Shown: positions 1 through 64,000 of the stretch, in pieces | How positions within the stretch are numbered: position 1 is the first letter of the stretch | Layout: every line of letters begins with the position of its first letter | Origin: a virus | Strand: one strand, 5' to 3' | Length of the DNA: 64,000 nt | Virus record (IMG/VR): IMGVR_UViG_3300045988_051021 | Notes under the pieces: generated by a model | Databases searched by the model: none | The model's input: only the letters and a program-made list of their open reading frames with translations | Told to the model about the DNA's origin: nothing | Translations under genes and position numbers: made by a program

Positions 1-266
1 TTATCTTTAGTAATGCCCTTACATTTGAGAAGGCTCTTGAAGTCCGAGAATATTGTAGAGGGCGTATCCGTTGTGCATTTGGTATTGGAACCAACCTCAC
101 TAATGATACTGGACATAAACCCTCCAATATTGTTATGAAATTGACCTCTTGCCAAATGAATAAAAATCAACCTGTATTTAACTGTGTGAAACTGTCTGAT
201 GATTTGGGTAAGCACACTGGTCTGGAACAAGAAGTGGAACATTGTATGAATGAACTAGGATTATGA
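1..266 (+). CDS. pncB: nicotinate phosphoribosyltransferase, C-terminal fragment (gene starts upstream of window)
   Basis: The frame is open from the window edge to TGA at 264-266. Translation IFSNALTFEKALEVREYCRGRIRCAFGIGTNLTNDTGHKPSNIVMKLTSCQMNKNQPVFNCVKLSDDLGKHTG follows the conserved PncB C-terminus pattern (FSDNLD..SFGIGTxLTxD..LNIVIKL..CNGxPVAKLSDSPGK). The stop overlaps the nadE start (ATGA). Confidence 0.75.
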   Translation, partial: IFSNALTFEKALEVREYCRGRIRCAFGIGTNLTNDTGHKPSNIVMKLTSCQMNKNQPVFNCVKLSDDLGKHTGLEQEVEHCMNELGL

Positions 267-1147
267 AAGAGTTAAATTATGAAAGAGTATTCAATATTCT
301 CGTCAAAGAGACATCGAATTATATTACTAGGAATCGTCTTAATGCTATGGTTCTTGGGATTAGTGGTGGTATTGATTCAACTGTAGTGGCAGCTATCTGC
401 CATGAAGTGAGTAAACAAACTGGCATTCCTCTAATAGGTAGAAGTCTACCTATTAAGAACAAGAATGACGAGTTTAGTGTATCGAAGTTAGTAGGAAATG
501 CCTTCTGTGATGATTTTAAGGTAGTAAATCTTAGTTATATGTGCCAGCATGTAATCCAGGCTATTTATGATGGTGAAGGTACTCTTGGTACTCCTATCTC
601 TAAGGGCAATATTCAGGCTAGACTTAGAATGATTTATCTCTACAATCTAGCAGGAATCAATAGAGGCTTAGTAATGGATACTGATAACCTTACTGAACAT
701 AATCTCGGATTCTGGACTATTCATGGTGATGTAGGTGACTTTGACCCAATTCAAGGTCTATGGAAGACTGAAGTGTATGAATTAGCTAAGTGGCTAATAG
801 GGTATTACTATGAGTGTGGGATAAAGAAAGAAGTGGATGCAGATGGCGCTAGGAAGATTTGTGATATGTGTGAGGCTATTAAAAAGTCAATGTCTCTTAC
901 TCCTACTGATGGTCTTGGTATTAGTAATAGTGACTTAGACCAAATAGGAGCTAAGAGTTATTATGACGTTGATAGAGTATTACAGACTCTTACTTGTAAG
1001 GCTTCTCCAGAGAATAATAAACTACAAGACGAATTAACCGCTGAACTTGGTCCAGATGTTGTAGGTAAGATTACTGAACGGCGCTTCAAATCTAGGTTCA
1101 AGAGATTAGTTAGTCCTATCATAGTGCCAAGGGAAATGTATGATTGA
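263..1147 (+). CDS. nadE: NH3-dependent NAD+ synthetase
   Basis: 294-aa ORF with the PP-loop ATP pyrophosphatase motif SGGIDS (362-379). Size and layout are typical of NadE, and it sits in a cluster with pncB and nadD. Confidence 0.85.
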   Translation: MKELNYERVFNILVKETSNYITRNRLNAMVLGISGGIDSTVVAAICHEVSKQTGIPLIGRSLPIKNKNDEFSVSKLVGNAFCDDFKVVNLSYMCQHVIQAIYDGEGTLGTPISKGNIQARLRMIYLYNLAGINRGLVMDTDNLTEHNLGFWTIHGDVGDFDPIQGLWKTEVYELAKWLIGYYYECGIKKEVDADGARKICDMCEAIKKSMSLTPTDGLGISNSDLDQIGAKSYYDVDRVLQTLTCKASPENNKLQDELTAELGPDVVGKITERRFKSRFKRLVSPIIVPREMYD

Positions 1148-1259
1148 CTTCTTAGAGCTAATTCTAGAATTAGTAAATGTTAAATCACGTAATGAGCTAG
1201 TAGCTCTGCTTGTTATAGGCGGAGTACTAGCCATTATCTATTATTTGTTTCTTATATGA
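1140..1259 (+). CDS. small membrane protein (39 aa, below ORF-track cutoff)
   Basis: ATG at 1140 overlaps the nadE 3' end, and its TGA overlaps the next start (ATGA at 1256-1259). Translation MIDFLELILELVNVKSRNELVALLVIGGVLAIIYYLFLI has a C-terminal hydrophobic helix. Support comes only from coupling geometry and hydrophobicity. Confidence 0.35.
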   Translation: MIDFLELILELVNVKSRNELVALLVIGGVLAIIYYLFLI

Positions 1260-1507
1260 AATTATATTATTTATTTTTGTTAGTAATGTTCCTTCTAATG
1301 GGTTGTACCAATTCATCTAACATTAGTGGTCCAGATGTTATAGGGACATCTAAGATGTATGGAGATGTGCATAGATACACCATTGATGAGCATGAGTATA
1401 TAAAAATGGGTAATGGCTTTACACACTCTGGTACTTGTAAGAAGTGCAAGAAGGAGTTGGAAAGCACCATCCGTAAAATAGTTAAGGAGGAACATTCACA
1501 ATGGTAG
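1256..1507 (+). CDS. putative lipoprotein
   Basis: N-terminus MKLYYLFLLVMFLLMGC is a signal peptide with a lipobox-like LMGC. The mature part is small and carries CKKCKK. It is translationally coupled to its neighbours. Confidence 0.6.
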   Translation: MKLYYLFLLVMFLLMGCTNSSNISGPDVIGTSKMYGDVHRYTIDEHEYIKMGNGFTHSGTCKKCKKELESTIRKIVKEEHSQW

Positions 1508-2061
1508 GAGTATTCTTTGGGTCTTTTGACCCACCCCATATTGGTCATGTTAATATTGTCACAGCTGCACTTAATTCTGGTATTGTTGACAAGGTTATAG
1601 TAGTTCCAGCATATAAGAGTGTATGGAAGAATACTGAAACTAAGTGGGAGTATAGACTCACTATGGCTAAGGAAACCTTTGATAACATTCCTGGAGTAGT
1701 TGTGGATGGTATTGAATATCGTATCGCTAATGGAGAACCATTGCCTACTTATAAGACTATTGAAGCAATAAAAGAGATTTACGGTGAGTTTACTATCGTA
1801 ACATCTGCTGAGACTTATAAGGAGATTCCAAGGTGGCAGCATGGTGAAGAGATACTAAAGGACAATAAGTTCTTAGTAGTAGATGTAGCACACTTTAATA
1901 GTGAGGATATTCCACATGATGAAGTGAAAGTTATCTATGCTCCTGATATTACAATATGCTCTACAGCTATCAGAAAGTGGGTTGATGATGGTAGAATTAT
2001 ATTACCATTTGTAACAGATGAAGTAAATTCAATAATTAGAAAGCTTGGGTTATACAAATGA
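1501..2061 (+). CDS. nadD: nicotinate/nicotinamide mononucleotide adenylyltransferase
   Basis: GSFDPPHIGH (1519-1548) is the (H/T)xGH nucleotidyltransferase motif. The C-terminal ICSTAIRK matches the ISSTxIR motif of NadD-family NMN/NaMN adenylyltransferases. Confidence 0.8.
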   Translation: MVGVFFGSFDPPHIGHVNIVTAALNSGIVDKVIVVPAYKSVWKNTETKWEYRLTMAKETFDNIPGVVVDGIEYRIANGEPLPTYKTIEAIKEIYGEFTIVTSAETYKEIPRWQHGEEILKDNKFLVVDVAHFNSEDIPHDEVKVIYAPDITICSTAIRKWVDDGRIILPFVTDEVNSIIRKLGLYK

Positions 2062-2591
2062 GTCAAATCTATGTTTCAGGTCCTTGGTCTTTTGCTTCTG
2101 GAGTACAGCAAGTAGTTAAGAGTATAAAGGCTAAATCTAAGGGAGATAAGGTAGTTTATAGTGAGAAAGGAACTGAATACCAGTTCTCTAAACTAGAACA
2201 ATCCGACTATGTCGTATTCGTGTTAGATGGATTTGCATGGCAACAGAGGTTAGAAAGTATTTCTAAGGGAATGCTCTCAGAACTTATATGGTGTATTAAT
2301 CATAGAGTACCAATGTTCTTAGCTTACAAATCAGCTAATGAGTTAGGCATATATGCAACTGAAATAGATGACAATTTAACCTTTAAGGGGATTGCAGGCA
2401 CTGCTGACAACTTCTACCAGATTATAAACAATCAGTTTGGGACTATTGTAGCTCCAAATGATACTCCTGGGTTTGTTCTGAGTCACCAAGACACAGTATT
2501 AGGGAGTGATTGTGTATATTTGAAGGGGGAGTGGATAGCTGACCCATTAGATTTCCTTAATGTTGAACAACCAAAGAGTTACTTTTATTAA
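2058..2591 (+). CDS. nucleoside 2-deoxyribosyltransferase-like superfamily protein (function unknown)
   Basis: Three segments resemble the NDT/DUF4406-type signature (IYLAGP.. / ..D.vvA.ldG / D.GT.fElG.A...KPv): N-terminal IYVSGPWS, SDYVVFVLDG, and SKGMLSELIWCINHRVPMF with a conserved Glu. This is pattern-level recognition only. Confidence 0.4.
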   Translation: MSQIYVSGPWSFASGVQQVVKSIKAKSKGDKVVYSEKGTEYQFSKLEQSDYVVFVLDGFAWQQRLESISKGMLSELIWCINHRVPMFLAYKSANELGIYATEIDDNLTFKGIAGTADNFYQIINNQFGTIVAPNDTPGFVLSHQDTVLGSDCVYLKGEWIADPLDFLNVEQPKSYFY

Positions 2592-2592
2592 T

Positions 2593-3135
2593 ATGAAGAA
2601 TTTTCCTTTATTAGACGAGAATGGTAAGGAATGGTGGATTAGCCGTTCTATTGCTGTAACAGGGTGTATATTTACATTCCTAAATGGTAAGTGGTGTGTA
2701 TTAGCCAATAAGAGAGGTGAAGGCACTCCCGACTTCCAGGGAATGTGGAATATGCCATGTGGTTACTTAGACTTTGATGAAACTACAGCACAAGCTGTAA
2801 TCAGAGAAGTCTATGAAGAGACTGGTATTAAAGTGAACCCAGACCACTTGCACTTCTGGAAGTTTAATGATTCCCCAACTCAGAATAGACAGAATGTGTC
2901 ATTTAGATACTATGCTCTAGTTGACGCACAGCCAGGTAATATCAGTGTAGGCACTGGTAATGACAGGGGAGGTGAAGAGGATGAAGTGGAAGCTATAGGA
3001 TGGATTCCAGTAGACTCTATTGATAAATATCAGTGGGCATTTGGTCACGATGAAATCATTAAGGAGTTTACTGAGTGGATGCACCTAGAAGATGGAGATT
3101 TGGATATGCAAGACATAGACTTAGACCCAGTATGA
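2593..3135 (+). CDS. Nudix hydrolase
   Basis: Perfect Nudix box Gx5Ex7REUxEExGU: GYLDFDETTAQAVIREVYEETGI (2761-2829). The start is placed at ATG 2593, directly after the upstream TAA. The ORF-track start at 2560 would overlap the upstream gene. Confidence 0.85.
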   Translation: MKNFPLLDENGKEWWISRSIAVTGCIFTFLNGKWCVLANKRGEGTPDFQGMWNMPCGYLDFDETTAQAVIREVYEETGIKVNPDHLHFWKFNDSPTQNRQNVSFRYYALVDAQPGNISVGTGNDRGGEEDEVEAIGWIPVDSIDKYQWAFGHDEIIKEFTEWMHLEDGDLDMQDIDLDPV

Positions 3136-3213
3136 CATACTTTATAAGTGGACATAGAGACTTAACATGGGGTTTGAGTGATGCGGATGTTGAACAAGCA
3201 ATACATATTCTAA

Positions 3214-3399
3214 ATGATGCCAATACAGCCACTAAGGCACATCTATAATGACCCTTCGTTAGATAGAGAACTTCTATTGAGGAAGCTAGCATCTCTTAGA
3301 CTAAAGAGTATGATTAGTATTGAAGAATATGAGTATTTAAGACATTTAATAAGAAAGGAGAACGAGAATGCTCAGAGAGCAAATGGATGCACTTATTAA
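3214..3399 (+). CDS. hypothetical small protein
   Basis: 61-aa ORF filling most of the 3135-3368 gap, with no recognisable motif. It overlaps the alternative 38-aa ORF at 3132-3248, so the true coding assignment here is uncertain. Confidence 0.3.
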   Translation: MMPIQPLRHIYNDPSLDRELLLRKLASLRLKSMISIEEYEYLRHLIRKENENAQRANGCTY

Positions 3400-3853
3400 G
3401 CAGTCTATGCTTGATAAGAATGTAAAGAGGACAGAGGTGTTAAGAGCTATTAAGAATGAGTTCTTAGTGTATCAAACTGCTAAAGGTGCTAAGCCTTTAG
3501 ATGATGCAGCCGAGTTTACTATTCTTCGTAAGATGGTAAAGCAAAGATTGGATAGTAGAGACCAATATCTGGAAGGTGGAAGGAAAGACCTAGCTGATAA
3601 TGAATCTAAAGAGATTCTAGTGCTTGAGTCTTTCCTTCCTCGACAAGCCACGGTTGAGGATGTCAATAAAGCAGTCGCAGAAATATGTAAGGAGAGAGGC
3701 TGGTATATTCCAGAGGAAGACTACGGAGAAGGCGCAATCTCCCCACAAATCCCGAAAAAGTCTATGGGAGAGGTTATTAAATTGGTCAAGACACAGCTTA
3801 ATAATGTAGATGGTAAATTACTGGCAGACACTGTTAAAACATATCTAGTATGA
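3368..3853 (+). CDS. GatB/YqeY domain protein
   Basis: Colinear similarity to B. subtilis YqeY: N-terminal L..Q....MK......L.V.R, central ILRKMVKQRLDS, LESFLP, and C-terminal MGEVIKLVK...DGKLL. Confidence 0.8.
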   Translation: MLREQMDALIKQSMLDKNVKRTEVLRAIKNEFLVYQTAKGAKPLDDAAEFTILRKMVKQRLDSRDQYLEGGRKDLADNESKEILVLESFLPRQATVEDVNKAVAEICKERGWYIPEEDYGEGAISPQIPKKSMGEVIKLVKTQLNNVDGKLLADTVKTYLV

Positions 3854-4290
3854 AAGCGTATATAGGAAACGTAGACTGGGCAGACGAAGGAGATGTATTC
3901 TTCTTTAGCGTAGAAAGTGAAGAGAATCTAAAAGCAATGAAGGACTTAATAGATATTCTCGTAGAGCTTGATTTATTCTACTCAACAGAGATGTATTGGG
4001 GAACCAATGAATACTTTGACTTCGGGGCAGATGACTTCCTGGAATTTATTAATGAAGCTAAGGATATATCTGAAGAAGAATTAGCTACACTTAATAAATT
4101 CAAAATATCTGGGTTTGACATTTTTGAAAGAATGTCAGATAAACTACATGACCTAATTTGGGACTTGGATTATGATATTTCGCAGGAAGATTTAGATAGA
4201 ATCAAACCTCTCTATATTAAGCTGTATGACCAGAAGAGTTGGGAGGATATTCAAAAATGGTTTGACAATAAGAGGGAACATGACGATTAA
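3850..4290 (+). CDS. highly acidic hypothetical protein
   Basis: 146-aa ORF coupled to the yqeY-like stop (ATGA). My count is 39 D/E against 15 K/R. No catalytic motif was seen. Confidence 0.6.
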   Translation: MKAYIGNVDWADEGDVFFFSVESEENLKAMKDLIDILVELDLFYSTEMYWGTNEYFDFGADDFLEFINEAKDISEEELATLNKFKISGFDIFERMSDKLHDLIWDLDYDISQEDLDRIKPLYIKLYDQKSWEDIQKWFDNKREHDD

Positions 4291-4528
4291 AGAAATTGTA
4301 ACCTTAAAGGGTCTAGCTAGGTTTAGTCATGCTATAGCAGGAACTCTATACTACAAAATTGAAACAGATGATGCAACTGTAGAGTTTCCTATTGACATGA
4401 ACGATAAGGATGATGTGGGTACAACCACATTTGTAGCTTCCTATAAACCCATTACATTGATGAGGTACATAAGAAAGGCTATAGAGAATGGAACCTTAAT
4501 TAAGGTTGATAAATCTAAGTTGAAATAA
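4280..4528 (+). CDS. hypothetical protein
   Basis: The ORF track gives 4226-4528. The internal ATG at 4280 overlaps the upstream stop (ATGACGATTAA) and fits the coupling style used elsewhere in this genome. Confidence 0.5.
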   Translation: MTIKEIVTLKGLARFSHAIAGTLYYKIETDDATVEFPIDMNDKDDVGTTTFVASYKPITLMRYIRKAIENGTLIKVDKSKLK

Positions 4529-4594
4529 TTGTGCTATATAATAATTAACTAATATATCTAACTCTACTCGAATTTCATAAAATTCATAGTTTAA

Positions 4595-4626
4595 TTTGGT
4601 AATACTGCTTATAATGCCTATATTTG
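4595..4626 (+). promoter_or_regulatory. Bacteroides-type promoter (-33 TTTG / -7 TAnnTTTG)
   Basis: TTTG at 4595-4598, a 20-nt spacer, then TATATTTG at 4619-4626. It lies in a 137-nt AT-rich intergenic gap, 39 nt upstream of ATG 4666. Confidence 0.6.
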
Positions 4627-4665
4627 TAGAAATTAAGTGGTTAAACTGTTTAAACGTATTAATTT

Positions 4666-4980
4666 ATGAAAATCGAAGAGAAATTTAGAAAATTCCAACA
4701 AGGTGGTGCTGCACCTCAGCCAGGAGCTGAACAAGCAGGAGGAGCACCAGCTGAGGGAGCACCGGCAGAAGGTGGTGCACCTGCTGAGGGTGGACAAGAC
4801 CCAATGGCACAGATTTTACAAGTAGCTGCTCAGGCAGTTCAGACACAGAATTGTGAAGCTGCGATGGCTGTGTGTCAAGCCCTAATGCAAATCGCTCAAG
4901 GTGGTGCTGCTCAGGAACAAGCTCCTCAAGAGGAACCAACTTTTGCAAGGAAAGGTGCTAGACTAGTAAGAGTAAGATAA
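4666..4980 (+). CDS. small Gly/Ala/Pro/Gln-rich protein with N-terminal FQQGG motif (probable abundant virion-internal protein)
   Basis: 104-aa ORF with its own promoter and a downstream terminator. It has an N-terminal KFRKFQQGG motif, (G)APAE repeats and a helical Q/A-rich C-terminus. Confidence 0.65.
   Translation: MKIEEKFRKFQQGGAAPQPGAEQAGGAPAEGAPAEGGAPAEGGQDPMAQILQVAAQAVQTQNCEAAMAVCQALMQIAQGGAAQEQAPQEEPTFARKGARLVRVR
4741..4794 (+). repeat. imperfect in-frame tandem repeat (15-18-nt units encoding G-APAE)
   Basis: GGAGCACCAGCTGAG / GGAGCACCGGCAGAA / GGTGGTGCACCTGCTGAG. This locally GC-rich stretch also creates the spurious antisense ORF 4685-4948. Confidence 0.7.
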
Positions 4981-4999
4981 TTAGTCAACAAGGTAAGAA

Positions 5000-5030
5000 G
5001 GGGCGTATATTAATTATATGCTCCTTTTTT
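5000..5030 (+). terminator. intrinsic terminator / attenuator
   Basis: GGGGCGTATA (5000-5009), loop TTAAT, TATATGCTCC (5015-5024). The stem is 10 bp including two G.U pairs and is followed by T6 (5025-5030). It sits between the small gene and the giant-gene run. Confidence 0.65.
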
Positions 5031-5044
5031 ATTATACATAGTAT

Positions 5045-8000
5045 ATGTCACAAGTAATAAGGAAATATAACTCTGGAGGTCAAACTGATAAGCCTAAGCT
5101 TCTAAGTGTGAAGGGCTTGGGGGATTTCAATCAGGATGATTTAATAAAAAGAGGATACAGAGATGTAGATGAATATGCTTCATCTGAAGGGTTGGGAAAT
5201 ACTGCCGCAGCTGATTTTAGAAACGCTGTACAATATATGCTTGAGGGGATTAGTAATGGCACTATGACTATGGATGCTATGGGTAACTTTCAAGATGCAA
5301 CGGGTCAAAAGTCAAGTACAGGTGAGCTAGATAGAAAGAAGTTTCTAGGAATAAAGACAGGGGTTAAGAATACTGAGAACAATGCTTACGGTCTAGCTGC
5401 TGATTACCTATATAACATCATTAAAGGTTCCCCTCAGTATAAACAACCAGAAGTAAAGAAGGAAAGATTTAACGCTAATAAACTCATGGAAGATGCCATT
5501 TCAAGAGAATGGTATGGAGGTAACGCCATAGATTATAATAATTGGTTCCGTAATAGAACAGAACAAGACCGCAACGCTCTAATGGGTAGAATTTGGGATA
5601 GTGCTGATTATAACCAAATATTTCAATCCCATGACTGGTCTGGAACTAATATAAGGAGTGCAGAAGATTTAGCTGCTCTTGGTAGAGCATATGGTGCGGC
5701 TATTACTAATAACAAACTAGACAATGACGATTATAATACCTTTGCTGCGTTAGGCGGTACTGGTTTAGACAAATTCATAAGACCTACTCAACAAGCAACT
5801 ACCCCACAATCATCTACAGTTGAAGGACAGCAAGGTAAAGTTGATACAAGCTGGACTAACTCAGAATATGATAGGACAGTTGATGATAAAGGTAAATATC
5901 ACATATACAAGAAAGGAACCAATGAAGAGGTAAGTGGAATACTTCCTGGTAATGTATTCAAAGGTGTTGGAAATAGATATGCTTTTGATGGTAATATCTA
6001 CGACGATTCCAACCTACCAGAGCAATATAGACAGGATATTACTAGAGCAAGACAAGCCCAACTCGGTGAATATACAAGTCTTACAGATAATAATCCCTTT
6101 ACTAAGATGCTAAAGGGTCAGGGTTATAATTATATCACTAATTTATCTCAGTTTGCGTCTGGTGTAGGTAATAATGTCTTATACGGAGCATATTCCAATC
6201 CTTCTGACGTGAATGGTAAGATGGGTTTCTACCTAAAGAATCCTACTACTGGTAAGACAACTAGAGGTTCAGTGGAACTTAACAAATCACTAGGTGAATA
6301 CCAATTTATCGGAGAGGATGGTAATGTTATAAATCTAGGAGCATATAACCCTAACGGAGCAAGAGAAAGACAGGGAGTTAAGTTCGTAGACTATACTGAT
6401 ACTTCTAAGGCTAATTGGGAGAATCTATTCAATACATGGATGCAGGACCCAGACTTGTCGAATCCAGCTAGTGAGGCATACCGAATGGTGCAAAACACTT
6501 TGAGTAAGTGGATTGACTCAAAACAATCCCCATTTGTAAAATATGGTAAGGATTATAAATGGGCTGTTGGGGACAATGACATGAATGTTGCAAGAAACAA
6601 CGATGGTACACTATCATGGTATTTCAATAATAAAGTTGAAAGTGAGGATGAATCTAGCAATGAGCTACGGAGGCTGTTAAGTATCCCAACCGCTGAGAGA
6701 AGTAGAGAAATAAATGACAGAATATTAAAGTTACAAGGATACAAAAAAGGTGGTGTAATAAGTGCCCAACTAGGTACTAAGTTTATAGAAGACACTACCC
6801 CACTAAAAGTAAGTGCAGTACAACCTGATGCTGAACAGATTGAAAGGAATACTAAAGCTAGACAATCATTTACTGGTAGGTCCAATGTATCACTAGGTAA
6901 CAATAAGGATATAACTGATGCAGGTGGTGTTATAAAAACATCCGATAAAGTTAGGCTTGGTGCGGCTATGGCAGACCTAGCTAGTATTGGTTTAGGATTC
7001 GTTCCTGGAGCTAATTTAGCCTCTGCAGGAGTGGGAGTTGGTGCTTCTCTCGCCGAGTTTGGGGCTGATTTAGCTAGTGATGGACCTCAATGGGGTGACC
7101 TTGGTAGACTTGGAGTGAATTTAGGAATGGATGCCCTATCCTTGATTCCTGTTGGGAAGACATTAAAGGCTACTAAAGCTTTAGGTAAAATAAAGAAGTC
7201 AATTCCAGTACTTATGACTCTTATTAATACTACTCCTTATCTTGACCCAGCAATAAGGTCAGAGTATAGTAAGACACTATCAAAGCTTACTAAAGGCGAT
7301 ATAAAGAGCCTGAATACTGGAGACTTTAAGAACCTCTCTGCTATTGCTAGTACTGTATTAATGGGTAAGAATTTAGCCCAATCTCACAGAGGTTGGTGGA
7401 ACTCTTCAACTACTCCTTCGGGTAAAAGACGGGTTACAGCTATGATTGATGGTAAGCAACAAACACTAGAGGTAGACGATGCGTTCTTCCAGAATACTAA
7501 AGGTAAGAATCAGGTAGCAGAACTTAAGACTAAGTTTGCTGAACAATATAACAAAGCTAATAAACTTGAGGGAGATAAGGCTATAAAGCCCGAAAGTGTG
7601 TCCGTAGACACTAAATACTTTGGAAGAAGGCCTCAGTCTGAAGAGGTTGAGGGAACAAAAACTGATGGTAATTGGTTCTCTAACAGCTTAATTGGTAAGC
7701 ACATAGCTGGTTATAGAGACCCGTCTGTAGTAAGAGGTAGTGAGAATATTCCATTCTCCGATGCTTGGTTCTTAAAGAAGGGTTCAACTAAGCCAAAGTC
7801 TGTGGTTCAGTCTAAATCAATAAATGAAACTGCCGATGCAGTATCTTCTATGATAGGAGCACTTCATACAGCATCAAAATTTAGGCAAGCCCCATTAGCT
7901 CTACCAGCTCCTGGACAAGTAACTCCATCTAATAGAGTATTCTATATGGGTTCAGGTAAACCTAAGGCTCCCAAAGATGTAACTAATCCATCTAATCTTA

Positions 8001-10141
8001 AAAAGCCAGGAAGCTATACTGATAGGGCTGTTCCAGTAGGGGGTACTCCAGTACAATCTCCTAATGCTAATGCAGTTAGAACAGTTAATGTTATCAACTC
8101 TATATTAGAGCCATTTGTTCCTAAATCTAAGAACTTACCTGCTGTTATTCCTGCATCAAGAAATGCTCAAAAGGTAGTAGCTTCTCAAACTATACAGCCT
8201 AGTCAAAGATTGGACCAGTTCATTGAGGGACAAATCCCAGGCGGAAGACAATTTGGTAGACAGAGAGCTAAGACTGAGAAGGAATATAGGGATGTATTCC
8301 ATCCTGCAGCTGAACGAGAGTATAATCAAGTTTGGGATGAGGCTATTAAAAACAGAAAGGACTTTGGGTATGAAGAAGTATCTCCTAAGAGAAGTCCATA
8401 TACCCCACCAACCCCTACTGAAGTATATGTAGAACCTAAAGGAGCTATAAAAGACCCTAATGCAAGGTATCTATGGGAACTTATCAATAAGAAGTCTAGT
8501 ACTTCACATATTAAGAGAGATAACCTACCCCACAAAGGCAAATCAAAAAAGAAGAAAACTTCAAAGGATGATAGGGTTACTAAGAAGGCTGAAGGAGGAT
8601 TAATACAATTCTTACAAGGTGGTAACACTGTAGGTAGAATTAAAGCTAAAGATATGTCTAGTTGGAATAGGTCTAAAGCTCTATCTGGGTATGACTTTGG
8701 GGCAGATGCTGATAGATGGAAATCTCAGTACACAGGCTCAGACGATTGGAGGCAAGCTTATGCAGCAGCATTTAATGGTGGCGAAGATATTTATGACCAA
8801 CTAACATCTATGACTGGTAATTATTTCGGAGGCAACTATAATTACTCAGTGCAAGACCCATTAGCTAAACACAGACAGGTTACTTTTAGGGGTACTAATC
8901 AAGGTTTTGATGATTTAATCAGAAAGGGTATCGTAGGTTATGGTACTACAGAAGGTAATTCTGGGTTTGATGTGTATGCTGGAGATAGAACTGGCAATAG
9001 AACTCTTGGAAGGGGTATGTCAGCTGAGGATGTTTCCCGCTTTAATGAACAGTTAAGGACAAGAGGTTTAGAGCTTTATGACAAAGGTGATGGTGGATAC
9101 AGACTAAGGTTACTTCAAGACCCTACTAATGAGCTTGGGGAAGTTGTAGTTACAGCTCCTAGAGTTTCAAATACATCTAACCCATCTAGCATTAAACGTA
9201 CACCAGGTAATACCAAAAAGGGTCTAAAACTTAATGTAGCACCGGAGGAAGTGTTAGCTTTAGGTAGAATGGTAGGAGGTTTAGCCGCGAATAATAGAGC
9301 TGCTAGAATCTATAAAGAAGGGTTAAAGCCTACTCTATTAGACACATTTGAGAATACTGTTCCACTGCAAGGCAATTTCCAAGCAGTGACTAATGCTGAA
9401 CAACAAGCAGGCAATTTAGAATCTGTGGCTGCAAGACCTAGAACTTCTGATGCTTCATTGCAATTAGCTGGAGAATTAGAGGCTAGTGGTAGAGCAGGTC
9501 AGGCTAGATTCCAAGGTGGTCTACAAGATGCAGAAATGTTCTATAAGACTAGGATGTTAGGGCAGCAAGAATCCGATGCAGCTAAAGCAAGAAGGGTAGA
9601 AGTTGCCAATAGAAATAGGGCTTCAATGAATGCTATAGATGCAGCTAAAAAGCAAATTGATGCTGGAAGAGTAACTGCAAACTATCAGCAGGTTATTGCT
9701 CCTTACCTAGCTGGCGTAGAGAATAGATTTAGACAAACTAAAGCTATGAGAGACCAACTAGCATTAGAATCTTATTTGAATGAAGCTAATTCAAATTATA
9801 ATACTAGTGCCGCTAAGATTATGGAAGACTATAAAGACGACCCAATAGGTGCTCAGAGAGAACTATCTAAGCTACAGAAAGGATTACAGTCTGATATGTT
9901 AAAGAAGAGAAGTTCACTAATAAGTACCCCTTGGTTAGTTCAGTTTAGTGGAAAAGGTTCTAAATTATCCTATGCTGAGAGGGCTATGCTTCAAAGAGCT
10001 AAGGACTTTAATAAAAGATTATCTGATGATAATAAACAGTTTCACAAAGATGTAATGGAATCTAAGAGGGAACATAATAAGATGATAACAAATATGTCAG
10101 CCCTCACTGCTGCACTTATAAAGAAAGGAATGCAACTATGA
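5045..10141 (+). CDS. giant virion cargo/ejection-type protein (1698 aa)
   Basis: Uninterrupted 5.1-kb ORF. It has the N-terminal IRKYNSGG motif, internal YKKGG and FLQGG motifs, a Gly-zipper-like hydrophobic segment (LGAAMADLASIGLGFVPGANLASAGVGVGASLAEFG), a K/P-rich linker and a long coiled-coil-like C-terminus. The function is inferred from its position in the crAss-type RNAP/cargo block. Confidence 0.6.
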   Translation: MSQVIRKYNSGGQTDKPKLLSVKGLGDFNQDDLIKRGYRDVDEYASSEGLGNTAAADFRNAVQYMLEGISNGTMTMDAMGNFQDATGQKSSTGELDRKKFLGIKTGVKNTENNAYGLAADYLYNIIKGSPQYKQPEVKKERFNANKLMEDAISREWYGGNAIDYNNWFRNRTEQDRNALMGRIWDSADYNQIFQSHDWSGTNIRSAEDLAALGRAYGAAITNNKLDNDDYNTFAALGGTGLDKFIRPTQQATTPQSSTVEGQQGKVDTSWTNSEYDRTVDDKGKYHIYKKGTNEEVSGILPGNVFKGVGNRYAFDGNIYDDSNLPEQYRQDITRARQAQLGEYTSLTDNNPFTKMLKGQGYNYITNLSQFASGVGNNVLYGAYSNPSDVNGKMGFYLKNPTTGKTTRGSVELNKSLGEYQFIGEDGNVINLGAYNPNGARERQGVKFVDYTDTSKANWENLFNTWMQDPDLSNPASEAYRMVQNTLSKWIDSKQSPFVKYGKDYKWAVGDNDMNVARNNDGTLSWYFNNKVESEDESSNELRRLLSIPTAERSREINDRILKLQGYKKGGVISAQLGTKFIEDTTPLKVSAVQPDAEQIERNTKARQSFTGRSNVSLGNNKDITDAGGVIKTSDKVRLGAAMADLASIGLGFVPGANLASAGVGVGASLAEFGADLASDGPQWGDLGRLGVNLGMDALSLIPVGKTLKATKALGKIKKSIPVLMTLINTTPYLDPAIRSEYSKTLSKLTKGDIKSLNTGDFKNLSAIASTVLMGKNLAQSHRGWWNSSTTPSGKRRVTAMIDGKQQTLEVDDAFFQNTKGKNQVAELKTKFAEQYNKANKLEGDKAIKPESVSVDTKYFGRRPQSEEVEGTKTDGNWFSNSLIGKHIAGYRDPSVVRGSENIPFSDAWFLKKGSTKPKSVVQSKSINETADAVSSMIGALHTASKFRQAPLALPAPGQVTPSNRVFYMGSGKPKAPKDVTNPSNLKKPGSYTDRAVPVGGTPVQSPNANAVRTVNVINSILEPFVPKSKNLPAVIPASRNAQKVVASQTIQPSQRLDQFIEGQIPGGRQFGRQRAKTEKEYRDVFHPAAEREYNQVWDEAIKNRKDFGYEEVSPKRSPYTPPTPTEVYVEPKGAIKDPNARYLWELINKKSSTSHIKRDNLPHKGKSKKKKTSKDDRVTKKAEGGLIQFLQGGNTVGRIKAKDMSSWNRSKALSGYDFGADADRWKSQYTGSDDWRQAYAAAFNGGEDIYDQLTSMTGNYFGGNYNYSVQDPLAKHRQVTFRGTNQGFDDLIRKGIVGYGTTEGNSGFDVYAGDRTGNRTLGRGMSAEDVSRFNEQLRTRGLELYDKGDGGYRLRLLQDPTNELGEVVVTAPRVSNTSNPSSIKRTPGNTKKGLKLNVAPEEVLALGRMVGGLAANNRAARIYKEGLKPTLLDTFENTVPLQGNFQAVTNAEQQAGNLESVAARPRTSDASLQLAGELEASGRAGQARFQGGLQDAEMFYKTRMLGQQESDAAKARRVEVANRNRASMNAIDAAKKQIDAGRVTANYQQVIAPYLAGVENRFRQTKAMRDQLALESYLNEANSNYNTSAAKIMEDYKDDPIGAQRELSKLQKGLQSDMLKKRSSLISTPWLVQFSGKGSKLSYAERAMLQRAKDFNKRLSDDNKQFHKDVMESKREHNKMITNMSALTAALIKKGMQL

Positions 10142-11976
10142 AATTAACCTATAAGCTACAACAAGGCGGGGGAATGCCCGCCTTCGTTAGCTACACCAAT
10201 GTACCTCAACCACAAGTAGCTGCTCCTTATTCATCCACATCCTCCAGCCAAGGTGAGCCAGACGGTTCTGTTGGATTATTGGATAAGAATATGGTAAAGT
10301 TTTTGTATGAGAATGGCATACCGAGTGATGTGGAAGCATTCGTAGAAACTTCTGGTATATTCTCGGATAGTATATACAAGAATCCGTTTAGTAATAATGC
10401 TACTGTACAATATAAGACTATATTAAAGATGCTCCCAAGAATAAAGGCGGAGAATGAAAGATTTAAGAATGCTATGACCCAGGCTGACAAAAATGGAGGG
10501 CTTGGCGAGATTGCTGTAACTGACGGAGGTCATGTAATTACAGTTGATGCTGAGGGTAAACTACAGAAGAAATCACTAAATGATGTTGACCTTAACTCAG
10601 AACAGATTTTGACTAATTCAGAGCTGGCTAATTATCGTGCTAATAGTATAAATGCCGCTTTTAATACTGACCTTACGAGCATTATAGGTAATGCAGTAGG
10701 TATCCCTAAGATAACCGAATATATACAATCTGTAGTTAATAAGTTAGGAACTACTTCAATGTCAAGGGAGGGATATGTAGGTCAGCAATCTGGCAGAATA
10801 TTAAAAGGAATGGAGTATTTAGCTGCCTTACAGCCTAGTAGAGAGGACCTATCTGGAATGTCTGTAGATGGACTTTATAAAATGTCCAGCATGGATAAAT
10901 CCCAGCAAGCTCAGGCTAATCAGGCATTAGGCTATCTATTAACCTCTCTACCTAAGAATATGAGAACTGTTCTTCAAGCTAAGGCAGCTATGTATTTAGG
11001 AGATAACTCTGCGGAAGGTGTTAAAAAATTATTAATGTCTCTAACCCAATCGGCATTAAGTGGAGAACATACCTTAAAACTTGATTTACAAGAGAAGATG
11101 GATGCTAGCGGGAAGGCTAAAACATCAGGTAGTGGTAGGGATAATAACATTACAGACCCTGCCAAAGCATTCCTACTTGGGCTAGGAGAGGTTAAAAACC
11201 ATAAAATTAATAATGGAAATTCGTATAGTTTAAATCTACCAGGCAATAGTGCACCATTAGTTGATACTTCTGGTAAAACTATAGGAAGTGCTACATTAGA
11301 GGATGCTGCAAGGAGTACATTCTCTGGAGTTCTAGACTTTAAGAATGCTACGATGGGGGGTCAGTTATTAAACTCATCTCAGAGAAGTAGAGTTGCTATA
11401 GATGGCTCTAATGTAGTTGCAGTTGACCTTCCTGTTGACACACAAGCATTACAATCTGGGGTGCTTAAGCCCGATATTGATTCATTAAAGAGATTAGAGT
11501 TGGCTGAGAATGAGATTAGAGAAGGAGATATAAAGGATGAAGCTCAGAAAAATGAAATCTATGCTAAGTATAAATTGCCATATAAGTACATTAATGGACA
11601 AATAAATACCAATGCCTATGGAAGATTCGCCGTATTAGATGCCTCAGCAGATGAGTCTGCATTCGTAGAAGACCCAACAATGGATGATACTCTTAGTGAA
11701 GTAACTGACATTAATGAAAGGGAAAGTATAGAGAGAATATTAAAGGCTGCTGATGCATCATTTAAGATGAGTCAGCCTGGCATATTCTCCAGTGGTAATA
11801 ATGTATACTCTGGTTCTGTGTATATACCAGTAAGACAGAATCTTATTAATGCTTCACTTGGCTCTGGGCACTATCCTACGATACAAGGTAATGATGCTAT
11901 GGATATAGAAGCTAAAGAACAACAGAAGCAACGATTGCAAACTTACGTGCCAAGTCCCTCACTATCTACACTATAA
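10138..11976 (+). CDS. virion cargo-type protein (612 aa)
   Basis: ATGA overlap with the upstream gene. It has the N-terminal YKLQQGGG motif and an internal DKNGG. Confidence 0.55.
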   Translation: MKLTYKLQQGGGMPAFVSYTNVPQPQVAAPYSSTSSSQGEPDGSVGLLDKNMVKFLYENGIPSDVEAFVETSGIFSDSIYKNPFSNNATVQYKTILKMLPRIKAENERFKNAMTQADKNGGLGEIAVTDGGHVITVDAEGKLQKKSLNDVDLNSEQILTNSELANYRANSINAAFNTDLTSIIGNAVGIPKITEYIQSVVNKLGTTSMSREGYVGQQSGRILKGMEYLAALQPSREDLSGMSVDGLYKMSSMDKSQQAQANQALGYLLTSLPKNMRTVLQAKAAMYLGDNSAEGVKKLLMSLTQSALSGEHTLKLDLQEKMDASGKAKTSGSGRDNNITDPAKAFLLGLGEVKNHKINNGNSYSLNLPGNSAPLVDTSGKTIGSATLEDAARSTFSGVLDFKNATMGGQLLNSSQRSRVAIDGSNVVAVDLPVDTQALQSGVLKPDIDSLKRLELAENEIREGDIKDEAQKNEIYAKYKLPYKYINGQINTNAYGRFAVLDASADESAFVEDPTMDDTLSEVTDINERESIERILKAADASFKMSQPGIFSSGNNVYSGSVYIPVRQNLINASLGSGHYPTIQGNDAMDIEAKEQQKQRLQTYVPSPSLSTL

Positions 11977-11987
11977 AATCTAGTAAT

Positions 11988-14900
11988 ATGACAAATACAA
12001 AGGAAAATGATTGGCTGTTAAATAGAGTGTCTAATCCTACCTTTTCTATCTCTGATTTTAAGGCAATAGGATTAGATGCCACTAACACTTCATTAGCAGA
12101 TGCAAGTGTTTATAAGAACATTCCCCAAATTCAAGATAATCCTGCATTTCAAACTGATGGTAAATTTGATGAAGCTAAGTTTGATAATGTATATAAATAC
12201 ATGGCTGAGACTTATAATCAATTGGCTGATGAATCCTACCAAGAAGATATTTTAAGTCAGGCTACATTCCATAGAGATAATATATTCGCTGAACCTGAGC
12301 AAAGAAGGAAGGGTCCAGATATTTATCTGTCCAGAGAAGTTAACCCATTAAGGCAGACAAGGGGTATTAGAAGATTAAATCTATTAGACGCTCCTACTAT
12401 GTCAGCTGATGAGGCTGCCCAAACTCAGAAAGTATTAGCTAACCCTATGAGTGTAGCTAATGGAGCTAATCCAGTATGGCATGATTCCCCTAATGATTCA
12501 TTCTGGACTGACTTCTGGGATACTAGAGTTATGGCTCAATGGGATGAAGATGGGGAGCATATTGACCCAGTAACCAAAGAGAAGGTTCAACATAAGAAGG
12601 GGGAATTGAAACTAAACGAGAATGGTACATATTATTATGAGAACCTAGACGGTAGAGATGTGTATGGAAGACGAGTTCTTTCAAAGTTAAATACTCTAAC
12701 CACAGATGGTTCTGCAATCAATAAATATGACTTCTTTGACTCAGACGGACTCGATAAAAGTGTTGTTGGCTCCTTAGCCCGTAACGCTGTCTCAATCCTT
12801 CCTATGTTCATTCCTGGGATAAGTCCTTGGTATATAGGTGCTGGTATTGCCTTAGAAACCACTAAGATTTTAGCTACTCTGGGTAAAGTATTCTCTGGCA
12901 GTGATAATAAGTTTCTATCGGCTGTAGAAGGATTTACTAAGTCCTTAGAACCTACAACTTCTGAGTATGGTCAGAATAACGCATGGTCTATGGAGAACTT
13001 CATTAATCTGGCTGGTGATGTATTCAAGCAAATGTATGAGCAGAGGTGGATATTTAAATACGCACCTGCCCTATTTAAGGGGGAGAATATGGCTACCGAG
13101 GCTGCCCAAATGAAAAAGCTAGAAGAGTTTCAAGCTAAATATGTAAACCTTGATAGCTATCTAAAAGCTAAAGTAGCAACTCCAAAGGCTGGAGATTTAA
13201 GATACTTTGAAGAATTAAAAGCAGTCAATACATTTAAAGCTCAGAATGACCTAGAGAACTACATGAAGGGCTACAACAAGATAGGAGAACTTCTATCTAA
13301 GGCTTACATGACTAGTATTACAGTTCAAGATGCTTATGGTGAAGCTAAGGAACAGGGTGCTAACGACCTAGAAGCTGCATTACTTACATTAGGATATGCT
13401 GCAGGAGAATATGCTATTATTAATAGTAGGTTAGGAGAATGGGTACTTCCTGAACTTAGGATGGATAAGGAGCAGATGAAGCAGGTAGTCAAAACTTTGA
13501 CAGAAGGTTCAAGAAAGACTATTGATAACGGCTCTAAAGTCCAAAAAGTTGAGTGGATGAAAAAGATATTCAAGCTCGGAAAGGATGTTGCTCAAGCTAA
13601 CTACTCTGTGGGTAAAAGTGGACTTAAAGCTACTGCCGCCAATGCTCTTGGGGAAGGTATAGAGGAAGTATCTGAAGAGGTTATGTATGACTTCGCTAAA
13701 TCAGTTACCAATCTAGGAATGTGGTTAGCTGGTAGTGATACACAGCCACTACAAGCATGGGACAATATGTTCGACAGATATGGTATGTCATTCGTAGGAG
13801 GTATGCTAGGTGGTGCTATGTTTGATGCTTTACCTAACCTTAGAGAAGCTAGGCAGCTTGGTCAGATGAATAATGAGCAAGCTATGCAACAACTAGTATA
13901 TATGGCTAGAAATGGTAAGATGGGCGATTTCCTAAAGATGGTAGACAAGATGGAATTAGGTAATAAGTACTTATCTGCCACTAAACTTGTAGACGGAGTA
14001 GGCGGAAGAAAGGTATGGGCACAAGGTACTGATACTGATAACCAAGACCTAGCTGCTAAATCTGAGGTTAGGAGAATAGCTAAGTTTGTTACTAATACCT
14101 TATCAGCACAAGGTGCAACCATTAGTGATGATGCATTCCTAGACACACAAACTCTCAATGATTTAAGATTCTCAGCCCTTAAGAACAGTAGTGTAGCTGC
14201 AAGCTACTTACAGGACTATAACAGTGTTTGTGAGAAGATTGTAACTTTAACTAATCAACTTAACGGACTGGGTGGAACCCAAGAGCGTATGGATAATGGT
14301 GGACCTACCGACGCTCAGGTAAAGGAGAATGGAGATGAATCTACTAAGACTGAGAGAAGTAGAATAGAAGGTGAATTAAAGGCAGCAATAGAGAGAAAGG
14401 AGGCATATATGAAAGGAGATTTAGCTCCCCGGCTCATCTATGATGCTCTATTTGAGATGTCAACTGCTGTTAGTAGTGCCTACTTAGCCCCAACTCTTAT
14501 ACAGTATGCTGAGAACAAAACTGGTAAAAAGGTAACTGACATTCCTAAGAATGAATTAGAGGAAATATCAAAAGAGTATGATGGATGGAAGAATTCAGGA
14601 TTCAAAGATGCAGTACGTACTGCTGCCTCAATTCATAAATCAATAGCTAAGGTTGTTGCACCTTTATTCCAAAACCACAGTCTAAAGTACTACGAGAGTC
14701 TTGATGAAAACTTACACTCTACTTTAAGTATCTTACAGACCGGACTAAATAGGTATGTCAAGCATCTTAATGAGAACAAGGACTCTGAATCCTTTGTAGA
14801 AGATATGGCTGAGTTCAATATACACTCATCAACGGGTATTATTGATTCTCTGTTAGCCACTTTAGGTTCTGAATCAGAGAAGGCAACATTTATTGACATA

Positions 14901-17900
14901 ATAAATACTCCAATAACTGAAGATTATACGATGGAGGTTCAATCTGAGCAATATAACAAGTTTGTTAGTAAATTCTTAACATCACATATAGATGCTATTG
15001 TTAAGCCTATTGTGAACCAAGGTTATATTAATCCAGAATTGAAAAGAGTATTAAACGGCACTTTAGATTCTGCATACTGGTATTTCATTAACCAGGCGGA
15101 AATGTATGGAGATGATGCAAGCTATATAGAGGCAACCAAGATAGAAGATGCTAAAGCTCAAATTGATAAGTTGCAGCATTCTAATATCATTGAACTTTTA
15201 GACCAATTCTCATTAAGTACTACTGATTCTGACGTAAAGGTATCTAATATTCTTAAAGAAACTGATGCTTCGTTAAGGGAGCATATGGATGATTTGTCCA
15301 ACTTTAACCTAAATAATGAGAGACTTGGCCAGATTACTGAAGCTCTTTCAGTGATTAATATATTTAAGGCTCAATTACTTAGTGCTAGGGTAGACAACGC
15401 TGATTTATCTAATCTTTATGGTATGAATACTACTATAAACGAATTAGATTCAGAGGCTAATCTAGCAGAATTACAGTCTAATGTGGCTGATGCAATGATG
15501 CAGGACCTAGAAGGTATTGAGTTACGTCTTAAAACCTTCCAAAAGATAATAGCTGCAAATAATGCTCAGAAGTTAGGAGAACAAACAAGAACCGCAAATA
15601 ATAAGAATATACTTATCTATGACAGAATAAAGAGCTTTATTCTTAACATTCCTAATGATTGGGCAGGTAAAGCTGAGTTTGAGGGGACAGTAAGCAGTCT
15701 AAGTAAACTCGAAGAAATATCAGCTGCCAAGAAGATAAGCCTTAATAGGGAGGAAAGGTTTCAGGTAGAATCAGAGATGGTAAAACTTGATGATGCTATA
15801 TATAACTTCTTTGAAGCTAATAGTGATAAGGTTAATGACCCAGAAGCACTGTCTAAGCTTATTAGCGTAGACAACTTTGGCTTAATTACTATAAGTGATG
15901 ATGTAGAATCATTAAGTTCCAAGTCAACTAATATAGACGATAATGCAGTGGTTTGGTATATTGCCTCTAGAGCTGCTGTTAAGGCATCTGACTTCTATGG
16001 AGAATATAGGTCTATTATTAGTGATAAGATTGCTCCTATACCTACTCAAGAGTTAGCTACTTATTTGGGATATGCTTCAATTCTTAACGGAGGTATGATT
16101 GATAAGTTCTGTGATGCTGTAAATACCTCCCTAAAGAACTATGCAGCATCTATGACTGATTCTGAGTGGAAATATGCCCCAGGCATCATTAGAGAATTGG
16201 TACTTGACTCTTCAGTTGCTCCAAGATTCTCTAGAGTAACTTTTATTGAGGGTATTCCTGGAAGTGGTAAGACTACTGGCGTATTTAATAACCTTATAGT
16301 ACTTCTAAAGAAATACCATCCAGAAGTTTTGAAAAGTGTTTGGATTGGTCATGCCACTGAAGATAGTGCTAAGGGCTTAAAAGCCGATTTAAATCTTGAT
16401 TCTGCTACCACTTTGGATAGAGAACATCTTATGAAGAGGGTAACCCAGGAATGGAAAGACTTCAAAGATTATCCTCAGAAATCATCTAAAGAAGTAGACC
16501 CATCTTCCGAGGAAGATATTCCAGTGTCTATAATTGATGATGGAGATATATATTTTGACGATAACTTTATTACTAGGTCAAACTTCAAGATAAATGAAAT
16601 CTCGGAAGCTCCATCTCTAATCCTTATTGATGAGGTGTCAAGATACACTGTAGTTGATATGGATTTAGTTAATAGATTTGCACAGAAGTATGGAATTCCA
16701 GTTATTGTGGCTGGGGACTTTGACCAAAGTAAAGCTATTGGAAGGCATCTTATCGACTATAAAGGGAAGAATGTTAGAAATACAATACAGTTAGCTCGCC
16801 GTAACTTTATAAGGTGTCCTAAACTGGGAGTATCTATGAGGTCTAACAACCAGCAAGTAACAATTAATATCAATAACCTTAAGAGTATCCTACCAAAACT
16901 AAGGAGTAATAACTACGATTCAGATGTGTCAATGCATTACTATCAGGATGATTCTGGGTTGTTTGGAACTAAGGTTTATAATATAAATGACCTGAGAAAT
17001 TCTGCACCGTATAGTATAGAGCTGGTAAAGAAAGACATTGACCTAATGATTAATAGTATGAATCCAGATGAAAAGATTGGATTTATCTATTATGATACTG
17101 ATACTGAGATATATAAATTACTTTCTAGTGCTACTTATAAGGATAGAGTAGACTTTAAACAAGGTAACTCTTCACAAGGACTTGAAGGTAAGTATTATAT
17201 AATTGACGATTCAGCTGGTTTAGAGAACGAGGAATATTGGGACGACCTTTATACTGGAATCTCTAGAGCAATACAGGGTAGCATTGTTCTTCACACTAAG
17301 GATAGCTATAAGACTAACAATTCGAATCTATTAAATTCTATCCAAGACCCTTCTACTAGTGTTAGTGAACTGTCCAAAGATGGAATCAAGACATTCTCTT
17401 CTGAAAGGAGGGATATGTTAGATAAACTTCCCTTAGATAATAAACCTACTAAATTGGTTAAGAGGGAAAAGGATGCCACTATTCCTTCTGTAACCGTAGT
17501 ACCTGAAGCTGGACTGACTTCTGAGGTAGTAACGACTGTAACGGATGATGGAACTAAGAAGCAGGTCATTATTACTAACAATGGACTTCCCACTGAGGCT
17601 GATATAAAGGATAAGACCCTTGCTTCTAGCGAAGATACAACCCCACCTCCAGTACCTACAACTGGAACTAATCACGTTTCCAGCACTAAAACTGAATCTG
17701 TTCTTGACTTATTAATGTACACATTCCCCACATTTGAGTCAGGAACTTCATTTGATAAGGATGGAAACCTGATAGTAACCCCAGAGAATAGTAAAAGGTT
17801 AGATAGCTACTTCGGTTTGAATAAGTTACCTGGAGTAAAAAACAAAGAAACATTTGATAAGACCATAGGTAACTTAAGGAGTGTTATATTCAATACAGCT

Positions 17901-20057
17901 GATAAGGGAGAGCTTACCAGGAAGATAAAGGCAATTCTAGGTCTCGGAGATGATGTGTATTGTACATTTGCATTTAAGAGTTCTGCAAGTACGTTCAATA
18001 ACGCAGAATGGGGAAGATTTAGAAAGGATACAGGTTCAGAATCTTTAAGCTACATATTCTCTGAGGATGAAGAAAGTAAGAATATTAAGCTAAAGACACT
18101 ATCTATCATTATAGGGGAAGGCACTAATGATATGTTAGAGCTACCTTTAGCTATATTACCTAACCCTCTAACTGTATTTAAGAATGACAAATTCAAGGCA
18201 ATAAAAGAGGAATATAATGAGATTTCTAGAAGGAATCCTAGTGCTCCTATGTTTGATAAGTTTAATGAACTTATTAAATTTATTCAAGCTAATCCGTCTA
18301 TTGAAGGAGGAAATGCCTTAGTTAACTTCTTAAAGGTATATACCTTTAACTCTAATGGTGTATTTTACATGGAGGATGCAAATTGGACATTGGCTAATAA
18401 TCTTAAATCTCAAGGACCGACAATTACTAATGCTCTTAAGGGTTCTGATTATGAATACAATGACCATTTGAAATATGATGGTAAATGGATAACCCTTGAT
18501 GAATTATCAAAGGTTCCTGGCACTTCTATTTCTAAGGTAAAATTATCTCCTAAGGGAGTTTACTCATTTGGAAATAAAACCGTAAACTTTGCCAAGCCTG
18601 GACACCCATTTGTACTTGTTAGTAATGATATAATGCTTAGTGGTGCAGAATTGGAGAATTACTACTATAGACAATTAGAGGATAGTTCTTTGGAGAAGAA
18701 GGTGAAGTTAGTTTATGTTGTTCCTCCTAAAGCATCAGTTAAGGAGTATTTTGATAATCTACTAAGCATTGTTTCTGGAGATAAGAACTCTATTAAGAGG
18801 ATAGGTAATGACTTCACGGCCTATAGGATTATAAAAATATTATCAGCTCAACCTGGCTATGAGACAAGTGACCTAAACTACAATACTACTGCATACGATG
18901 GTATAATGAAGTTGGTAGGTAAACTTGATAGCGCAGAGGGAGATGTTAAAGCCCAAATGGAAATCCTTAATGGTCCTGTTGATATTAAAGGACTAAATAG
19001 AAACATTACTGCTAGACAAGCCCTTCAAAACTATCTATTAGGTTCGGTATATCCTCCAAACGCAGATAATACTAGTAGAATATTTAAGGAACTTAATTTA
19101 CGTTCTATAGAACATATATTAGGTCAAAATAAGATTGATGGAATATTCTACAATATACAATATAGTAAGTCTTCTACAGACACTATTGCTCTAGATGCAG
19201 TTTATGATACAGGTAACTACTCTATTGATAATAATCCATTTATGGTTAATGGTAAGATAGATAGCCCTTCGTTCTATGGTAACGTAAACCCATTACTAGA
19301 AACAATAGTCAACAAGATGACTAACAATGGTAACTTTAAAGGTAGTAGAGACAATAATAGGTATTTAGCTGGAAACTCTCGTATAGGAGTAACCCCTAAG
19401 CCTACAGCTGATACTATCTTTAGGTCAATGAACATCAAGGCATCTGCTTCAGTTATGTCAGAAATGGATGTAGATACTCTACAAACACTGTCTAAGGAGC
19501 AGGTTTTAGATGCATATAGAAAGACAAATCATCTAGTAATACCTATTGGTTCTGACGTCTATATAAGTACTAAACCATCTAACCTTGATGTGTCTAACTC
19601 TGTCATTTCAGATATTTCCCAATTAAGTTTAAATATTCACAAATTTACCTTAACTTTGGGGAATGAAATCTTTAATGCAGAGCTAAACCTGAATAACAAT
19701 GAGATTACTCTAATAAAACAGACAAGTGCTCCTACTGGGACTCAACTTGCTGTATTCTCGGTAAGCTCATTACAGGAAGTAGCCGAATATAAGAACATCC
19801 TTAGCGTATTTAACTTTGCTACACTTGGTAAGGTGCAATCTGCGAAGGGTGTGGAGGCATTTAATAAGGAAGTTAATGCTATGAGAGCAACTTCTAAAAT
19901 GATAAAAAGGATGAGTGAGGAGATTGACCAATTCGAAGGTTCTCAGAAGGATATGCTTCAGAATTTGGTAAATTTCTTACAATCTAAGCAAGATGAAAAG
20001 GCTCGTCTAAACACTACTGACAATTCATGTCCAATAACTATAAAAATTAAATTATAA
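11988..20057 (+). CDS. giant protein (2689 aa) with embedded SF1-helicase-like P-loop NTPase module
   Basis: Walker A GIPGSGKTT (16251-16277), Walker B LILIDEVS (about 16617-16640), motif III-like VAGDFDQS (16707-16730), and later LYTGISRAIQGSIVL (motif VI-like). The N-terminal part has hydrophobic and Gly-rich segments typical of phage internal proteins. Confidence 0.6.
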   Translation: MTNTKENDWLLNRVSNPTFSISDFKAIGLDATNTSLADASVYKNIPQIQDNPAFQTDGKFDEAKFDNVYKYMAETYNQLADESYQEDILSQATFHRDNIFAEPEQRRKGPDIYLSREVNPLRQTRGIRRLNLLDAPTMSADEAAQTQKVLANPMSVANGANPVWHDSPNDSFWTDFWDTRVMAQWDEDGEHIDPVTKEKVQHKKGELKLNENGTYYYENLDGRDVYGRRVLSKLNTLTTDGSAINKYDFFDSDGLDKSVVGSLARNAVSILPMFIPGISPWYIGAGIALETTKILATLGKVFSGSDNKFLSAVEGFTKSLEPTTSEYGQNNAWSMENFINLAGDVFKQMYEQRWIFKYAPALFKGENMATEAAQMKKLEEFQAKYVNLDSYLKAKVATPKAGDLRYFEELKAVNTFKAQNDLENYMKGYNKIGELLSKAYMTSITVQDAYGEAKEQGANDLEAALLTLGYAAGEYAIINSRLGEWVLPELRMDKEQMKQVVKTLTEGSRKTIDNGSKVQKVEWMKKIFKLGKDVAQANYSVGKSGLKATAANALGEGIEEVSEEVMYDFAKSVTNLGMWLAGSDTQPLQAWDNMFDRYGMSFVGGMLGGAMFDALPNLREARQLGQMNNEQAMQQLVYMARNGKMGDFLKMVDKMELGNKYLSATKLVDGVGGRKVWAQGTDTDNQDLAAKSEVRRIAKFVTNTLSAQGATISDDAFLDTQTLNDLRFSALKNSSVAASYLQDYNSVCEKIVTLTNQLNGLGGTQERMDNGGPTDAQVKENGDESTKTERSRIEGELKAAIERKEAYMKGDLAPRLIYDALFEMSTAVSSAYLAPTLIQYAENKTGKKVTDIPKNELEEISKEYDGWKNSGFKDAVRTAASIHKSIAKVVAPLFQNHSLKYYESLDENLHSTLSILQTGLNRYVKHLNENKDSESFVEDMAEFNIHSSTGIIDSLLATLGSESEKATFIDIINTPITEDYTMEVQSEQYNKFVSKFLTSHIDAIVKPIVNQGYINPELKRVLNGTLDSAYWYFINQAEMYGDDASYIEATKIEDAKAQIDKLQHSNIIELLDQFSLSTTDSDVKVSNILKETDASLREHMDDLSNFNLNNERLGQITEALSVINIFKAQLLSARVDNADLSNLYGMNTTINELDSEANLAELQSNVADAMMQDLEGIELRLKTFQKIIAANNAQKLGEQTRTANNKNILIYDRIKSFILNIPNDWAGKAEFEGTVSSLSKLEEISAAKKISLNREERFQVESEMVKLDDAIYNFFEANSDKVNDPEALSKLISVDNFGLITISDDVESLSSKSTNIDDNAVVWYIASRAAVKASDFYGEYRSIISDKIAPIPTQELATYLGYASILNGGMIDKFCDAVNTSLKNYAASMTDSEWKYAPGIIRELVLDSSVAPRFSRVTFIEGIPGSGKTTGVFNNLIVLLKKYHPEVLKSVWIGHATEDSAKGLKADLNLDSATTLDREHLMKRVTQEWKDFKDYPQKSSKEVDPSSEEDIPVSIIDDGDIYFDDNFITRSNFKINEISEAPSLILIDEVSRYTVVDMDLVNRFAQKYGIPVIVAGDFDQSKAIGRHLIDYKGKNVRNTIQLARRNFIRCPKLGVSMRSNNQQVTININNLKSILPKLRSNNYDSDVSMHYYQDDSGLFGTKVYNINDLRNSAPYSIELVKKDIDLMINSMNPDEKIGFIYYDTDTEIYKLLSSATYKDRVDFKQGNSSQGLEGKYYIIDDSAGLENEEYWDDLYTGISRAIQGSIVLHTKDSYKTNNSNLLNSIQDPSTSVSELSKDGIKTFSSERRDMLDKLPLDNKPTKLVKREKDATIPSVTVVPEAGLTSEVVTTVTDDGTKKQVIITNNGLPTEADIKDKTLASSEDTTPPPVPTTGTNHVSSTKTESVLDLLMYTFPTFESGTSFDKDGNLIVTPENSKRLDSYFGLNKLPGVKNKETFDKTIGNLRSVIFNTADKGELTRKIKAILGLGDDVYCTFAFKSSASTFNNAEWGRFRKDTGSESLSYIFSEDEESKNIKLKTLSIIIGEGTNDMLELPLAILPNPLTVFKNDKFKAIKEEYNEISRRNPSAPMFDKFNELIKFIQANPSIEGGNALVNFLKVYTFNSNGVFYMEDANWTLANNLKSQGPTITNALKGSDYEYNDHLKYDGKWITLDELSKVPGTSISKVKLSPKGVYSFGNKTVNFAKPGHPFVLVSNDIMLSGAELENYYYRQLEDSSLEKKVKLVYVVPPKASVKEYFDNLLSIVSGDKNSIKRIGNDFTAYRIIKILSAQPGYETSDLNYNTTAYDGIMKLVGKLDSAEGDVKAQMEILNGPVDIKGLNRNITARQALQNYLLGSVYPPNADNTSRIFKELNLRSIEHILGQNKIDGIFYNIQYSKSSTDTIALDAVYDTGNYSIDNNPFMVNGKIDSPSFYGNVNPLLETIVNKMTNNGNFKGSRDNNRYLAGNSRIGVTPKPTADTIFRSMNIKASASVMSEMDVDTLQTLSKEQVLDAYRKTNHLVIPIGSDVYISTKPSNLDVSNSVISDISQLSLNIHKFTLTLGNEIFNAELNLNNNEITLIKQTSAPTGTQLAVFSVSSLQEVAEYKNILSVFNFATLGKVQSAKGVEAFNKEVNAMRATSKMIKRMSEEIDQFEGSQKDMLQNLVNFLQSKQDEKARLNTTDNSCPITIKIKL

Positions 20058-20059
20058 TC

Positions 20060-23000
20060 ATGGGTAAATGTAAATTTAACAAGAATGACTCTAACTTAGA
20101 CTTACAGGATGTATTACAAGACACACTGGAAGAAATCTGGGAAGAGAAAGACGAATTTAGTAGAAAGGCGATGTTTATTAATAGTCTGAAAGAGATAGGA
20201 GAGGGGTACGATATTACGTCCCTCTCCGACCTTGCAGATTTTATTGATGCATTCGTTATGGAGGTTGCTCCAGTATTGCATGATATAGTTCCAACCAACA
20301 TGACCACCTATCTTTCCGGTCAAAGTAGTAACATTGATGATACTGCTGAAGAGAATCCTACCAAGTTGGATGCTTTGGATGACCCTGAAGGTAACGCTGA
20401 TGCAAAACAAAGGATTAGAGGATTTATAGTAACTAATTATGGTACTGCAACTGAAATTGCCTCAGCAATGGAAGCTAGTGTTACTGATAATATAGTTAAG
20501 TGTTTTCTTGTGGATAGAGAGGCTGGTAAGGTGATTAAGACTGAGCATGAAATTAATGAAGCCTTAAGGAATTATCAAGAAACTCTATTGCAAGATGTAG
20601 TTGGTTATCTAAAGGATGCATATTCTAAACTTCCATCAGAAGATGTACAGGACACTCTAGAGAAGCTGTCTAACCTTACTATGTGGAAGGATGGAGTATA
20701 TCTAAATGCCGTAGGAGAGTTAAATGCTGTAGGAGAAAGATTCCTCCATCATTCACACTTTACCGCTGATGAACTTAGAAAGATATATTCTAGGAATAGA
20801 ATTATTGACAAGAAGTTTATTAAGGCATATAATAGTTTAGTTATTTTAAATCACTTTGATGATTTACTTAGCTCTAAATTAGGGAAAGTCTTAAAGATTA
20901 ATGAGAACTATCCTAAGTATAGTGCAGAGGATAGATATTCTCTTATAAGTACAGGAGCCAACAATAGTAGGAATTGGGGAGATAAGGAGAAAGATGTAAA
21001 TATGAATGACCATGTGTCGGACATAACTAAGCTATTAGTTGAGACTTCTCCTATATACACTTGGGGAAATAGTACTCCGATTGCAGATAAGAAGGTTAAA
21101 CTAGACGCATTTAACTATATTATATCTAAAATCAAGAGTTTAACTAACTCTCCTGATATTCACAATTCTTCTCTTACATTTGATGGGATGTTCTTCCTTA
21201 AATATCCTCAGTTTGAACATTTGCGTTCTTCCATTGAAGGTAAATCTTTCTATACATTATTATCCTCAGCTAGCACAGGTAACGTGCTTGAGAACTATCA
21301 TGCACTATTTGAATTGTTGTGTGATGACTCATTCTTTAACAGCAACTATGAGCTACTTAGAGGGTTTAGAAGTATAGAAAAGAACTTAGTTTATTCATTG
21401 AGGCAAGGAATCTTTAGTAGTGATGCACACTCCTTATTTGGAATTTATAAGAATAATGTTCTTGATACTAACTACTACTCCTTTATCTGCCAATTAGTGG
21501 CAACTGCTAGTCCTCTTGATTTTGTGCAATATAGAGTTAATGAGGATGGGGATATAGTTAGAGCAACTTTGAGGGATAATCTTAACAGGCAATTAAGGAA
21601 TCAACTTGAAAGAAGTATTTCATCTGCGTTGAGCGTTACAGCTCCTACTAAGTATGAATCAATGATTGCTAAGTATAATCCTAGATATGAGGAAGATAAG
21701 GTTACAGACCCCAAGGAAGGTGTGAAGACTATTTCTGTATTTAGATTCCATATACCAGACTTGAATGTGTCTATTCAATTCAATCCAAAAGCGAAGAGGT
21801 CTAATGCCTTCTCTATATCAAGAGACGGTAAAGCATTAGTTTCATTTAACGGTGAGGAAGATTGGAATAAGGCTCTTCAATTCTTCAAGGAATTCTTATA
21901 TTTAGACTTTGTTTCTGATGGACCATTAGTTGAAAGCTATCTTGCATTAAAGACGAAGAATGGTAACATTCAATATGATGCAGCAATTAGTGACCTACTT
22001 CAACTTAGTACTAGCATATTCTTTAACTCTTACTTCTCTCATAACTTGGTTCCTAAAGAAACAAGTACACAGGAGTTTAGAAGAAAGCAAGAGGAGGTAT
22101 TTGGAACTGAGAACCTAACCTCTATAAAAAGAGGGGCTAAGGATATTGGTGTTCTACTTCCTAGCTATGTACCAGTAATGGAGGATTTAGCTGCTGCCTA
22201 TGCTATGACTACAGATGCTTATGTTAGTGGTATAAACAGGGACGGAGAAGGTCGTGCATTATCTGGAGTTGCTATGTCAATGCTTGGTACTAACTACAGA
22301 AGTCAGTGGACAAATCAGTGTATGAATATGAATTCCGCTACTAATGGATTATCCCTTCTGAATAATACATTCTTGCATAGAGGAATGGTGGTATCGAGAG
22401 AGTATAAAGGTAGGACTGATAGTAAGAAGCATATTGATTTTAATATGTCAGAATCCTTCTATACTGCATTTGTAAGTAATTATTTATGTAATATTGCTGG
22501 AAATACAGATGCTGCTTTCTTACCTTCTGTTATCTCAGATAAGTCTACTTTGTTCCACATGGTTGAAAATCTGAACGCCCTCAGCCCTCTAGGTAAACCC
22601 TTCAATAAATTAACTAAAGATGAGACCATAGCTATTATTAATAAAGAGCTTGGGGATTGTTATGCAAAGATAATAAACTCCATAACCTTTGAATGGGAGA
22701 GATTAAACTCTGCCCTTAAGAGCATAGACAGTTCTTTAGTGTTCAACAACCCGACTCAATATCCCTTATTAGCAAGTAAGGGAATAATTCCTGTATTTAA
22801 TCCTATGACTAATTTCGCAGAAGTGAATACCGTTTATGGAAATGATTCTAGGAAGGTACTTGAAGAAGTATTAAGGGTTTATCAGAATGTGGTTAGAGGT
22901 CCAGAATTGGAGATTAAAGACGAGGTATCATTCCAGGGAGGTAAAACTCTTTCATTTAACAGAACACTAATATCCCTTACTAATAGGTTTAATCCTGAGT

Positions 23001-26000
23001 ATTTTACTAGGGCTGGACTTAATGTGGAAGAGGTATTTGGCAAGTTAACCAATAGTGACGACTTCTGGAGAATTAAGGAGGTAGAACTATTAACTGACTT
23101 ACTTGATAATGATTTTACAATTGAAACTACTGATGAGAGAGGTAATGCACTTACCACTCCCGAAGTAGCCTACCTAGCTAAGAATAAAGATTGGATAAAA
23201 TTCTCTACTAAGCGGGTAATATTAGCTAAGTATACTAACTTTGGTAAAACTTTTGATATTACTAAATGGTCTGACCTATATTCTATTGGAGGTTACACTG
23301 AGAATGGAATATCTTATAATTGGGGAAGTCCCGGATTTAGTTTCTCTAAGTTCCTAGAACTTAGAGGTGGTGAGTTACAACTTCATCCTGACTTAGCTAG
23401 ATTTAATGTAATAGATTATCTTCTTAGTCAAGAGTATGTTCTAACTACTGTAGGTACTCATGCTAATCATCCCGCGAAGAAAGCCACAGCTAGTCCTAAT
23501 GATTTAGTTGAGGAGGCTGCAAGGTACATTGCTCAGCATAAGAGAAATGTATCAGACACAGCTGCTAAGCAGGTTATGAGCCAAGGCTTAATAAACGGAA
23601 TATTACCTGAGTATACTATTGCCGTTATCGAGGATGATACTGCTCCTACCTATAATCCTATGGGAGACCATGATGAGCATGGGGTTAAACAATATGATGG
23701 TAGTACATTTGCATCTCCTGAAACAACGTATTTGGAGAATAACTCTCTTGGTGGGGCTAAAGTAGGTGCTGATAAGAAACCTTTTGTGCATTTTTATAAA
23801 GAAGGAAGTGCTACTGGAGGTATTATCAAAACTGCCACATTCGCCCTTACTAACTATACCATGAGTAACAGCAAATTCCTACAAAGGATGGTTAAGAAGA
23901 TGTGGAGTAAGAATTGGGAATTCGAAGGAGTATTATTTAATGATAATGTGCTTGTAGATTTCCAAGGCAATCCTATATCTTACGAAGACGTTTACTATAA
24001 GGGAACAGATGGTAAATTCTACATGATTAATAGTATCACCTATATGCCAGAGGATGGTACATATATGATAATTAAGTCAGAAGTAGAGCCTGATGGTACT
24101 ATAGTGAAACAACTCCCTGCTGAGATTACTCCCAAACCAGGGGAAGCTCCTAGGGTTACGAACAGTGGAATTACACTCTATCCTGTTACAAACAACTTTG
24201 GTTTATTTCAAATGTTTGGCGGTTGGAGGTCTTATTCACAATCTGAAGATGGGTTAATTCCGTCTGAGGTCTCAGTAAGAAATGTAGTCAAAGCTGTTAA
24301 CGGTGTGGGGATTAAACTGAAGGACTCAGTTGTCTCCCAATCGGATGTGTATCAACCTCTAAAATGGTCTTCTATTCAGTATGTAGTAACCGCTGGTGCT
24401 ATTAAGCAAGGGGCAGCTAACGTAAACCTGAAACATGCTTATTTTGATGATAACCCATACTTGACAATGAAGTTTAGAACTGATGATATTGGTATTCAGT
24501 TAGATGCAGAGCATACTGCTGATGAATCTACTTTATCAATTATGACTCAAGTAATCAATGCTTTGGCTTCGAGGGGTTATACTACAGAACAAGCTGGAGA
24601 AGTTTATGAGGCTATGTTTGCACTATCAGAAGCCGGAATCAATGACTATGTTGAAGGATTTGAACAGTATGTAGACACTAAAGATGCATCCAAGTTCAAG
24701 GATGCAATCATATCTACTATAGTTAAATCTATCCAGAATAGTACAAGTAGGGACGGCAATCTAATGCAAGCTGTTATGGATACTCTAATAGAAGATTCTA
24801 GGGCGGGTAAGTTAATAACCTATAAGAATGTAGAAGGTACAATTCCATATAGTAATCCTAGTGTTTTTAATGGAATCTTCTCTTCTATTTCTGCCACACT
24901 TACTAAGGCGGCTATTAGACTTAAATTTAATGGTAGCCTTGCAGTGTTAAATCCCTCTCATAAGATTTGGAAGTTATATGGAGATAGAATGTATGACTCT
25001 TTTAATAATGATGAAGAAATTCAAAAGTTACAAGAATTATACAATTCTAAACCTATAACTAACTTATCTGAACTGAAGCTTGGTAGGTACTATACAATTA
25101 CGGTAGATGGGATTACCAGTACTGAGTTTATAGAAACGCCTCAACAATATTGGGATTTGGAAAGCAGGCTAGCTGACAAAGACTTCCGTATAGTTGAAAA
25201 CATTACTGCTGGTAGAGATTTAGCCTCATATAATTTCACATTTAGAGATGTTCAGGGCAACCTTTATAATATGTGGGATTTAGATGTAGTTAAATCACTA
25301 TACACTACTGTTGACCCTCAAGAGAAGATACTGCTAAGAAGAGAACTCCAAAATGCTCTTGGAGCAGTAAGTAACGGCAAACTAGATACTGTAGTCATTA
25401 ACGGGGTGGTAGTACAAGTTGACAAGTCTTCTCTTCAAACTCAACCATTTGAGTTAATAATGCCTAAAATCTATGCAAGTAGATTTGGATTGAAGAGGGG
25501 GGATAGTCTATCTACCATCAAGAATGATGATACGTTCTTCCTAAAGAGAATGCTATCTAACTGGGAAAGTAAGGTTAGTGATACTGATTTTGATATTGAA
25601 TTGAAGAGGCTAAACGGCAAACACGTATACTTAGTTGATAAGAGAGTTTATAAGAACACTCGTCTAACTCCTATAGAAATTGAGACTAGATGGGATGGGG
25701 CTAAACTTTACAGAGTTAATAGCTCTGGAGAGAAGCTGCACAGACTGTCTGATGAATCTGATAGGGTATATGTGGATGCTAATGGTAATGAGATAATTGT
25801 TACCAACAACACTCAATTCTATATTGATTCTTTCAACTATCATACTATCAGAGTATCTAATAGTGCTGCCACAAGTGAAGAAGTTAGTAAGATTATTCAA
25901 CCTATACTGGATTCTAGAGCCAAAGTAGCTAGCAGATTTGCTAAATATATAGGTAAGAGTAACCCTACTGACATTATAACTTATGTAAACAGGCTATATT

Positions 26001-29000
26001 CTGAGAGTATTGATAAATTGAGAACTAATCCTAGAGCTAAAATTGAAGACCCAAACATTGATGCTATAAGAGATGCTGCTGCAGAATTGCATACATCTTT
26101 TATTAAATCTTTGGATGTCTTAGCTGCTCGTATCCCTGCTCAGTCTATGCAATCATTCATGCCAATGAGGGTAGTAGGATTTGATGAAACGGACACAAAC
26201 TCCGCCTATGTAAATTATTTCCAGTTCTGGTTACAAGGTTCTGACTTGGATATTGACAAGGTTTCCTTATTAGGTCATTCATTTGACAGAACAGGTAAAT
26301 ATGTTGGATGGAGTCCCTACTTTAATTTAAGTTCTCAGAATGCTCTAGCCGAATCTGAGAAACTTCCATTCCCTACAAATAAAGAGCTAGAATTAGTTGA
26401 AGCTGATGATACATCATTAACTAATTGGGCGCATGATTTTGTAGGTTCAGGTAAATTGTTTAACTTTAACGGTTCAGAAGTAGTATTTCTACCAGAATAT
26501 GACTTGGACAATTCTTTAGGTTCGGTACAATCTCTATCGAATTTCTTAAGAATGGTTAAGAGGAATGGTGGTAAGCTATATATTCCTAAAGGTTCTAATC
26601 TTCCATTTGATAAAATCAAGGAACTGATTGACCGACATAACTTATATGTAAGGAACTCTAGCAATCCCGAAGATATGATTAAGAATTTCATATCCTCTTA
26701 TATGTTTAAGATTAGTGATAATCCTATTAACTTAATGCAGTCACAATCATCTATTGATGATGCTGTAGCTCTGTTAAAGGATATAGCTAAAGGGTCAACA
26801 GAAGGTCAGAGAACTCTACAATTTACTCCAGGTAATGTAGTAAATAAGTATGAGTCCATGTATGACTTTCAATCTGGTAAGAAGAATGTTGGTATAGTTG
26901 CATCTGCCATTAAGGTATTTGATGGTCTAACTTACTACAATAATGCCACATTAAATAGTAATAACCCAATAAAACAATATGGTCTACTATTTAATAGGGC
27001 TATTTGCGGTAGTAGATTTAGATTGCTAGCTAATTCATATACTGATAGTCCTGAATCCATAAGTAATCTTGAAGTATTAGATGCATTACGAAGTGTGGAC
27101 AATGATACAGATGCTAAGCTAGTATTCTCAGCATTGATGTCAGCTGCAACTGATAATGCTAAAGACCCGATATTGGCTAAAATCAATGCCGGACCTAATA
27201 TGATGGGATTATATACTTACGGTACAGCAATTGGAATTCCTCTTAAGGATTTAGCTGGAGCTATGATGTCCAGAACTGCTCGTATACTCTCTAAGCTCAT
27301 GGATTCTAATGTATTTAATAGAAAGGCTGGTATGTCAATTACTAGTGCTATTAGATATATTGAGAATGGTCCAAGTATTGGGGAGTTAGACCCAGAATTT
27401 GTTTCTATACTAAAGAGTGAGTTTGGGTCTGGGACAGATGCATCTGATTTTGTAATAGGTAAAATGCTACAATATAGGCTCTCCGACCTATCTAAAGGTC
27501 ATGAATTGATTGATAGTTTAAGAAAGAGAATCAAGTCTATGGATGTATCTATGAACAAAGTCTCAATGTATAAATTCTTAGAAGAGTTATCTGATTATAT
27601 CAGGTTTGTTAATACGATAAACAATGACATTATCACTAACTCAGAAGGGGTTCAATACAGAGTTATTGATTCAATCAAACAGCTAGTCCAAGGTGCATCT
27701 GAAATGGGTAGATTGAGAGGTATCTATGCCCTCAATCAAGGTCTCTCTAATAGTGTTGAAGACTCCCTTAAATTTATTGATAAGTTCGAAGGAATCTTTG
27801 AAGATAGAATTAAGGAAATATCAGCTGAAGAGAAAGAGGGTACTGTAATGGTTGACGGAATGATTATGAAGGTTTCTGATGTTATAGCAAAGCTAAGAAA
27901 TCTAACTAATAATACTGACAATCCATATAGAATCTCCTTTAGTAAATTTATGTCTGATGAGGAATATAGAAGCACTTTAATCTCTCTGTATGGAGGATTA
28001 AAGCACTCCTTCAACGTATTGGATGCAGCATGGTCTGTACCTCACTATAGAGGGTATTTGAAAGCCTTCCATATGGATGTAGAAAGCAAGTATATGGTTA
28101 TGTCCAAGTATAGAATGATGAGGGATTTAGGTCCTAGAATTATTAAGGGCGGTGGATTCTACAGTAGTAAAGAAAGGTCTAATGTTTATAAGAAGTTACA
28201 GTCATTCTGTGACATGACTCTTAGGAACACTTGGATGAAAACTTCTGAGAAGGTAATTACAATCCCAGCTGGTGTTACTATTATGAATAGTATTGGTAAC
28301 ACATTTACTACTCAAGGTAATACTCCTATTATGTTAGGAACAAGATGGGGTAATGAGTCATTTAAAATGTGGATGGATTCTGTGGTAATTCCTGAATTAA
28401 AGGATATAGAACCTAATGAATTTATTCAATCTTTAAGTCCAATTAGATTAGATAGAACCCTTAGTGGTAACGCTGCATTCGTATATTCTTTGCCAACTAA
28501 TATGTTACCAAAGACTGGTTCGGAGGTAGAGCGTTTTAATAGGTATAAGAGAGCCTTTAACCAATTGCAAGGTGCTCCAACATATCAAGGGTATCCATTG
28601 ACAGACCTGTTCTTCTATTATAATCTAATAAACTTTAATAACACTGTATCTCAAAGTTCTTTAACTACTATCTTTGAGGATATTATCAGAACAAAATCCT
28701 CTCCATTAATAGAGGAGTTTCATAAGTTTACGTCTGTACTTGATTCTAACTCAATGTTAGTTGAGGGGGTAGACTTCACTTATGACGAAGCTCTAAAATG
28801 GTGTGCTCCTATTGAAGATACTAACTATTCATCTAAGTATTATGTTAGAAGCTATGATGATTCTAATATGAGATATCACTTATTTGTTAGGAAGTCTAAT
28901 TCAATGGATAGCCAAGAGGTAGATGGAGATTTTGAATATGATTCTGATTATATGGATTTTGTATCTGATGATTATGACAGTGGGGATATGGGAGGTTATC

Positions 29001-29338
29001 AATATGGACCAAACCTAGAGGATTATACAAGAGTTATTGAGAATACTAACTACACTAATCCTTGGGATGTTGCGGATATATATAATGACCATAACATAAG
29101 AATTGACTCAAACTCTGTGATTAATCTTGATGTTGATAGGAATCTAAAATCTATAAGCTATAGGGGTAAAACTTATAGTAGAGAGACTTTAGTTAAACTG
29201 GCTGAATCCTTAGGTGGTTCTGAATCAGACTTAGATGTACCTTATGTAACTAGAGTTGTTGATGGTATGAATGTTAAAACTGTTGATAGTCTACAATATT
29301 CTGCAATCATAGCTCAATTATTAGACAATCCTTGTTAA
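20060..29338 (+). CDS. giant virion RNA polymerase-like protein (3092 aa, DxDxD motif)
   Basis: A single 9.3-kb ORF. WLQGSDLDIDKVSLLGH contains D-L-D-I-D at 26243-26257 (aa 2062-2066), the metal-binding signature expected for the two-barrel virion RNAP of crAss-like phages. The size and the neighbouring giant genes match that block. Confidence 0.65.
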   Translation: MGKCKFNKNDSNLDLQDVLQDTLEEIWEEKDEFSRKAMFINSLKEIGEGYDITSLSDLADFIDAFVMEVAPVLHDIVPTNMTTYLSGQSSNIDDTAEENPTKLDALDDPEGNADAKQRIRGFIVTNYGTATEIASAMEASVTDNIVKCFLVDREAGKVIKTEHEINEALRNYQETLLQDVVGYLKDAYSKLPSEDVQDTLEKLSNLTMWKDGVYLNAVGELNAVGERFLHHSHFTADELRKIYSRNRIIDKKFIKAYNSLVILNHFDDLLSSKLGKVLKINENYPKYSAEDRYSLISTGANNSRNWGDKEKDVNMNDHVSDITKLLVETSPIYTWGNSTPIADKKVKLDAFNYIISKIKSLTNSPDIHNSSLTFDGMFFLKYPQFEHLRSSIEGKSFYTLLSSASTGNVLENYHALFELLCDDSFFNSNYELLRGFRSIEKNLVYSLRQGIFSSDAHSLFGIYKNNVLDTNYYSFICQLVATASPLDFVQYRVNEDGDIVRATLRDNLNRQLRNQLERSISSALSVTAPTKYESMIAKYNPRYEEDKVTDPKEGVKTISVFRFHIPDLNVSIQFNPKAKRSNAFSISRDGKALVSFNGEEDWNKALQFFKEFLYLDFVSDGPLVESYLALKTKNGNIQYDAAISDLLQLSTSIFFNSYFSHNLVPKETSTQEFRRKQEEVFGTENLTSIKRGAKDIGVLLPSYVPVMEDLAAAYAMTTDAYVSGINRDGEGRALSGVAMSMLGTNYRSQWTNQCMNMNSATNGLSLLNNTFLHRGMVVSREYKGRTDSKKHIDFNMSESFYTAFVSNYLCNIAGNTDAAFLPSVISDKSTLFHMVENLNALSPLGKPFNKLTKDETIAIINKELGDCYAKIINSITFEWERLNSALKSIDSSLVFNNPTQYPLLASKGIIPVFNPMTNFAEVNTVYGNDSRKVLEEVLRVYQNVVRGPELEIKDEVSFQGGKTLSFNRTLISLTNRFNPEYFTRAGLNVEEVFGKLTNSDDFWRIKEVELLTDLLDNDFTIETTDERGNALTTPEVAYLAKNKDWIKFSTKRVILAKYTNFGKTFDITKWSDLYSIGGYTENGISYNWGSPGFSFSKFLELRGGELQLHPDLARFNVIDYLLSQEYVLTTVGTHANHPAKKATASPNDLVEEAARYIAQHKRNVSDTAAKQVMSQGLINGILPEYTIAVIEDDTAPTYNPMGDHDEHGVKQYDGSTFASPETTYLENNSLGGAKVGADKKPFVHFYKEGSATGGIIKTATFALTNYTMSNSKFLQRMVKKMWSKNWEFEGVLFNDNVLVDFQGNPISYEDVYYKGTDGKFYMINSITYMPEDGTYMIIKSEVEPDGTIVKQLPAEITPKPGEAPRVTNSGITLYPVTNNFGLFQMFGGWRSYSQSEDGLIPSEVSVRNVVKAVNGVGIKLKDSVVSQSDVYQPLKWSSIQYVVTAGAIKQGAANVNLKHAYFDDNPYLTMKFRTDDIGIQLDAEHTADESTLSIMTQVINALASRGYTTEQAGEVYEAMFALSEAGINDYVEGFEQYVDTKDASKFKDAIISTIVKSIQNSTSRDGNLMQAVMDTLIEDSRAGKLITYKNVEGTIPYSNPSVFNGIFSSISATLTKAAIRLKFNGSLAVLNPSHKIWKLYGDRMYDSFNNDEEIQKLQELYNSKPITNLSELKLGRYYTITVDGITSTEFIETPQQYWDLESRLADKDFRIVENITAGRDLASYNFTFRDVQGNLYNMWDLDVVKSLYTTVDPQEKILLRRELQNALGAVSNGKLDTVVINGVVVQVDKSSLQTQPFELIMPKIYASRFGLKRGDSLSTIKNDDTFFLKRMLSNWESKVSDTDFDIELKRLNGKHVYLVDKRVYKNTRLTPIEIETRWDGAKLYRVNSSGEKLHRLSDESDRVYVDANGNEIIVTNNTQFYIDSFNYHTIRVSNSAATSEEVSKIIQPILDSRAKVASRFAKYIGKSNPTDIITYVNRLYSESIDKLRTNPRAKIEDPNIDAIRDAAAELHTSFIKSLDVLAARIPAQSMQSFMPMRVVGFDETDTNSAYVNYFQFWLQGSDLDIDKVSLLGHSFDRTGKYVGWSPYFNLSSQNALAESEKLPFPTNKELELVEADDTSLTNWAHDFVGSGKLFNFNGSEVVFLPEYDLDNSLGSVQSLSNFLRMVKRNGGKLYIPKGSNLPFDKIKELIDRHNLYVRNSSNPEDMIKNFISSYMFKISDNPINLMQSQSSIDDAVALLKDIAKGSTEGQRTLQFTPGNVVNKYESMYDFQSGKKNVGIVASAIKVFDGLTYYNNATLNSNNPIKQYGLLFNRAICGSRFRLLANSYTDSPESISNLEVLDALRSVDNDTDAKLVFSALMSAATDNAKDPILAKINAGPNMMGLYTYGTAIGIPLKDLAGAMMSRTARILSKLMDSNVFNRKAGMSITSAIRYIENGPSIGELDPEFVSILKSEFGSGTDASDFVIGKMLQYRLSDLSKGHELIDSLRKRIKSMDVSMNKVSMYKFLEELSDYIRFVNTINNDIITNSEGVQYRVIDSIKQLVQGASEMGRLRGIYALNQGLSNSVEDSLKFIDKFEGIFEDRIKEISAEEKEGTVMVDGMIMKVSDVIAKLRNLTNNTDNPYRISFSKFMSDEEYRSTLISLYGGLKHSFNVLDAAWSVPHYRGYLKAFHMDVESKYMVMSKYRMMRDLGPRIIKGGGFYSSKERSNVYKKLQSFCDMTLRNTWMKTSEKVITIPAGVTIMNSIGNTFTTQGNTPIMLGTRWGNESFKMWMDSVVIPELKDIEPNEFIQSLSPIRLDRTLSGNAAFVYSLPTNMLPKTGSEVERFNRYKRAFNQLQGAPTYQGYPLTDLFFYYNLINFNNTVSQSSLTTIFEDIIRTKSSPLIEEFHKFTSVLDSNSMLVEGVDFTYDEALKWCAPIEDTNYSSKYYVRSYDDSNMRYHLFVRKSNSMDSQEVDGDFEYDSDYMDFVSDDYDSGDMGGYQYGPNLEDYTRVIENTNYTNPWDVADIYNDHNIRIDSNSVINLDVDRNLKSISYRGKTYSRETLVKLAESLGGSESDLDVPYVTRVVDGMNVKTVDSLQYSAIIAQLLDNPC

Positions 29339-29342
29339 TTTT

Positions 29343-30428
29343 ATGGCAGTATGTCTTAATAAAAATTCAGTAGAGTACCAGACATTGTTAAAGATGTCTG
29401 GGCTCTCTGGATTTAAATTTAATGCTTTTGTATCTACATTTGTAGATAAATTTGGTAGGTATCCAGAGCTTGATGAGATACCTGGAGCTGACTCTAGACC
29501 TTACTTAAATAGTTCTTTGTCAGTAAAAACAGTAGATGATACAAGCTTTGTAAAGAATGATAAGATATTCTCTCAAACAGGAACAACAGATGTTAAAGAA
29601 GCTAATATTAGAATAAACAATACGTATAGGGACTTAGAAGTGGAACTAACTCCCTCTAGTGAAGTTTCAACTATACAAGTTAAAAAGCGTCCTAATAAGT
29701 GGGACAATGTATATGAAGGGGGAATAATCATAGATGATTCTACATCTCCTTCTAGAAATGTTGGGGTTTTCAATAGCATATTAGAGAAGCTAGCAAATTT
29801 ATATGGAATTAACTTCATTGGTATCACTAATGGAGAATTGTCTTCAGAACAATGGAATGGAATAGTGGATGATGCTAAAACAACTAATGCTTTCATCTAT
29901 AATGGAGATATATACATCAATATGGATAATTCTAGTATTGATGCTCCGCTACATGAAATGCTACATCTATTCTTAGGCTCAATTAGGTACAGCGACCCCC
30001 AGCTATACTTCTCAATGGTAGAAGCCATGAATGAACTACCTAATAGGTCAATGTTAGCCAGAGACTATAAGAATAGAACAGATTCAGACATAAATGAAGA
30101 ACTACTAGTATCAGAGTTCTCAAAATATATAACAGGACAGAGAAGCGTTATTGATAAGTTACCAGCTAATGTGTTACATAAAACATTCTATAATATGAAC
30201 AGAGTACTTGACTCCGTATTATTTGGTAAACAAAGTGTAACTACTATGAATCCAAAAGACCTATTTAACTCTTCTTTAGTAAAGCTATCAGAATACTTAG
30301 GCTCGGCATTAACAAACAACCAATACTCTGGGACCCTTAATGTTAAGTCTGCTGAGGTTCATAGAGTACTAGCTAATGTTAAATCAGATTTGATGAAAAG
30401 TAAAGACCTAAAAGAATTTTGTGGATAA
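29343..30428 (+). CDS. HExxH-motif protein (putative zinc metallopeptidase)
   Basis: 361-aa ORF with APLHEMLHLFLGS, where HEMLH is at 29952-29966. No other motif was recognised. Confidence 0.45.
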   Translation: MAVCLNKNSVEYQTLLKMSGLSGFKFNAFVSTFVDKFGRYPELDEIPGADSRPYLNSSLSVKTVDDTSFVKNDKIFSQTGTTDVKEANIRINNTYRDLEVELTPSSEVSTIQVKKRPNKWDNVYEGGIIIDDSTSPSRNVGVFNSILEKLANLYGINFIGITNGELSSEQWNGIVDDAKTTNAFIYNGDIYINMDNSSIDAPLHEMLHLFLGSIRYSDPQLYFSMVEAMNELPNRSMLARDYKNRTDSDINEELLVSEFSKYITGQRSVIDKLPANVLHKTFYNMNRVLDSVLFGKQSVTTMNPKDLFNSSLVKLSEYLGSALTNNQYSGTLNVKSAEVHRVLANVKSDLMKSKDLKEFCG

Positions 30429-33400
30429 TGGGGTGCATATATGATTACAAAGGACATATCTTCCAATCTGAGTTAGAGTTAGATGACTTCTTACTTGAAA
30501 GAAGGCATTTAGTATCTAAGTATGGGGACATTGTATTTGCCAAGAGTAATAGAGCTATTCAAACTTATGATTCTATAATGAATCTAAAGATGGATACTGA
30601 AGCCCTTAAGGCAAATAAGACTATCTCTGAAACGGAAGATGGTAAGAATGATATTGAAAACATTAATGTGTCTAGTAATGGATATATTGGTGTTAATAAG
30701 TTTCTACAAGGTCTGAGAAACCTAGACGGGGATTTATTATTCCCAGAATTTAGACCTGAGAACTATTGGAAAGAGATTAGACCAAGATGGGCTGGAGGTA
30801 ACTTTGATAAAGAAGAAGCTGCTGCCATATTTGGAGAGGGGGCTGAAACTAGACCCATAGTAAGTGATGAGGAATTTGCCAGAGCTAGGGAGGTTATTGA
30901 GAATAAATGGAAGACTCAGGGTAAAATAGGTACTGAACTTCATAAAGCAATGCAGAAGTATTTCAGTGAATCCAAGAGTGGAAGGAATATACGAGAGTCA
31001 GATGATAACTTCTTAATTAACACATATTTCCCATCAATCCTAGACACTAATTTAGTTCCTAGCAAAGTTATTGCTGAAACTGTTAAATACTGCCGAGACC
31101 TAGAGAAGTCCTTACAAAGGGAGTTAGGTGAAGACTTAATATACCTCCCAGAAGTGGCAGTCTCTGGAGTTACCTCACAAATAAATGAATCAGGCAATCC
31201 TAACAAGCTGTTAGGAGTTATTGACTTATTAGTAATTGATAAAAGGGGAAACGTTCATATTATTGACTACAAGACATCACCTAAACCTTATATAGGTACA
31301 GCCTCTGAAACTGGTTACGATTCCGCCAAGATTCTGACCTTTAAGTACCAGCTGGGTGTATATGAACGTTTATTAAGAAAGTATGGAATAAATACTAGTG
31401 GTTCTAAACTATTTGTAGCCCCAATCCAGCTATCTGATTTTAAAAGAGAAGGAGATGATTGGACTTACAGTGGTATAAAGGAATACTCCGGTCATGTTGA
31501 AGATTTAACTCAAGATATTAAGACCAATATTAATATTCAAGAGAACCTTGATGAATTCCTTCCAGCACCGTTTGTCACTAAAGCTACAACGGAAAACCTA
31601 CTCCAAACTGTAACCAGTGTAATGTCAAAGTGGTTCCCTAAATATGATAGCGTTCCAGGAGAAATCACGGATGATATGGTGGCTGAAACCATAAAAGAAG
31701 GAAAGGGTGACAAACCAAACCCAGAAACAGGTAAGTATGTATACTCTCCAAAAGGCAATGGGTATCCTCTTAGGGCAGACACGTACGAGGAGTTATTCAT
31801 AATGGTAAAGAGAAAGATGAATAGCGATGCTAATCGAAAAATAAACACCACTCAAGTTATTAAGGAGGGTCTAATAAAAGCTATAGAGGATGAAAATCCT
31901 TACTATGAGTTTACTAGGGCACAGATTCCTGATAATCCTAAAGGTGTAAATGGTTGGTTCCAAAGAAGGATGTCTAGATATTGTAATTCTAACTGGGAAG
32001 TAGTAGATTGTGAACCTGCAGAGTATTTAGGATGTATCTTGCTTAGGAATAAGTTTACTAATCAGATAGATGTGGTGAAGATTAGTACATCTATGTTAAG
32101 AAGGTCTAGACAATTAGTAAAAGGAAGAAGAGGACTTACTGGTGCATTTGAAAGTGACATTATATCACAAAATAAACCTAACTCATTGATGATGGAGAGT
32201 GTTAATGGTAACATCGAATTGATGGAAGCCATGTTAGTATTAAATAACTTACCTAGCCTATTTGAGGAGAACGCTATAGTAGGAGAAGTAAGTGTATACA
32301 ACCCATTCAGAGAAGAAGGTATCTCAGCTGATAATAAGCAATTATTATACTGCTTCAATGAGTTAGACAAGTTATCCCCGATTGGGGTGAATAATCTAAA
32401 AGGAAGGAAGGCCCCAGTTAAAATGGCAAATAGGTATGATATATTCTACAATAGGTTTAGGGAGATTATATCTAATGTAAGGGATGATACTAAAATAAAT
32501 AAGAAATGGAGAAAGTTTGCAGAATCCACCAGTGCTTTAGATGCTTGTATAGGAGACCCAACCAAGCTCAGGTTAGAACTCCTTAATCTTAGAAAGGAGT
32601 TTCTGGAAGCATTCCCTAACGTTAATGATACCAGACCAAATGATGATATTATAGGTATGCCTCATGTTCAAGTATATAGAATGTTAGAAATGGCTATTGG
32701 TGAGATAGATGGTCTGGATTTTAGACAACAGCTTCGTGACCATGATAAATGGCTAGAATCTATCTATGTATGGAAGGCTGGTTTGGAAGGCACTTACCTT
32801 GATAACCCAGGTAATATGAAGAGTCCAATTCTAAATAAGCTAACTTCACTGGTAACTGTAGCATATCAAAATATTAGAGACACAGTAAACAGGTCACAAG
32901 GTGAGATAAGAAACCTAGTAAATGAACTAAAGAATGACCAAGGATTTACATATCTCAAAGAAAGAACTATAGGCAATCAGGCTACCCTATACAGAGATAT
33001 GATAGTGTATACCGATGATGGGGATATATTATTGAAGAACCCAGATGACCCAACAACTGGGCTATCCGAAGCTCAAAGGAAGTTCCTAAAGTATTTCCTT
33101 AAGACAGTTAATGCTAATAGATTCAAGAATATGTCTGAAGAAGAGATAGAAGAGTTACGATTATCTGGGGATGTGAGGTATTATAGACTGCCCTTAGCTG
33201 CCGGTAATGCTACATCTATTGCTTCAAGTAAGGGGTTACTATCTGCTATAAAGGATAAATTACAGGACTGGAATCCAAAAAAGGCTGTAGAAAGGGCTAA
33301 AACAAAGGTAGAAGGATTCTTAGACCCCACGGATACTAATATTGAAAAAGTCCGTAGAGGAGAGCTATGGGAAATGACCAACTCATTTGATATAGGCGAG

Positions 33401-35128
33401 AAAGGTTCAGATATAAGGCTAAGTTTGATAGAAGATAGGAAGCCAGAGTTCTTCGAAACAAATCTTGAGACTTTATTACTCAAACATATCACTGCATACT
33501 CCGCTAAGGAACACTTAGATGAAATCTTCCCATCGTTGCAAGCCTTAGCTATTCACCTTAGTGATATGGGTACTATCCTAAATGACAAGTTTGAGGACGA
33601 CCTAGAGTATCTAAGTGACTATGTTAGGAATAAGATATTTAACCAATCTCTAATCTCCGACGACCGTAAACCGCTTGCAGCTATTACTGGAGGATTGATG
33701 GGATTTGCTTCTAAGATTGCATTAGCATTTTCCCCAGTACAGATGTATCAGCACTTAGATGGTATTTGGAAGGATATATCATTAGTAATACGAAAGCCTG
33801 ACGGAGGATTAGCTTTTACTAAAGAGAATATGGTTAAAGCCTATAAGTATGCTATTGCAGACGCTATTCACTATGGCAACAATAAGTCTATGTCGGAGTT
33901 GCTGAATGAACTGTATGGACTTAATGATATGGATATGAATACCTATGCCGATAAGATAAAGTCGGACCAAGCTGGTATATGGAACTTCTGGGCATCCGCT
34001 TTTAGATTTGCATCTAGGCCCGACTTCTACAATAGAATGACTATATTTGGAGCACAAATGAGAGGGGATGGGTGCTGGGAAGCACACTCTGTGGTAAATG
34101 GTAAATTAGTTTATGATTGGAAGAAAGATAGTCGATTTAGTGCCTACGCTAGTGGAAATACATCTAGTCCAGACTATAAGAAGCAAGAGGCATTGTATTA
34201 TACTATGGCACACCAGTTAGTCAAAGAACATACTAGGAATGAAGATGGTTCATTATTTAAAGTAGGAGATGCATTGCCAAAGGCATATACTGTCCAGCAA
34301 TCTGAAAGTCATAAAGCCTTAGCAGACTCAATATATGGATATTATTCCCATGAAAAGAAGTCTATGTTCCAAAGTACTCTAATTGGGGGATTATTCTTCC
34401 AAATGTGTACATACTGGTCTTCTAAGAAGAATCAATATCTAGCTCCAGAGGGAATCAAACTGCAAGGTAGACTAGTTCATTATGAAGAGAACGGACAGAA
34501 ATATTACCATAAGTTAGATGATAAAGGTCAGATTACAGATGAAGCAACTACTGAAGATACAGGATTCCCATTCTACAAGTGGGAAGGACGATTTGAGGAA
34601 GGTATCTTATTAACCCTTAACAAGGTTCTAAATGACCTAATAGTAGGGTCTTATAAGAAAGGTAGTGTAAGAGAAGGATGGAAATTGATGACTAATGACG
34701 TCTGGAATAATGAGGATGAGAATCTTAGAAGGGCATACAGGTCTAATTTACGACAGTTGTTCTATGATTTATTTATGCTATTATTTGTAGGGGCTGTAGT
34801 TAGTGGTTCCCTAGCGGAATTTGTTAAGGATGATATAAAGGAACGAGGCAATGATACCATGAATGATGCGGTAATAAATGCAACATTATCTCTTGGAAGT
34901 AAGATACTTACTAATTCAGCCTATGATTTCAACTTCCTTGATGCAGTTGCTGGGCGTGGAATGCAATGGACACCATTCGCATTTGAGACTCTTAACAGAA
35001 CCGTAGATACATTCTCAAGTGTTATATCAGGAGATAAATCTTTGTATCAGGGTCTAATTAATACTGTGGCAGCTACTAGAGCAACTAAGCCAATTTGGGA
35101 TTATGTAGACCCAACTAAAGAAGAATAA
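30428..35128 (+). CDS. giant protein (about 1566 aa) with N-terminal RecB/Cas4-like PD-(D/E)xK nuclease domain
   Basis: Motifs appear in canonical order: GTELHKAMQ, then GVIDLLVIDKRGNVHIIDYKTS (D at 31223-31225, DYK at 31265-31273), then YQLGVYERLL (QxxxY). There is a hydrophobic segment near the C-terminus (LFYDLFMLLFVGAVVSGSLAEFV). The start is placed at ATG 30428 (TAATG overlap) instead of the TTG at 30419 used by the track. Confidence 0.65.
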   Translation: MGCIYDYKGHIFQSELELDDFLLERRHLVSKYGDIVFAKSNRAIQTYDSIMNLKMDTEALKANKTISETEDGKNDIENINVSSNGYIGVNKFLQGLRNLDGDLLFPEFRPENYWKEIRPRWAGGNFDKEEAAAIFGEGAETRPIVSDEEFARAREVIENKWKTQGKIGTELHKAMQKYFSESKSGRNIRESDDNFLINTYFPSILDTNLVPSKVIAETVKYCRDLEKSLQRELGEDLIYLPEVAVSGVTSQINESGNPNKLLGVIDLLVIDKRGNVHIIDYKTSPKPYIGTASETGYDSAKILTFKYQLGVYERLLRKYGINTSGSKLFVAPIQLSDFKREGDDWTYSGIKEYSGHVEDLTQDIKTNINIQENLDEFLPAPFVTKATTENLLQTVTSVMSKWFPKYDSVPGEITDDMVAETIKEGKGDKPNPETGKYVYSPKGNGYPLRADTYEELFIMVKRKMNSDANRKINTTQVIKEGLIKAIEDENPYYEFTRAQIPDNPKGVNGWFQRRMSRYCNSNWEVVDCEPAEYLGCILLRNKFTNQIDVVKISTSMLRRSRQLVKGRRGLTGAFESDIISQNKPNSLMMESVNGNIELMEAMLVLNNLPSLFEENAIVGEVSVYNPFREEGISADNKQLLYCFNELDKLSPIGVNNLKGRKAPVKMANRYDIFYNRFREIISNVRDDTKINKKWRKFAESTSALDACIGDPTKLRLELLNLRKEFLEAFPNVNDTRPNDDIIGMPHVQVYRMLEMAIGEIDGLDFRQQLRDHDKWLESIYVWKAGLEGTYLDNPGNMKSPILNKLTSLVTVAYQNIRDTVNRSQGEIRNLVNELKNDQGFTYLKERTIGNQATLYRDMIVYTDDGDILLKNPDDPTTGLSEAQRKFLKYFLKTVNANRFKNMSEEEIEELRLSGDVRYYRLPLAAGNATSIASSKGLLSAIKDKLQDWNPKKAVERAKTKVEGFLDPTDTNIEKVRRGELWEMTNSFDIGEKGSDIRLSLIEDRKPEFFETNLETLLLKHITAYSAKEHLDEIFPSLQALAIHLSDMGTILNDKFEDDLEYLSDYVRNKIFNQSLISDDRKPLAAITGGLMGFASKIALAFSPVQMYQHLDGIWKDISLVIRKPDGGLAFTKENMVKAYKYAIADAIHYGNNKSMSELLNELYGLNDMDMNTYADKIKSDQAGIWNFWASAFRFASRPDFYNRMTIFGAQMRGDGCWEAHSVVNGKLVYDWKKDSRFSAYASGNTSSPDYKKQEALYYTMAHQLVKEHTRNEDGSLFKVGDALPKAYTVQQSESHKALADSIYGYYSHEKKSMFQSTLIGGLFFQMCTYWSSKKNQYLAPEGIKLQGRLVHYEENGQKYYHKLDDKGQITDEATTEDTGFPFYKWEGRFEEGILLTLNKVLNDLIVGSYKKGSVREGWKLMTNDVWNNEDENLRRAYRSNLRQLFYDLFMLLFVGAVVSGSLAEFVKDDIKERGNDTMNDAVINATLSLGSKILTNSAYDFNFLDAVAGRGMQWTPFAFETLNRTVDTFSSVISGDKSLYQGLINTVAATRATKPIWDYVDPTKEE

Positions 35129-35132
35129 GACA

Positions 35133-35750
35133 ATGTTGATTGGAATCAGTGGTAAAAAGCAAACTGGCAAGGATACTGTATGCAAAATTATTAAAGCACT
35201 AGATATATGGAATAGGTACGGAGATGGGGATATGCTTACATTTGTAAAGATGTTACTTAAGAGCTCAAGTCCTTTAGGTAGTATGTGGTATAAGCACGCA
35301 TTCGCTGATAAACTCAAACAAGTCTTAGCTATTATACTTAATGTACGTGTAGAGGCATTTGAAGATAATATATTTAAGATGTCCTATAGTGAGATAGCTA
35401 AACCCGAAGGAGGATACTATACTAATAGAGAACTCCTACAGAGATTTGGAACTGAAGTTGGAAGAAGTATATCTCCAACATTATGGGTGGATGCCTTATT
35501 TACAAGCTATAGTGAGCATGACCATTGGATTATCCCAGATGTTAGATTTCCTTCTGAGGCCCAAGCCATTAAAGATAGAGGAGGTATAATCATCAGAGTA
35601 GACAGGGAAACCCCCTTCCATGATACCCACCCATCGGAAGTAGCATTGGATAATTATGAAGGTTTTGATTACAGAATAGATAATAATAATGATATAGAAT
35701 ATTTAATAGGTAAAGTAAAGGAGATAATGTCTCAACTAAACCTTATATAA
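35133..35750 (+). CDS. deoxynucleoside monophosphate kinase
   Basis: P-loop GISGKKQTGKDT at the N-terminus, plus IIPDVRFPSEAQAIKDRGGIIIRVDR, which is typical of phage dNMP kinases (DVRF.nE....GG..irv.R). Confidence 0.7.
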   Translation: MLIGISGKKQTGKDTVCKIIKALDIWNRYGDGDMLTFVKMLLKSSSPLGSMWYKHAFADKLKQVLAIILNVRVEAFEDNIFKMSYSEIAKPEGGYYTNRELLQRFGTEVGRSISPTLWVDALFTSYSEHDHWIIPDVRFPSEAQAIKDRGGIIIRVDRETPFHDTHPSEVALDNYEGFDYRIDNNNDIEYLIGKVKEIMSQLNLI

Positions 35751-35757
35751 ATAATTA

Positions 35758-35802
35758 GGGCGTTACTGGTGATTGATTCACTGGTAACGCCCTTATTTTT
35801 TT
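35758..35802. terminator. bidirectional intrinsic terminator between the convergent arms
   Basis: GGGCGTTACTGGTGA (35758-35772), loop TTGAT, TCACTGGTAACGCCC (35778-35792). The stem is 15 bp with two G.U pairs. It is followed by TTATTTTTTT on the plus strand and an A/T-rich run on the minus strand. Confidence 0.8.
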
Positions 35803-35804
35803 AT

Positions 35805-36377
35805 TTACTCTTTCTTCTCTACATATTCAGGCTCTCTTTCATCCTGCTGCTTTAAATAGGTAAACATCCTCTTACCTAATGCCTTATAATCCTTCTCACT
35901 CTTTGATTTAGAGGCTCTCTTAGCCATTCTGATTAGAGTTCTTGTATTCTTTCTACTAAAAATTCTCTCTCCTCCTTCCAATTCCATTTGGGTAGAACCA
36001 TCTGGAGCAATTACCTTCATTTTAGGCAGTTCTTCATCCTCTTCAATATCAAGTTCATCCCCCTCTTTAATACCAGAGCCTTGATTAACTTCTAATACAA
36101 ATTGTACGTCATCTTCCTCAGCTATATTCTCATTCTCAGGTTCTCCCTGATATACTGATATTACTTCCATATCTTCATTAATGAAAATGATGTCTAGTGG
36201 AATTTTAGTATCCTTCATCCAGAAATCTATTGTATCAGGCTCATCAAATACAAATAACATACCTTTATCTTCATCTAAAGATTCTCTTCCTTGTAATCCT
36301 TTGATTCTATCTTCCTCAGTACAGGCAACCTCAACCTTATACCTCTGTTTCCCAATTTCAATATTTACTACTTTCAT
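35805..36377 (-). CDS. DUF192 domain protein with charged C-terminal extension
   Basis: YKVEVACTEEDRIKGLQGRESLDEDKGMLFVFDEPDTIDFWMKDTKIPLDIIFINEDMEV matches the DUF192 signature (..A.t..e...GLm.r..l....GMLFvf......fWMkNT.iPLDiiFi). Confidence 0.8.
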   Translation of the reverse strand: MKVVNIEIGKQRYKVEVACTEEDRIKGLQGRESLDEDKGMLFVFDEPDTIDFWMKDTKIPLDIIFINEDMEVISVYQGEPENENIAEEDDVQFVLEVNQGSGIKEGDELDIEEDEELPKMKVIAPDGSTQMELEGGERIFSRKNTRTLIRMAKRASKSKSEKDYKALGKRMFTYLKQQDEREPEYVEKKE

Positions 36378-37114
36378 CGCTTCATACTTTTAGGTGGAAC
36401 GTATCCTTCAGGTATACAGTCCTCATATTTCCAAGACCTCAGATGTATAATGTTCCTTATTGGTGTTTTAGTCATATTAAACATTGTACAGAACTCTTCA
36501 CAGGTATATTTAGTGGAATTAGACCTTATGAATAAGACATCCTCTCTACTTAGTTTCTTATTAGGGTTCCCTTCTCCAGAGTTCTGGATTGACTTAATCT
36601 CTCCAACCTTCCTTTTATGTTCTTCTGAACACCTCTTGCCCAGATTGCATTTCCTAAGCCTGTCTCCTATCTCCCTTCTTTCCTCTTCAGTCCAGTAGTT
36701 CTTACACCTAGAATCTTCTGACATATTATACCCATTGGTGTAAGAGTCATATTCCTGTATCAAATATTCTTCAACGTCATATAAGAAATCTCTATCTACA
36801 TTGCAAGGATATATTCTGACTTCAAAATTCTTATACAAGTATTTATTAGTAGAATTTTGCAACTTTGTTGAATGGTGAGTACCTTGTTCTAGCATATGAA
36901 GGTGCTCACTGATTCTCTTCATAATATTTTTAGTAGAACCTATGTATACCTTATCGGTTATAAGATTCCTTATAATGTATATACCAGAAATCCCCTTAAA
37001 TGTTATATGAAGTCTACTTCTCAAACACGCATCTAAGTTATAAATAGCATCAGGTAGATTGAACATAAAGTTATTACCTACCCATTCCTTAATAGTTTCA
37101 TACTCATTAGTCAT
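36374..37114 (-). CDS. free-standing GIY-YIG homing endonuclease
   Basis: GIYIIRNLITDKVYIGSTKNIMKRISEH is the GIY-(10)-YIG..R..H motif. Downstream there are NUMOD3-like repeats (TEEERREIGDRL, SEEHKRKVGEIK). It overlaps both neighbours (TAATG and ATGA), so there is no room for an intron. Confidence 0.85.
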   Translation of the reverse strand: MTNEYETIKEWVGNNFMFNLPDAIYNLDACLRSRLHITFKGISGIYIIRNLITDKVYIGSTKNIMKRISEHLHMLEQGTHHSTKLQNSTNKYLYKNFEVRIYPCNVDRDFLYDVEEYLIQEYDSYTNGYNMSEDSRCKNYWTEEERREIGDRLRKCNLGKRCSEEHKRKVGEIKSIQNSGEGNPNKKLSREDVLFIRSNSTKYTCEEFCTMFNMTKTPIRNIIHLRSWKYEDCIPEGYVPPKSMKR

Positions 37115-38751
37115 TATTCAACTGTATTTAATAGTCCTGTGTTATCAACTGTATTCTCAAGAATCTCATGTACAAGTAGTTTACCAGCTTCAATAGCAGC
37201 TTCATCAGAACCGTCCTGCATTAGCTTCTCTAATTGCTTAGTAACCTCAAGATTGAAGATTATTTCTTCTCTCTCTACCTCAGCGTGTTGCTTTATATCG
37301 CCACCCTTCTCCTCAGTAATAACTGGAATACCTTTAGTAGTTACTTCCTCAAACTTCTCATCTACATTCTCTAAGTGATGTTTATGGGCGTGTAATGCTC
37401 CATCTGGTATTACATTAACAGCTCCACCATTTTTAAACTTCTTTGGAACATATCTATAATAATCCCCAGACTTATCTAAGTCATAGTTATTCCTAAATTG
37501 AATAGCTTCTGGGTCATTAGAGTTGTACCAATCTAACTCATATTTAAGAGTTGGATGGTCTTTAGCCTTCATGAACTCATAAATTCCAGTTTTAGGGTTT
37601 AAGTATACTGAATTTAGGTGATTCTTCCCAGCTTTTAAATCAGATACACTAGATGTTCTCCATGCTTCCAATTCCTCTCTTGGGGCTAGTTCGAAAGCCC
37701 TTCTAAGATTATAAGAAGTAGTATCCCTTCTATCCTCTGGAATCATATTATACCAAGATTCAAAAGTAACTTTAGGGGCAGCTCCTGTCATACCATCTAT
37801 ACTTCCCCCTTTTTGGAATCCAGCCACTTCCTCCATTCTAACCTCTTCTTGAATCTTCTTCCTCTTTTCCTTCTGACCTTTAGATAGTTTAACTACTCTC
37901 TTTGCAAAGTCTTTATCCATCTTTAGTCCAGATTTACCAGCCCTTACAGTATTCTGCTGATAACCTCCATTTAGTTGTAATTGAGTTCCTAATCCGAGTA
38001 AAGGATTGTTAGAAGCTGTAAATGCCATCTGTGCTTCATCAGCTATATTACCCATTTTAACTTGCTGCATCTGAGCATTATGTATTTGCTTATTAGCCTT
38101 ATTTCTTGCCCCACCACTAAATAGTCCATACTTTTTACCGCTCTTAGTAAGGGCATCATCTACAGTAGCTTGGGTTCCACCATAAGAAGACCCTACCTGC
38201 TCGAATGCCTCGTTGTCTTTAGTAATAGTATCTGCTTTCTTAGCACCAATAGAGTTAATTAGACCCACTGGAGTTAGTTTGAGGAACTTACTATCTAATA
38301 TCTTGTCGGCTGTAGTCATTTGGTCTGTTCCTACTCCCAATGCAGTTAATCCGTCTGATAACATTCCACCTACTTTCATAGCACCTCCTATAATAGTACC
38401 AACTCCAGGTATAGCAGACACAGCATTAGCAGCAGCATCATAGCCTTGGTTTAGTCCAGTAGTTAAAGCTGACTGTTCAGTCTGCGGGATTAGACTCCCA
38501 GCCACATCAGCAATACTCCCAGCTAGTCCAAAACCTTTATTGAGATTATTTTGCCTTGCGTATGTCCTTCGTATATTGGAGGATTGGTTCTTATTCCATT
38601 GTCTAACTGTGTCAGGAAGTTCTAACTGCGTAGGTATCTGAGGTTGCTGAATCATTGAAACAAGACTTGTAGGTTGGGGTAGTGGAGGAGTCAGATTACT
38701 CCCCCCTGTTAGTACCCCAGAATTTCGATATTTCTGTATACGTTTACGCAT
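37114..38751 (-). CDS. virion cargo/ejection-type protein (545 aa) sharing GG motifs with the 1698-aa protein
   Basis: N-terminal IQKYRNSGVLTGG, a Gly-zipper-like segment (GFGLAGSIADVAGSLIP...AIPGVGTIIGGAMKVGGMLSDGLTALGVG), and internal FQKGGS and FKNGGA motifs. Confidence 0.55.
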   Translation of the reverse strand: MRKRIQKYRNSGVLTGGSNLTPPLPQPTSLVSMIQQPQIPTQLELPDTVRQWNKNQSSNIRRTYARQNNLNKGFGLAGSIADVAGSLIPQTEQSALTTGLNQGYDAAANAVSAIPGVGTIIGGAMKVGGMLSDGLTALGVGTDQMTTADKILDSKFLKLTPVGLINSIGAKKADTITKDNEAFEQVGSSYGGTQATVDDALTKSGKKYGLFSGGARNKANKQIHNAQMQQVKMGNIADEAQMAFTASNNPLLGLGTQLQLNGGYQQNTVRAGKSGLKMDKDFAKRVVKLSKGQKEKRKKIQEEVRMEEVAGFQKGGSIDGMTGAAPKVTFESWYNMIPEDRRDTTSYNLRRAFELAPREELEAWRTSSVSDLKAGKNHLNSVYLNPKTGIYEFMKAKDHPTLKYELDWYNSNDPEAIQFRNNYDLDKSGDYYRYVPKKFKNGGAVNVIPDGALHAHKHHLENVDEKFEEVTTKGIPVITEEKGGDIKQHAEVEREEIIFNLEVTKQLEKLMQDGSDEAAIEAGKLLVHEILENTVDNTGLLNTVE

Positions 38752-41700
38752 AACTTACGATATATAATGTTTTTAAAGCTGTTATTATAGCTAACTCATC
38801 ACCAGTATATCTCACTTTAATCTTTATATATTTATCCCTAATTCTAGTCTCCTTCCTTTCATTAGACCATTTATTAACATCTAATGACAAGAAATCAGCA
38901 CTATAACCTCGGTCTCTTAATTCAGATGGGATATCAGAGTTACTAGTAATATTTAGAGCAGTCATACTCTCTGGTAATGGATTGTTAACTAGGTTAAGGG
39001 GTGGATATGTATTACCATCTTTATCCTTAATAGACCAAGCTAATTCATTTTTAGCCCAATAAGTTATAGAAGGTATTTGAATATCCCACTTATCTTCTAA
39101 GTAGTCCATGTTACCATTTATTCTACCATACTCCATAACCTCATACCATTTACCATTTTGAACTAGTACATTTGTGTATCCAGCTGCTATAAGTGAGCTA
39201 TATCTATCTTGAGTTATCTCTTGTAAATATCTCTTCTTAAAAGGACATGCCTTAATATGAGTAGCTATTCTAAATTCATTCAGTTGTTTATCATGTACAA
39301 TCTCAGAACCAGATATATGCTGGTAATCTCTACCAGCTGATGTCATTGATTGGTAATGGTCTTCAATATCATTCAGACTGTTTACCCTTGAATAGAATAA
39401 CGGGAACATAACTGACATATCCTTGTACTTAGTAGTGCTATATAATATGTCTCTTTGTTCTGGTATAACATTCAAGTAGTCATGATTATAAACTATATCT
39501 GCACCATTGTATTGGTATAGATGTTTAGTAGCCTCTTGTCTAAAATACATATTCTTTTTGTCGTTGGCAAAGTTATATACTTCTCCAACAACTTCAAAAT
39601 GGAATGATTCAGGTTGGGTCTTATTACTTATAATCTGTAAGTTATTAAAGATTTTATGTACTGATGGATTATCAACTACAATAAATTCCAGCTCAAATGG
39701 ATGTTGCTTACCATACCAATAGCAAGGACTAATTGGCTTTCTAGTAGGCATTAATCCAGCTTGACCATGCTTCCAGAATGAAGTAGTCAGTAAGTCGTAC
39801 CTCATCTTAGTAATTACAGTCACATTAGAGTATAATGTCTTTACTACATTTCTAACCTCACCTTCAACTAAGTCAGTTCCTTGATTATATACTACTGCTT
39901 TAATAGGTATTGTCCACCTACTATCTCCCACAGAATTAGCACTAACGGATACCTGATTCCCATTAGTAATGAAGAACTTATTTCTAACTCTATCATCAGC
40001 AATACTGTATTCAACACTTGAACCACTAATGTCCAGATTCAGCTGTAAGTTACCTAACTTAGCTTTACCATCTACTACAGTTAGTACGTTATCAACTACT
40101 GCACCACCCTGCATACTAATAAGAGGGTAGTTAGAAGTTATCTTAGTAATTGTCTTAGATGTATTCCTGTCAAAGCTAAAGAAGATATTGTCAATATTCT
40201 CAGAATATGATGGAACCCATGAGTAGAATGTTACAAACTTCTGCATTACCTCATTGTAGCATAAATTCCATACATTCTCTTCCAATGTATTAATATCATC
40301 ATAGAAGGTAAACATTACATCTTGCTTAAACCTATTGTAGTGAGTTTTAACGTTCCTAATACCAATAATTGGAGTCTTCTCTTTCTCAGTAAGTGAGATA
40401 TTGTCATTCAAGAACTTCTGTACTTTAAAGTCTGAGATAACCTCAAACGTCTGTCCATTAGTTCTCCAAATCTTCTTCCCGACTGTATCCACTCCGTAGA
40501 CGTAATAGGGAGTCTTGATGACACTCTCTGACCACTGAGTACCGAATGTATCAGACAGCATTTTTGGATTCTCTGGCAGTACGTTAGAGGTGTTTATGAA
40601 GATATTTCCGCCTGCACCTTCACCTGCAACGGCTCTTTCATTGACTGGTATCAAAGCAACACCATGTTCAAATACACAGATAATACTACCAAACCATTCA
40701 ACTAGCTTAACTATACTACCATAAGTTAATGGATAATCTCTATAATGAGTTAATTTGAATACTCTATATCCATTCTTGAATGAGTCATTAACATTTACAT
40801 CAGAATACATAACCCTAATATGGAATTTATTCTTGATAGCTGGAACATTTGGTAGTTCATAATAATACTTATCAGATGTAGTAGAGTTGATGCCCCCATT
40901 TATAACAAATGATTCTGGTATTTTAGATTCACCAGTAACTGACATAGCCTGTAATGGATAGAATCCTCTAGCTTTACCAGTCAGTCCTAGTTCTGAAATA
41001 TATGACATATCAACACTTCTCATAGATAAATTAATATTACTACACACCCTAACAGTAACCCAGTGTCCCATCTTAATAGCATTTACATCCCCTCTATTAA
41101 TCTTACTATTCTTCTCACTATCACTAATTGTATAGTTATCTTTCCATGACATTTGGTCTACTATATCGTCATTAGTAGGAGCTGATGAATCTTGGAAATT
41201 CCTACACATTCTATGAGTATAATTACCTATATAACAATCACCTCTAAACAAGTCCTTAACTATCATATTACTTCCATCCTCCTCCATATCGTCCCATACC
41301 ATTCTGTTACATATAGCATAGAACGCTGAAGAATCCTCGTACCTCACTTCAAAGTATGTATCTAATAGATTCTCTTCATAGTTAGGAATTTTAATATCAA
41401 TAAGACTCATTTTACTAGTGTTGTATCCTTCTAGACCAATATAAGGCCCCCAACTTCCCCTTAGTAGATTCCTAGCATTAGATGATTTATTAGTGTAATC
41501 ATAATATGATACTCTCCATGCTTCCTCAGCTTCCCCAGCCCTTGCACTGAATAATTGTTTCTTCCCCTTAAGTGACTTAACATTATCTCCAACTGCCATT
41601 ATGTTGTACACCTCATCTTGAGTTGCATCATTATAGCTGTAGGATGTATTATAAAAATGTACTCCGCTTCTCTCAAAATACTTCTTAGTAAACTGAGACT

Positions 41701-43444
41701 TAGCCATCTTAACGTTAAACTGAGTTCCAGTAAATAGCTGATTAAAGTAGGATTGTCTTAGTTCAAACTCAGGACACAAAGCAGCATATCCCTCTAACAC
41801 AGACTTGGAAGGAATATCTTTACATCTTCTGTCAAAGTCATGTGTCAATACTCCATCATCATCTAGGAATCTCTCTACTCTATATTCATCATCACTCGTT
41901 GGTAGAACTGGCAGATAGCTTGTATTCTCTAGTCCAATTGTAACTGCCTGAGCTAGTGTAGTAGGTATTCTCTTTTGTCTTACGAAGAAGAATCCTTTAG
42001 TATATCTCCTTAATTCCCTAGCTGCATCTTTGCTAATCTTAATATCAAATCCAATTGGAATTGTACCACTATCAGCTAATTGATTACCGTTATATTTAAT
42101 TTTAACTACACCCTTAGAGTTTTCATTCTGACTATCTAGCTTATATGTTTCCTTATTAATAGGGATATATTCTCTATTAGCCTGGATAGTAGCTATATCA
42201 TTAGTACTAGTCGGGTCAAATCCTTCTTTAAATAGTGGATAATCCTTCCAATCTATTCTATCTGCATCCCCAAGTTTGGCTAGTCTACTAATACCCCTAA
42301 TATTAAATACAGGAGATAGGGTATAGTCATTAAGGATATATACCACCCCTAGTCTGTAGATTTCATCATTCCAATATCCGAGTCTGTTATAGATGTTCAT
42401 CACATTGTAATACTCGTATGGTTGGGCTACTCCGGAATTGTCCTTATAGTCTTTATCAACTCTTCCTATATTGTTCTCTACATTTAACTCTGGCAGGAAG
42501 TGAAGAGATAGGTCTGTAAGTTCTTTATATGGAATATCTGGATTAGCTACATTGCCTAAGAATAGCATATTCTGACAAGTAGTTTGTGCTACTGCACTAT
42601 TAACCACATTGTATGCTACGTTAATATCATTAATACTAACAGATTGTACAGTTTCAAATCCAGTAATACTAATCTTAGCCACATTATTATATACGGCAAA
42701 CTGTTTCATAATCTTAAACGATGTAGTCATTTCATTTCCATCTATATCAGATGTACTTCTTGTATAATAAACTACTACATTGTTGTAAGATGAATCTATG
42801 TTAGTTAGTAAGAATGAAGCTGACTTATAACTGTTTTCATCTCTAATTCCACCTTGTATAGAGGATGGGTCATTCAAATTACCAATATGGCAAGTTACTA
42901 TGCCTGACTCAGCTATAAAATCTGTTTCATTCCCATCTGAATCCGATAACTTAAAGTAGAATACATAATTACCAACCCTCAAATTACCACTAGTATTTAG
43001 CCCCATGAATGTGAGGTTAGCAATATTGTTAGTCTTCTTATAAAGAGATATATCAGATTCAAAGGAATCTATGTCATATATGTTAGTATCATTATCTCCT
43101 TCTCTATCTACAATTTGATATGTGTTCATACCAGTAGATGAGAATCTTGTATTAATTAACTTAGGATAGGTACTTCCGTCATTAAGGATAAGGTTAACTG
43201 AACCATCATAAGACTGTTGAGTAACAATGTCAATAGGATGGTTCAGGTCAAAGTTAAGTAGTTCTGTATCTAGGTTAATTAAACTACCTTTAGGATACAC
43301 AACTGACCCATGTTCCCTTATATCCTCATTAGTTCTTAAAACCCTTAATGGGTTATATTCATAAACTAATGCTCCTTTTTGTTGAAGTTGATTTAATCCT
43401 AAGTCTAAGTTTAGTGACTTACCACTTAGTGATTTGAAGTTCAT
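38744..43444 (-). CDS. large virion structural protein (1566 aa; tail module by position)
   Basis: Uninterrupted 4.7-kb ORF in the late arm, next to the cargo-type protein. It has a beta-rich composition and no enzymatic motif was recognised. The function is inferred from synteny with crAss-like tail genes only. Confidence 0.5.
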   Translation of the reverse strand: MNFKSLSGKSLNLDLGLNQLQQKGALVYEYNPLRVLRTNEDIREHGSVVYPKGSLINLDTELLNFDLNHPIDIVTQQSYDGSVNLILNDGSTYPKLINTRFSSTGMNTYQIVDREGDNDTNIYDIDSFESDISLYKKTNNIANLTFMGLNTSGNLRVGNYVFYFKLSDSDGNETDFIAESGIVTCHIGNLNDPSSIQGGIRDENSYKSASFLLTNIDSSYNNVVVYYTRSTSDIDGNEMTTSFKIMKQFAVYNNVAKISITGFETVQSVSINDINVAYNVVNSAVAQTTCQNMLFLGNVANPDIPYKELTDLSLHFLPELNVENNIGRVDKDYKDNSGVAQPYEYYNVMNIYNRLGYWNDEIYRLGVVYILNDYTLSPVFNIRGISRLAKLGDADRIDWKDYPLFKEGFDPTSTNDIATIQANREYIPINKETYKLDSQNENSKGVVKIKYNGNQLADSGTIPIGFDIKISKDAARELRRYTKGFFFVRQKRIPTTLAQAVTIGLENTSYLPVLPTSDDEYRVERFLDDDGVLTHDFDRRCKDIPSKSVLEGYAALCPEFELRQSYFNQLFTGTQFNVKMAKSQFTKKYFERSGVHFYNTSYSYNDATQDEVYNIMAVGDNVKSLKGKKQLFSARAGEAEEAWRVSYYDYTNKSSNARNLLRGSWGPYIGLEGYNTSKMSLIDIKIPNYEENLLDTYFEVRYEDSSAFYAICNRMVWDDMEEDGSNMIVKDLFRGDCYIGNYTHRMCRNFQDSSAPTNDDIVDQMSWKDNYTISDSEKNSKINRGDVNAIKMGHWVTVRVCSNINLSMRSVDMSYISELGLTGKARGFYPLQAMSVTGESKIPESFVINGGINSTTSDKYYYELPNVPAIKNKFHIRVMYSDVNVNDSFKNGYRVFKLTHYRDYPLTYGSIVKLVEWFGSIICVFEHGVALIPVNERAVAGEGAGGNIFINTSNVLPENPKMLSDTFGTQWSESVIKTPYYVYGVDTVGKKIWRTNGQTFEVISDFKVQKFLNDNISLTEKEKTPIIGIRNVKTHYNRFKQDVMFTFYDDINTLEENVWNLCYNEVMQKFVTFYSWVPSYSENIDNIFFSFDRNTSKTITKITSNYPLISMQGGAVVDNVLTVVDGKAKLGNLQLNLDISGSSVEYSIADDRVRNKFFITNGNQVSVSANSVGDSRWTIPIKAVVYNQGTDLVEGEVRNVVKTLYSNVTVITKMRYDLLTTSFWKHGQAGLMPTRKPISPCYWYGKQHPFELEFIVVDNPSVHKIFNNLQIISNKTQPESFHFEVVGEVYNFANDKKNMYFRQEATKHLYQYNGADIVYNHDYLNVIPEQRDILYSTTKYKDMSVMFPLFYSRVNSLNDIEDHYQSMTSAGRDYQHISGSEIVHDKQLNEFRIATHIKACPFKKRYLQEITQDRYSSLIAAGYTNVLVQNGKWYEVMEYGRINGNMDYLEDKWDIQIPSITYWAKNELAWSIKDKDGNTYPPLNLVNNPLPESMTALNITSNSDIPSELRDRGYSADFLSLDVNKWSNERKETRIRDKYIKIKVRYTGDELAIITALKTLYIVSYA

Positions 43445-43447
43445 ATA

Positions 43448-46400
43448 CTAATAACGAAATATTGATTTAGGTCCAAACCCTATATTTATAGCCATATCTG
43501 GGGCAGAACCACTATGGTCTTTTCCATCAGTCCAAGTTGCTAACACAGTTGATATATTGTGTATTCTAACATCATTGAAGTAACCTGCCGGAATTTCCCC
43601 CGAACGCCCCTCTATCTCATACATATTGATAAACCTATCATTTATTCTATATCCTAATGAGATAGGCTCATTTCTCCAGGATACCATATTAGAATCTGAG
43701 GCTTGATTAATTTGATACGTTCCATCACTATTTACAGCTAAATTAATACTTCCATCACTATTAGCTGAGAATGGAGAAGCAGGCTTCCCTATGAATATCT
43801 TGCCCCTTTCTTCATCAGTAAATTGTGACCCTCCACTAGTAGTATAGTAGGAATATGCACTTGTGTAGCAATTTAATATATTAGAATCTGTATCAAATTT
43901 TATATTGTCCCCATATTCAATAGTTGCTTTAGCTGATGTGGGCATATGTACCTTAAATATTGGTAGAAAGTTCTTAAGTCCAGATATTGCAGCTACCCAT
44001 TTAGCCATATGGGACTCGATAGATTCTTTACTCTCTCCAAGGAAGAAGTTTACATCAATATCTCTACCTGCATTGTTAATTGGCACATTGACATCACAGC
44101 TAGTATTAAATGCAGTATGGTATACAAACTCTAGATTATTTGGACCAACGAAACTAAAACTCTTGTTACCTTTCTTTACAACTAGCATTTGGCTTAAGAA
44201 GCATTTAATCATCTTCTCCACCCTTATTAGTGTGGATTCCACTTGCACATTTGCATTCTCAGTCTTTCTAGATGCAAGATTAATGGGCCAATGATTACCA
44301 TCCTTATCTTTCCATGTTGCTATCAGATAATTGTCCTCATCATCTATCTCTTGGTCTTTCCTAAACCAAGCTGCATTAGTGTATTGAGTACCATTGAATC
44401 TTAACGATGCAGCATCACAGTCATGTCCGCCAAATATTCCGATTGTACCATTACCCATACTGGCTAAACAGGCTCTCAATCCTTCTTCATTGACTCCTGC
44501 CCCACCATCCGGACCCCTAAAGTCCCCTTTAGTGTGTGCATCTCTAAGTACTCTAGAATTATACGCTAAATGTCCTCGACTTCCTGTAACGCAATACAAT
44601 ACATCATCAGTCTCTTTAAACGTAAATAGTTTATTTAGCTCTGATGTATCTAGAGAAGAGCTGTAAACAGGCATTAGTTTCTCTATCTCTGCACTTGTTG
44701 ATTTAACAGGACCATTTGCAGCTATAATGTTTCTGGATGTATATATCCTTCCTTTTAATTCTTTCTTAGAATTATCCCAAGCAAAGTTCTCAGCCTTTTC
44801 AAATAACTGGTTAGCACCTATCTCTGAGGTCAATGTAGAGCTGCTACTAAAGGCAATGTTACTATTATCAGGCTTACCAAATGTAGCCGTTGGGGTAGAG
44901 CCAAAGAAGTTATTTATTACACTTTGGTCTGGTTTACCTGCATAAGTCTTATCATCAAAATCAAAGTCTGCGGCTGGTCTAATGGTAACATCATATACAC
45001 CTGTCTTCCTTGTGTTATATCTGTAATTAGGTTTAGCATCAGATGGAACTTCCTTAATATAGTCTAATGGGCTAACTACGTCCTTGTCTACAAATGTCTG
45101 ACTATCATGAACTTTAATAGCAGTAGTGATATTTCCATTCCTTACAGATGTATTTATCTCATTCTTAGTTCCTAATAAAACTTTCTGTCTCGCACTTCCA
45201 CTAGGTAGCTTATTAAAGTCTGGAGTTTCTTCAAAGTTATCATTGAAATAGCTTCCAGTATATACTAACTCATATCCAACCGTCTTCTTAGTATCACCTA
45301 CATACCTGTCTATTCTTACTATGTATATCCAACTCTTTCTAATTGTTGAATCTCCGAACGGAATTATCTCTTCGAAAGAACCATTATAGTATTCTTTAGA
45401 TATGGTATATACATAATCGCCTTTTAGAGTTGCAGCAGATTTAGCCTCAGCTGAATCATTTATATCAATAAATGTAAACTCAATTTTGGTAATGTTAGAG
45501 TCTTCATTCAAATTGTAGTAGTCATACCCCCAACCAATCTTTAGATATGTATCTGTCACATAAAATCTCCACTCCCCTAATACCTCAGAGTTAGTCCTAA
45601 TAGCATCAAAGTCTATAGTGCCAATTTTAGCCATTCTCTCTAATGCACCATAAGGGCAGACTGGTAATATTTTATATGTTTGTTTACCTGTTTTACCACT
45701 TTTAACGATTGTAGATTTTACTGCATAATCAGTCTCCTCTAATATTCCAATCTCAGCTGGATTCTTCTTAGATGTTCCTTCATATACACCAGTAGTTTCA
45801 CCTGAGAACTCTACACTGATAACCTTGGATTCATCATTACATGAATACTTTCTTATTAGGTTAAATGTATCAAAGGTCTTTAGCTCAATTACTAAAATTA
45901 ATGCCCCAGATGATTTAGCACTAAATACTTGCACAAGTTCTTTAGATTTAATAACATCTAACATAGGAGTGTCAGTATTCTCATAAATCCACAATCCATT
46001 TTTATATATCTTTAAGTTCTTCTCATCTATATAATCAATGTTGCCACTGCTATTTATAACCCCAAGTCTTAATTTAACTACACCTTTGTTTATAGCTTCT
46101 TTTATAGCAGTATCTATAGTAGTAGAAGTTATTACAAACCTATCACCAGGATGAAATATCTTTACTTCACCTGTATTCTCAGTCTGGAATAATCTTTCCT
46201 TATAGTATTCCAATTCTATGTAAGGTACACTTCCCTTCATCGTTATAAACTTGGAGAAGTCAAACCGTATGGGTGTTACATTTAAATCTTCTCCTTCATA
46301 TAGTTGCTGAGGGGAGGGGAATGAGCCTATCTGACTCTTACCAGTGACAGGATTATGGGCAGCTACATAGATTATACCTCCATGCTCTTTCATTCCTACA

Positions 46401-46594
46401 GGTACATAACCTTTATCAAGATAGGCAGTATGGACTTCTCCATTCCCCATATCATTCTGCAGTACAAATTCATTACCATTGTACGTTATTATAGTACCGT
46501 TTAAGCAGTTCGTTAATACATTACTGGGAGTAGTTAGTGGATGTAAATCCATTATTAAACCTTCCCCAAAGGTATTAATTGCTTCTTTTCTCAT
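43448..46594 (-). CDS. large virion structural protein (1048 aa; tail module by position)
   Basis: 3.1-kb ORF tightly packed with its neighbours. The function is inferred from position only. Confidence 0.5.
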   Translation of the reverse strand: MRKEAINTFGEGLIMDLHPLTTPSNVLTNCLNGTIITYNGNEFVLQNDMGNGEVHTAYLDKGYVPVGMKEHGGIIYVAAHNPVTGKSQIGSFPSPQQLYEGEDLNVTPIRFDFSKFITMKGSVPYIELEYYKERLFQTENTGEVKIFHPGDRFVITSTTIDTAIKEAINKGVVKLRLGVINSSGNIDYIDEKNLKIYKNGLWIYENTDTPMLDVIKSKELVQVFSAKSSGALILVIELKTFDTFNLIRKYSCNDESKVISVEFSGETTGVYEGTSKKNPAEIGILEETDYAVKSTIVKSGKTGKQTYKILPVCPYGALERMAKIGTIDFDAIRTNSEVLGEWRFYVTDTYLKIGWGYDYYNLNEDSNITKIEFTFIDINDSAEAKSAATLKGDYVYTISKEYYNGSFEEIIPFGDSTIRKSWIYIVRIDRYVGDTKKTVGYELVYTGSYFNDNFEETPDFNKLPSGSARQKVLLGTKNEINTSVRNGNITTAIKVHDSQTFVDKDVVSPLDYIKEVPSDAKPNYRYNTRKTGVYDVTIRPAADFDFDDKTYAGKPDQSVINNFFGSTPTATFGKPDNSNIAFSSSSTLTSEIGANQLFEKAENFAWDNSKKELKGRIYTSRNIIAANGPVKSTSAEIEKLMPVYSSSLDTSELNKLFTFKETDDVLYCVTGSRGHLAYNSRVLRDAHTKGDFRGPDGGAGVNEEGLRACLASMGNGTIGIFGGHDCDAASLRFNGTQYTNAAWFRKDQEIDDEDNYLIATWKDKDGNHWPINLASRKTENANVQVESTLIRVEKMIKCFLSQMLVVKKGNKSFSFVGPNNLEFVYHTAFNTSCDVNVPINNAGRDIDVNFFLGESKESIESHMAKWVAAISGLKNFLPIFKVHMPTSAKATIEYGDNIKFDTDSNILNCYTSAYSYYTTSGGSQFTDEERGKIFIGKPASPFSANSDGSINLAVNSDGTYQINQASDSNMVSWRNEPISLGYRINDRFINMYEIEGRSGEIPAGYFNDVRIHNISTVLATWTDGKDHSGSAPDMAINIGFGPKSIFRY

Positions 46595-47177
46595 ATTTTA
46601 TAAGTTCATAGTTGTTACTACTAATAAGTATGTCCTTGAACGTACTTGGGTTATCTCTTACTAATGCAACTTCTAAGTCATTGCATTTCATTGCATCTTT
46701 AAAGAATGTATATCCCATATCGGTAACATATCTATACCTTACGATATATTTAGACCAGCTATAAAATACTTTAGCTTCATCAAAGACCTTCATTCCGAAT
46801 TTGTTGTGGAATATAAAATTCTTCTTCTTTCTTCCCCTTCCAGTAGTAGATTTAACTACTGATTTATATTCATCTTCTGTTAATCCTATATAATAGTATC
46901 CATCCCACTCTTTAACCTTTTTAGAATACAGTACTCTTAGCTTCCTCCTAAGCATTCTCCTATAGTAATTATAGTGTTTAATTGAGTCACGTGTAAGTTG
47001 CCCACAATAAAACCAATACCTGTACTTGGTACTACTAATAAGAGTATCACATCCCCTAAGATTATAATAGTATAGCATCCTCCATCCATATTCAACAGCT
47101 CGTTTGACATCCTCTGGAGGTACTGTAGGGAATTGGGCTATTAGCTCCGGTAAATAATCATTGACACTTTTTAGCAT
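46575..47177 (-). CDS. hypothetical protein (structural module)
   Basis: 200-aa basic ORF. Its start overlaps the upstream stop (TAATG). Confidence 0.55.
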   Translation of the reverse strand: MLKSVNDYLPELIAQFPTVPPEDVKRAVEYGWRMLYYYNLRGCDTLISSTKYRYWFYCGQLTRDSIKHYNYYRRMLRRKLRVLYSKKVKEWDGYYYIGLTEDEYKSVVKSTTGRGRKKKNFIFHNKFGMKVFDEAKVFYSWSKYIVRYRYVTDMGYTFFKDAMKCNDLEVALVRDNPSTFKDILISSNNYELIKYEKRSN

Positions 47178-47617
47178 TAATAATACTGTTTACCTTGATT
47201 AGTATATTCTAATATCCTATCTCTATGCTCAGGGTCTAGATATATTAACTTCTCCCTCATAACCCCTTCGGATTGAAAGTGGAATACCATTTGATATGCA
47301 CAGAAGTTAGATGTTAGAAAGTCTACCTTAGCCCACTTACCATTTCTTCTCGCCTTAGAGAACTCATCCCTCTCAAATCGCTTCATCTTCAGCTCTGCTC
47401 TCCTAGACCTAGTTGGGAGAATAAATGTTACATTATTCTCAATTATATCTTCTAAAACCATATTCAAGGCACTCTTAAATATCTTCTTAGCGATGATTTC
47501 CTTGTGCCTATTACCTATTAATTCCTCACACGCCTTCGCAGTCATCTTCATCTTCTTAGTGGGAAAGGAGATGAATAACTCGTCTATATTCATGGCATAT
47601 CCTGTAGCGTAATTCAT
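47177..47617 (-). CDS. hypothetical protein (weak HU/IHF-like pattern)
   Basis: The ORF track gives 47177-47635. The ATG at 47615-47617 forms a TAATG overlap with the upstream stop. The pattern AKKIFKSALNMVLEDIIENNVTFILP...RRNGKW loosely resembles HU/IHF-fold proteins, which crAss-like phages encode near tail genes. The functional call is weak. Confidence 0.4.
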   Translation of the reverse strand: MNYATGYAMNIDELFISFPTKKMKMTAKACEELIGNRHKEIIAKKIFKSALNMVLEDIIENNVTFILPTRSRRAELKMKRFERDEFSKARRNGKWAKVDFLTSNFCAYQMVFHFQSEGVMREKLIYLDPEHRDRILEYTNQGKQYY

Positions 47618-48306
47618 TATTTTACAAATTTCCAAGTTTTATTAAATATCTTCCTATTCCAGCTTGTCTTAGCATCAAGGATTTCATTCATATCATTCTG
47701 ATTAATATACATTGGAACTCTGGCGGCATCACATAGTCTATACCACCTTTGCTCAAGAAGTTGAGCCTCTTGTAACATATTTTGATTATGCTTACTCCAG
47801 CCCTCTTTAAACCTGTCCGTGTATGCACAATAACAAGCTATTGCATCCTTCTCTTTCTCATTAATAAATGGTAATCCATCATCATCTAGTAAGATTCCCT
47901 TATACAATATATTAACTGAACCATAATCCTTGTCAAAGTAAAGAGTGTCATTTACTCTCTCATACTTAGCTAGCTTACCACTAATATAGAATGGATTGTT
48001 ATATACCTTACGTCCTTCAATATAGTTCTCAATGAATTGTGATTGATAATCTCCATTGACTGTATCATTAGTAGTATATCTCCAGTCCTCAAAGTCGTAT
48101 GTTACAGCCTCAACAAAGTCACAATTACATGGTAGTGTAACCGTTAAGGTTTCACAATCTATCTTACATCTATATCTGTATAGTTTAGTTTGTCTATTAC
48201 CTATCTTATTCCAGGCAATCAGACCTATTTCTTCAAACTCTTCTGGTGCTAATTCTATACCATATAATAGATTAGCTTGAGCGTATGCTGATTGAAAGTT
48301 TTCCAT
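47617..48306 (-). CDS. hypothetical protein (structural module)
   Basis: 229-aa ORF coupled to its neighbours. Confidence 0.55.
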   Translation of the reverse strand: MENFQSAYAQANLLYGIELAPEEFEEIGLIAWNKIGNRQTKLYRYRCKIDCETLTVTLPCNCDFVEAVTYDFEDWRYTTNDTVNGDYQSQFIENYIEGRKVYNNPFYISGKLAKYERVNDTLYFDKDYGSVNILYKGILLDDDGLPFINEKEKDAIACYCAYTDRFKEGWSKHNQNMLQEAQLLEQRWYRLCDAARVPMYINQNDMNEILDAKTSWNRKIFNKTWKFVK

Positions 48307-48980
48307 TATTTAGGAGTTTGGTCATTAGGTAATATCGGAGCAGCTAACTGTCTGTAATAACGTAGCTTCTTCTCCGTCAATCTCTTCTTTATTTCTGCAT
48401 CAATGAAAGTCATATTATTAATGTCCAATGCAGAACAGCATCCATAAGTTTGTAGTTGACGTGGGTCTTTGAATATACCTACCACAGATACCTGTTTGAT
48501 AACTGGGATATTAAATATCCAGCAATCATACATATTATTGGCATTGGGAGTAACATCAATATATACATAAGGTCTATTTTTAGCCCTCTTTCTATATTTA
48601 TGATACTGCATTACTGTTGGACTTATGTACCATATAAATGGCTGTCCCTTGTCTACAGAACCTATATATTCAATTCCTCCTCCGAACTCAGTTAGTAACT
48701 GTGGTATTTCAAAGTGGAATGTTGGTGTACCATCTGCTTTATTGCTACAGGTACAGCTCTCTATATCCTTACAGTCTACGTTGATACAATTAATAGACAT
48801 TAATAAATCCCTCTTAGGAATAAGTCCTTTCATGGAATATTCCTTAATGATTTGCAATCTTTCATCTACAATATCATCTTCTAGTTGTTCTATTGATAAT
48901 GTGTTTGTAGTAGTATAACCTCTAAGTCCAGACACTATATCATTATAGATTGCAGATGCTAGTTTAAAATAATATCCCAT
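48306..48980 (-). CDS. hypothetical protein (structural module)
   Basis: 224-aa ORF starting 11 nt after the upstream terminator T-run. Confidence 0.55.
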   Translation of the reverse strand: MGYYFKLASAIYNDIVSGLRGYTTTNTLSIEQLEDDIVDERLQIIKEYSMKGLIPKRDLLMSINCINVDCKDIESCTCSNKADGTPTFHFEIPQLLTEFGGGIEYIGSVDKGQPFIWYISPTVMQYHKYRKRAKNRPYVYIDVTPNANNMYDCWIFNIPVIKQVSVVGIFKDPRQLQTYGCCSALDINNMTFIDAEIKKRLTEKKLRYYRQLAAPILPNDQTPK

Positions 48981-48991
48981 AAGTATAAAGT

Positions 48992-49023
48992 AAAAAAGGC
49001 GAAGGCTTAATTGCCCTCGCCTT
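48992..49023 (-). terminator. intrinsic terminator after the BACON-like protein gene
   Basis: Minus strand: AAGGCGAGGGC (49023-49013), loop AATTAA, GCCTTCGCCTT (49006-48996), then a T-run to 48992. The stem is 11 bp with one G.U pair. Confidence 0.7.
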
Positions 49024-49028
49024 CAGTT

Positions 49029-50150
49029 TTAAGCACTTGCTTGAGTGACTGTAATTTCTTTAGCTGCCACAGCACCAGTTTCATCCTTTACAGTAACCTT
49101 TACTAATGCACTGCGAGATTTACCAGTTCCATTATCTGTACCAGTAATACCAACCTTAGTTGCACCAGGAGTTACAGTAATCCAATCTGCTTCTGTCTCT
49201 GCATCTACCCATTTAACAGTTCCTTCTTCAATAACAGGAGTTATATCTTGTTTAGTACCAAGCTTTACAAGACTAACATCCTGAACTCCGCTCTTAATGA
49301 AGATAGGTTTCTTCTCTGTAGTTAGGGTACCTAGCACAGCTAATGCTGCTTCGAACTCTGCAGCGATAGACTCTAGTACATAGAATACATGAGTAGTTTT
49401 AGATGTAACTTGCTGACCAACAGCAGCACCTCCAAATAAACCTCTATCTACTGTGTAGTAAATAGTATATTGGTTATACTTCATTCCTGGGATAGGAAGT
49501 TCCTCTTGGTTTACAGCTTCAAATCTTCTAGCCTCAATAGTAGGTAATCTAAGGTCTTTTAGGATGTGAGTATAGGTACCAAATCCCTCAATACTCTTAG
49601 TAATTGTACCTTCTATAATATCCTCATATACTTCGTTAGTAAGTGGATTATTAGCAGCTGTATTAAGCTTTTGAATCTTAGCCTCAGTGAATAATTGATA
49701 CTCATCAACTCCGTGGATTATTAACTTATCGCCCTTAACCTCAGTTCTGATGTATTTATCACCATAGAAAGCCTGAATCTTATCAATAACTCTTTTAATT
49801 TCTTTAGCAACATCAGTTGCAGAGGTGGAACCAGAGGTGATTCTGAACTCATAAACAAAAGGCTTACCTTTGAATACGAAGTCATTAGAGTAGTATGAGT
49901 TCTGACTTCCAGATAATCTGATGTATAACTTCAACCTATAGATACCTACGCCTGGGTTAGTAATAGTGAACTCTGCCTTACCAATAACTGGGTCGGAAGC
50001 AGTTCTCTTGTGCATAGCACTTACGTTCTTCTTGAGGAACTTGTTTACACGTCTTACCTCAATGTTGTCTGAACCCTTAACGATTTTATCTAAACCAGTG
50101 GTTACATCTTTCAGTGAGTTTAATACAATAGTGTTAGTGTACTGAAACAT
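49029..50150 (-). CDS. virion surface/decoration protein with C-terminal BACON-like Ig domain
   Basis: The C-terminus ADWITVTPGATKVGITGTDNGTGKSRSALVKVTVKDETGAVAAKEITVTQ fits the BACON pattern (aDWltvsp...N.tg..R.a.itv......tvtvtQ). The gene is followed by its own terminator, which suggests high expression. Confidence 0.5.
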   Translation of the reverse strand: MFQYTNTIVLNSLKDVTTGLDKIVKGSDNIEVRRVNKFLKKNVSAMHKRTASDPVIGKAEFTITNPGVGIYRLKLYIRLSGSQNSYYSNDFVFKGKPFVYEFRITSGSTSATDVAKEIKRVIDKIQAFYGDKYIRTEVKGDKLIIHGVDEYQLFTEAKIQKLNTAANNPLTNEVYEDIIEGTITKSIEGFGTYTHILKDLRLPTIEARRFEAVNQEELPIPGMKYNQYTIYYTVDRGLFGGAAVGQQVTSKTTHVFYVLESIAAEFEAALAVLGTLTTEKKPIFIKSGVQDVSLVKLGTKQDITPVIEEGTVKWVDAETEADWITVTPGATKVGITGTDNGTGKSRSALVKVTVKDETGAVAAKEITVTQASA

Positions 50151-50159
50151 AACTTAAAT

Positions 50160-51110
50160 TTATTTTTTAGTTTGTGACTGTTGCTGAGCTGGATTTGCAA
50201 TAGTCTGATTAACTGCTAAATTAGTTTGAAGCCTTGGGTCACCTGCGTTCTCCAATAATAGCTTTGCCAGCTCATTTATAATCTCTTGACACACATAATC
50301 TGGAAACTCCATGACTTGTGATGTATCTTCAACCATTTCAATCTGGTCTTGTGTTAGTCTAATTTTTTGAGGAGTCTTAATGTAATCAACAAATATATCA
50401 GTTAATTGAAATACAGAAGAATCCTTGCCATACCTAATTTCAAGTCTAACTTGAGATGGATTTCCATACCTATTAACTCCTGGCTGTTCTATTAAGTCTA
50501 CTGACTTACCTCCAATAGTAATTTTAGTTGGAAGTGAACCATCTGTACCAGTAGTTTGCTGAATAGTTGTGTTTGGTGATATACTTCCTTCTCCAGCAGT
50601 AAGTCTTACTGGATTAGTAGGCATTGTCGTAGCACTATTTACATTGTGTATGAAGTAATAAGGATTTCTATAAGAGGGTTGCATATAGAAGTTCCTTATT
50701 ATCTGTGACCAAAGGTCTGAGGTTAAACGCTTAGCACCAATTTGTACATAAGTACCAGCATCATAGCACTCATATGTCTTTACTACTTTGAAATTGCATA
50801 CACAATTCAAAATATGTAAATAATCCAATGGGAGATTTACTTCATAAACAGCTCCATACAGTGAGTTAGTTTGAGAACTAACAGCAGCGTATGTGTTTGT
50901 AGCCAGAGTAGGCTGGAGGATGGCAGTAGATTTTAAAACTCTAATGTCATCTGTTGATTGTTGATTTACATCATAAATGTTGTACTTCTTATTAATGTAT
51001 TGGTATATCGCCTTATTTAATAAGTAGTTAAAGTCCTCAAGTAAAATACTTGGAGCAGCAGTCTTATTCATTTCAACTAATGCTCCTCTGTATACTTGTT
51101 TCGCTGTCAT
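50160..51110 (-). CDS. hypothetical virion protein
   Basis: 316-aa ORF in the head-gene neighbourhood. Confidence 0.55.
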   Translation of the reverse strand: MTAKQVYRGALVEMNKTAAPSILLEDFNYLLNKAIYQYINKKYNIYDVNQQSTDDIRVLKSTAILQPTLATNTYAAVSSQTNSLYGAVYEVNLPLDYLHILNCVCNFKVVKTYECYDAGTYVQIGAKRLTSDLWSQIIRNFYMQPSYRNPYYFIHNVNSATTMPTNPVRLTAGEGSISPNTTIQQTTGTDGSLPTKITIGGKSVDLIEQPGVNRYGNPSQVRLEIRYGKDSSVFQLTDIFVDYIKTPQKIRLTQDQIEMVEDTSQVMEFPDYVCQEIINELAKLLLENAGDPRLQTNLAVNQTIANPAQQQSQTKK

Positions 51111-51120
51111 TTAGGTAATG

Positions 51121-51957
51121 TTATTTCTTAGATGCACTTTCTTCTAAGTACATATCAGGATAAGTATCTCTCTTAATAAGTTCAAGTACCTTACTGTTAG
51201 TAGGGTTCTTCATCCAAGTGATTACTGCATCGTCAGTTGCACCCAATACAATGCTATCACCATATAGATAAACCTTGTTCTTAACGTATATGACATTTTT
51301 GTCTTTAGCGTCAATAAACATCAATCTCAGATTAATATCTCCACCAGTATATAGGTCAATAATCTTCTCTGGAGATTTATGCGATATTTCAAGCAAGTAG
51401 TCTGTAATATCTGCGTCTGGTGCATTACGCATATTCTTACCAAGCAATCTAGCTTTAAGTGCTCTACCTTCTGCACCTTTAGGGTCACCATAGATGTAAG
51501 AATCAGCATCGTGGATAAGTTTCTTCTTAGAGATTCTCTTAGCAGTATCATATCCAGGTCTTTCTACATATAGCTCAGCTGTACCATAACGAGCACGAGT
51601 CTTACCTTCAGCTATTTCACCATCAATTAGTAAATTTCCTTTAGAGTCCCTTGCATCTCTTGATAATGCAATAAGAGGACAATGTTGTATTGAGTACCAC
51701 TCAGCAGCCTGCCATTCATCATTTAGGTTAAACGTAGTACCATCTTCAATGATGAACACTTTATTTTCAGGAATAAGTGGTTTACCTTCATTTCTATCCT
51801 TATCAGAGATAATCATATCACCCTTACTATCTACTGGTCTCACGCAATCAGGGAATCTACCAGTCTTCGGGTCTCTAACAGGATTCATGAAGTACTTCTG
51901 TCCAACTTTACCGAACACACTTCTTAAAATAATTATATCGTCTAAAACATCAGCCAT
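51121..51957 (-). CDS. hypothetical virion protein
   Basis: 278-aa ORF downstream of the capsid gene. Confidence 0.55.
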   Translation of the reverse strand: MADVLDDIIILRSVFGKVGQKYFMNPVRDPKTGRFPDCVRPVDSKGDMIISDKDRNEGKPLIPENKVFIIEDGTTFNLNDEWQAAEWYSIQHCPLIALSRDARDSKGNLLIDGEIAEGKTRARYGTAELYVERPGYDTAKRISKKKLIHDADSYIYGDPKGAEGRALKARLLGKNMRNAPDADITDYLLEISHKSPEKIIDLYTGGDINLRLMFIDAKDKNVIYVKNKVYLYGDSIVLGATDDAVITWMKNPTNSKVLELIKRDTYPDMYLEESASKK

Positions 51958-52006
51958 ATTAATTCGTATTTTTATTGTATATCATACATCATCTTTATAA
52001 TGAGTA

Positions 52007-52035
52007 TGAGAGGGACTATAGATTAGCCCCTCCCA
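52007..52035 (-). terminator. hairpin downstream of capsid exon 2 (possible terminator/stabiliser, no U-tract)
   Basis: Minus strand: TGGGAGGGGC, loop TAATCTATA, GTCCCTCTCA. The stem is 10 bp with two G.U pairs, and the hairpin starts 24 nt after the stop at 52060. No T-run follows it. Confidence 0.3.
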
Positions 52036-52059
52036 ACACATCTTGATTATATATTTTTA

Positions 52060-52242
52060 TTACGCTTCTTTCATAATGAAGCTTCTGTATGGAGAGAATA
52101 CTCCAACACCAGAATAACCCCAGTTGATTACCTTAGATGCAGCTGTAGTACTTGAAACAATACCAGAGCTTAGACCATCTAAACCACCAACACCTGGATA
52201 CTTGTTAGTAATGAAGTCACCACCCTTTAATGTAAACATTTG
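52060..52242 (-). CDS. major capsid protein, exon 2 (60 aa)
   Basis: An ORF below the track cutoff: (Q)MFTLKGGDFITNKYPGVGGLDGLSSGIVSSTTAASKVINWGYSGVGVFSPYRSFIMKEA*. It starts immediately after the intron terminal G (52243). Its first 8 nt, CAAAUGUU, pair perfectly with the intron guide sequence (P10). Confidence 0.7.
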   Translation of the reverse strand, partial: QMFTLKGGDFITNKYPGVGGLDGLSSGIVSSTTAASKVINWGYSGVGVFSPYRSFIMKEA

Positions 52243-53615
52243 CCCTCAAATACACTTGTTGTGTAAATTTAGGAGTGCACTATATCTTTAACTTATTCCT
52301 GTAAGTATATTATTCAATATATTTAAAAATGAATCCTCCAGCTGTTTTACGTTTGCCAGATAAAACGTTAGGGGCACCACAAGTATCAGCCTTTGCTTCT
52401 CTCACTGTATTGAATACTTGTACAAGCCCACCATTCAATGTATATTTACCAACCTTTCTTGCTTGAGTTTTAGTCTCCAGTTTCTTCATATTAGGTAGTT
52501 TAGTAGCACTCCACTGGAATCCATAAGCGGAATTTCCAATTCTTAATGCTCTATAGACTGCTGATGGGTTCTGTATTCCTAATTCCTCTTGTAAGTCCTT
52601 TAGCGAAGGAATGAATTTTATAAACTCTCCAGATAATGTATACTGGTAGAACCCATTATAAGATTTTCTTTTGGGAACCACAATTGCATCAGTATAATAT
52701 GTAGTTACATAACAGTTACTAATACTATAATTGCCTGAAATAGCCGTAGAGAGGTTAGCTGTTGTTACACCAAGAAACTTAGAACATTCAGTAATTGATT
52801 TAAACTCCTGTAAATAATTACCATCCTTATCATATAGATAGCACTTAGTTTTATTCTCATCAATTTTAAACTCTTTTGGATTAATGGACTCATACTTATA
52901 GTCTGTCCACAAATAGCCTAGGCTAGGAGTTCTTTCAAATATTGCTTGCCCAATACAGGAGCTGGAACATTTGTATTCTAAACTAGCTTCTGTTATAGAA
53001 ACCCACTCCTTAATAAAGTTACCATCCAAATCGTATTGATAGATAGTTTTTACTTTAATCGGAGGTAAGCTCCCACCTAGAGCAACATTGTAAGTATCCT
53101 TTCTGCTTATAAACTCTTCGTCAACTAGCCATCTTTCTAAGTCTAATGCATCCTCTAAAGTGTCAAACACTTTAAGAGTCTTCCTTATAAACTTACTTGG
53201 ACCATACTTATTTACAGCAGCCTCAAAAGGAGTTTTACTATACCTATATGTACTTCTATCAGTTACTTTTATACCATTACCTAAATATCCATCGAAATCA
53301 TATGGAGTTTCAGTTCTATGTACTCCAATGTAAATCTTCTTGTTAGCTGTATTTGTTGTTAAATATACTATGTATTTCATTTTTAAATTGTTGATTTTAC
53401 TTACTCATTAAGTTATCTCCCACTTCCATTAGATATCCTAATGTACGTCTCGCGACTAGCCTCTGGACTTTCATTGGAGCTACGATTACCATCGCCTGCA
53501 TATCCCAATGCTTAGCTGCTGATTGTCCTTGTTAACAGGAGTTCCAGCAATTCAGGAGTTATTTGTCATTTATCAGTTTAAAGTGTTATGCAGCTGCTAC
53601 CCAAATGTTACTTAA
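52243..53615 (-). mobile_element. group I intron (1,373 nt) in the capsid gene, carrying a GIY-YIG homing endonuclease ORF
   Basis: The core elements are near consensus and in the canonical order: P AAUUGCUGGAA (53552-53542), Q AAUCAGCAGC (53524-53515), R GUCCAGAGGCUAG (53468-53456), S AAGAUAUAGUGC (52288-52277). The guide sequence AACAUUUG-GGUAGCAG (53609-53594) forms P10 and P1. The 5' splice site follows a U that pairs with G, and the last intron nucleotide is G. The flanks also contain several hairpins, including GUC-GCGA-GAC and CAUUAG..CUAAUG. Confidence 0.8.
52310..53380 (-). CDS. intron-encoded GIY-YIG homing endonuclease
   Basis: N-terminus KYIVYLTTNTANKKIYIGVH is the GIY-YIG motif. 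Four NUMOD1-like helix-turn-helix repeats follow (ITEASLEYKCSSSCIGQAI, ITECSKFLGVTTANLSTAI, LKDLQEELGIQNPSAVYRAL, VREAKADTCGAPNVLSGKRKTAGGF). It lies between intron elements R and S. Confidence 0.85.
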   Translation of the reverse strand: MKYIVYLTTNTANKKIYIGVHRTETPYDFDGYLGNGIKVTDRSTYRYSKTPFEAAVNKYGPSKFIRKTLKVFDTLEDALDLERWLVDEEFISRKDTYNVALGGSLPPIKVKTIYQYDLDGNFIKEWVSITEASLEYKCSSSCIGQAIFERTPSLGYLWTDYKYESINPKEFKIDENKTKCYLYDKDGNYLQEFKSITECSKFLGVTTANLSTAISGNYSISNCYVTTYYTDAIVVPKRKSYNGFYQYTLSGEFIKFIPSLKDLQEELGIQNPSAVYRALRIGNSAYGFQWSATKLPNMKKLETKTQARKVGKYTLNGGLVQVFNTVREAKADTCGAPNVLSGKRKTAGGFIFKYIE

Positions 53616-54854
53616 AATAGCAGGTTCACCACTAGTCTTATCAGCAGTAAGGTCAAGCATTAGACCAAAGCCCTTCTCAGAACCCCATTCACGAGAGAAT
53701 GTTCTGTCCACCTTGAATGAAATAGTGTTACCACCCATTTCATAGCTATTGAATGTAGCACCAACGTCTACATATCCGTTAGCCTTCTTAGACCATAGAT
53801 AAGTACCACAAGTTTTGAATCTTGCAAGCCACTCTGATAGGCAGCTTTGGATGTCATTCCACATCTTCTCGTTGCAGATGAATACATACTTATTACCAGT
53901 TGGGTTTTCACTCTTCTCATTCATCATAGCCATAGCTGTAGTGAATGCTTCTGGAGTAAGTTTATTGTAAACATACTTAGATGCAAATCTCTCGATTTGT
54001 GGGATGATACCGTCACCAATATAGATTGGACGACCAGTGTCAGGGTCAGAGATTGTTGGTTTACCGTTCTTATCTACGTTAGTCTTATTGAATAATAGAC
54101 CTTGGTTACGAACTTCCAAGAAGTTTCTTAATAGATTCTTCTCAAGAGTATCCATCTTGTACATTGTTTCCTTAACAGCACCATTGCCTTCACCTTTACC
54201 AATGCTGATAAATGTTTGCTCTAGTGGCTTGAATAGAGAAGTATAGCTGTCATCAACACGGTGTGTAGTGATGTAACCTCTATGTCTTTCAATGTTAGAT
54301 TGATACTTAGCATAACCCTCTTCGTGTGCCTCAGGCATAGCGTTAGATTGGAATCTTGTAGTGTCACCAATCTGGCATCCGTCTAGGTCTAGGATTGAAG
54401 AATAGTCGTTATCAATTAGTCTTACTTCAACAGTCCAATAATTATCTGCAACTCTTGTGGGTCTAGAGATAACTTGGCATTGCTGCATTGTTTTGTCAAT
54501 CTTAAAAATGTCATACTTCTGGTAATAGTTCTCTTTGAAAGCCATTACGATGGTTGTACCACCTTCACCATTAGTTGCTGGAACATCTGCGAACTCAACT
54601 CTCTTGATGTAGTTGGTTTCAACTTCCCACTCGAAGTACATACTATCAATGCTTCTGTATTTGCTATTTGACTTAGAATCCATATAGAAGATATTTCTTA
54701 GAGATTCTGTCAAGTAAGAAGCAGTTAAATTAGGGTAGAGTCTTGAAACTATACCAAGTCTAGTTGGTTTTGTACCTAAGAACTTATAGAAGTCTTCATA
54801 AGTTCTGGTTTCGCTCATTGTAGGGCGATTTGTTACGAAATTTGCTACTATCAT
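53616..54854 (-). CDS. major capsid protein, exon 1 (413 aa)
   Basis: The ORF track gives 53586-54854. The last 9 codons (LSNIWVAAA*) are intron read-through. The gene lies directly downstream of an acidic scaffold-like gene and a strong promoter. The spliced product is 473 aa. The capsid identity is inferred from context, size and my recollection of the crAss-like capsid sequence style, and was not checked by a search. Confidence 0.6.
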
Positions 54855-54870
54855 ACTTTATAATTTAAAT

Positions 54871-55962
54871 TTAATCTAAATCATCAATTGTTATTACCTT
54901 CTTAGCAGGGGCAGCCGTACTACCTGCTGTTTTTTTGACCACTGTCTTAGCTGCATTTGGAGCTTTACCTCCCTTAGCATCTTCAAACCCTTTATTATAA
55001 TTGTATTTAGATGCTTCTGTAATCTTCTGTTTGTAATAATCAGTAATTTGACTAAACGCCTCCTGTCCTTTAAGCGCATACCAAACCATGCCAACTAAGG
55101 TCTTAGGGTCATTTAACGCTTTGGCGATGTGTCTCACTCCTGCAACATCTGAATCTAAGATAAAGCTAGCAATTTCATTCATATCGTCCTCAGACAAGGT
55201 TAATGAGGACTCACCCAAGTCAATGGTATCATTCTCTTGAATTGCAGCCACAATAGTGTCTTCGAACTCTTGAGCAGCTTTCTCAGCGGCTAATCTTTGT
55301 TCTTCTTCCTCTTGTTGAGCTAGCAACTCTTCTTTCTTCTTGTATTCATTGCGGATACCTTGAACCTTCTTCTGATATAGTGCTTCATTCTGTTTAGCTA
55401 ATTCTAACTCAGCAGAAGCATCTTCCTCAGTAAGCTCTGGGACTTTAGCTTTTAAATCTATAAGATATAGTTCATCATCTGGGATAGAATCAATCTCATA
55501 TACAGGAGTATCTTCTTGATTAGAATCTAAATACTCTTGAATAGCTTGCTGGGCGATATACTTCTTATATTCATCTGCGCTCAGATTACTTGCCCTTAAC
55601 TCGTTAATAAGACTAACTTCATCTTCTGCTAAACCAAAGTCATCATCTGACTCATCATAATTTAAGATTTGAAGTTGTTCCTCCCTTGAAAGTTCATTAA
55701 AACTTTTCTCTTCAATCTCTCCTGCTTCATTCTCAAATTTGATAGCTTCAGGATTGATTCCTTTATCTTTTAGTAGGGAAACGATAATGTCCTCCTCTTC
55801 TGGCTCGTTAGTTGGCTCATCCTCGTGAACTTCCTCGTCTTGCGGTGCAGAACCATCAAGCCAAGGCTTCTCATAGGTATCTTCGTCAAACTCATTCCCA
55901 GGAGTTACGTCTTCGTCTAATCCTACATCGTCAATGTCTAAATCCTCTAATTTCATACTCAT
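54871..55962 (-). CDS. acidic scaffold-like protein
   Basis: Start placed at MSMKLEDLDIDD (ATG 55960-55962). The ORF-track N-terminal extension to 56052 runs across the promoter and inverted repeats. The protein is extremely D/E-rich with coiled-coil segments and sits immediately upstream of the capsid gene. Confidence 0.55.
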   Translation of the reverse strand: MSMKLEDLDIDDVGLDEDVTPGNEFDEDTYEKPWLDGSAPQDEEVHEDEPTNEPEEEDIIVSLLKDKGINPEAIKFENEAGEIEEKSFNELSREEQLQILNYDESDDDFGLAEDEVSLINELRASNLSADEYKKYIAQQAIQEYLDSNQEDTPVYEIDSIPDDELYLIDLKAKVPELTEEDASAELELAKQNEALYQKKVQGIRNEYKKKEELLAQQEEEEQRLAAEKAAQEFEDTIVAAIQENDTIDLGESSLTLSEDDMNEIASFILDSDVAGVRHIAKALNDPKTLVGMVWYALKGQEAFSQITDYYKQKITEASKYNYNKGFEDAKGGKAPNAAKTVVKKTAGSTAAPAKKVITIDDLD

Positions 55963-55986
55963 ATTATTCCCTTTTAAAGTTATTTG

Positions 55987-56017
55987 CAAAATTAAGGAAA
56001 TTTTAGGGGTGTCCAAA
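55987..56017 (-). promoter_or_regulatory. Bacteroides-type promoter for the scaffold-capsid unit
   Basis: Minus strand: TTTG (56017-56014), a 19-nt spacer, then TAATTTTG (55994-55987). It ends 24 nt upstream of ATG 55962. Confidence 0.6.
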
Positions 56018-56056
56018 ATGATTTGATGAAATTCATCAATATTTAAGAACACCCCT
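56005..56056 (-). promoter_or_regulatory. nested inverted repeats overlapping and upstream of the -33 element
   Basis: Coordinates and sequences here are plus strand. The outer repeat is AGGGGTGT (56005-56012) with ACACCCCT (56049-56056). The inner repeat is a 17-nt palindrome TTGATGAAATTCATCAA (56023-56039). It lies between the amidase stop and the scaffold promoter. Confidence 0.45.
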
Positions 56057-56061
56057 AATTA

Positions 56062-56655
56062 TTATCCCTGTATTGCCTTGATATAATCCAATATACCCTG
56101 TACGTGCAAGCGAGCTATAGTTGCTCTACCCTCATCTGACAGTAGATACTCTACGTCCTCTTTATTATCTTGAAACAGATTCTCTGTTAAAACTGCAGGG
56201 CACTTAGTCTCTCTGCATATAGCTAGATTCTGTTTCCAATATACTTGTGTTTGTGAATATTTCCTTAGTGTTAAACCCTCTTTACGTGCTGCTTCAAACA
56301 AGCACTCTGCTAGTTTCTTACTCTTACTTGAGCTATTGTTAGATATGAATACACTCCAACCTTTAGCATTCATCCAATCTGCCCCGCTACCAGCAGCATT
56401 ACAGTGAATCGACACCAATACAGTATTAGCTTTTCCATGTATATCACAGTATTGGTTTACTATTCGGCATCTCTGCATAAGTGGTACATCTATATCGTTT
56501 GTAACTACCAACTCAACATTAAAGCCTTTATCAATTAATTGTTTCTTTACTTCGTTAGCAATCTCTCTACAATATTTGTACTCTCTAAGTCTACCATCTG
56601 GACTTCTTTTACCTGGGGTAGACTCTCCGTGACCTGCGTCTAATAGTATTATCAT
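56062..56655 (-). CDS. N-acetylmuramoyl-L-alanine amidase (Amidase_3 family endolysin)
   Basis: ILLDAGHGESTPGKRSP, SIHCNAAGSG and VLTENLFQDNKED correspond to the Amidase_3 zinc-ligand and catalytic segments (D.GHG, S.H.NA, E..F..N). Confidence 0.8.
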   Translation of the reverse strand: MIILLDAGHGESTPGKRSPDGRLREYKYCREIANEVKKQLIDKGFNVELVVTNDIDVPLMQRCRIVNQYCDIHGKANTVLVSIHCNAAGSGADWMNAKGWSVFISNNSSSKSKKLAECLFEAARKEGLTLRKYSQTQVYWKQNLAICRETKCPAVLTENLFQDNKEDVEYLLSDEGRATIARLHVQGILDYIKAIQG

Positions 56656-56966
56656 AGCTTACTAAATTTTAGACAAGTGTCTACTATACTTATATCTATA
56701 TTATTCTCATCATCTAGCTTTTTAATAACATCTTTTATTATTTTAATTTGTTCGAATGTTATCTCAAACTCTTTATCCTCTTCCTTAGTAACATCCCATG
56801 TAACCTTCCCATCTTCTGTTTTAAGATTTAGAGATTCTGTTTCTTCTTTCGTAAACTTTATAGTTTTTATTAGTTCTAGAATCTCTACTAAATCGGTTAA
56901 TTTCCCCTGAGTGGGAAGTATAGCTATAATAGCCATTCTGTCCTTCGCTGTTAATCCTATTTTCAT
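56652..56966 (-). CDS. hypothetical protein
   Basis: 104-aa ORF with an ATGA overlap with the amidase gene. It has no transmembrane segment, so it is not an obvious holin. Confidence 0.5.
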   Translation of the reverse strand: MKIGLTAKDRMAIIAILPTQGKLTDLVEILELIKTIKFTKEETESLNLKTEDGKVTWDVTKEEDKEFEITFEQIKIIKDVIKKLDDENNIDISIVDTCLKFSKL

Positions 56967-56971
56967 TTTAA

Positions 56972-59900
56972 TTAACTGTGTCTTGATAACCCTACTACCA
57001 GCCCATTAACTACAGTAATTGAGGCGTGGTCAAAATCTACATCTTTACCATCAAAAGTACATCCCGAATACACCAGACCTGGAGTTAAAGTTCCTGGTGC
57101 TGGATTTAATACAACCCCATTACCTTGATTATCTATAATAGAGCCATATTGGTCTTGTCTAGCTTGGCTAAACGGCCAATTACCTTGTCGATATCCATCT
57201 GGGCACTTTGTAAATATCATATTACCTAGGTTTACAGATTGTGTGCAATAAACATCTCCGTCAAAGAACCCTGCTATCATCAAATCATCATTTGGTCTTC
57301 TTGTTGGAGGGTCAATACCTTCAGTAACTGCCGCCCATAGAGCAGCATTCATATGCCCTGCCACTTTTATACCATATCTATTATCCTTATAGGTGAACGC
57401 ATTAGCATAATTAAATATTTCAAGGAAGGCGGGGTTAGAATCAAATAATTCTCTCTTTCCAACACCTAGCTTAAATCCAGACCTCTCATAAGCTGAACCC
57501 CACATATGATTTTCAAGTTTCTGCCATAAGATATGTGTAGCATCATGGTACAAACTATAAGATACAGGTTCTATATGTATGGAACCTATTCTTCCAGAGT
57601 CTGCCACAATAGTACCCTGAACATAAGCATTCTTCATGTATGCGTTATATAAATAGGCGTCTTGACCATATATATCTCCGTTTTGGTCTATCTTGGCATT
57701 TAATTGATACGTATCAGGAACTAATTCTCTGGACCCGTCTGGCTTCCACTCACTTCGCTGTCCCCATATCTCCAACCCATTAACTTTAACCCATCCATTA
57801 ATATCTAATAAGACATTATCTAACTTACCTGTAGTCTTATCAAACATCTTACCAAGTGTCATAGCTAATTTATCTCCAATATAGAAATAAAACTTATCAG
57901 CATTCATACTGATAGATGTTTCATAAACAGGATTGCCGTCTTTATCAAGTACTGGTTCTCCATTCTCATCTAAGACAGGAATCTTCTCGCCTTTATCATT
58001 TAGAGTTTCCTTTATTTCCAGTCCAGCATTCTTAAACTTTAATAGTATGTTCTCTTCAGAGAAATCTACTATTGATTGACCATTATTTAAATAAAACTCA
58101 CCAGTTAGGAATACATTCTCGCCATATAAACCATATCCATAGGGTTGTTTCTTACCAAACATTTCATTGTAAATGCCATCAAGTCTACCAATTCTTACCT
58201 TTGTAGTCTTTGTAAGTGAGTGTCTATACTTATTATCCCGCATCTTAATAACAGATGTTTGTGTGGGATATTCTGTGCAATAATATGTCTTAGTAATGAC
58301 ACTCTCTCCGTCTTTAATGTCTACTGTAAAGGTAGGAGCACCTTCTATTGAGGGAGATTCTTGATAATAGTAATTATGCTTAGTTGACTTATATATTAGT
58401 TCCTTTCTATCATATAATGGAACATCATATAAAACCGAATAATCAGGTCTATTTAATTCAGTGATTACATCCATGTATGGTCCACCATCATCACTTGATG
58501 TTAAATATAAAGCACCTTGCCTCTCGGTGTTAAATATGTTTCCCATTTGAATCATATCATCACCTTCAGATATATCATCCAATCTATCACTAGTAGTATT
58601 AGATGAAGATACTTGCTTCCTGGCTCCTGTATTAACATCATAGCTAGTTTCGGTCTTACTGTACTGAGTATTGTTATAAGACTCTTCTGAAGAAGCTACT
58701 GAACCATCTTCATTATAATGGATTTCAGTATAAATATCAAATACAGATGTAGCTTTCTGAACTATAAATTGTCTAGATTCCATCTGCGACATTACTATAG
58801 CATCGTAATACTTTATATTGCCACCTGTATATTTCTGACACCTTATTATATCTCCTGGTTTAAACAGGGGATATTCCTCATCATCGGTATTTACTACCCA
58901 CAAATTAGGCATCACAACAGTAGTATTCATACTACTATTAAATTGGCTATTTGATTCTGTAATAGCTTGATTGACTATTGTTGTGTCAAGTCCGAAGTAT
59001 TTATAGAATGGTTGTATTGGTGTTAGGTAAGTACTATTAAATCCATTCTTCTCAAAGTCTTCTGTGGCAACTTTATCACCCTTCGGAATCATATAGAAAG
59101 CTGTATCCTTATTGAAAGTCTCAGTTAGTGTCCACTCTAATGGAATAGTACCTTCATCCCATTGTCCTTCATTTCCTCCCCACTTAGTAACCGTCATTCC
59201 CATACTGATATAGTATAGAGTTATACACTTTCTAAACGCAATGTGGTTTTGGTCTGATGAAGTTGATGTTAGTAAAGACTCATCATATAAAGTTTGCGGT
59301 CCTCTAAACAGAGTATTATTAACAAGACCTCTAGGGTCTTTAACATGAATTATAAACTTATAGTTTACAAATGTTTTAGGCGTGGTATTAATTGAATCTG
59401 CCTTAGATATTTCTTTCGTTCTGGTGACTATACTAAGTGTATTAGCCCCATTACCCGGAAGGGGGATATAATACCCATCTGTTGATAATAGCTTCAACAT
59501 AGCATCTATATTTGCACTTGACCCAGTCCATGTACCAATACTTCTGAGTTGTGCATCTGTTAAAATAGTGGGTTGCACAGCCTTACTACATTTACTTGAA
59601 TTAGTAACCCAGATACTTCCATTGGTTGCACTTATCTTATTGATTACCAATTCATATACTCTCATAGCTTTTCTAACTACAAGATAGTCAACTGTTAGTG
59701 TATTGGTATTTGCATCCAATCTCCAACCATAACCACCAAATCCTGACATAAAATCAGGGGATGTCAAGCTCCTGCTAGTAACCAAATCTCCATACATACG
59801 GACATTGTCCTTAAAAACCCAAGTATCCTCAGAGACTCCTTTGCCTTTAAATGTCCAATTTCCATATATATATTCATCTACGTTCTTCTTTGCCAAATCA

Positions 59901-60367
59901 TCGGATGAATATCCATTAATAAATTCAGCATTTAAGTTACTAACTAGCTTAGACGAAGCCACTATTAAAGGAGGACCAACAGTATTGATTTCTAACTGTC
60001 CAGTCATTGTGTCTCCTTTACGTCTTACATACCCATCATCAGCACCTTCTGCTGCCTCTATTAAGGCTATATATCTCTCATCATAAGAAATATATAGAGT
60101 GGATGTAAGTGTGTTATAAATGAAGAATCCATCTCCGGGATACTCCATCTGCTCCATCTCAAGTAAGCTACCAACTATAATAGTTTGACTTTTTATTTCT
60201 GATTCCTGTACTTGGTCTAATAATTTTAGAACATCACTAAGCACTCTAGAATTATTGCCGGTTTTGATATAAACCTTACCAAGAGTCTCAAGTACTAAAT
60301 CAGTATACTTATTGCCAACTATAACTTTATCATTCCCTAAGAATGACTCAACTCGAATGTTTTCCAT
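56972..60367 (-). CDS. tail fibre/spike protein (1131 aa)
   Basis: It contains RRKGDTMTGQLEI followed by LNAEFINGYSSDDLA, a motif pair that recurs in phage tail-fibre proteins. The C-terminal region is long and beta-rich. Confidence 0.65.
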   Translation of the reverse strand: MENIRVESFLGNDKVIVGNKYTDLVLETLGKVYIKTGNNSRVLSDVLKLLDQVQESEIKSQTIIVGSLLEMEQMEYPGDGFFIYNTLTSTLYISYDERYIALIEAAEGADDGYVRRKGDTMTGQLEINTVGPPLIVASSKLVSNLNAEFINGYSSDDLAKKNVDEYIYGNWTFKGKGVSEDTWVFKDNVRMYGDLVTSRSLTSPDFMSGFGGYGWRLDANTNTLTVDYLVVRKAMRVYELVINKISATNGSIWVTNSSKCSKAVQPTILTDAQLRSIGTWTGSSANIDAMLKLLSTDGYYIPLPGNGANTLSIVTRTKEISKADSINTTPKTFVNYKFIIHVKDPRGLVNNTLFRGPQTLYDESLLTSTSSDQNHIAFRKCITLYYISMGMTVTKWGGNEGQWDEGTIPLEWTLTETFNKDTAFYMIPKGDKVATEDFEKNGFNSTYLTPIQPFYKYFGLDTTIVNQAITESNSQFNSSMNTTVVMPNLWVVNTDDEEYPLFKPGDIIRCQKYTGGNIKYYDAIVMSQMESRQFIVQKATSVFDIYTEIHYNEDGSVASSEESYNNTQYSKTETSYDVNTGARKQVSSSNTTSDRLDDISEGDDMIQMGNIFNTERQGALYLTSSDDGGPYMDVITELNRPDYSVLYDVPLYDRKELIYKSTKHNYYYQESPSIEGAPTFTVDIKDGESVITKTYYCTEYPTQTSVIKMRDNKYRHSLTKTTKVRIGRLDGIYNEMFGKKQPYGYGLYGENVFLTGEFYLNNGQSIVDFSEENILLKFKNAGLEIKETLNDKGEKIPVLDENGEPVLDKDGNPVYETSISMNADKFYFYIGDKLAMTLGKMFDKTTGKLDNVLLDINGWVKVNGLEIWGQRSEWKPDGSRELVPDTYQLNAKIDQNGDIYGQDAYLYNAYMKNAYVQGTIVADSGRIGSIHIEPVSYSLYHDATHILWQKLENHMWGSAYERSGFKLGVGKRELFDSNPAFLEIFNYANAFTYKDNRYGIKVAGHMNAALWAAVTEGIDPPTRRPNDDLMIAGFFDGDVYCTQSVNLGNMIFTKCPDGYRQGNWPFSQARQDQYGSIIDNQGNGVVLNPAPGTLTPGLVYSGCTFDGKDVDFDHASITVVNGLVVGLSRHS

Positions 60368-60695
60368 TGTTCGCTTTTAACGTCTTAAATATCCTCTCGA
60401 ACTCATCAATGTCAGCCTCACCAAACTTAACTGGTTTACCAAATAGCTTAACGACATATCCGTCTTTAGCACGAGCCTTCATAACGTCACGTAGCGCATT
60501 TCCAAATAAATCTATATTTATATTACCACCCTTATCAAGGAATGGCTCCAAATACATTCCATACTTGTCCTCCATGTTATTAACTACGTAAGTTATGAGA
60601 GCATCAGTACCTATTGTGTTTATGCCGAATAAGTTACCTACCAAGTTTTTAGTGAATGTGTTTGCTGCTTGAAATATTAATTCTTTGTCACTCAT
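60348..60695 (-). CDS. hypothetical protein
   Basis: 115-aa ORF coupled to its neighbours. Confidence 0.5.
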   Translation of the reverse strand: MSDKELIFQAANTFTKNLVGNLFGINTIGTDALITYVVNNMEDKYGMYLEPFLDKGGNINIDLFGNALRDVMKARAKDGYVVKLFGKPVKFGEADIDEFERIFKTLKANNGKHSS

Positions 60696-61144
60696 TATTT
60701 AGCTGTTTTATTCATCATGAGTTCATCAAATCTCTTCTTCATCTCTGGGTCACTTTCCATTAATTCTAATAATGTGTTAACCTTCTCTTCTTTTGCCTTA
60801 ATCTGAGATTGTATATACTCCTTACTCTTTCTAATAGTAGCTAATAGATTCTCAGCTGCTACTTTACCATCAGGAGAATTTACATATTCTGAACTAAACT
60901 TAGTCCCTAAGAATGCCATAAATCCTGCCTCATAGGTCTGTTTAGCCATTTGATATTCTTGTGTTTTAGCCAATACGTTCTGCTCGTCAACAGACAACGA
61001 CCCAACCTCCCTGTTTATTTCATCAAGGATGGGTTGAGTCTTCTGTTGTGCTTGCTGAGCTTGTTGCATAACTTGTAGTTGCTGCAAGTATTGGTTTTGT
61101 AAATCAGTATAATTAGTACCGAAAGGTTGTCCAAATAAGCTCAT
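60695..61144 (-). CDS. hypothetical Q-rich coiled-coil protein
   Basis: 149-aa ORF with the N-terminal run LQQLQVMQQAQQAQQK. Confidence 0.5.
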   Translation of the reverse strand: MSLFGQPFGTNYTDLQNQYLQQLQVMQQAQQAQQKTQPILDEINREVGSLSVDEQNVLAKTQEYQMAKQTYEAGFMAFLGTKFSSEYVNSPDGKVAAENLLATIRKSKEYIQSQIKAKEEKVNTLLELMESDPEMKKRFDELMMNKTAK

Positions 61145-61156
61145 ATCATGTGATTA

Positions 61157-61606
61157 TTATGCTGCTGCAGGAATCTGTATCTCGAATACTGAGTAAGCAC
61201 AATTACCTTTAACTGGCAATGATGTTGGTAACTCATCTAAGATAGCTTGATTAACAATACTAACTCCGTTAGGAATTATAACATCAATTACCTTATTAAC
61301 TTCTGGAACAAGTGTAGTTATTGTCTCACTTGTAGCTGGAGAAGATAGTATAGTTGATGTCTCTTCTGTAGCCAATCTCACATTTCCCTTACAGTCAGTG
61401 TACTGTATATTATGTATAATATCAAACTTAGTAACTTGCATGTAAGAAGCTACACCTGTTGTAGCTGTGTTAATAACCTTAGCCCATCTTTGAGTAATTG
61501 TTAATGTAGACACTGGAGCTACAGATGCTCTTGCTCCGCATGGTAACGATACATTAAATTCAATTAACTGAGCACTTTCTCCTATAGAAGTAATTTTAAC
61601 CTTCAT
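61157..61606 (-). CDS. hypothetical protein
   Basis: 149-aa ORF with beta-rich composition. Confidence 0.5.
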   Translation of the reverse strand: MKVKITSIGESAQLIEFNVSLPCGARASVAPVSTLTITQRWAKVINTATTGVASYMQVTKFDIIHNIQYTDCKGNVRLATEETSTILSSPATSETITTLVPEVNKVIDVIIPNGVSIVNQAILDELPTSLPVKGNCAYSVFEIQIPAAA

Positions 61607-61625
61607 AAGTGTTTATGTTTTAAAT

Positions 61626-61662
61626 ATAAAAAATAAGGGAGACTATTTGCATAATCTCCCTT
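61626..61662 (-). terminator. strong intrinsic terminator
   Basis: Minus strand: AAGGGAGATTAT, tetraloop GCAA, ATAGTCTCCCTT (hairpin at 61662-61635). The stem is 12 bp with one G.U pair and is followed by TATTTTTTAT. Confidence 0.8.
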
Positions 61663-61669
61663 TAATATC

Positions 61670-62542
61670 TTACTGAGCTGTACAAGATGGACAAGCACTG
61701 TTAATAGCTGTGTTCACTGCATTCCAGTTAGAAGCAGCTTGACCAGCGTACATACCTGTACCATATTGTGTAAATGGACTACAGTATAGTGGAGAAATAC
61801 TAGGAACTGGAGCACATAGGTCACTATAAGCATATTTCAGCTGTCCAGTAATCTTGTGGTCTAGTTGTCTCTGTAAATCACCAGCAGCAACCAATAGTTG
61901 TTTCTCTGACTTGCAGCAGCAGTTATCTGAATATCTTTCAGCATTAACTTTGTTAAGTTCGAACATTAGAGGTAAAGCAGCAGCAGTTGCAGCTTCCTTC
62001 TTCTCTAACTCAACTAAACGTGTGTTAAGTCTCTCGAACAAATCTGCCTTCTCTTGTACGTCTTGTTCCCTTCTCTTATAAAGCTCATCACATAGTTTCA
62101 TGTTCTGAGCGTTATCACGAGTGATTATGTCAACATACATTCCACTCTTCTCTTGTAAGTCTTCCACTCTACCTCTCCAGATTTGGTTTGTTAGAATTTG
62201 TGTTTCGTTTCCAATTCTTTCGTTAGTAGCTAAATTCCTACCATTGATGTAAGTGTATAAGTCAATATCATCTTGCATAGACTGTACTCTATTGTTCCAA
62301 GCTAGATTCTGAGACATTTGTCCTTGTGCCATAGCAGTCTGCATAGCCTTCTCAGCTATACAATTACCGTTATTACCTCCAAATAGACCTCCGAGAATAC
62401 CGTTGTTACCACAGCCGCAGCCATTGTTACCTGTAAAAGCTCCAAGTGCTGTTCCGATAATACCAAGAGTCAGAGCGGCATTAGTTCTACCCTTCTTACC
62501 GAATTTATCCTCTGCCTCTTGCATTGTTAAAAATTCTGCCAT
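61670..62542 (-). CDS. Cys- and Gly-rich protein with one predicted membrane/hydrophobic segment (unknown function)
   Basis: 290-aa ORF bracketed by its own promoter and terminator. It has an N-terminal LTLGIIGTALGAFTGNNGCGCGNNGILGGLFGGNNGNC, a central coiled-coil-like region, and C-terminal Cys clusters (CCCK, SACPSC). Confidence 0.6.
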   Translation of the reverse strand: MAEFLTMQEAEDKFGKKGRTNAALTLGIIGTALGAFTGNNGCGCGNNGILGGLFGGNNGNCIAEKAMQTAMAQGQMSQNLAWNNRVQSMQDDIDLYTYINGRNLATNERIGNETQILTNQIWRGRVEDLQEKSGMYVDIITRDNAQNMKLCDELYKRREQDVQEKADLFERLNTRLVELEKKEAATAAALPLMFELNKVNAERYSDNCCCKSEKQLLVAAGDLQRQLDHKITGQLKYAYSDLCAPVPSISPLYCSPFTQYGTGMYAGQAASNWNAVNTAINSACPSCTAQ

Positions 62543-62609
62543 AATTTGTTGTGTTTGTGTGTGTTTTTATACCCAATCTGTTAAGCGCGCTTCTTTAATT
62601 TTCATAGTG

Positions 62610-62641
62610 CAAAGTTAATGATTCTTAAAGGTCATACCAAA
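62610..62641 (-). promoter_or_regulatory. Bacteroides-type promoter
   Basis: Minus strand: TTTG (62641-62638), a 20-nt spacer, then TAACTTTG (62617-62610). A 67-nt leader follows, ending in a CA-rich tract (AAAAACACACACAAACACAACAAATT) before ATG 62542. Confidence 0.6.
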
Positions 62642-62729
62642 GAAATATTGTTAATCAATGTTAACTACAAAATAATTGTATTAAAATATCCAAAAATCAT
62701 CTCTATGGTAATCACCTATTTGAATTATG

Positions 62730-64000
62730 TTATAGCCATTCAGCAGGAACCAATCTAGCCTCAAGACTTTCAGCATTGGTAATATTAGCCTTTGTTACTC
62801 CAGATAGGTAACCAGATACTACATTCAATACTGGGTAAGAAGCGGATGGGAATGGTGGAACAGCCCCAGCTAACGCAGCACAGTAATAAAACATATTACT
62901 GATATTGTTTATATTGTAACAAGTCTTTAATAAATCTTCAGTGATTAAAAGTAGTCCGTAAGGCTTTTCTTTAGATGCACCTGAGACTGTTACTGCAAAT
63001 AAATTTGAAGCGTTAGTTATTTTAGTGTTATTCTTAAACATATTAGCAAAATCTATTTGAGAATATATCTCTTGAGTTCCTTCTGCCTTATATGCCCTTT
63101 TATCGAATAGACAATTAGACCATACACCACTAACACTCTTAAGATTAGCATTGTTGGCAAATAAGTCACTATTAATATCTACTCCAACTTCTATACTAGT
63201 TTGGGCAAATATATTCGATATATCTTCTAATTTAGTGTTATACTTAAATAAGTCTGGTGGGTATTTAATTCCCCTAGTAAAGGTTTGACCTTGAAGATTA
63301 ACAAAGGCACAGAACTTAATACCTTTAAAAACTGACGTTAGACTGGTATTGTCTTTCAACGCTTCAAATAGCTTACAAGGTATTCTACCTACCATTCCAT
63401 CATATTCCTCAGTTTCTTCTACTGAATAGTTACCTGTTTCAGCATCAAACTTTTTAATGTTGGACTTATATGTAAAGTCAGCTAAAGAGTTCTCGAAGTT
63501 ACAGTTAGAAGAACAATATCTAAAGTAGTCAGCAGGGAACATATAATTCTGATAACCTACCTCCGACCTGTCTAGGTCTTGCTGAGATATAGCCACCTTT
63601 TGTTGGGAATCATACTTAAAGTATCTTTCATTTAGTCTAGTCTTAACAGCATCTAATCCACTCTCACTACTAGAAGCACCTTCCCAACCATATCCGTCTA
63701 AGTACCACACATCAAATGCTTGTTCCCCGGGATTATATTCCTCACTATCTGGGTCTTCATTCCTATCGTAGTTATATGATTTCTTCATATTACTAACATC
63801 TAGCTTAAATGGGACTCTATTACCAACGGTCTGTATAATATGGTCTGCCCATACAGTCTTAGTCATTCCAGCTATTAAATCTGACCCAACATCTATAGTT
63901 CTAGTTTCATCGTATCCAAGACACCAGCACCCTGTGAATACCCCAGCCATATCAGTAATGGTCTGACTGATAACTTTACTTCCATTGCTATTTGACCTAG
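62730..64000 (-). CDS. leucine-rich-repeat-like (BspA-type) fibre/receptor-binding candidate, partial (continues past window edge)
   Basis: The protein has five or more degenerate repeat units: LKDNTSLTSVFKGI, YNTKLEDISNIFAQT, NNANLKSVSGVWSNC, NNTKITNASNLFAVT, YNINNISNMFYYC. The frame stays open from 63950 to 64000. The first Met lies inside another repeat unit (TITDMAGVFTGC), so the real start is probably beyond the window. Confidence 0.55.
   Translation of the reverse strand, partial: RSNSNGSKVISQTITDMAGVFTGCWCLGYDETRTIDVGSDLIAGMTKTVWADHIIQTVGNRVPFKLDVSNMKKSYNYDRNEDPDSEEYNPGEQAFDVWYLDGYGWEGASSSESGLDAVKTRLNERYFKYDSQQKVAISQQDLDRSEVGYQNYMFPADYFRYCSSNCNFENSLADFTYKSNIKKFDAETGNYSVEETEEYDGMVGRIPCKLFEALKDNTSLTSVFKGIKFCAFVNLQGQTFTRGIKYPPDLFKYNTKLEDISNIFAQTSIEVGVDINSDLFANNANLKSVSGVWSNCLFDKRAYKAEGTQEIYSQIDFANMFKNNTKITNASNLFAVTVSGASKEKPYGLLLITEDLLKTCYNINNISNMFYYCAALAGAVPPFPSASYPVLNVVSGYLSGVTKANITNAESLEARLVPAEWL

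Follow-up and report, generated by a model that had tools for sequence, protein, structure and literature searches.

A predicted NAD+ salvage operon at the edge of a crAss-like phage sequence and its plausible relation to NADase-type host defences

The stretch of DNA analysed here (64,000 nucleotides of IMG/VR virus record IMGVR_UViG_3300045988_051021; hereafter "the window") opens with a run of plus-strand genes at positions 1-3135 comprising the 3' end of pncB, nadE, a small lipoprotein-like open reading frame (ORF), nadD, a conserved gene termed orfX, and a Nudix gene. These and the other features discussed are:

3..266, plus strand: pncB 3' end, final 87 codons and stop codon, gene truncated by the window edge; NAPRTase match
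263..1147, plus strand: nadE, NAD+ synthetase, 294 aa, single-domain without a glutaminase domain; SGGIDS
1256..1507, plus strand: small lipoprotein-like ORF, 83 aa; with a signal peptide and LMGC followed by HSGTCKKCK
1501..2061, plus strand: nadD, nicotinate (nicotinamide) mononucleotide adenylyltransferase, 186 aa; CTP_transf_like 2e-12
2058..2591, plus strand: orfX, conserved protein, 177 aa; homologues without a Pfam family
2560..3135, plus strand: Nudix hydrolase, 191 aa from ATG 2560 or 180 aa from ATG 2593
3368..3853, plus strand: YqeY/GatB-tail-like gene, conserved neighbour downstream of the module; YqeY Pfam 9e-28
38744-43444, minus strand: muzzle protein, crAss_MUZ (2.5e-29) and crAss_MUZ_C
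53586-54854, minus strand: major capsid protein, Crass_capsid 5.6e-14

An ATGA overlap occurs at the pncB/nadE junction and again at nadD/orfX, the small ORF and nadD have 7 nt in common, and orfX overlaps the Nudix gene by 32 nt, which becomes a spacing of 1 nt if the latter starts at ATG 2593. The translationally coupled run described in the initial annotation is thus seen at most junctions, the single exception being nadE and the small ORF, which lie 108 nt apart; the motifs quoted there were all found in their places. Its assignment to a crAss-like phage agrees with the presence of both the crAss-type major capsid and muzzle proteins, i.e., the hallmarks used here for Crassvirales; the window also encodes a BACON domain and giant ORFs (1.6-3.1 kaa). 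Close relatives among IMG/VR contigs (L001 and L002) are ~150-190 kb long at 97% DNA identity, with the match to L002 being 97% over positions 1-3853 and 98% beyond. The module is housed in a replication and nucleotide-metabolism block with genes for DNA polymerase, dUTPase, ThyX, and UDG. Downstream, the YqeY-like gene is kept 3' of the module in L001-L020, L067, L069, and L070; it is a conserved neighbour and only a candidate member of the pathway. Located 10 kb upstream are genes for tRNA/RNA repair (PNKP, CCA-adding enzyme).

Profile searches for the NAPRTase, NAD_synthase, CTP_transf_like, and NUDIX families, as the initial annotation had proposed, matched all four. The pncB fragment, read in frame 3 of bases 3-266 (...GIGTNLTND...KLSDDLGK...ELGL and stop), matches NAPRTase (Pfam, 1.8e-10) and TIGR01514 (1.8e-23, profile positions 312-396 of 399), as a nicotinate phosphoribosyltransferase C-terminus; in L001, the complete orthologue (8841-10004, 387 aa) contains MGTHPHEW and reaches 410 bits with TIGR01514, the cut-off being 269.55. 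NadE, in which ~30 lineage-specific residues are inserted after position ~180, matches NAD_synthase (4.1e-36) and TIGR00552 (120 bits, cut-off 63.65), and aligns with the NH3-dependent enzyme of PDB entry 3p52 (6.5e-21) at the SGGxDS PP-loop and at T-N-x-x-E...GD. NadD scores 90.9 bits with TIGR00482 (1e-25), under the cut-off of 112.45; in the PDB it is most similar to the NaMN adenylyltransferases 2h29 and 1kam, which align over the full length, its GSFDPPHIGH and ICSTAIR motifs corresponding to HxGH and ISSTxIR (general form ISSTxxR). Family and motif evidence thus bears out the PncB-NadD-NadE enzymology of the Preiss-Handler route. The Nudix protein (PF00293, 1.4e-16) is canonical, with an intact box (GYLDFDETTAQAVIREVYEETGI; consensus GX5EX7REUXEEXGU). 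Its weak matches to NadM-Nudix (NF003785, 7.5e-8), the fusion protein 2qjt (5.7e-6, box region only), and NrtR (2.2e-5) do not exceed those to MutT and NudJ, and an ADP-ribose (ADPR) pyrophosphatase is our favoured guess.

Two portions of the module, namely pncA and the pncB start (~300 codons), fall outside the window and are inferred from relatives. In L001, pncA (8260-8844) lies directly 5' of pncB, an adjacency found throughout L001-L003, L005-L017, L019-L020, L067, L069, and L070; L004 retains a 35-residue remnant only, and L018 is without pncA. The L001 protein matches Isochorismatase (Pfam, 36 bits, cut-off 27), its sole NCBIfam match is to nicotinamidase/pyrazinamidase (2e-16, under the NF008623 cut-off), and it aligns with the PDB nicotinamidases 3r2j (1.6e-18) and 1ilw (4.8e-16), with VVDxQxDF, DWHPxNHxSF...HCV, KG, and CGxAxDxCV conserved. 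The D/K/C triad and metal site are intact in the 97%-DNA-identical relatives. The earlier remark that no PncA is present is therefore correct for the window, but not for the sequence just beyond its 5' edge as represented by close relatives; the suggested inspection of upstream DNA for pncA, prs, or a nicotinate transporter yielded pncA in those relatives and no transporter. As pncA directly precedes pncB, the encoded route would start at nicotinamide, and with the triad and metal site intact, nicotinamide released by NADases could enter it. The caveat that such effectors release nicotinamide and not nicotinate is thus resolved.

The order pncA-pncB-nadE-nadD-orfX-nudix is kept in L001-L017 and L019, including at the level of a divergent clade (PncA 36%, NadD 33%, OrfX 32%, and Nudix 45% identity), and can be followed into lineages with protein identities as low as 25-35%; the independent assemblies L067, L069, and L070 also keep it, with precomputed Pfam calls in agreement. 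A NADAR-domain gene is inserted within the module in L069. Every module gene is under purifying selection (dN/dS 0.03-0.2, with nadE at 0.12-0.2, nadD at 0.03-0.04, the orfX N-domain at 0.07-0.1, and nudix at 0.04-0.05). Module losses were detected in L004, L018, L020, and L070, as were in-frame deletion chimeras, namely PncA::OrfX (L152) and OrfX::YqeY (L153); since such natural deletion variants exist, the module is not required for viability and is accessory. Bacterial PncA-PncB-NadD-NadE salvage (e.g., in Bacteroidales) has identical chemistry, and the chromosomal PncB proteins of Bacteroides, Phocaeicola, Parabacteroides, and Paraprevotella share 65-69% identity with that of the phage, implying that the host already has the PncB step. 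However, no other module gene was found within 6 kb of pncB in any of 80 Bacteroidales genomes, indicating that the cluster was assembled in phages; phage NadE also lacks a glutaminase domain, and the phage operon adds Nudix, OrfX, and the small lipoprotein. The best reading of window positions 1-3135 is thus that they cover the distal two-thirds of an operon put together in phages, with the order pncA-pncB-nadE-(small lipoprotein)-nadD-orfX-nudix.

In OrfX, a ~125-aa α/β N-domain (AF2 model, pLDDT ~97 over residues 1-125) is followed by a hypervariable segment and then by a tail conserved as EQPKSYFY; Y41, G71, E75, and Y99 are invariant (including G71-x3-E75). The homologues detected all lie on unannotated metagenomic contigs, those examined being phage-like. 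The gene is flanked by nadD and nudix throughout, even at 25% identity; more distant relatives occur in contexts without NAD genes. The description of this protein as NDT-like finds weak support: NDTs are among the best Foldseek hits (7o62_D, TM 0.53, E 0.05; two NDT-named BFVD entries, 1.7e-3 and 1.3e-2), but no Foldseek hit has E < 1e-3, and the match to PF05014 (Nuc_deoxyrib_tr) is sub-threshold (best E 0.0077, 15.9 bits, cut-off 28.8), occurring in 12 of 25 homologues and in 1 of 64 in a wider set. A profile search of the PDB gave no match. The modelled N-domain fold may thus be weakly NDT/TIR-like. For the small lipoprotein-like ORF, profile searches gave no family match; homologues (43-48% identity) occupy the same position in L067, L069, and L018, and the gene is absent from L007/L008 and the L012 clade.

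In the model that we favour, the operon would be expressed together with the genes for replication and nucleotide metabolism in a crAss-like Bacteroidales phage of ~150-190 kb and would encode a complete deamidating NAD+ salvage pathway. PncA would convert nicotinamide to nicotinate, which PncB would join to PRPP (with ATP) to form NaMN; NadD would then add AMP to give NaAD, and NadE, presumably ammonia-dependent, would amidate this to NAD+. The Nudix enzyme would probably split ADPR into AMP and ribose-5-phosphate, the latter returning to PRPP via host Prs. NADase-type defences (TIR, SIR2, SEFIR, and similar) yield nicotinamide and ADPR. The operon would keep NAD+ available, probably supplying infected Bacteroidales cells when NAD+ runs low. 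A counter-defence role is plausible from context, and resistance to NADase-type host defences is the selective benefit we consider most likely, with the reading as a whole standing at about an even chance. Several features can be taken as signs of NAD/ADPR conflict, namely the nicotinamide input, the Nudix gene, the NADAR gene of L069, the weakly NDT/TIR-like OrfX, the nearby PNKP and CCA-adding enzyme, the ATP-dependent DNA ligase of the phage, and the accessory nature of the module. Phage NAD+ rebuilding by NARP1, NARP2, and NARP3 experimentally defeats NAD+-depleting defences (10.1101/2024.02.11.579819; PMC13464706).

To present this gene set as an enzymatically distinct third solution, as was done initially, overstates the case: NARP3 consists of PnuC and NadR (PMC13464706), and phage pncB-nadD-nadE clusters have been described (PMC11662467). 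Novelty is thus limited, the same pathway having been reported in related gut phages. That 2024 bioinformatic survey dealt with gut jumbo phages infecting Bacteroidota, such as Kuafu_71; it found pncB-nadD-nadE clusters as well as phage pncA and suggested counter-defence (PMC11662467). Clustering, phage pncA, Bacteroidota hosts, and gut habitat are shared with the present phage, and jumbo IMG/VR contigs (L021, L026, L028-L030) carry PncA-PncB..NadE at 37-53% identity to the present module. In contrast, the present carrier is a ~150-190 kb crAss-like phage, under the survey's 200 kb cut-off (PMC11662467), and differs from Kuafu_71, as known by description, in its order with two conserved uncharacterised genes (the small lipoprotein and orfX). 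Gene order, conservation, selection, host origin, and deletion variants are documented here beyond the survey.

Comparable distinctions apply to the NARP systems. NARP2, like Vibrio phage KVP40 NadV-NatV (Nampt plus Nmnat-Nudix), rebuilds NAD+ during infection, starting from nicotinamide and PRPP, ending with an adenylyltransferase, and including a Nudix domain. Its route is two-step and amidated via NMN, whereas the present one has four steps (PncA, PncB, NadD, NadE) and, as the NadE step implies, is deamidated; the phosphoribosyltransferase is an equivalog-level PncB-type NAPRTase (TIGR01514) and not NadV/Nampt, and the Nudix domain is a separate gene and not fused to Nmnat. NARP1 (Adps plus Namat) is likewise a phage operon restoring NAD+ from NADase products, but re-joins ADPR (via ADPR-PP) with nicotinamide, whereas the present module would recycle ADPR at most indirectly; neither PRPS-like Adps nor Namat was found in the module or the ~30 kb examined upstream (Pfam or NCBIfam scans of the ORFs of window 1-4528 and of ~20 kb upstream in L001/L032). 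NARP3, another phage NAD+-restoring module (reported in 2026), imports nicotinamide riboside, uses bifunctional NadR, and defeats Sir2-HerA (PMC13464706); no PnuC or other transporter and no NadR were found in the module region or upstream in L001, NadR models matching the module at 1.4e-5 or weaker in the HxGH region.

The same chemistry could instead serve as an ordinary auxiliary metabolic module of general benefit, with no specific relation to NADase defences, e.g., by raising or maintaining NAD(P) once the host is shut off, so as to supply phage nucleotide synthesis and replication, or by complementing hosts with poor salvage. We regard this as a serious possibility, if somewhat short of even. 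Location in the replication and nucleotide-metabolism block is consistent with it, as is the gene 3 kb upstream for ThyX, a flavin-dependent thymidylate synthase that uses NAD(P)H, fitting a plain metabolic role. The route also takes four steps and consumes PRPP and about three ATP; being this long and expensive, it would respond more slowly than NARP1 or NARP2, which suits an emergency poorly. Natural deletion variants survive. The NadD and PncA scores under NCBIfam equivalog cut-offs count against the favoured model as a whole. The gut jumbo phage survey reads such clusters mainly as metabolic reprogramming (PMC11662467). However, with the hosts' own PncB there is no evident gap at this step, and among the phage enzymes encoded in the ~30 kb examined upstream there was no NAD+ consumer, the DNA ligase being ATP-dependent. 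Moreover, the module occurs together with Nudix, NADAR (in L069), and a protein that is NDT/TIR-like, all of them domains seen typically in NAD/ADPR conflicts (PMC9503650).

The steps might also run in a Francisella-type order, with NadE amidating NaMN to NMN and the adenylyltransferase then converting NMN to NAD+, for an equal net pathway. Phage NadE does match F. tularensis NadE (3fiu, 9.6e-15), among other NH3-dependent NadEs, and NadD-family enzymes can accept NMN, TIGR00482 itself being named nicotinate (nicotinamide) nucleotide adenylyltransferase; yet the best matches are to the ordinary NaAD-using NadEs 3p52 and 1xng and to the NaMN-preferring bacterial 2h29 and 1kam, in alignments that cannot tell substrate preference, and we consider this order improbable. 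Less probable still is that NadD, OrfX, and Nudix act as a trio on NAD-capped RNA or ADPR-derived immune signals, beyond bulk NAD+ supply, with Nudix decapping or hydrolysing and OrfX serving as a glycosidase. OrfX is without established family membership, its distant relatives sit away from NAD genes, and the Nudix gene is without a specific subfamily assignment. Nonetheless, these three overlapping genes form the most tightly conserved sub-block, even without pncB (L070), OrfX carries its invariant Glu within G-x3-E, its modelled fold being weakly NDT-like, and there is precedent in glycosidases with which phages destroy cADPR signals while feeding NAD+ synthesis (PMC13232231).

The window opens with a run of closely packed genes:

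3-266 (frame 3), + strand: pncB 3' end, the last 87 residues of nicotinate phosphoribosyltransferase, cut by the window edge
263-1147, + strand: nadE, 294 aa, with an SGGIDS motif (NAD_synthase, 4e-36; TIGR00552, 120 bits against a cut-off of 63.65)
1256-1507, + strand: small ORF, 83 aa, with a signal peptide and a lipobox-like LMGC
1501-2061, + strand: nadD, 186 aa, with PPHIGH and ICSTAIR motifs (TIGR00482, 1e-25)
2058-2591, + strand: orfX, 177 aa, of no family
2560 or 2593-3135, + strand: nudix, 191 or 180 aa, with a canonical Nudix box (NUDIX, 1.4e-16)

ATGA overlaps join pncB to nadE and nadD to orfX, the small ORF shares 7 nt with nadD, and the sole gap in the run is the 108 nt from nadE to the small ORF. 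The pncB 3' end matches NAPRTase (1.8e-10) and TIGR01514 (1.8e-23; positions 312-396 of 399). In comparisons with PDB entries, NadE groups with NH3-dependent NAD+ synthetases (3p52, 6.5e-21) and NadD with NaMN adenylyltransferases (2h29, 5e-12), catalytic motifs being aligned in both. These family matches, aligned motifs and overlapping junctions bear out the PncB-NadE-NadD-Nudix run described in the initial annotation. An exact-sequence look-up of the NadE returned no match. Similarity of the Nudix protein to NadM-Nudix and NrtR is no stronger than to MutT and NudJ and points to no particular substrate. Neither an NAD+ riboswitch nor any other Rfam family was detected in the window or in the relative L001, and shuffled sequence contained sigma-70 promoter-like and terminator-like sites at least as often.

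A relative of the window's NadE is encoded at 31 IMG/VR loci (numbered with the prefix L). The contigs of L001 and L002 span 188 kb and 149 kb, with DNA identities to the window of 92% and 97%, respectively, across 1-3853 and 98% beyond. The full-length L001 pncB product (387 aa) scores 410 bits against the NCBI equivalog cut-off of 269.55 for nicotinate phosphoribosyltransferase. Directly upstream, and overlapping the pncB start, lies a gene for a 194-aa isochorismatase-family protein, for which nicotinamidase/pyrazinamidase is the sole NCBIfam match (2e-16) and nicotinamidases are the best PDB matches (3r2j, 1.6e-18; 1ilw, 4.8e-16); both its catalytic residues (Asp, Lys and Cys) and its metal site (DWHPxNH...HCV) align with these. 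The missing nicotinamidase gene, pncA, had been a caveat to the proposed pathway; its presence beside pncB in close relatives, outside the window, removes that caveat. The encoded route, as read from these genes, therefore begins at nicotinamide, the product of NADase effectors. Neither prs nor a nicotinate transporter, also considered as upstream companions, was seen within ~20 kb of the relatives' upstream DNA.

From what is observed (which genes are present, their motifs, how the operon is built, and its conservation and selection) and from the established biochemistry of these enzyme families, PncA would deamidate nicotinamide, PncB would join nicotinate and PRPP to form NaMN, NadD would convert NaMN to NaAD, and NadE would amidate NaAD to NAD+. 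The Nudix enzyme may cleave ADPR to AMP and ribose-5-phosphate, the latter feeding PRPP synthesis, which parallels a proposal for the NadM-Nudix fusion of phage KVP40.

L001-L017 and L019 share the order pncA-pncB-nadE-nadD-orfX-nudix(-yqeY). One clade among these has individual proteins down to 33-45% identity with PncB still at 74%, which indicates allele replacement with retention of the pathway. Three independent assemblies reached via distant OrfX homologues (L067, L069 and L070) have the same gene order, with which precomputed Pfam calls agree; OrfX of L067 is only 28% identical, L070 has lost pncB, and L069 carries a NADAR-domain (PF08719) gene (3305-3796) as an insertion after pncB and before nadE. 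NADAR domains process ADP-ribose and have been noted before beside phage genes for NAD+ salvage (PMC9503650). Pairwise comparison with close relatives put dN/dS at 0.03-0.04 (nadD), 0.04-0.05 (nudix), 0.07-0.1 (N-domain of OrfX) and 0.12-0.2 (nadE). L153 has an additional gene, for a 230-aa ABC_tran/AAA-type ATPase, in the pncB-nadE interval (2521-3213), and L007 has a ~685 bp gap at the same position (~9316-10001).

The module is nonetheless dispensable, given gene losses and clean in-frame deletion chimeras. L004 is without pncB and most of pncA, L020 is without nadD and orfX, and L018 keeps nadE alone. A PncA(N)::OrfX(C) chimera (L152, 4203-4673), with pncB to nadD deleted, and an OrfX(N)::YqeY chimera (L153, 5001-5477), with nudix deleted, are each carried by two contigs. 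Such natural deletion variants are potential controls. Other database matches (P0087, P0092, P0094 and P0095) have OrfX fragments fused to NadD or NadE domains.

A profile of the phage PncBs recovered full-length chromosomal PncB at 65-69% identity from Bacteroides, Phocaeicola, Parabacteroides and Paraprevotella; this required an alignment query, a single-sequence query having given no matches. That identity points to a Bacteroidales host and a host-derived pncB. Homologues of the other module genes were found within ±6 kb of pncB at 0 of 80 bacterial loci; capture of a host operon is rejected on this ground, and the operon is instead a phage construction. It duplicates one or more steps of the host and does not fill a gap. 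Taken together, the operon is a real, well-conserved, phage-assembled candidate NAD+ salvage route, more complete than the initial annotation could see.

The orfX gene keeps its place between nadD and nudix even where identity has dropped to 25%. Scanning 1.8 billion representatives in full with HMMER gave 251 members at E ≤ 1e-3. Y41, G71, E75 and Y99 are invariant. All homologues lie on unannotated metagenomic contigs, the contexts examined are phage-like, and none has a Pfam domain; more distant relatives occur in phage contexts without NAD genes. An AlphaFold2 model from a deeper alignment, superseding a poor one from a shallow alignment, predicts a three-layer alpha/beta domain (pLDDT ~97 for residues 1-125), after which come a hypervariable segment, itself poorly predicted, and a conserved tail. 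No Foldseek match fell below E = 1e-3; the best compact matches, all above that value, were the E. faecalis conserved protein 7m5h, the 2'-deoxyribosyltransferase 7o62_D (TM 0.53), YtoQ and ThsB TIR domains in the PDB, and two proteins named nucleoside 2-deoxyribosyltransferase in BFVD. The match to Pfam Nuc_deoxyrib_tr was sub-threshold, and profile searches of PDB sequences gave chance-level matches only. The label "NDT-like" given to OrfX initially is thus a reasonable lead, through a weak resemblance of predicted fold, and stops short of family membership.

The small ORF (~80 aa) is conserved in the nadE-nadD interval of diverged lineages at 43-48% identity (L067 5202-5453, L069 5206-5454, L018 ~6626-6856), with an H...HSGxCKxCK motif, a signal peptide and a lipobox-like Cys; searches of family databases gave no match. 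Its product is thus predicted to be secreted or lipid-anchored amid a cytoplasmic NAD+ operon. OrfX and this lipoprotein stand out as possible sources of new activities in the metabolism of NAD and ADPR. It is conceivable, if rather improbable, that OrfX is a new NAD/ADPR-conflict enzyme, for example an N- or O-glycosidase cutting NMN, NR or ADPR-derived immune signals, or a decoy aimed at TIR-domain defence proteins, with the small lipoprotein as a second new part of a composite signal-destroying and NAD+-rebuilding system. Were this so, the products of an OrfX glycosidase would be substrates for the salvage route, and the operon would not be a plain copy of bacterial salvage.

The ~20 kb further upstream in relatives encode a UvrD-like helicase, dUTPase, ATP-dependent DNA ligase, DNA polymerase A, ThyX and UDG, together with an RNA-ligase-like protein, a CCA-adding enzyme, a polynucleotide kinase-phosphatase, a CYTH protein and two metallophosphoesterases. 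No NAD-dependent ligase was found in this region; since the phage ligase is ATP-dependent, DNA ligation by the phage is rejected as a reason for its NAD+ need.

Depletion of NAD+ is widely used by bacteria against phages, and we put at about even odds that the operon's benefit is resistance to NADase defences. This reading draws on nicotinamide as input, the duplicated host step, the associated ADPR-conflict domains (Nudix, NADAR and the NDT/TIR-like fold), the ATP-dependent ligase, the RNA-repair genes nearby, and the accessory, mosaic nature of the locus. General support of phage metabolism is a somewhat less probable alternative, in favour of which the route is costly and ThyX is encoded nearby. 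If the operon does overcome NADase defences in Bacteroidales, the published concept of phage NAD+ reconstitution (NARP) would come to include the classical Preiss-Handler route and the dominant phage-host pair of the gut.

NARP1 (Adps and Namat) and NARP2 (Nampt and Nmnat) were both shown in a study from which PncA, NadE and nicotinic acid are absent (10.1101/2024.02.11.579819), and NARP3 comprises PnuC and NadR (PMC13464706); none of their defining proteins is present in this locus. The initial annotation's suggestion of a third, enzymatically distinct solution overreaches, as the solution is not new: a 2024 survey of gut jumbo phages counted 174 genomes in which a salvage or Preiss-Handler pathway is complete, described a pncB-nadD-nadE cluster (phage Kuafu_71), phage pncA and hosts in the Bacteroidota, and suggested a role in counter-defence (PMC11662467). 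Jumbo IMG/VR contigs L021, L026 and L028-L030, whose PncA-PncB..NadE are 37-53% identical to those of this locus, probably represent that group. Three phage NAD+ rebuilding pathways have thus been proven by experiment and the four-step deamidating route noted in genome surveys only; this locus is a compact, conserved, phage-assembled version of it in crAss-like phages. The literature searched, which was incomplete and so no proof of absence, gave nothing relevant on crAss-like phages and NAD+ synthesis.

Crassvirus-type capsid (5.6e-14) and muzzle (2.5e-29) proteins uphold the assignment to crAss-like phages, a major human gut virus group; the window also encodes a protein with a BACON domain and has ORFs of 1.6-3.1 kaa. 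A megablast of 1-5000 against GenBank phages matched one unannotated record over 5% of the query, and tblastn of a giant ORF matched two unannotated records only, hence no annotated close relative among GenBank phages. PHROGs gave almost no information on structural ORFs, and a tRNA search of the window was negative.

In close relatives, the DNA 10-20 kb upstream of the window has RNA-repair-type genes (L032 5011-8614; L001 3441-3968): a polynucleotide kinase-phosphatase (AAA_33 and HAD_PNKP), an ORF resembling RNA ligases and a CCA-adding enzyme/poly(A) polymerase head domain, with a CYTH-domain protein nearby. The set looks like a counter-measure to anticodon nucleases. Two calcineurin-like metallophosphoesterase genes (L001 6234-6884 and 7387-8082) sit just upstream of pncA in all relatives and are also kept in the diverged L012, L067, L069 and L070. 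Phage phosphatases processing ADPR-1''-phosphate exist (10.64898/2026.01.28.702374), and by analogy a tie of this pair to ADPR metabolism is conceivable.

Downstream of nudix, a 146-aa acidic ORF of no family (3850-4290, + strand) corresponds to an indel at ~3854-4279, the flanks joining directly in L001, L002, L009 and L010; L003-L008 have a different ~900 bp insertion, between nudix and yqeY. A homing-endonuclease-like ORF (52310-53380, - strand; phrog_314, 7.6e-26) lies ~200 bp from the major capsid gene (53586-54854). The GC and AT skews both reverse sign at ~36 kb (~35750-35805), coinciding with the switch from + to - strand genes, whose convergent arms end at 35750 and 35805.
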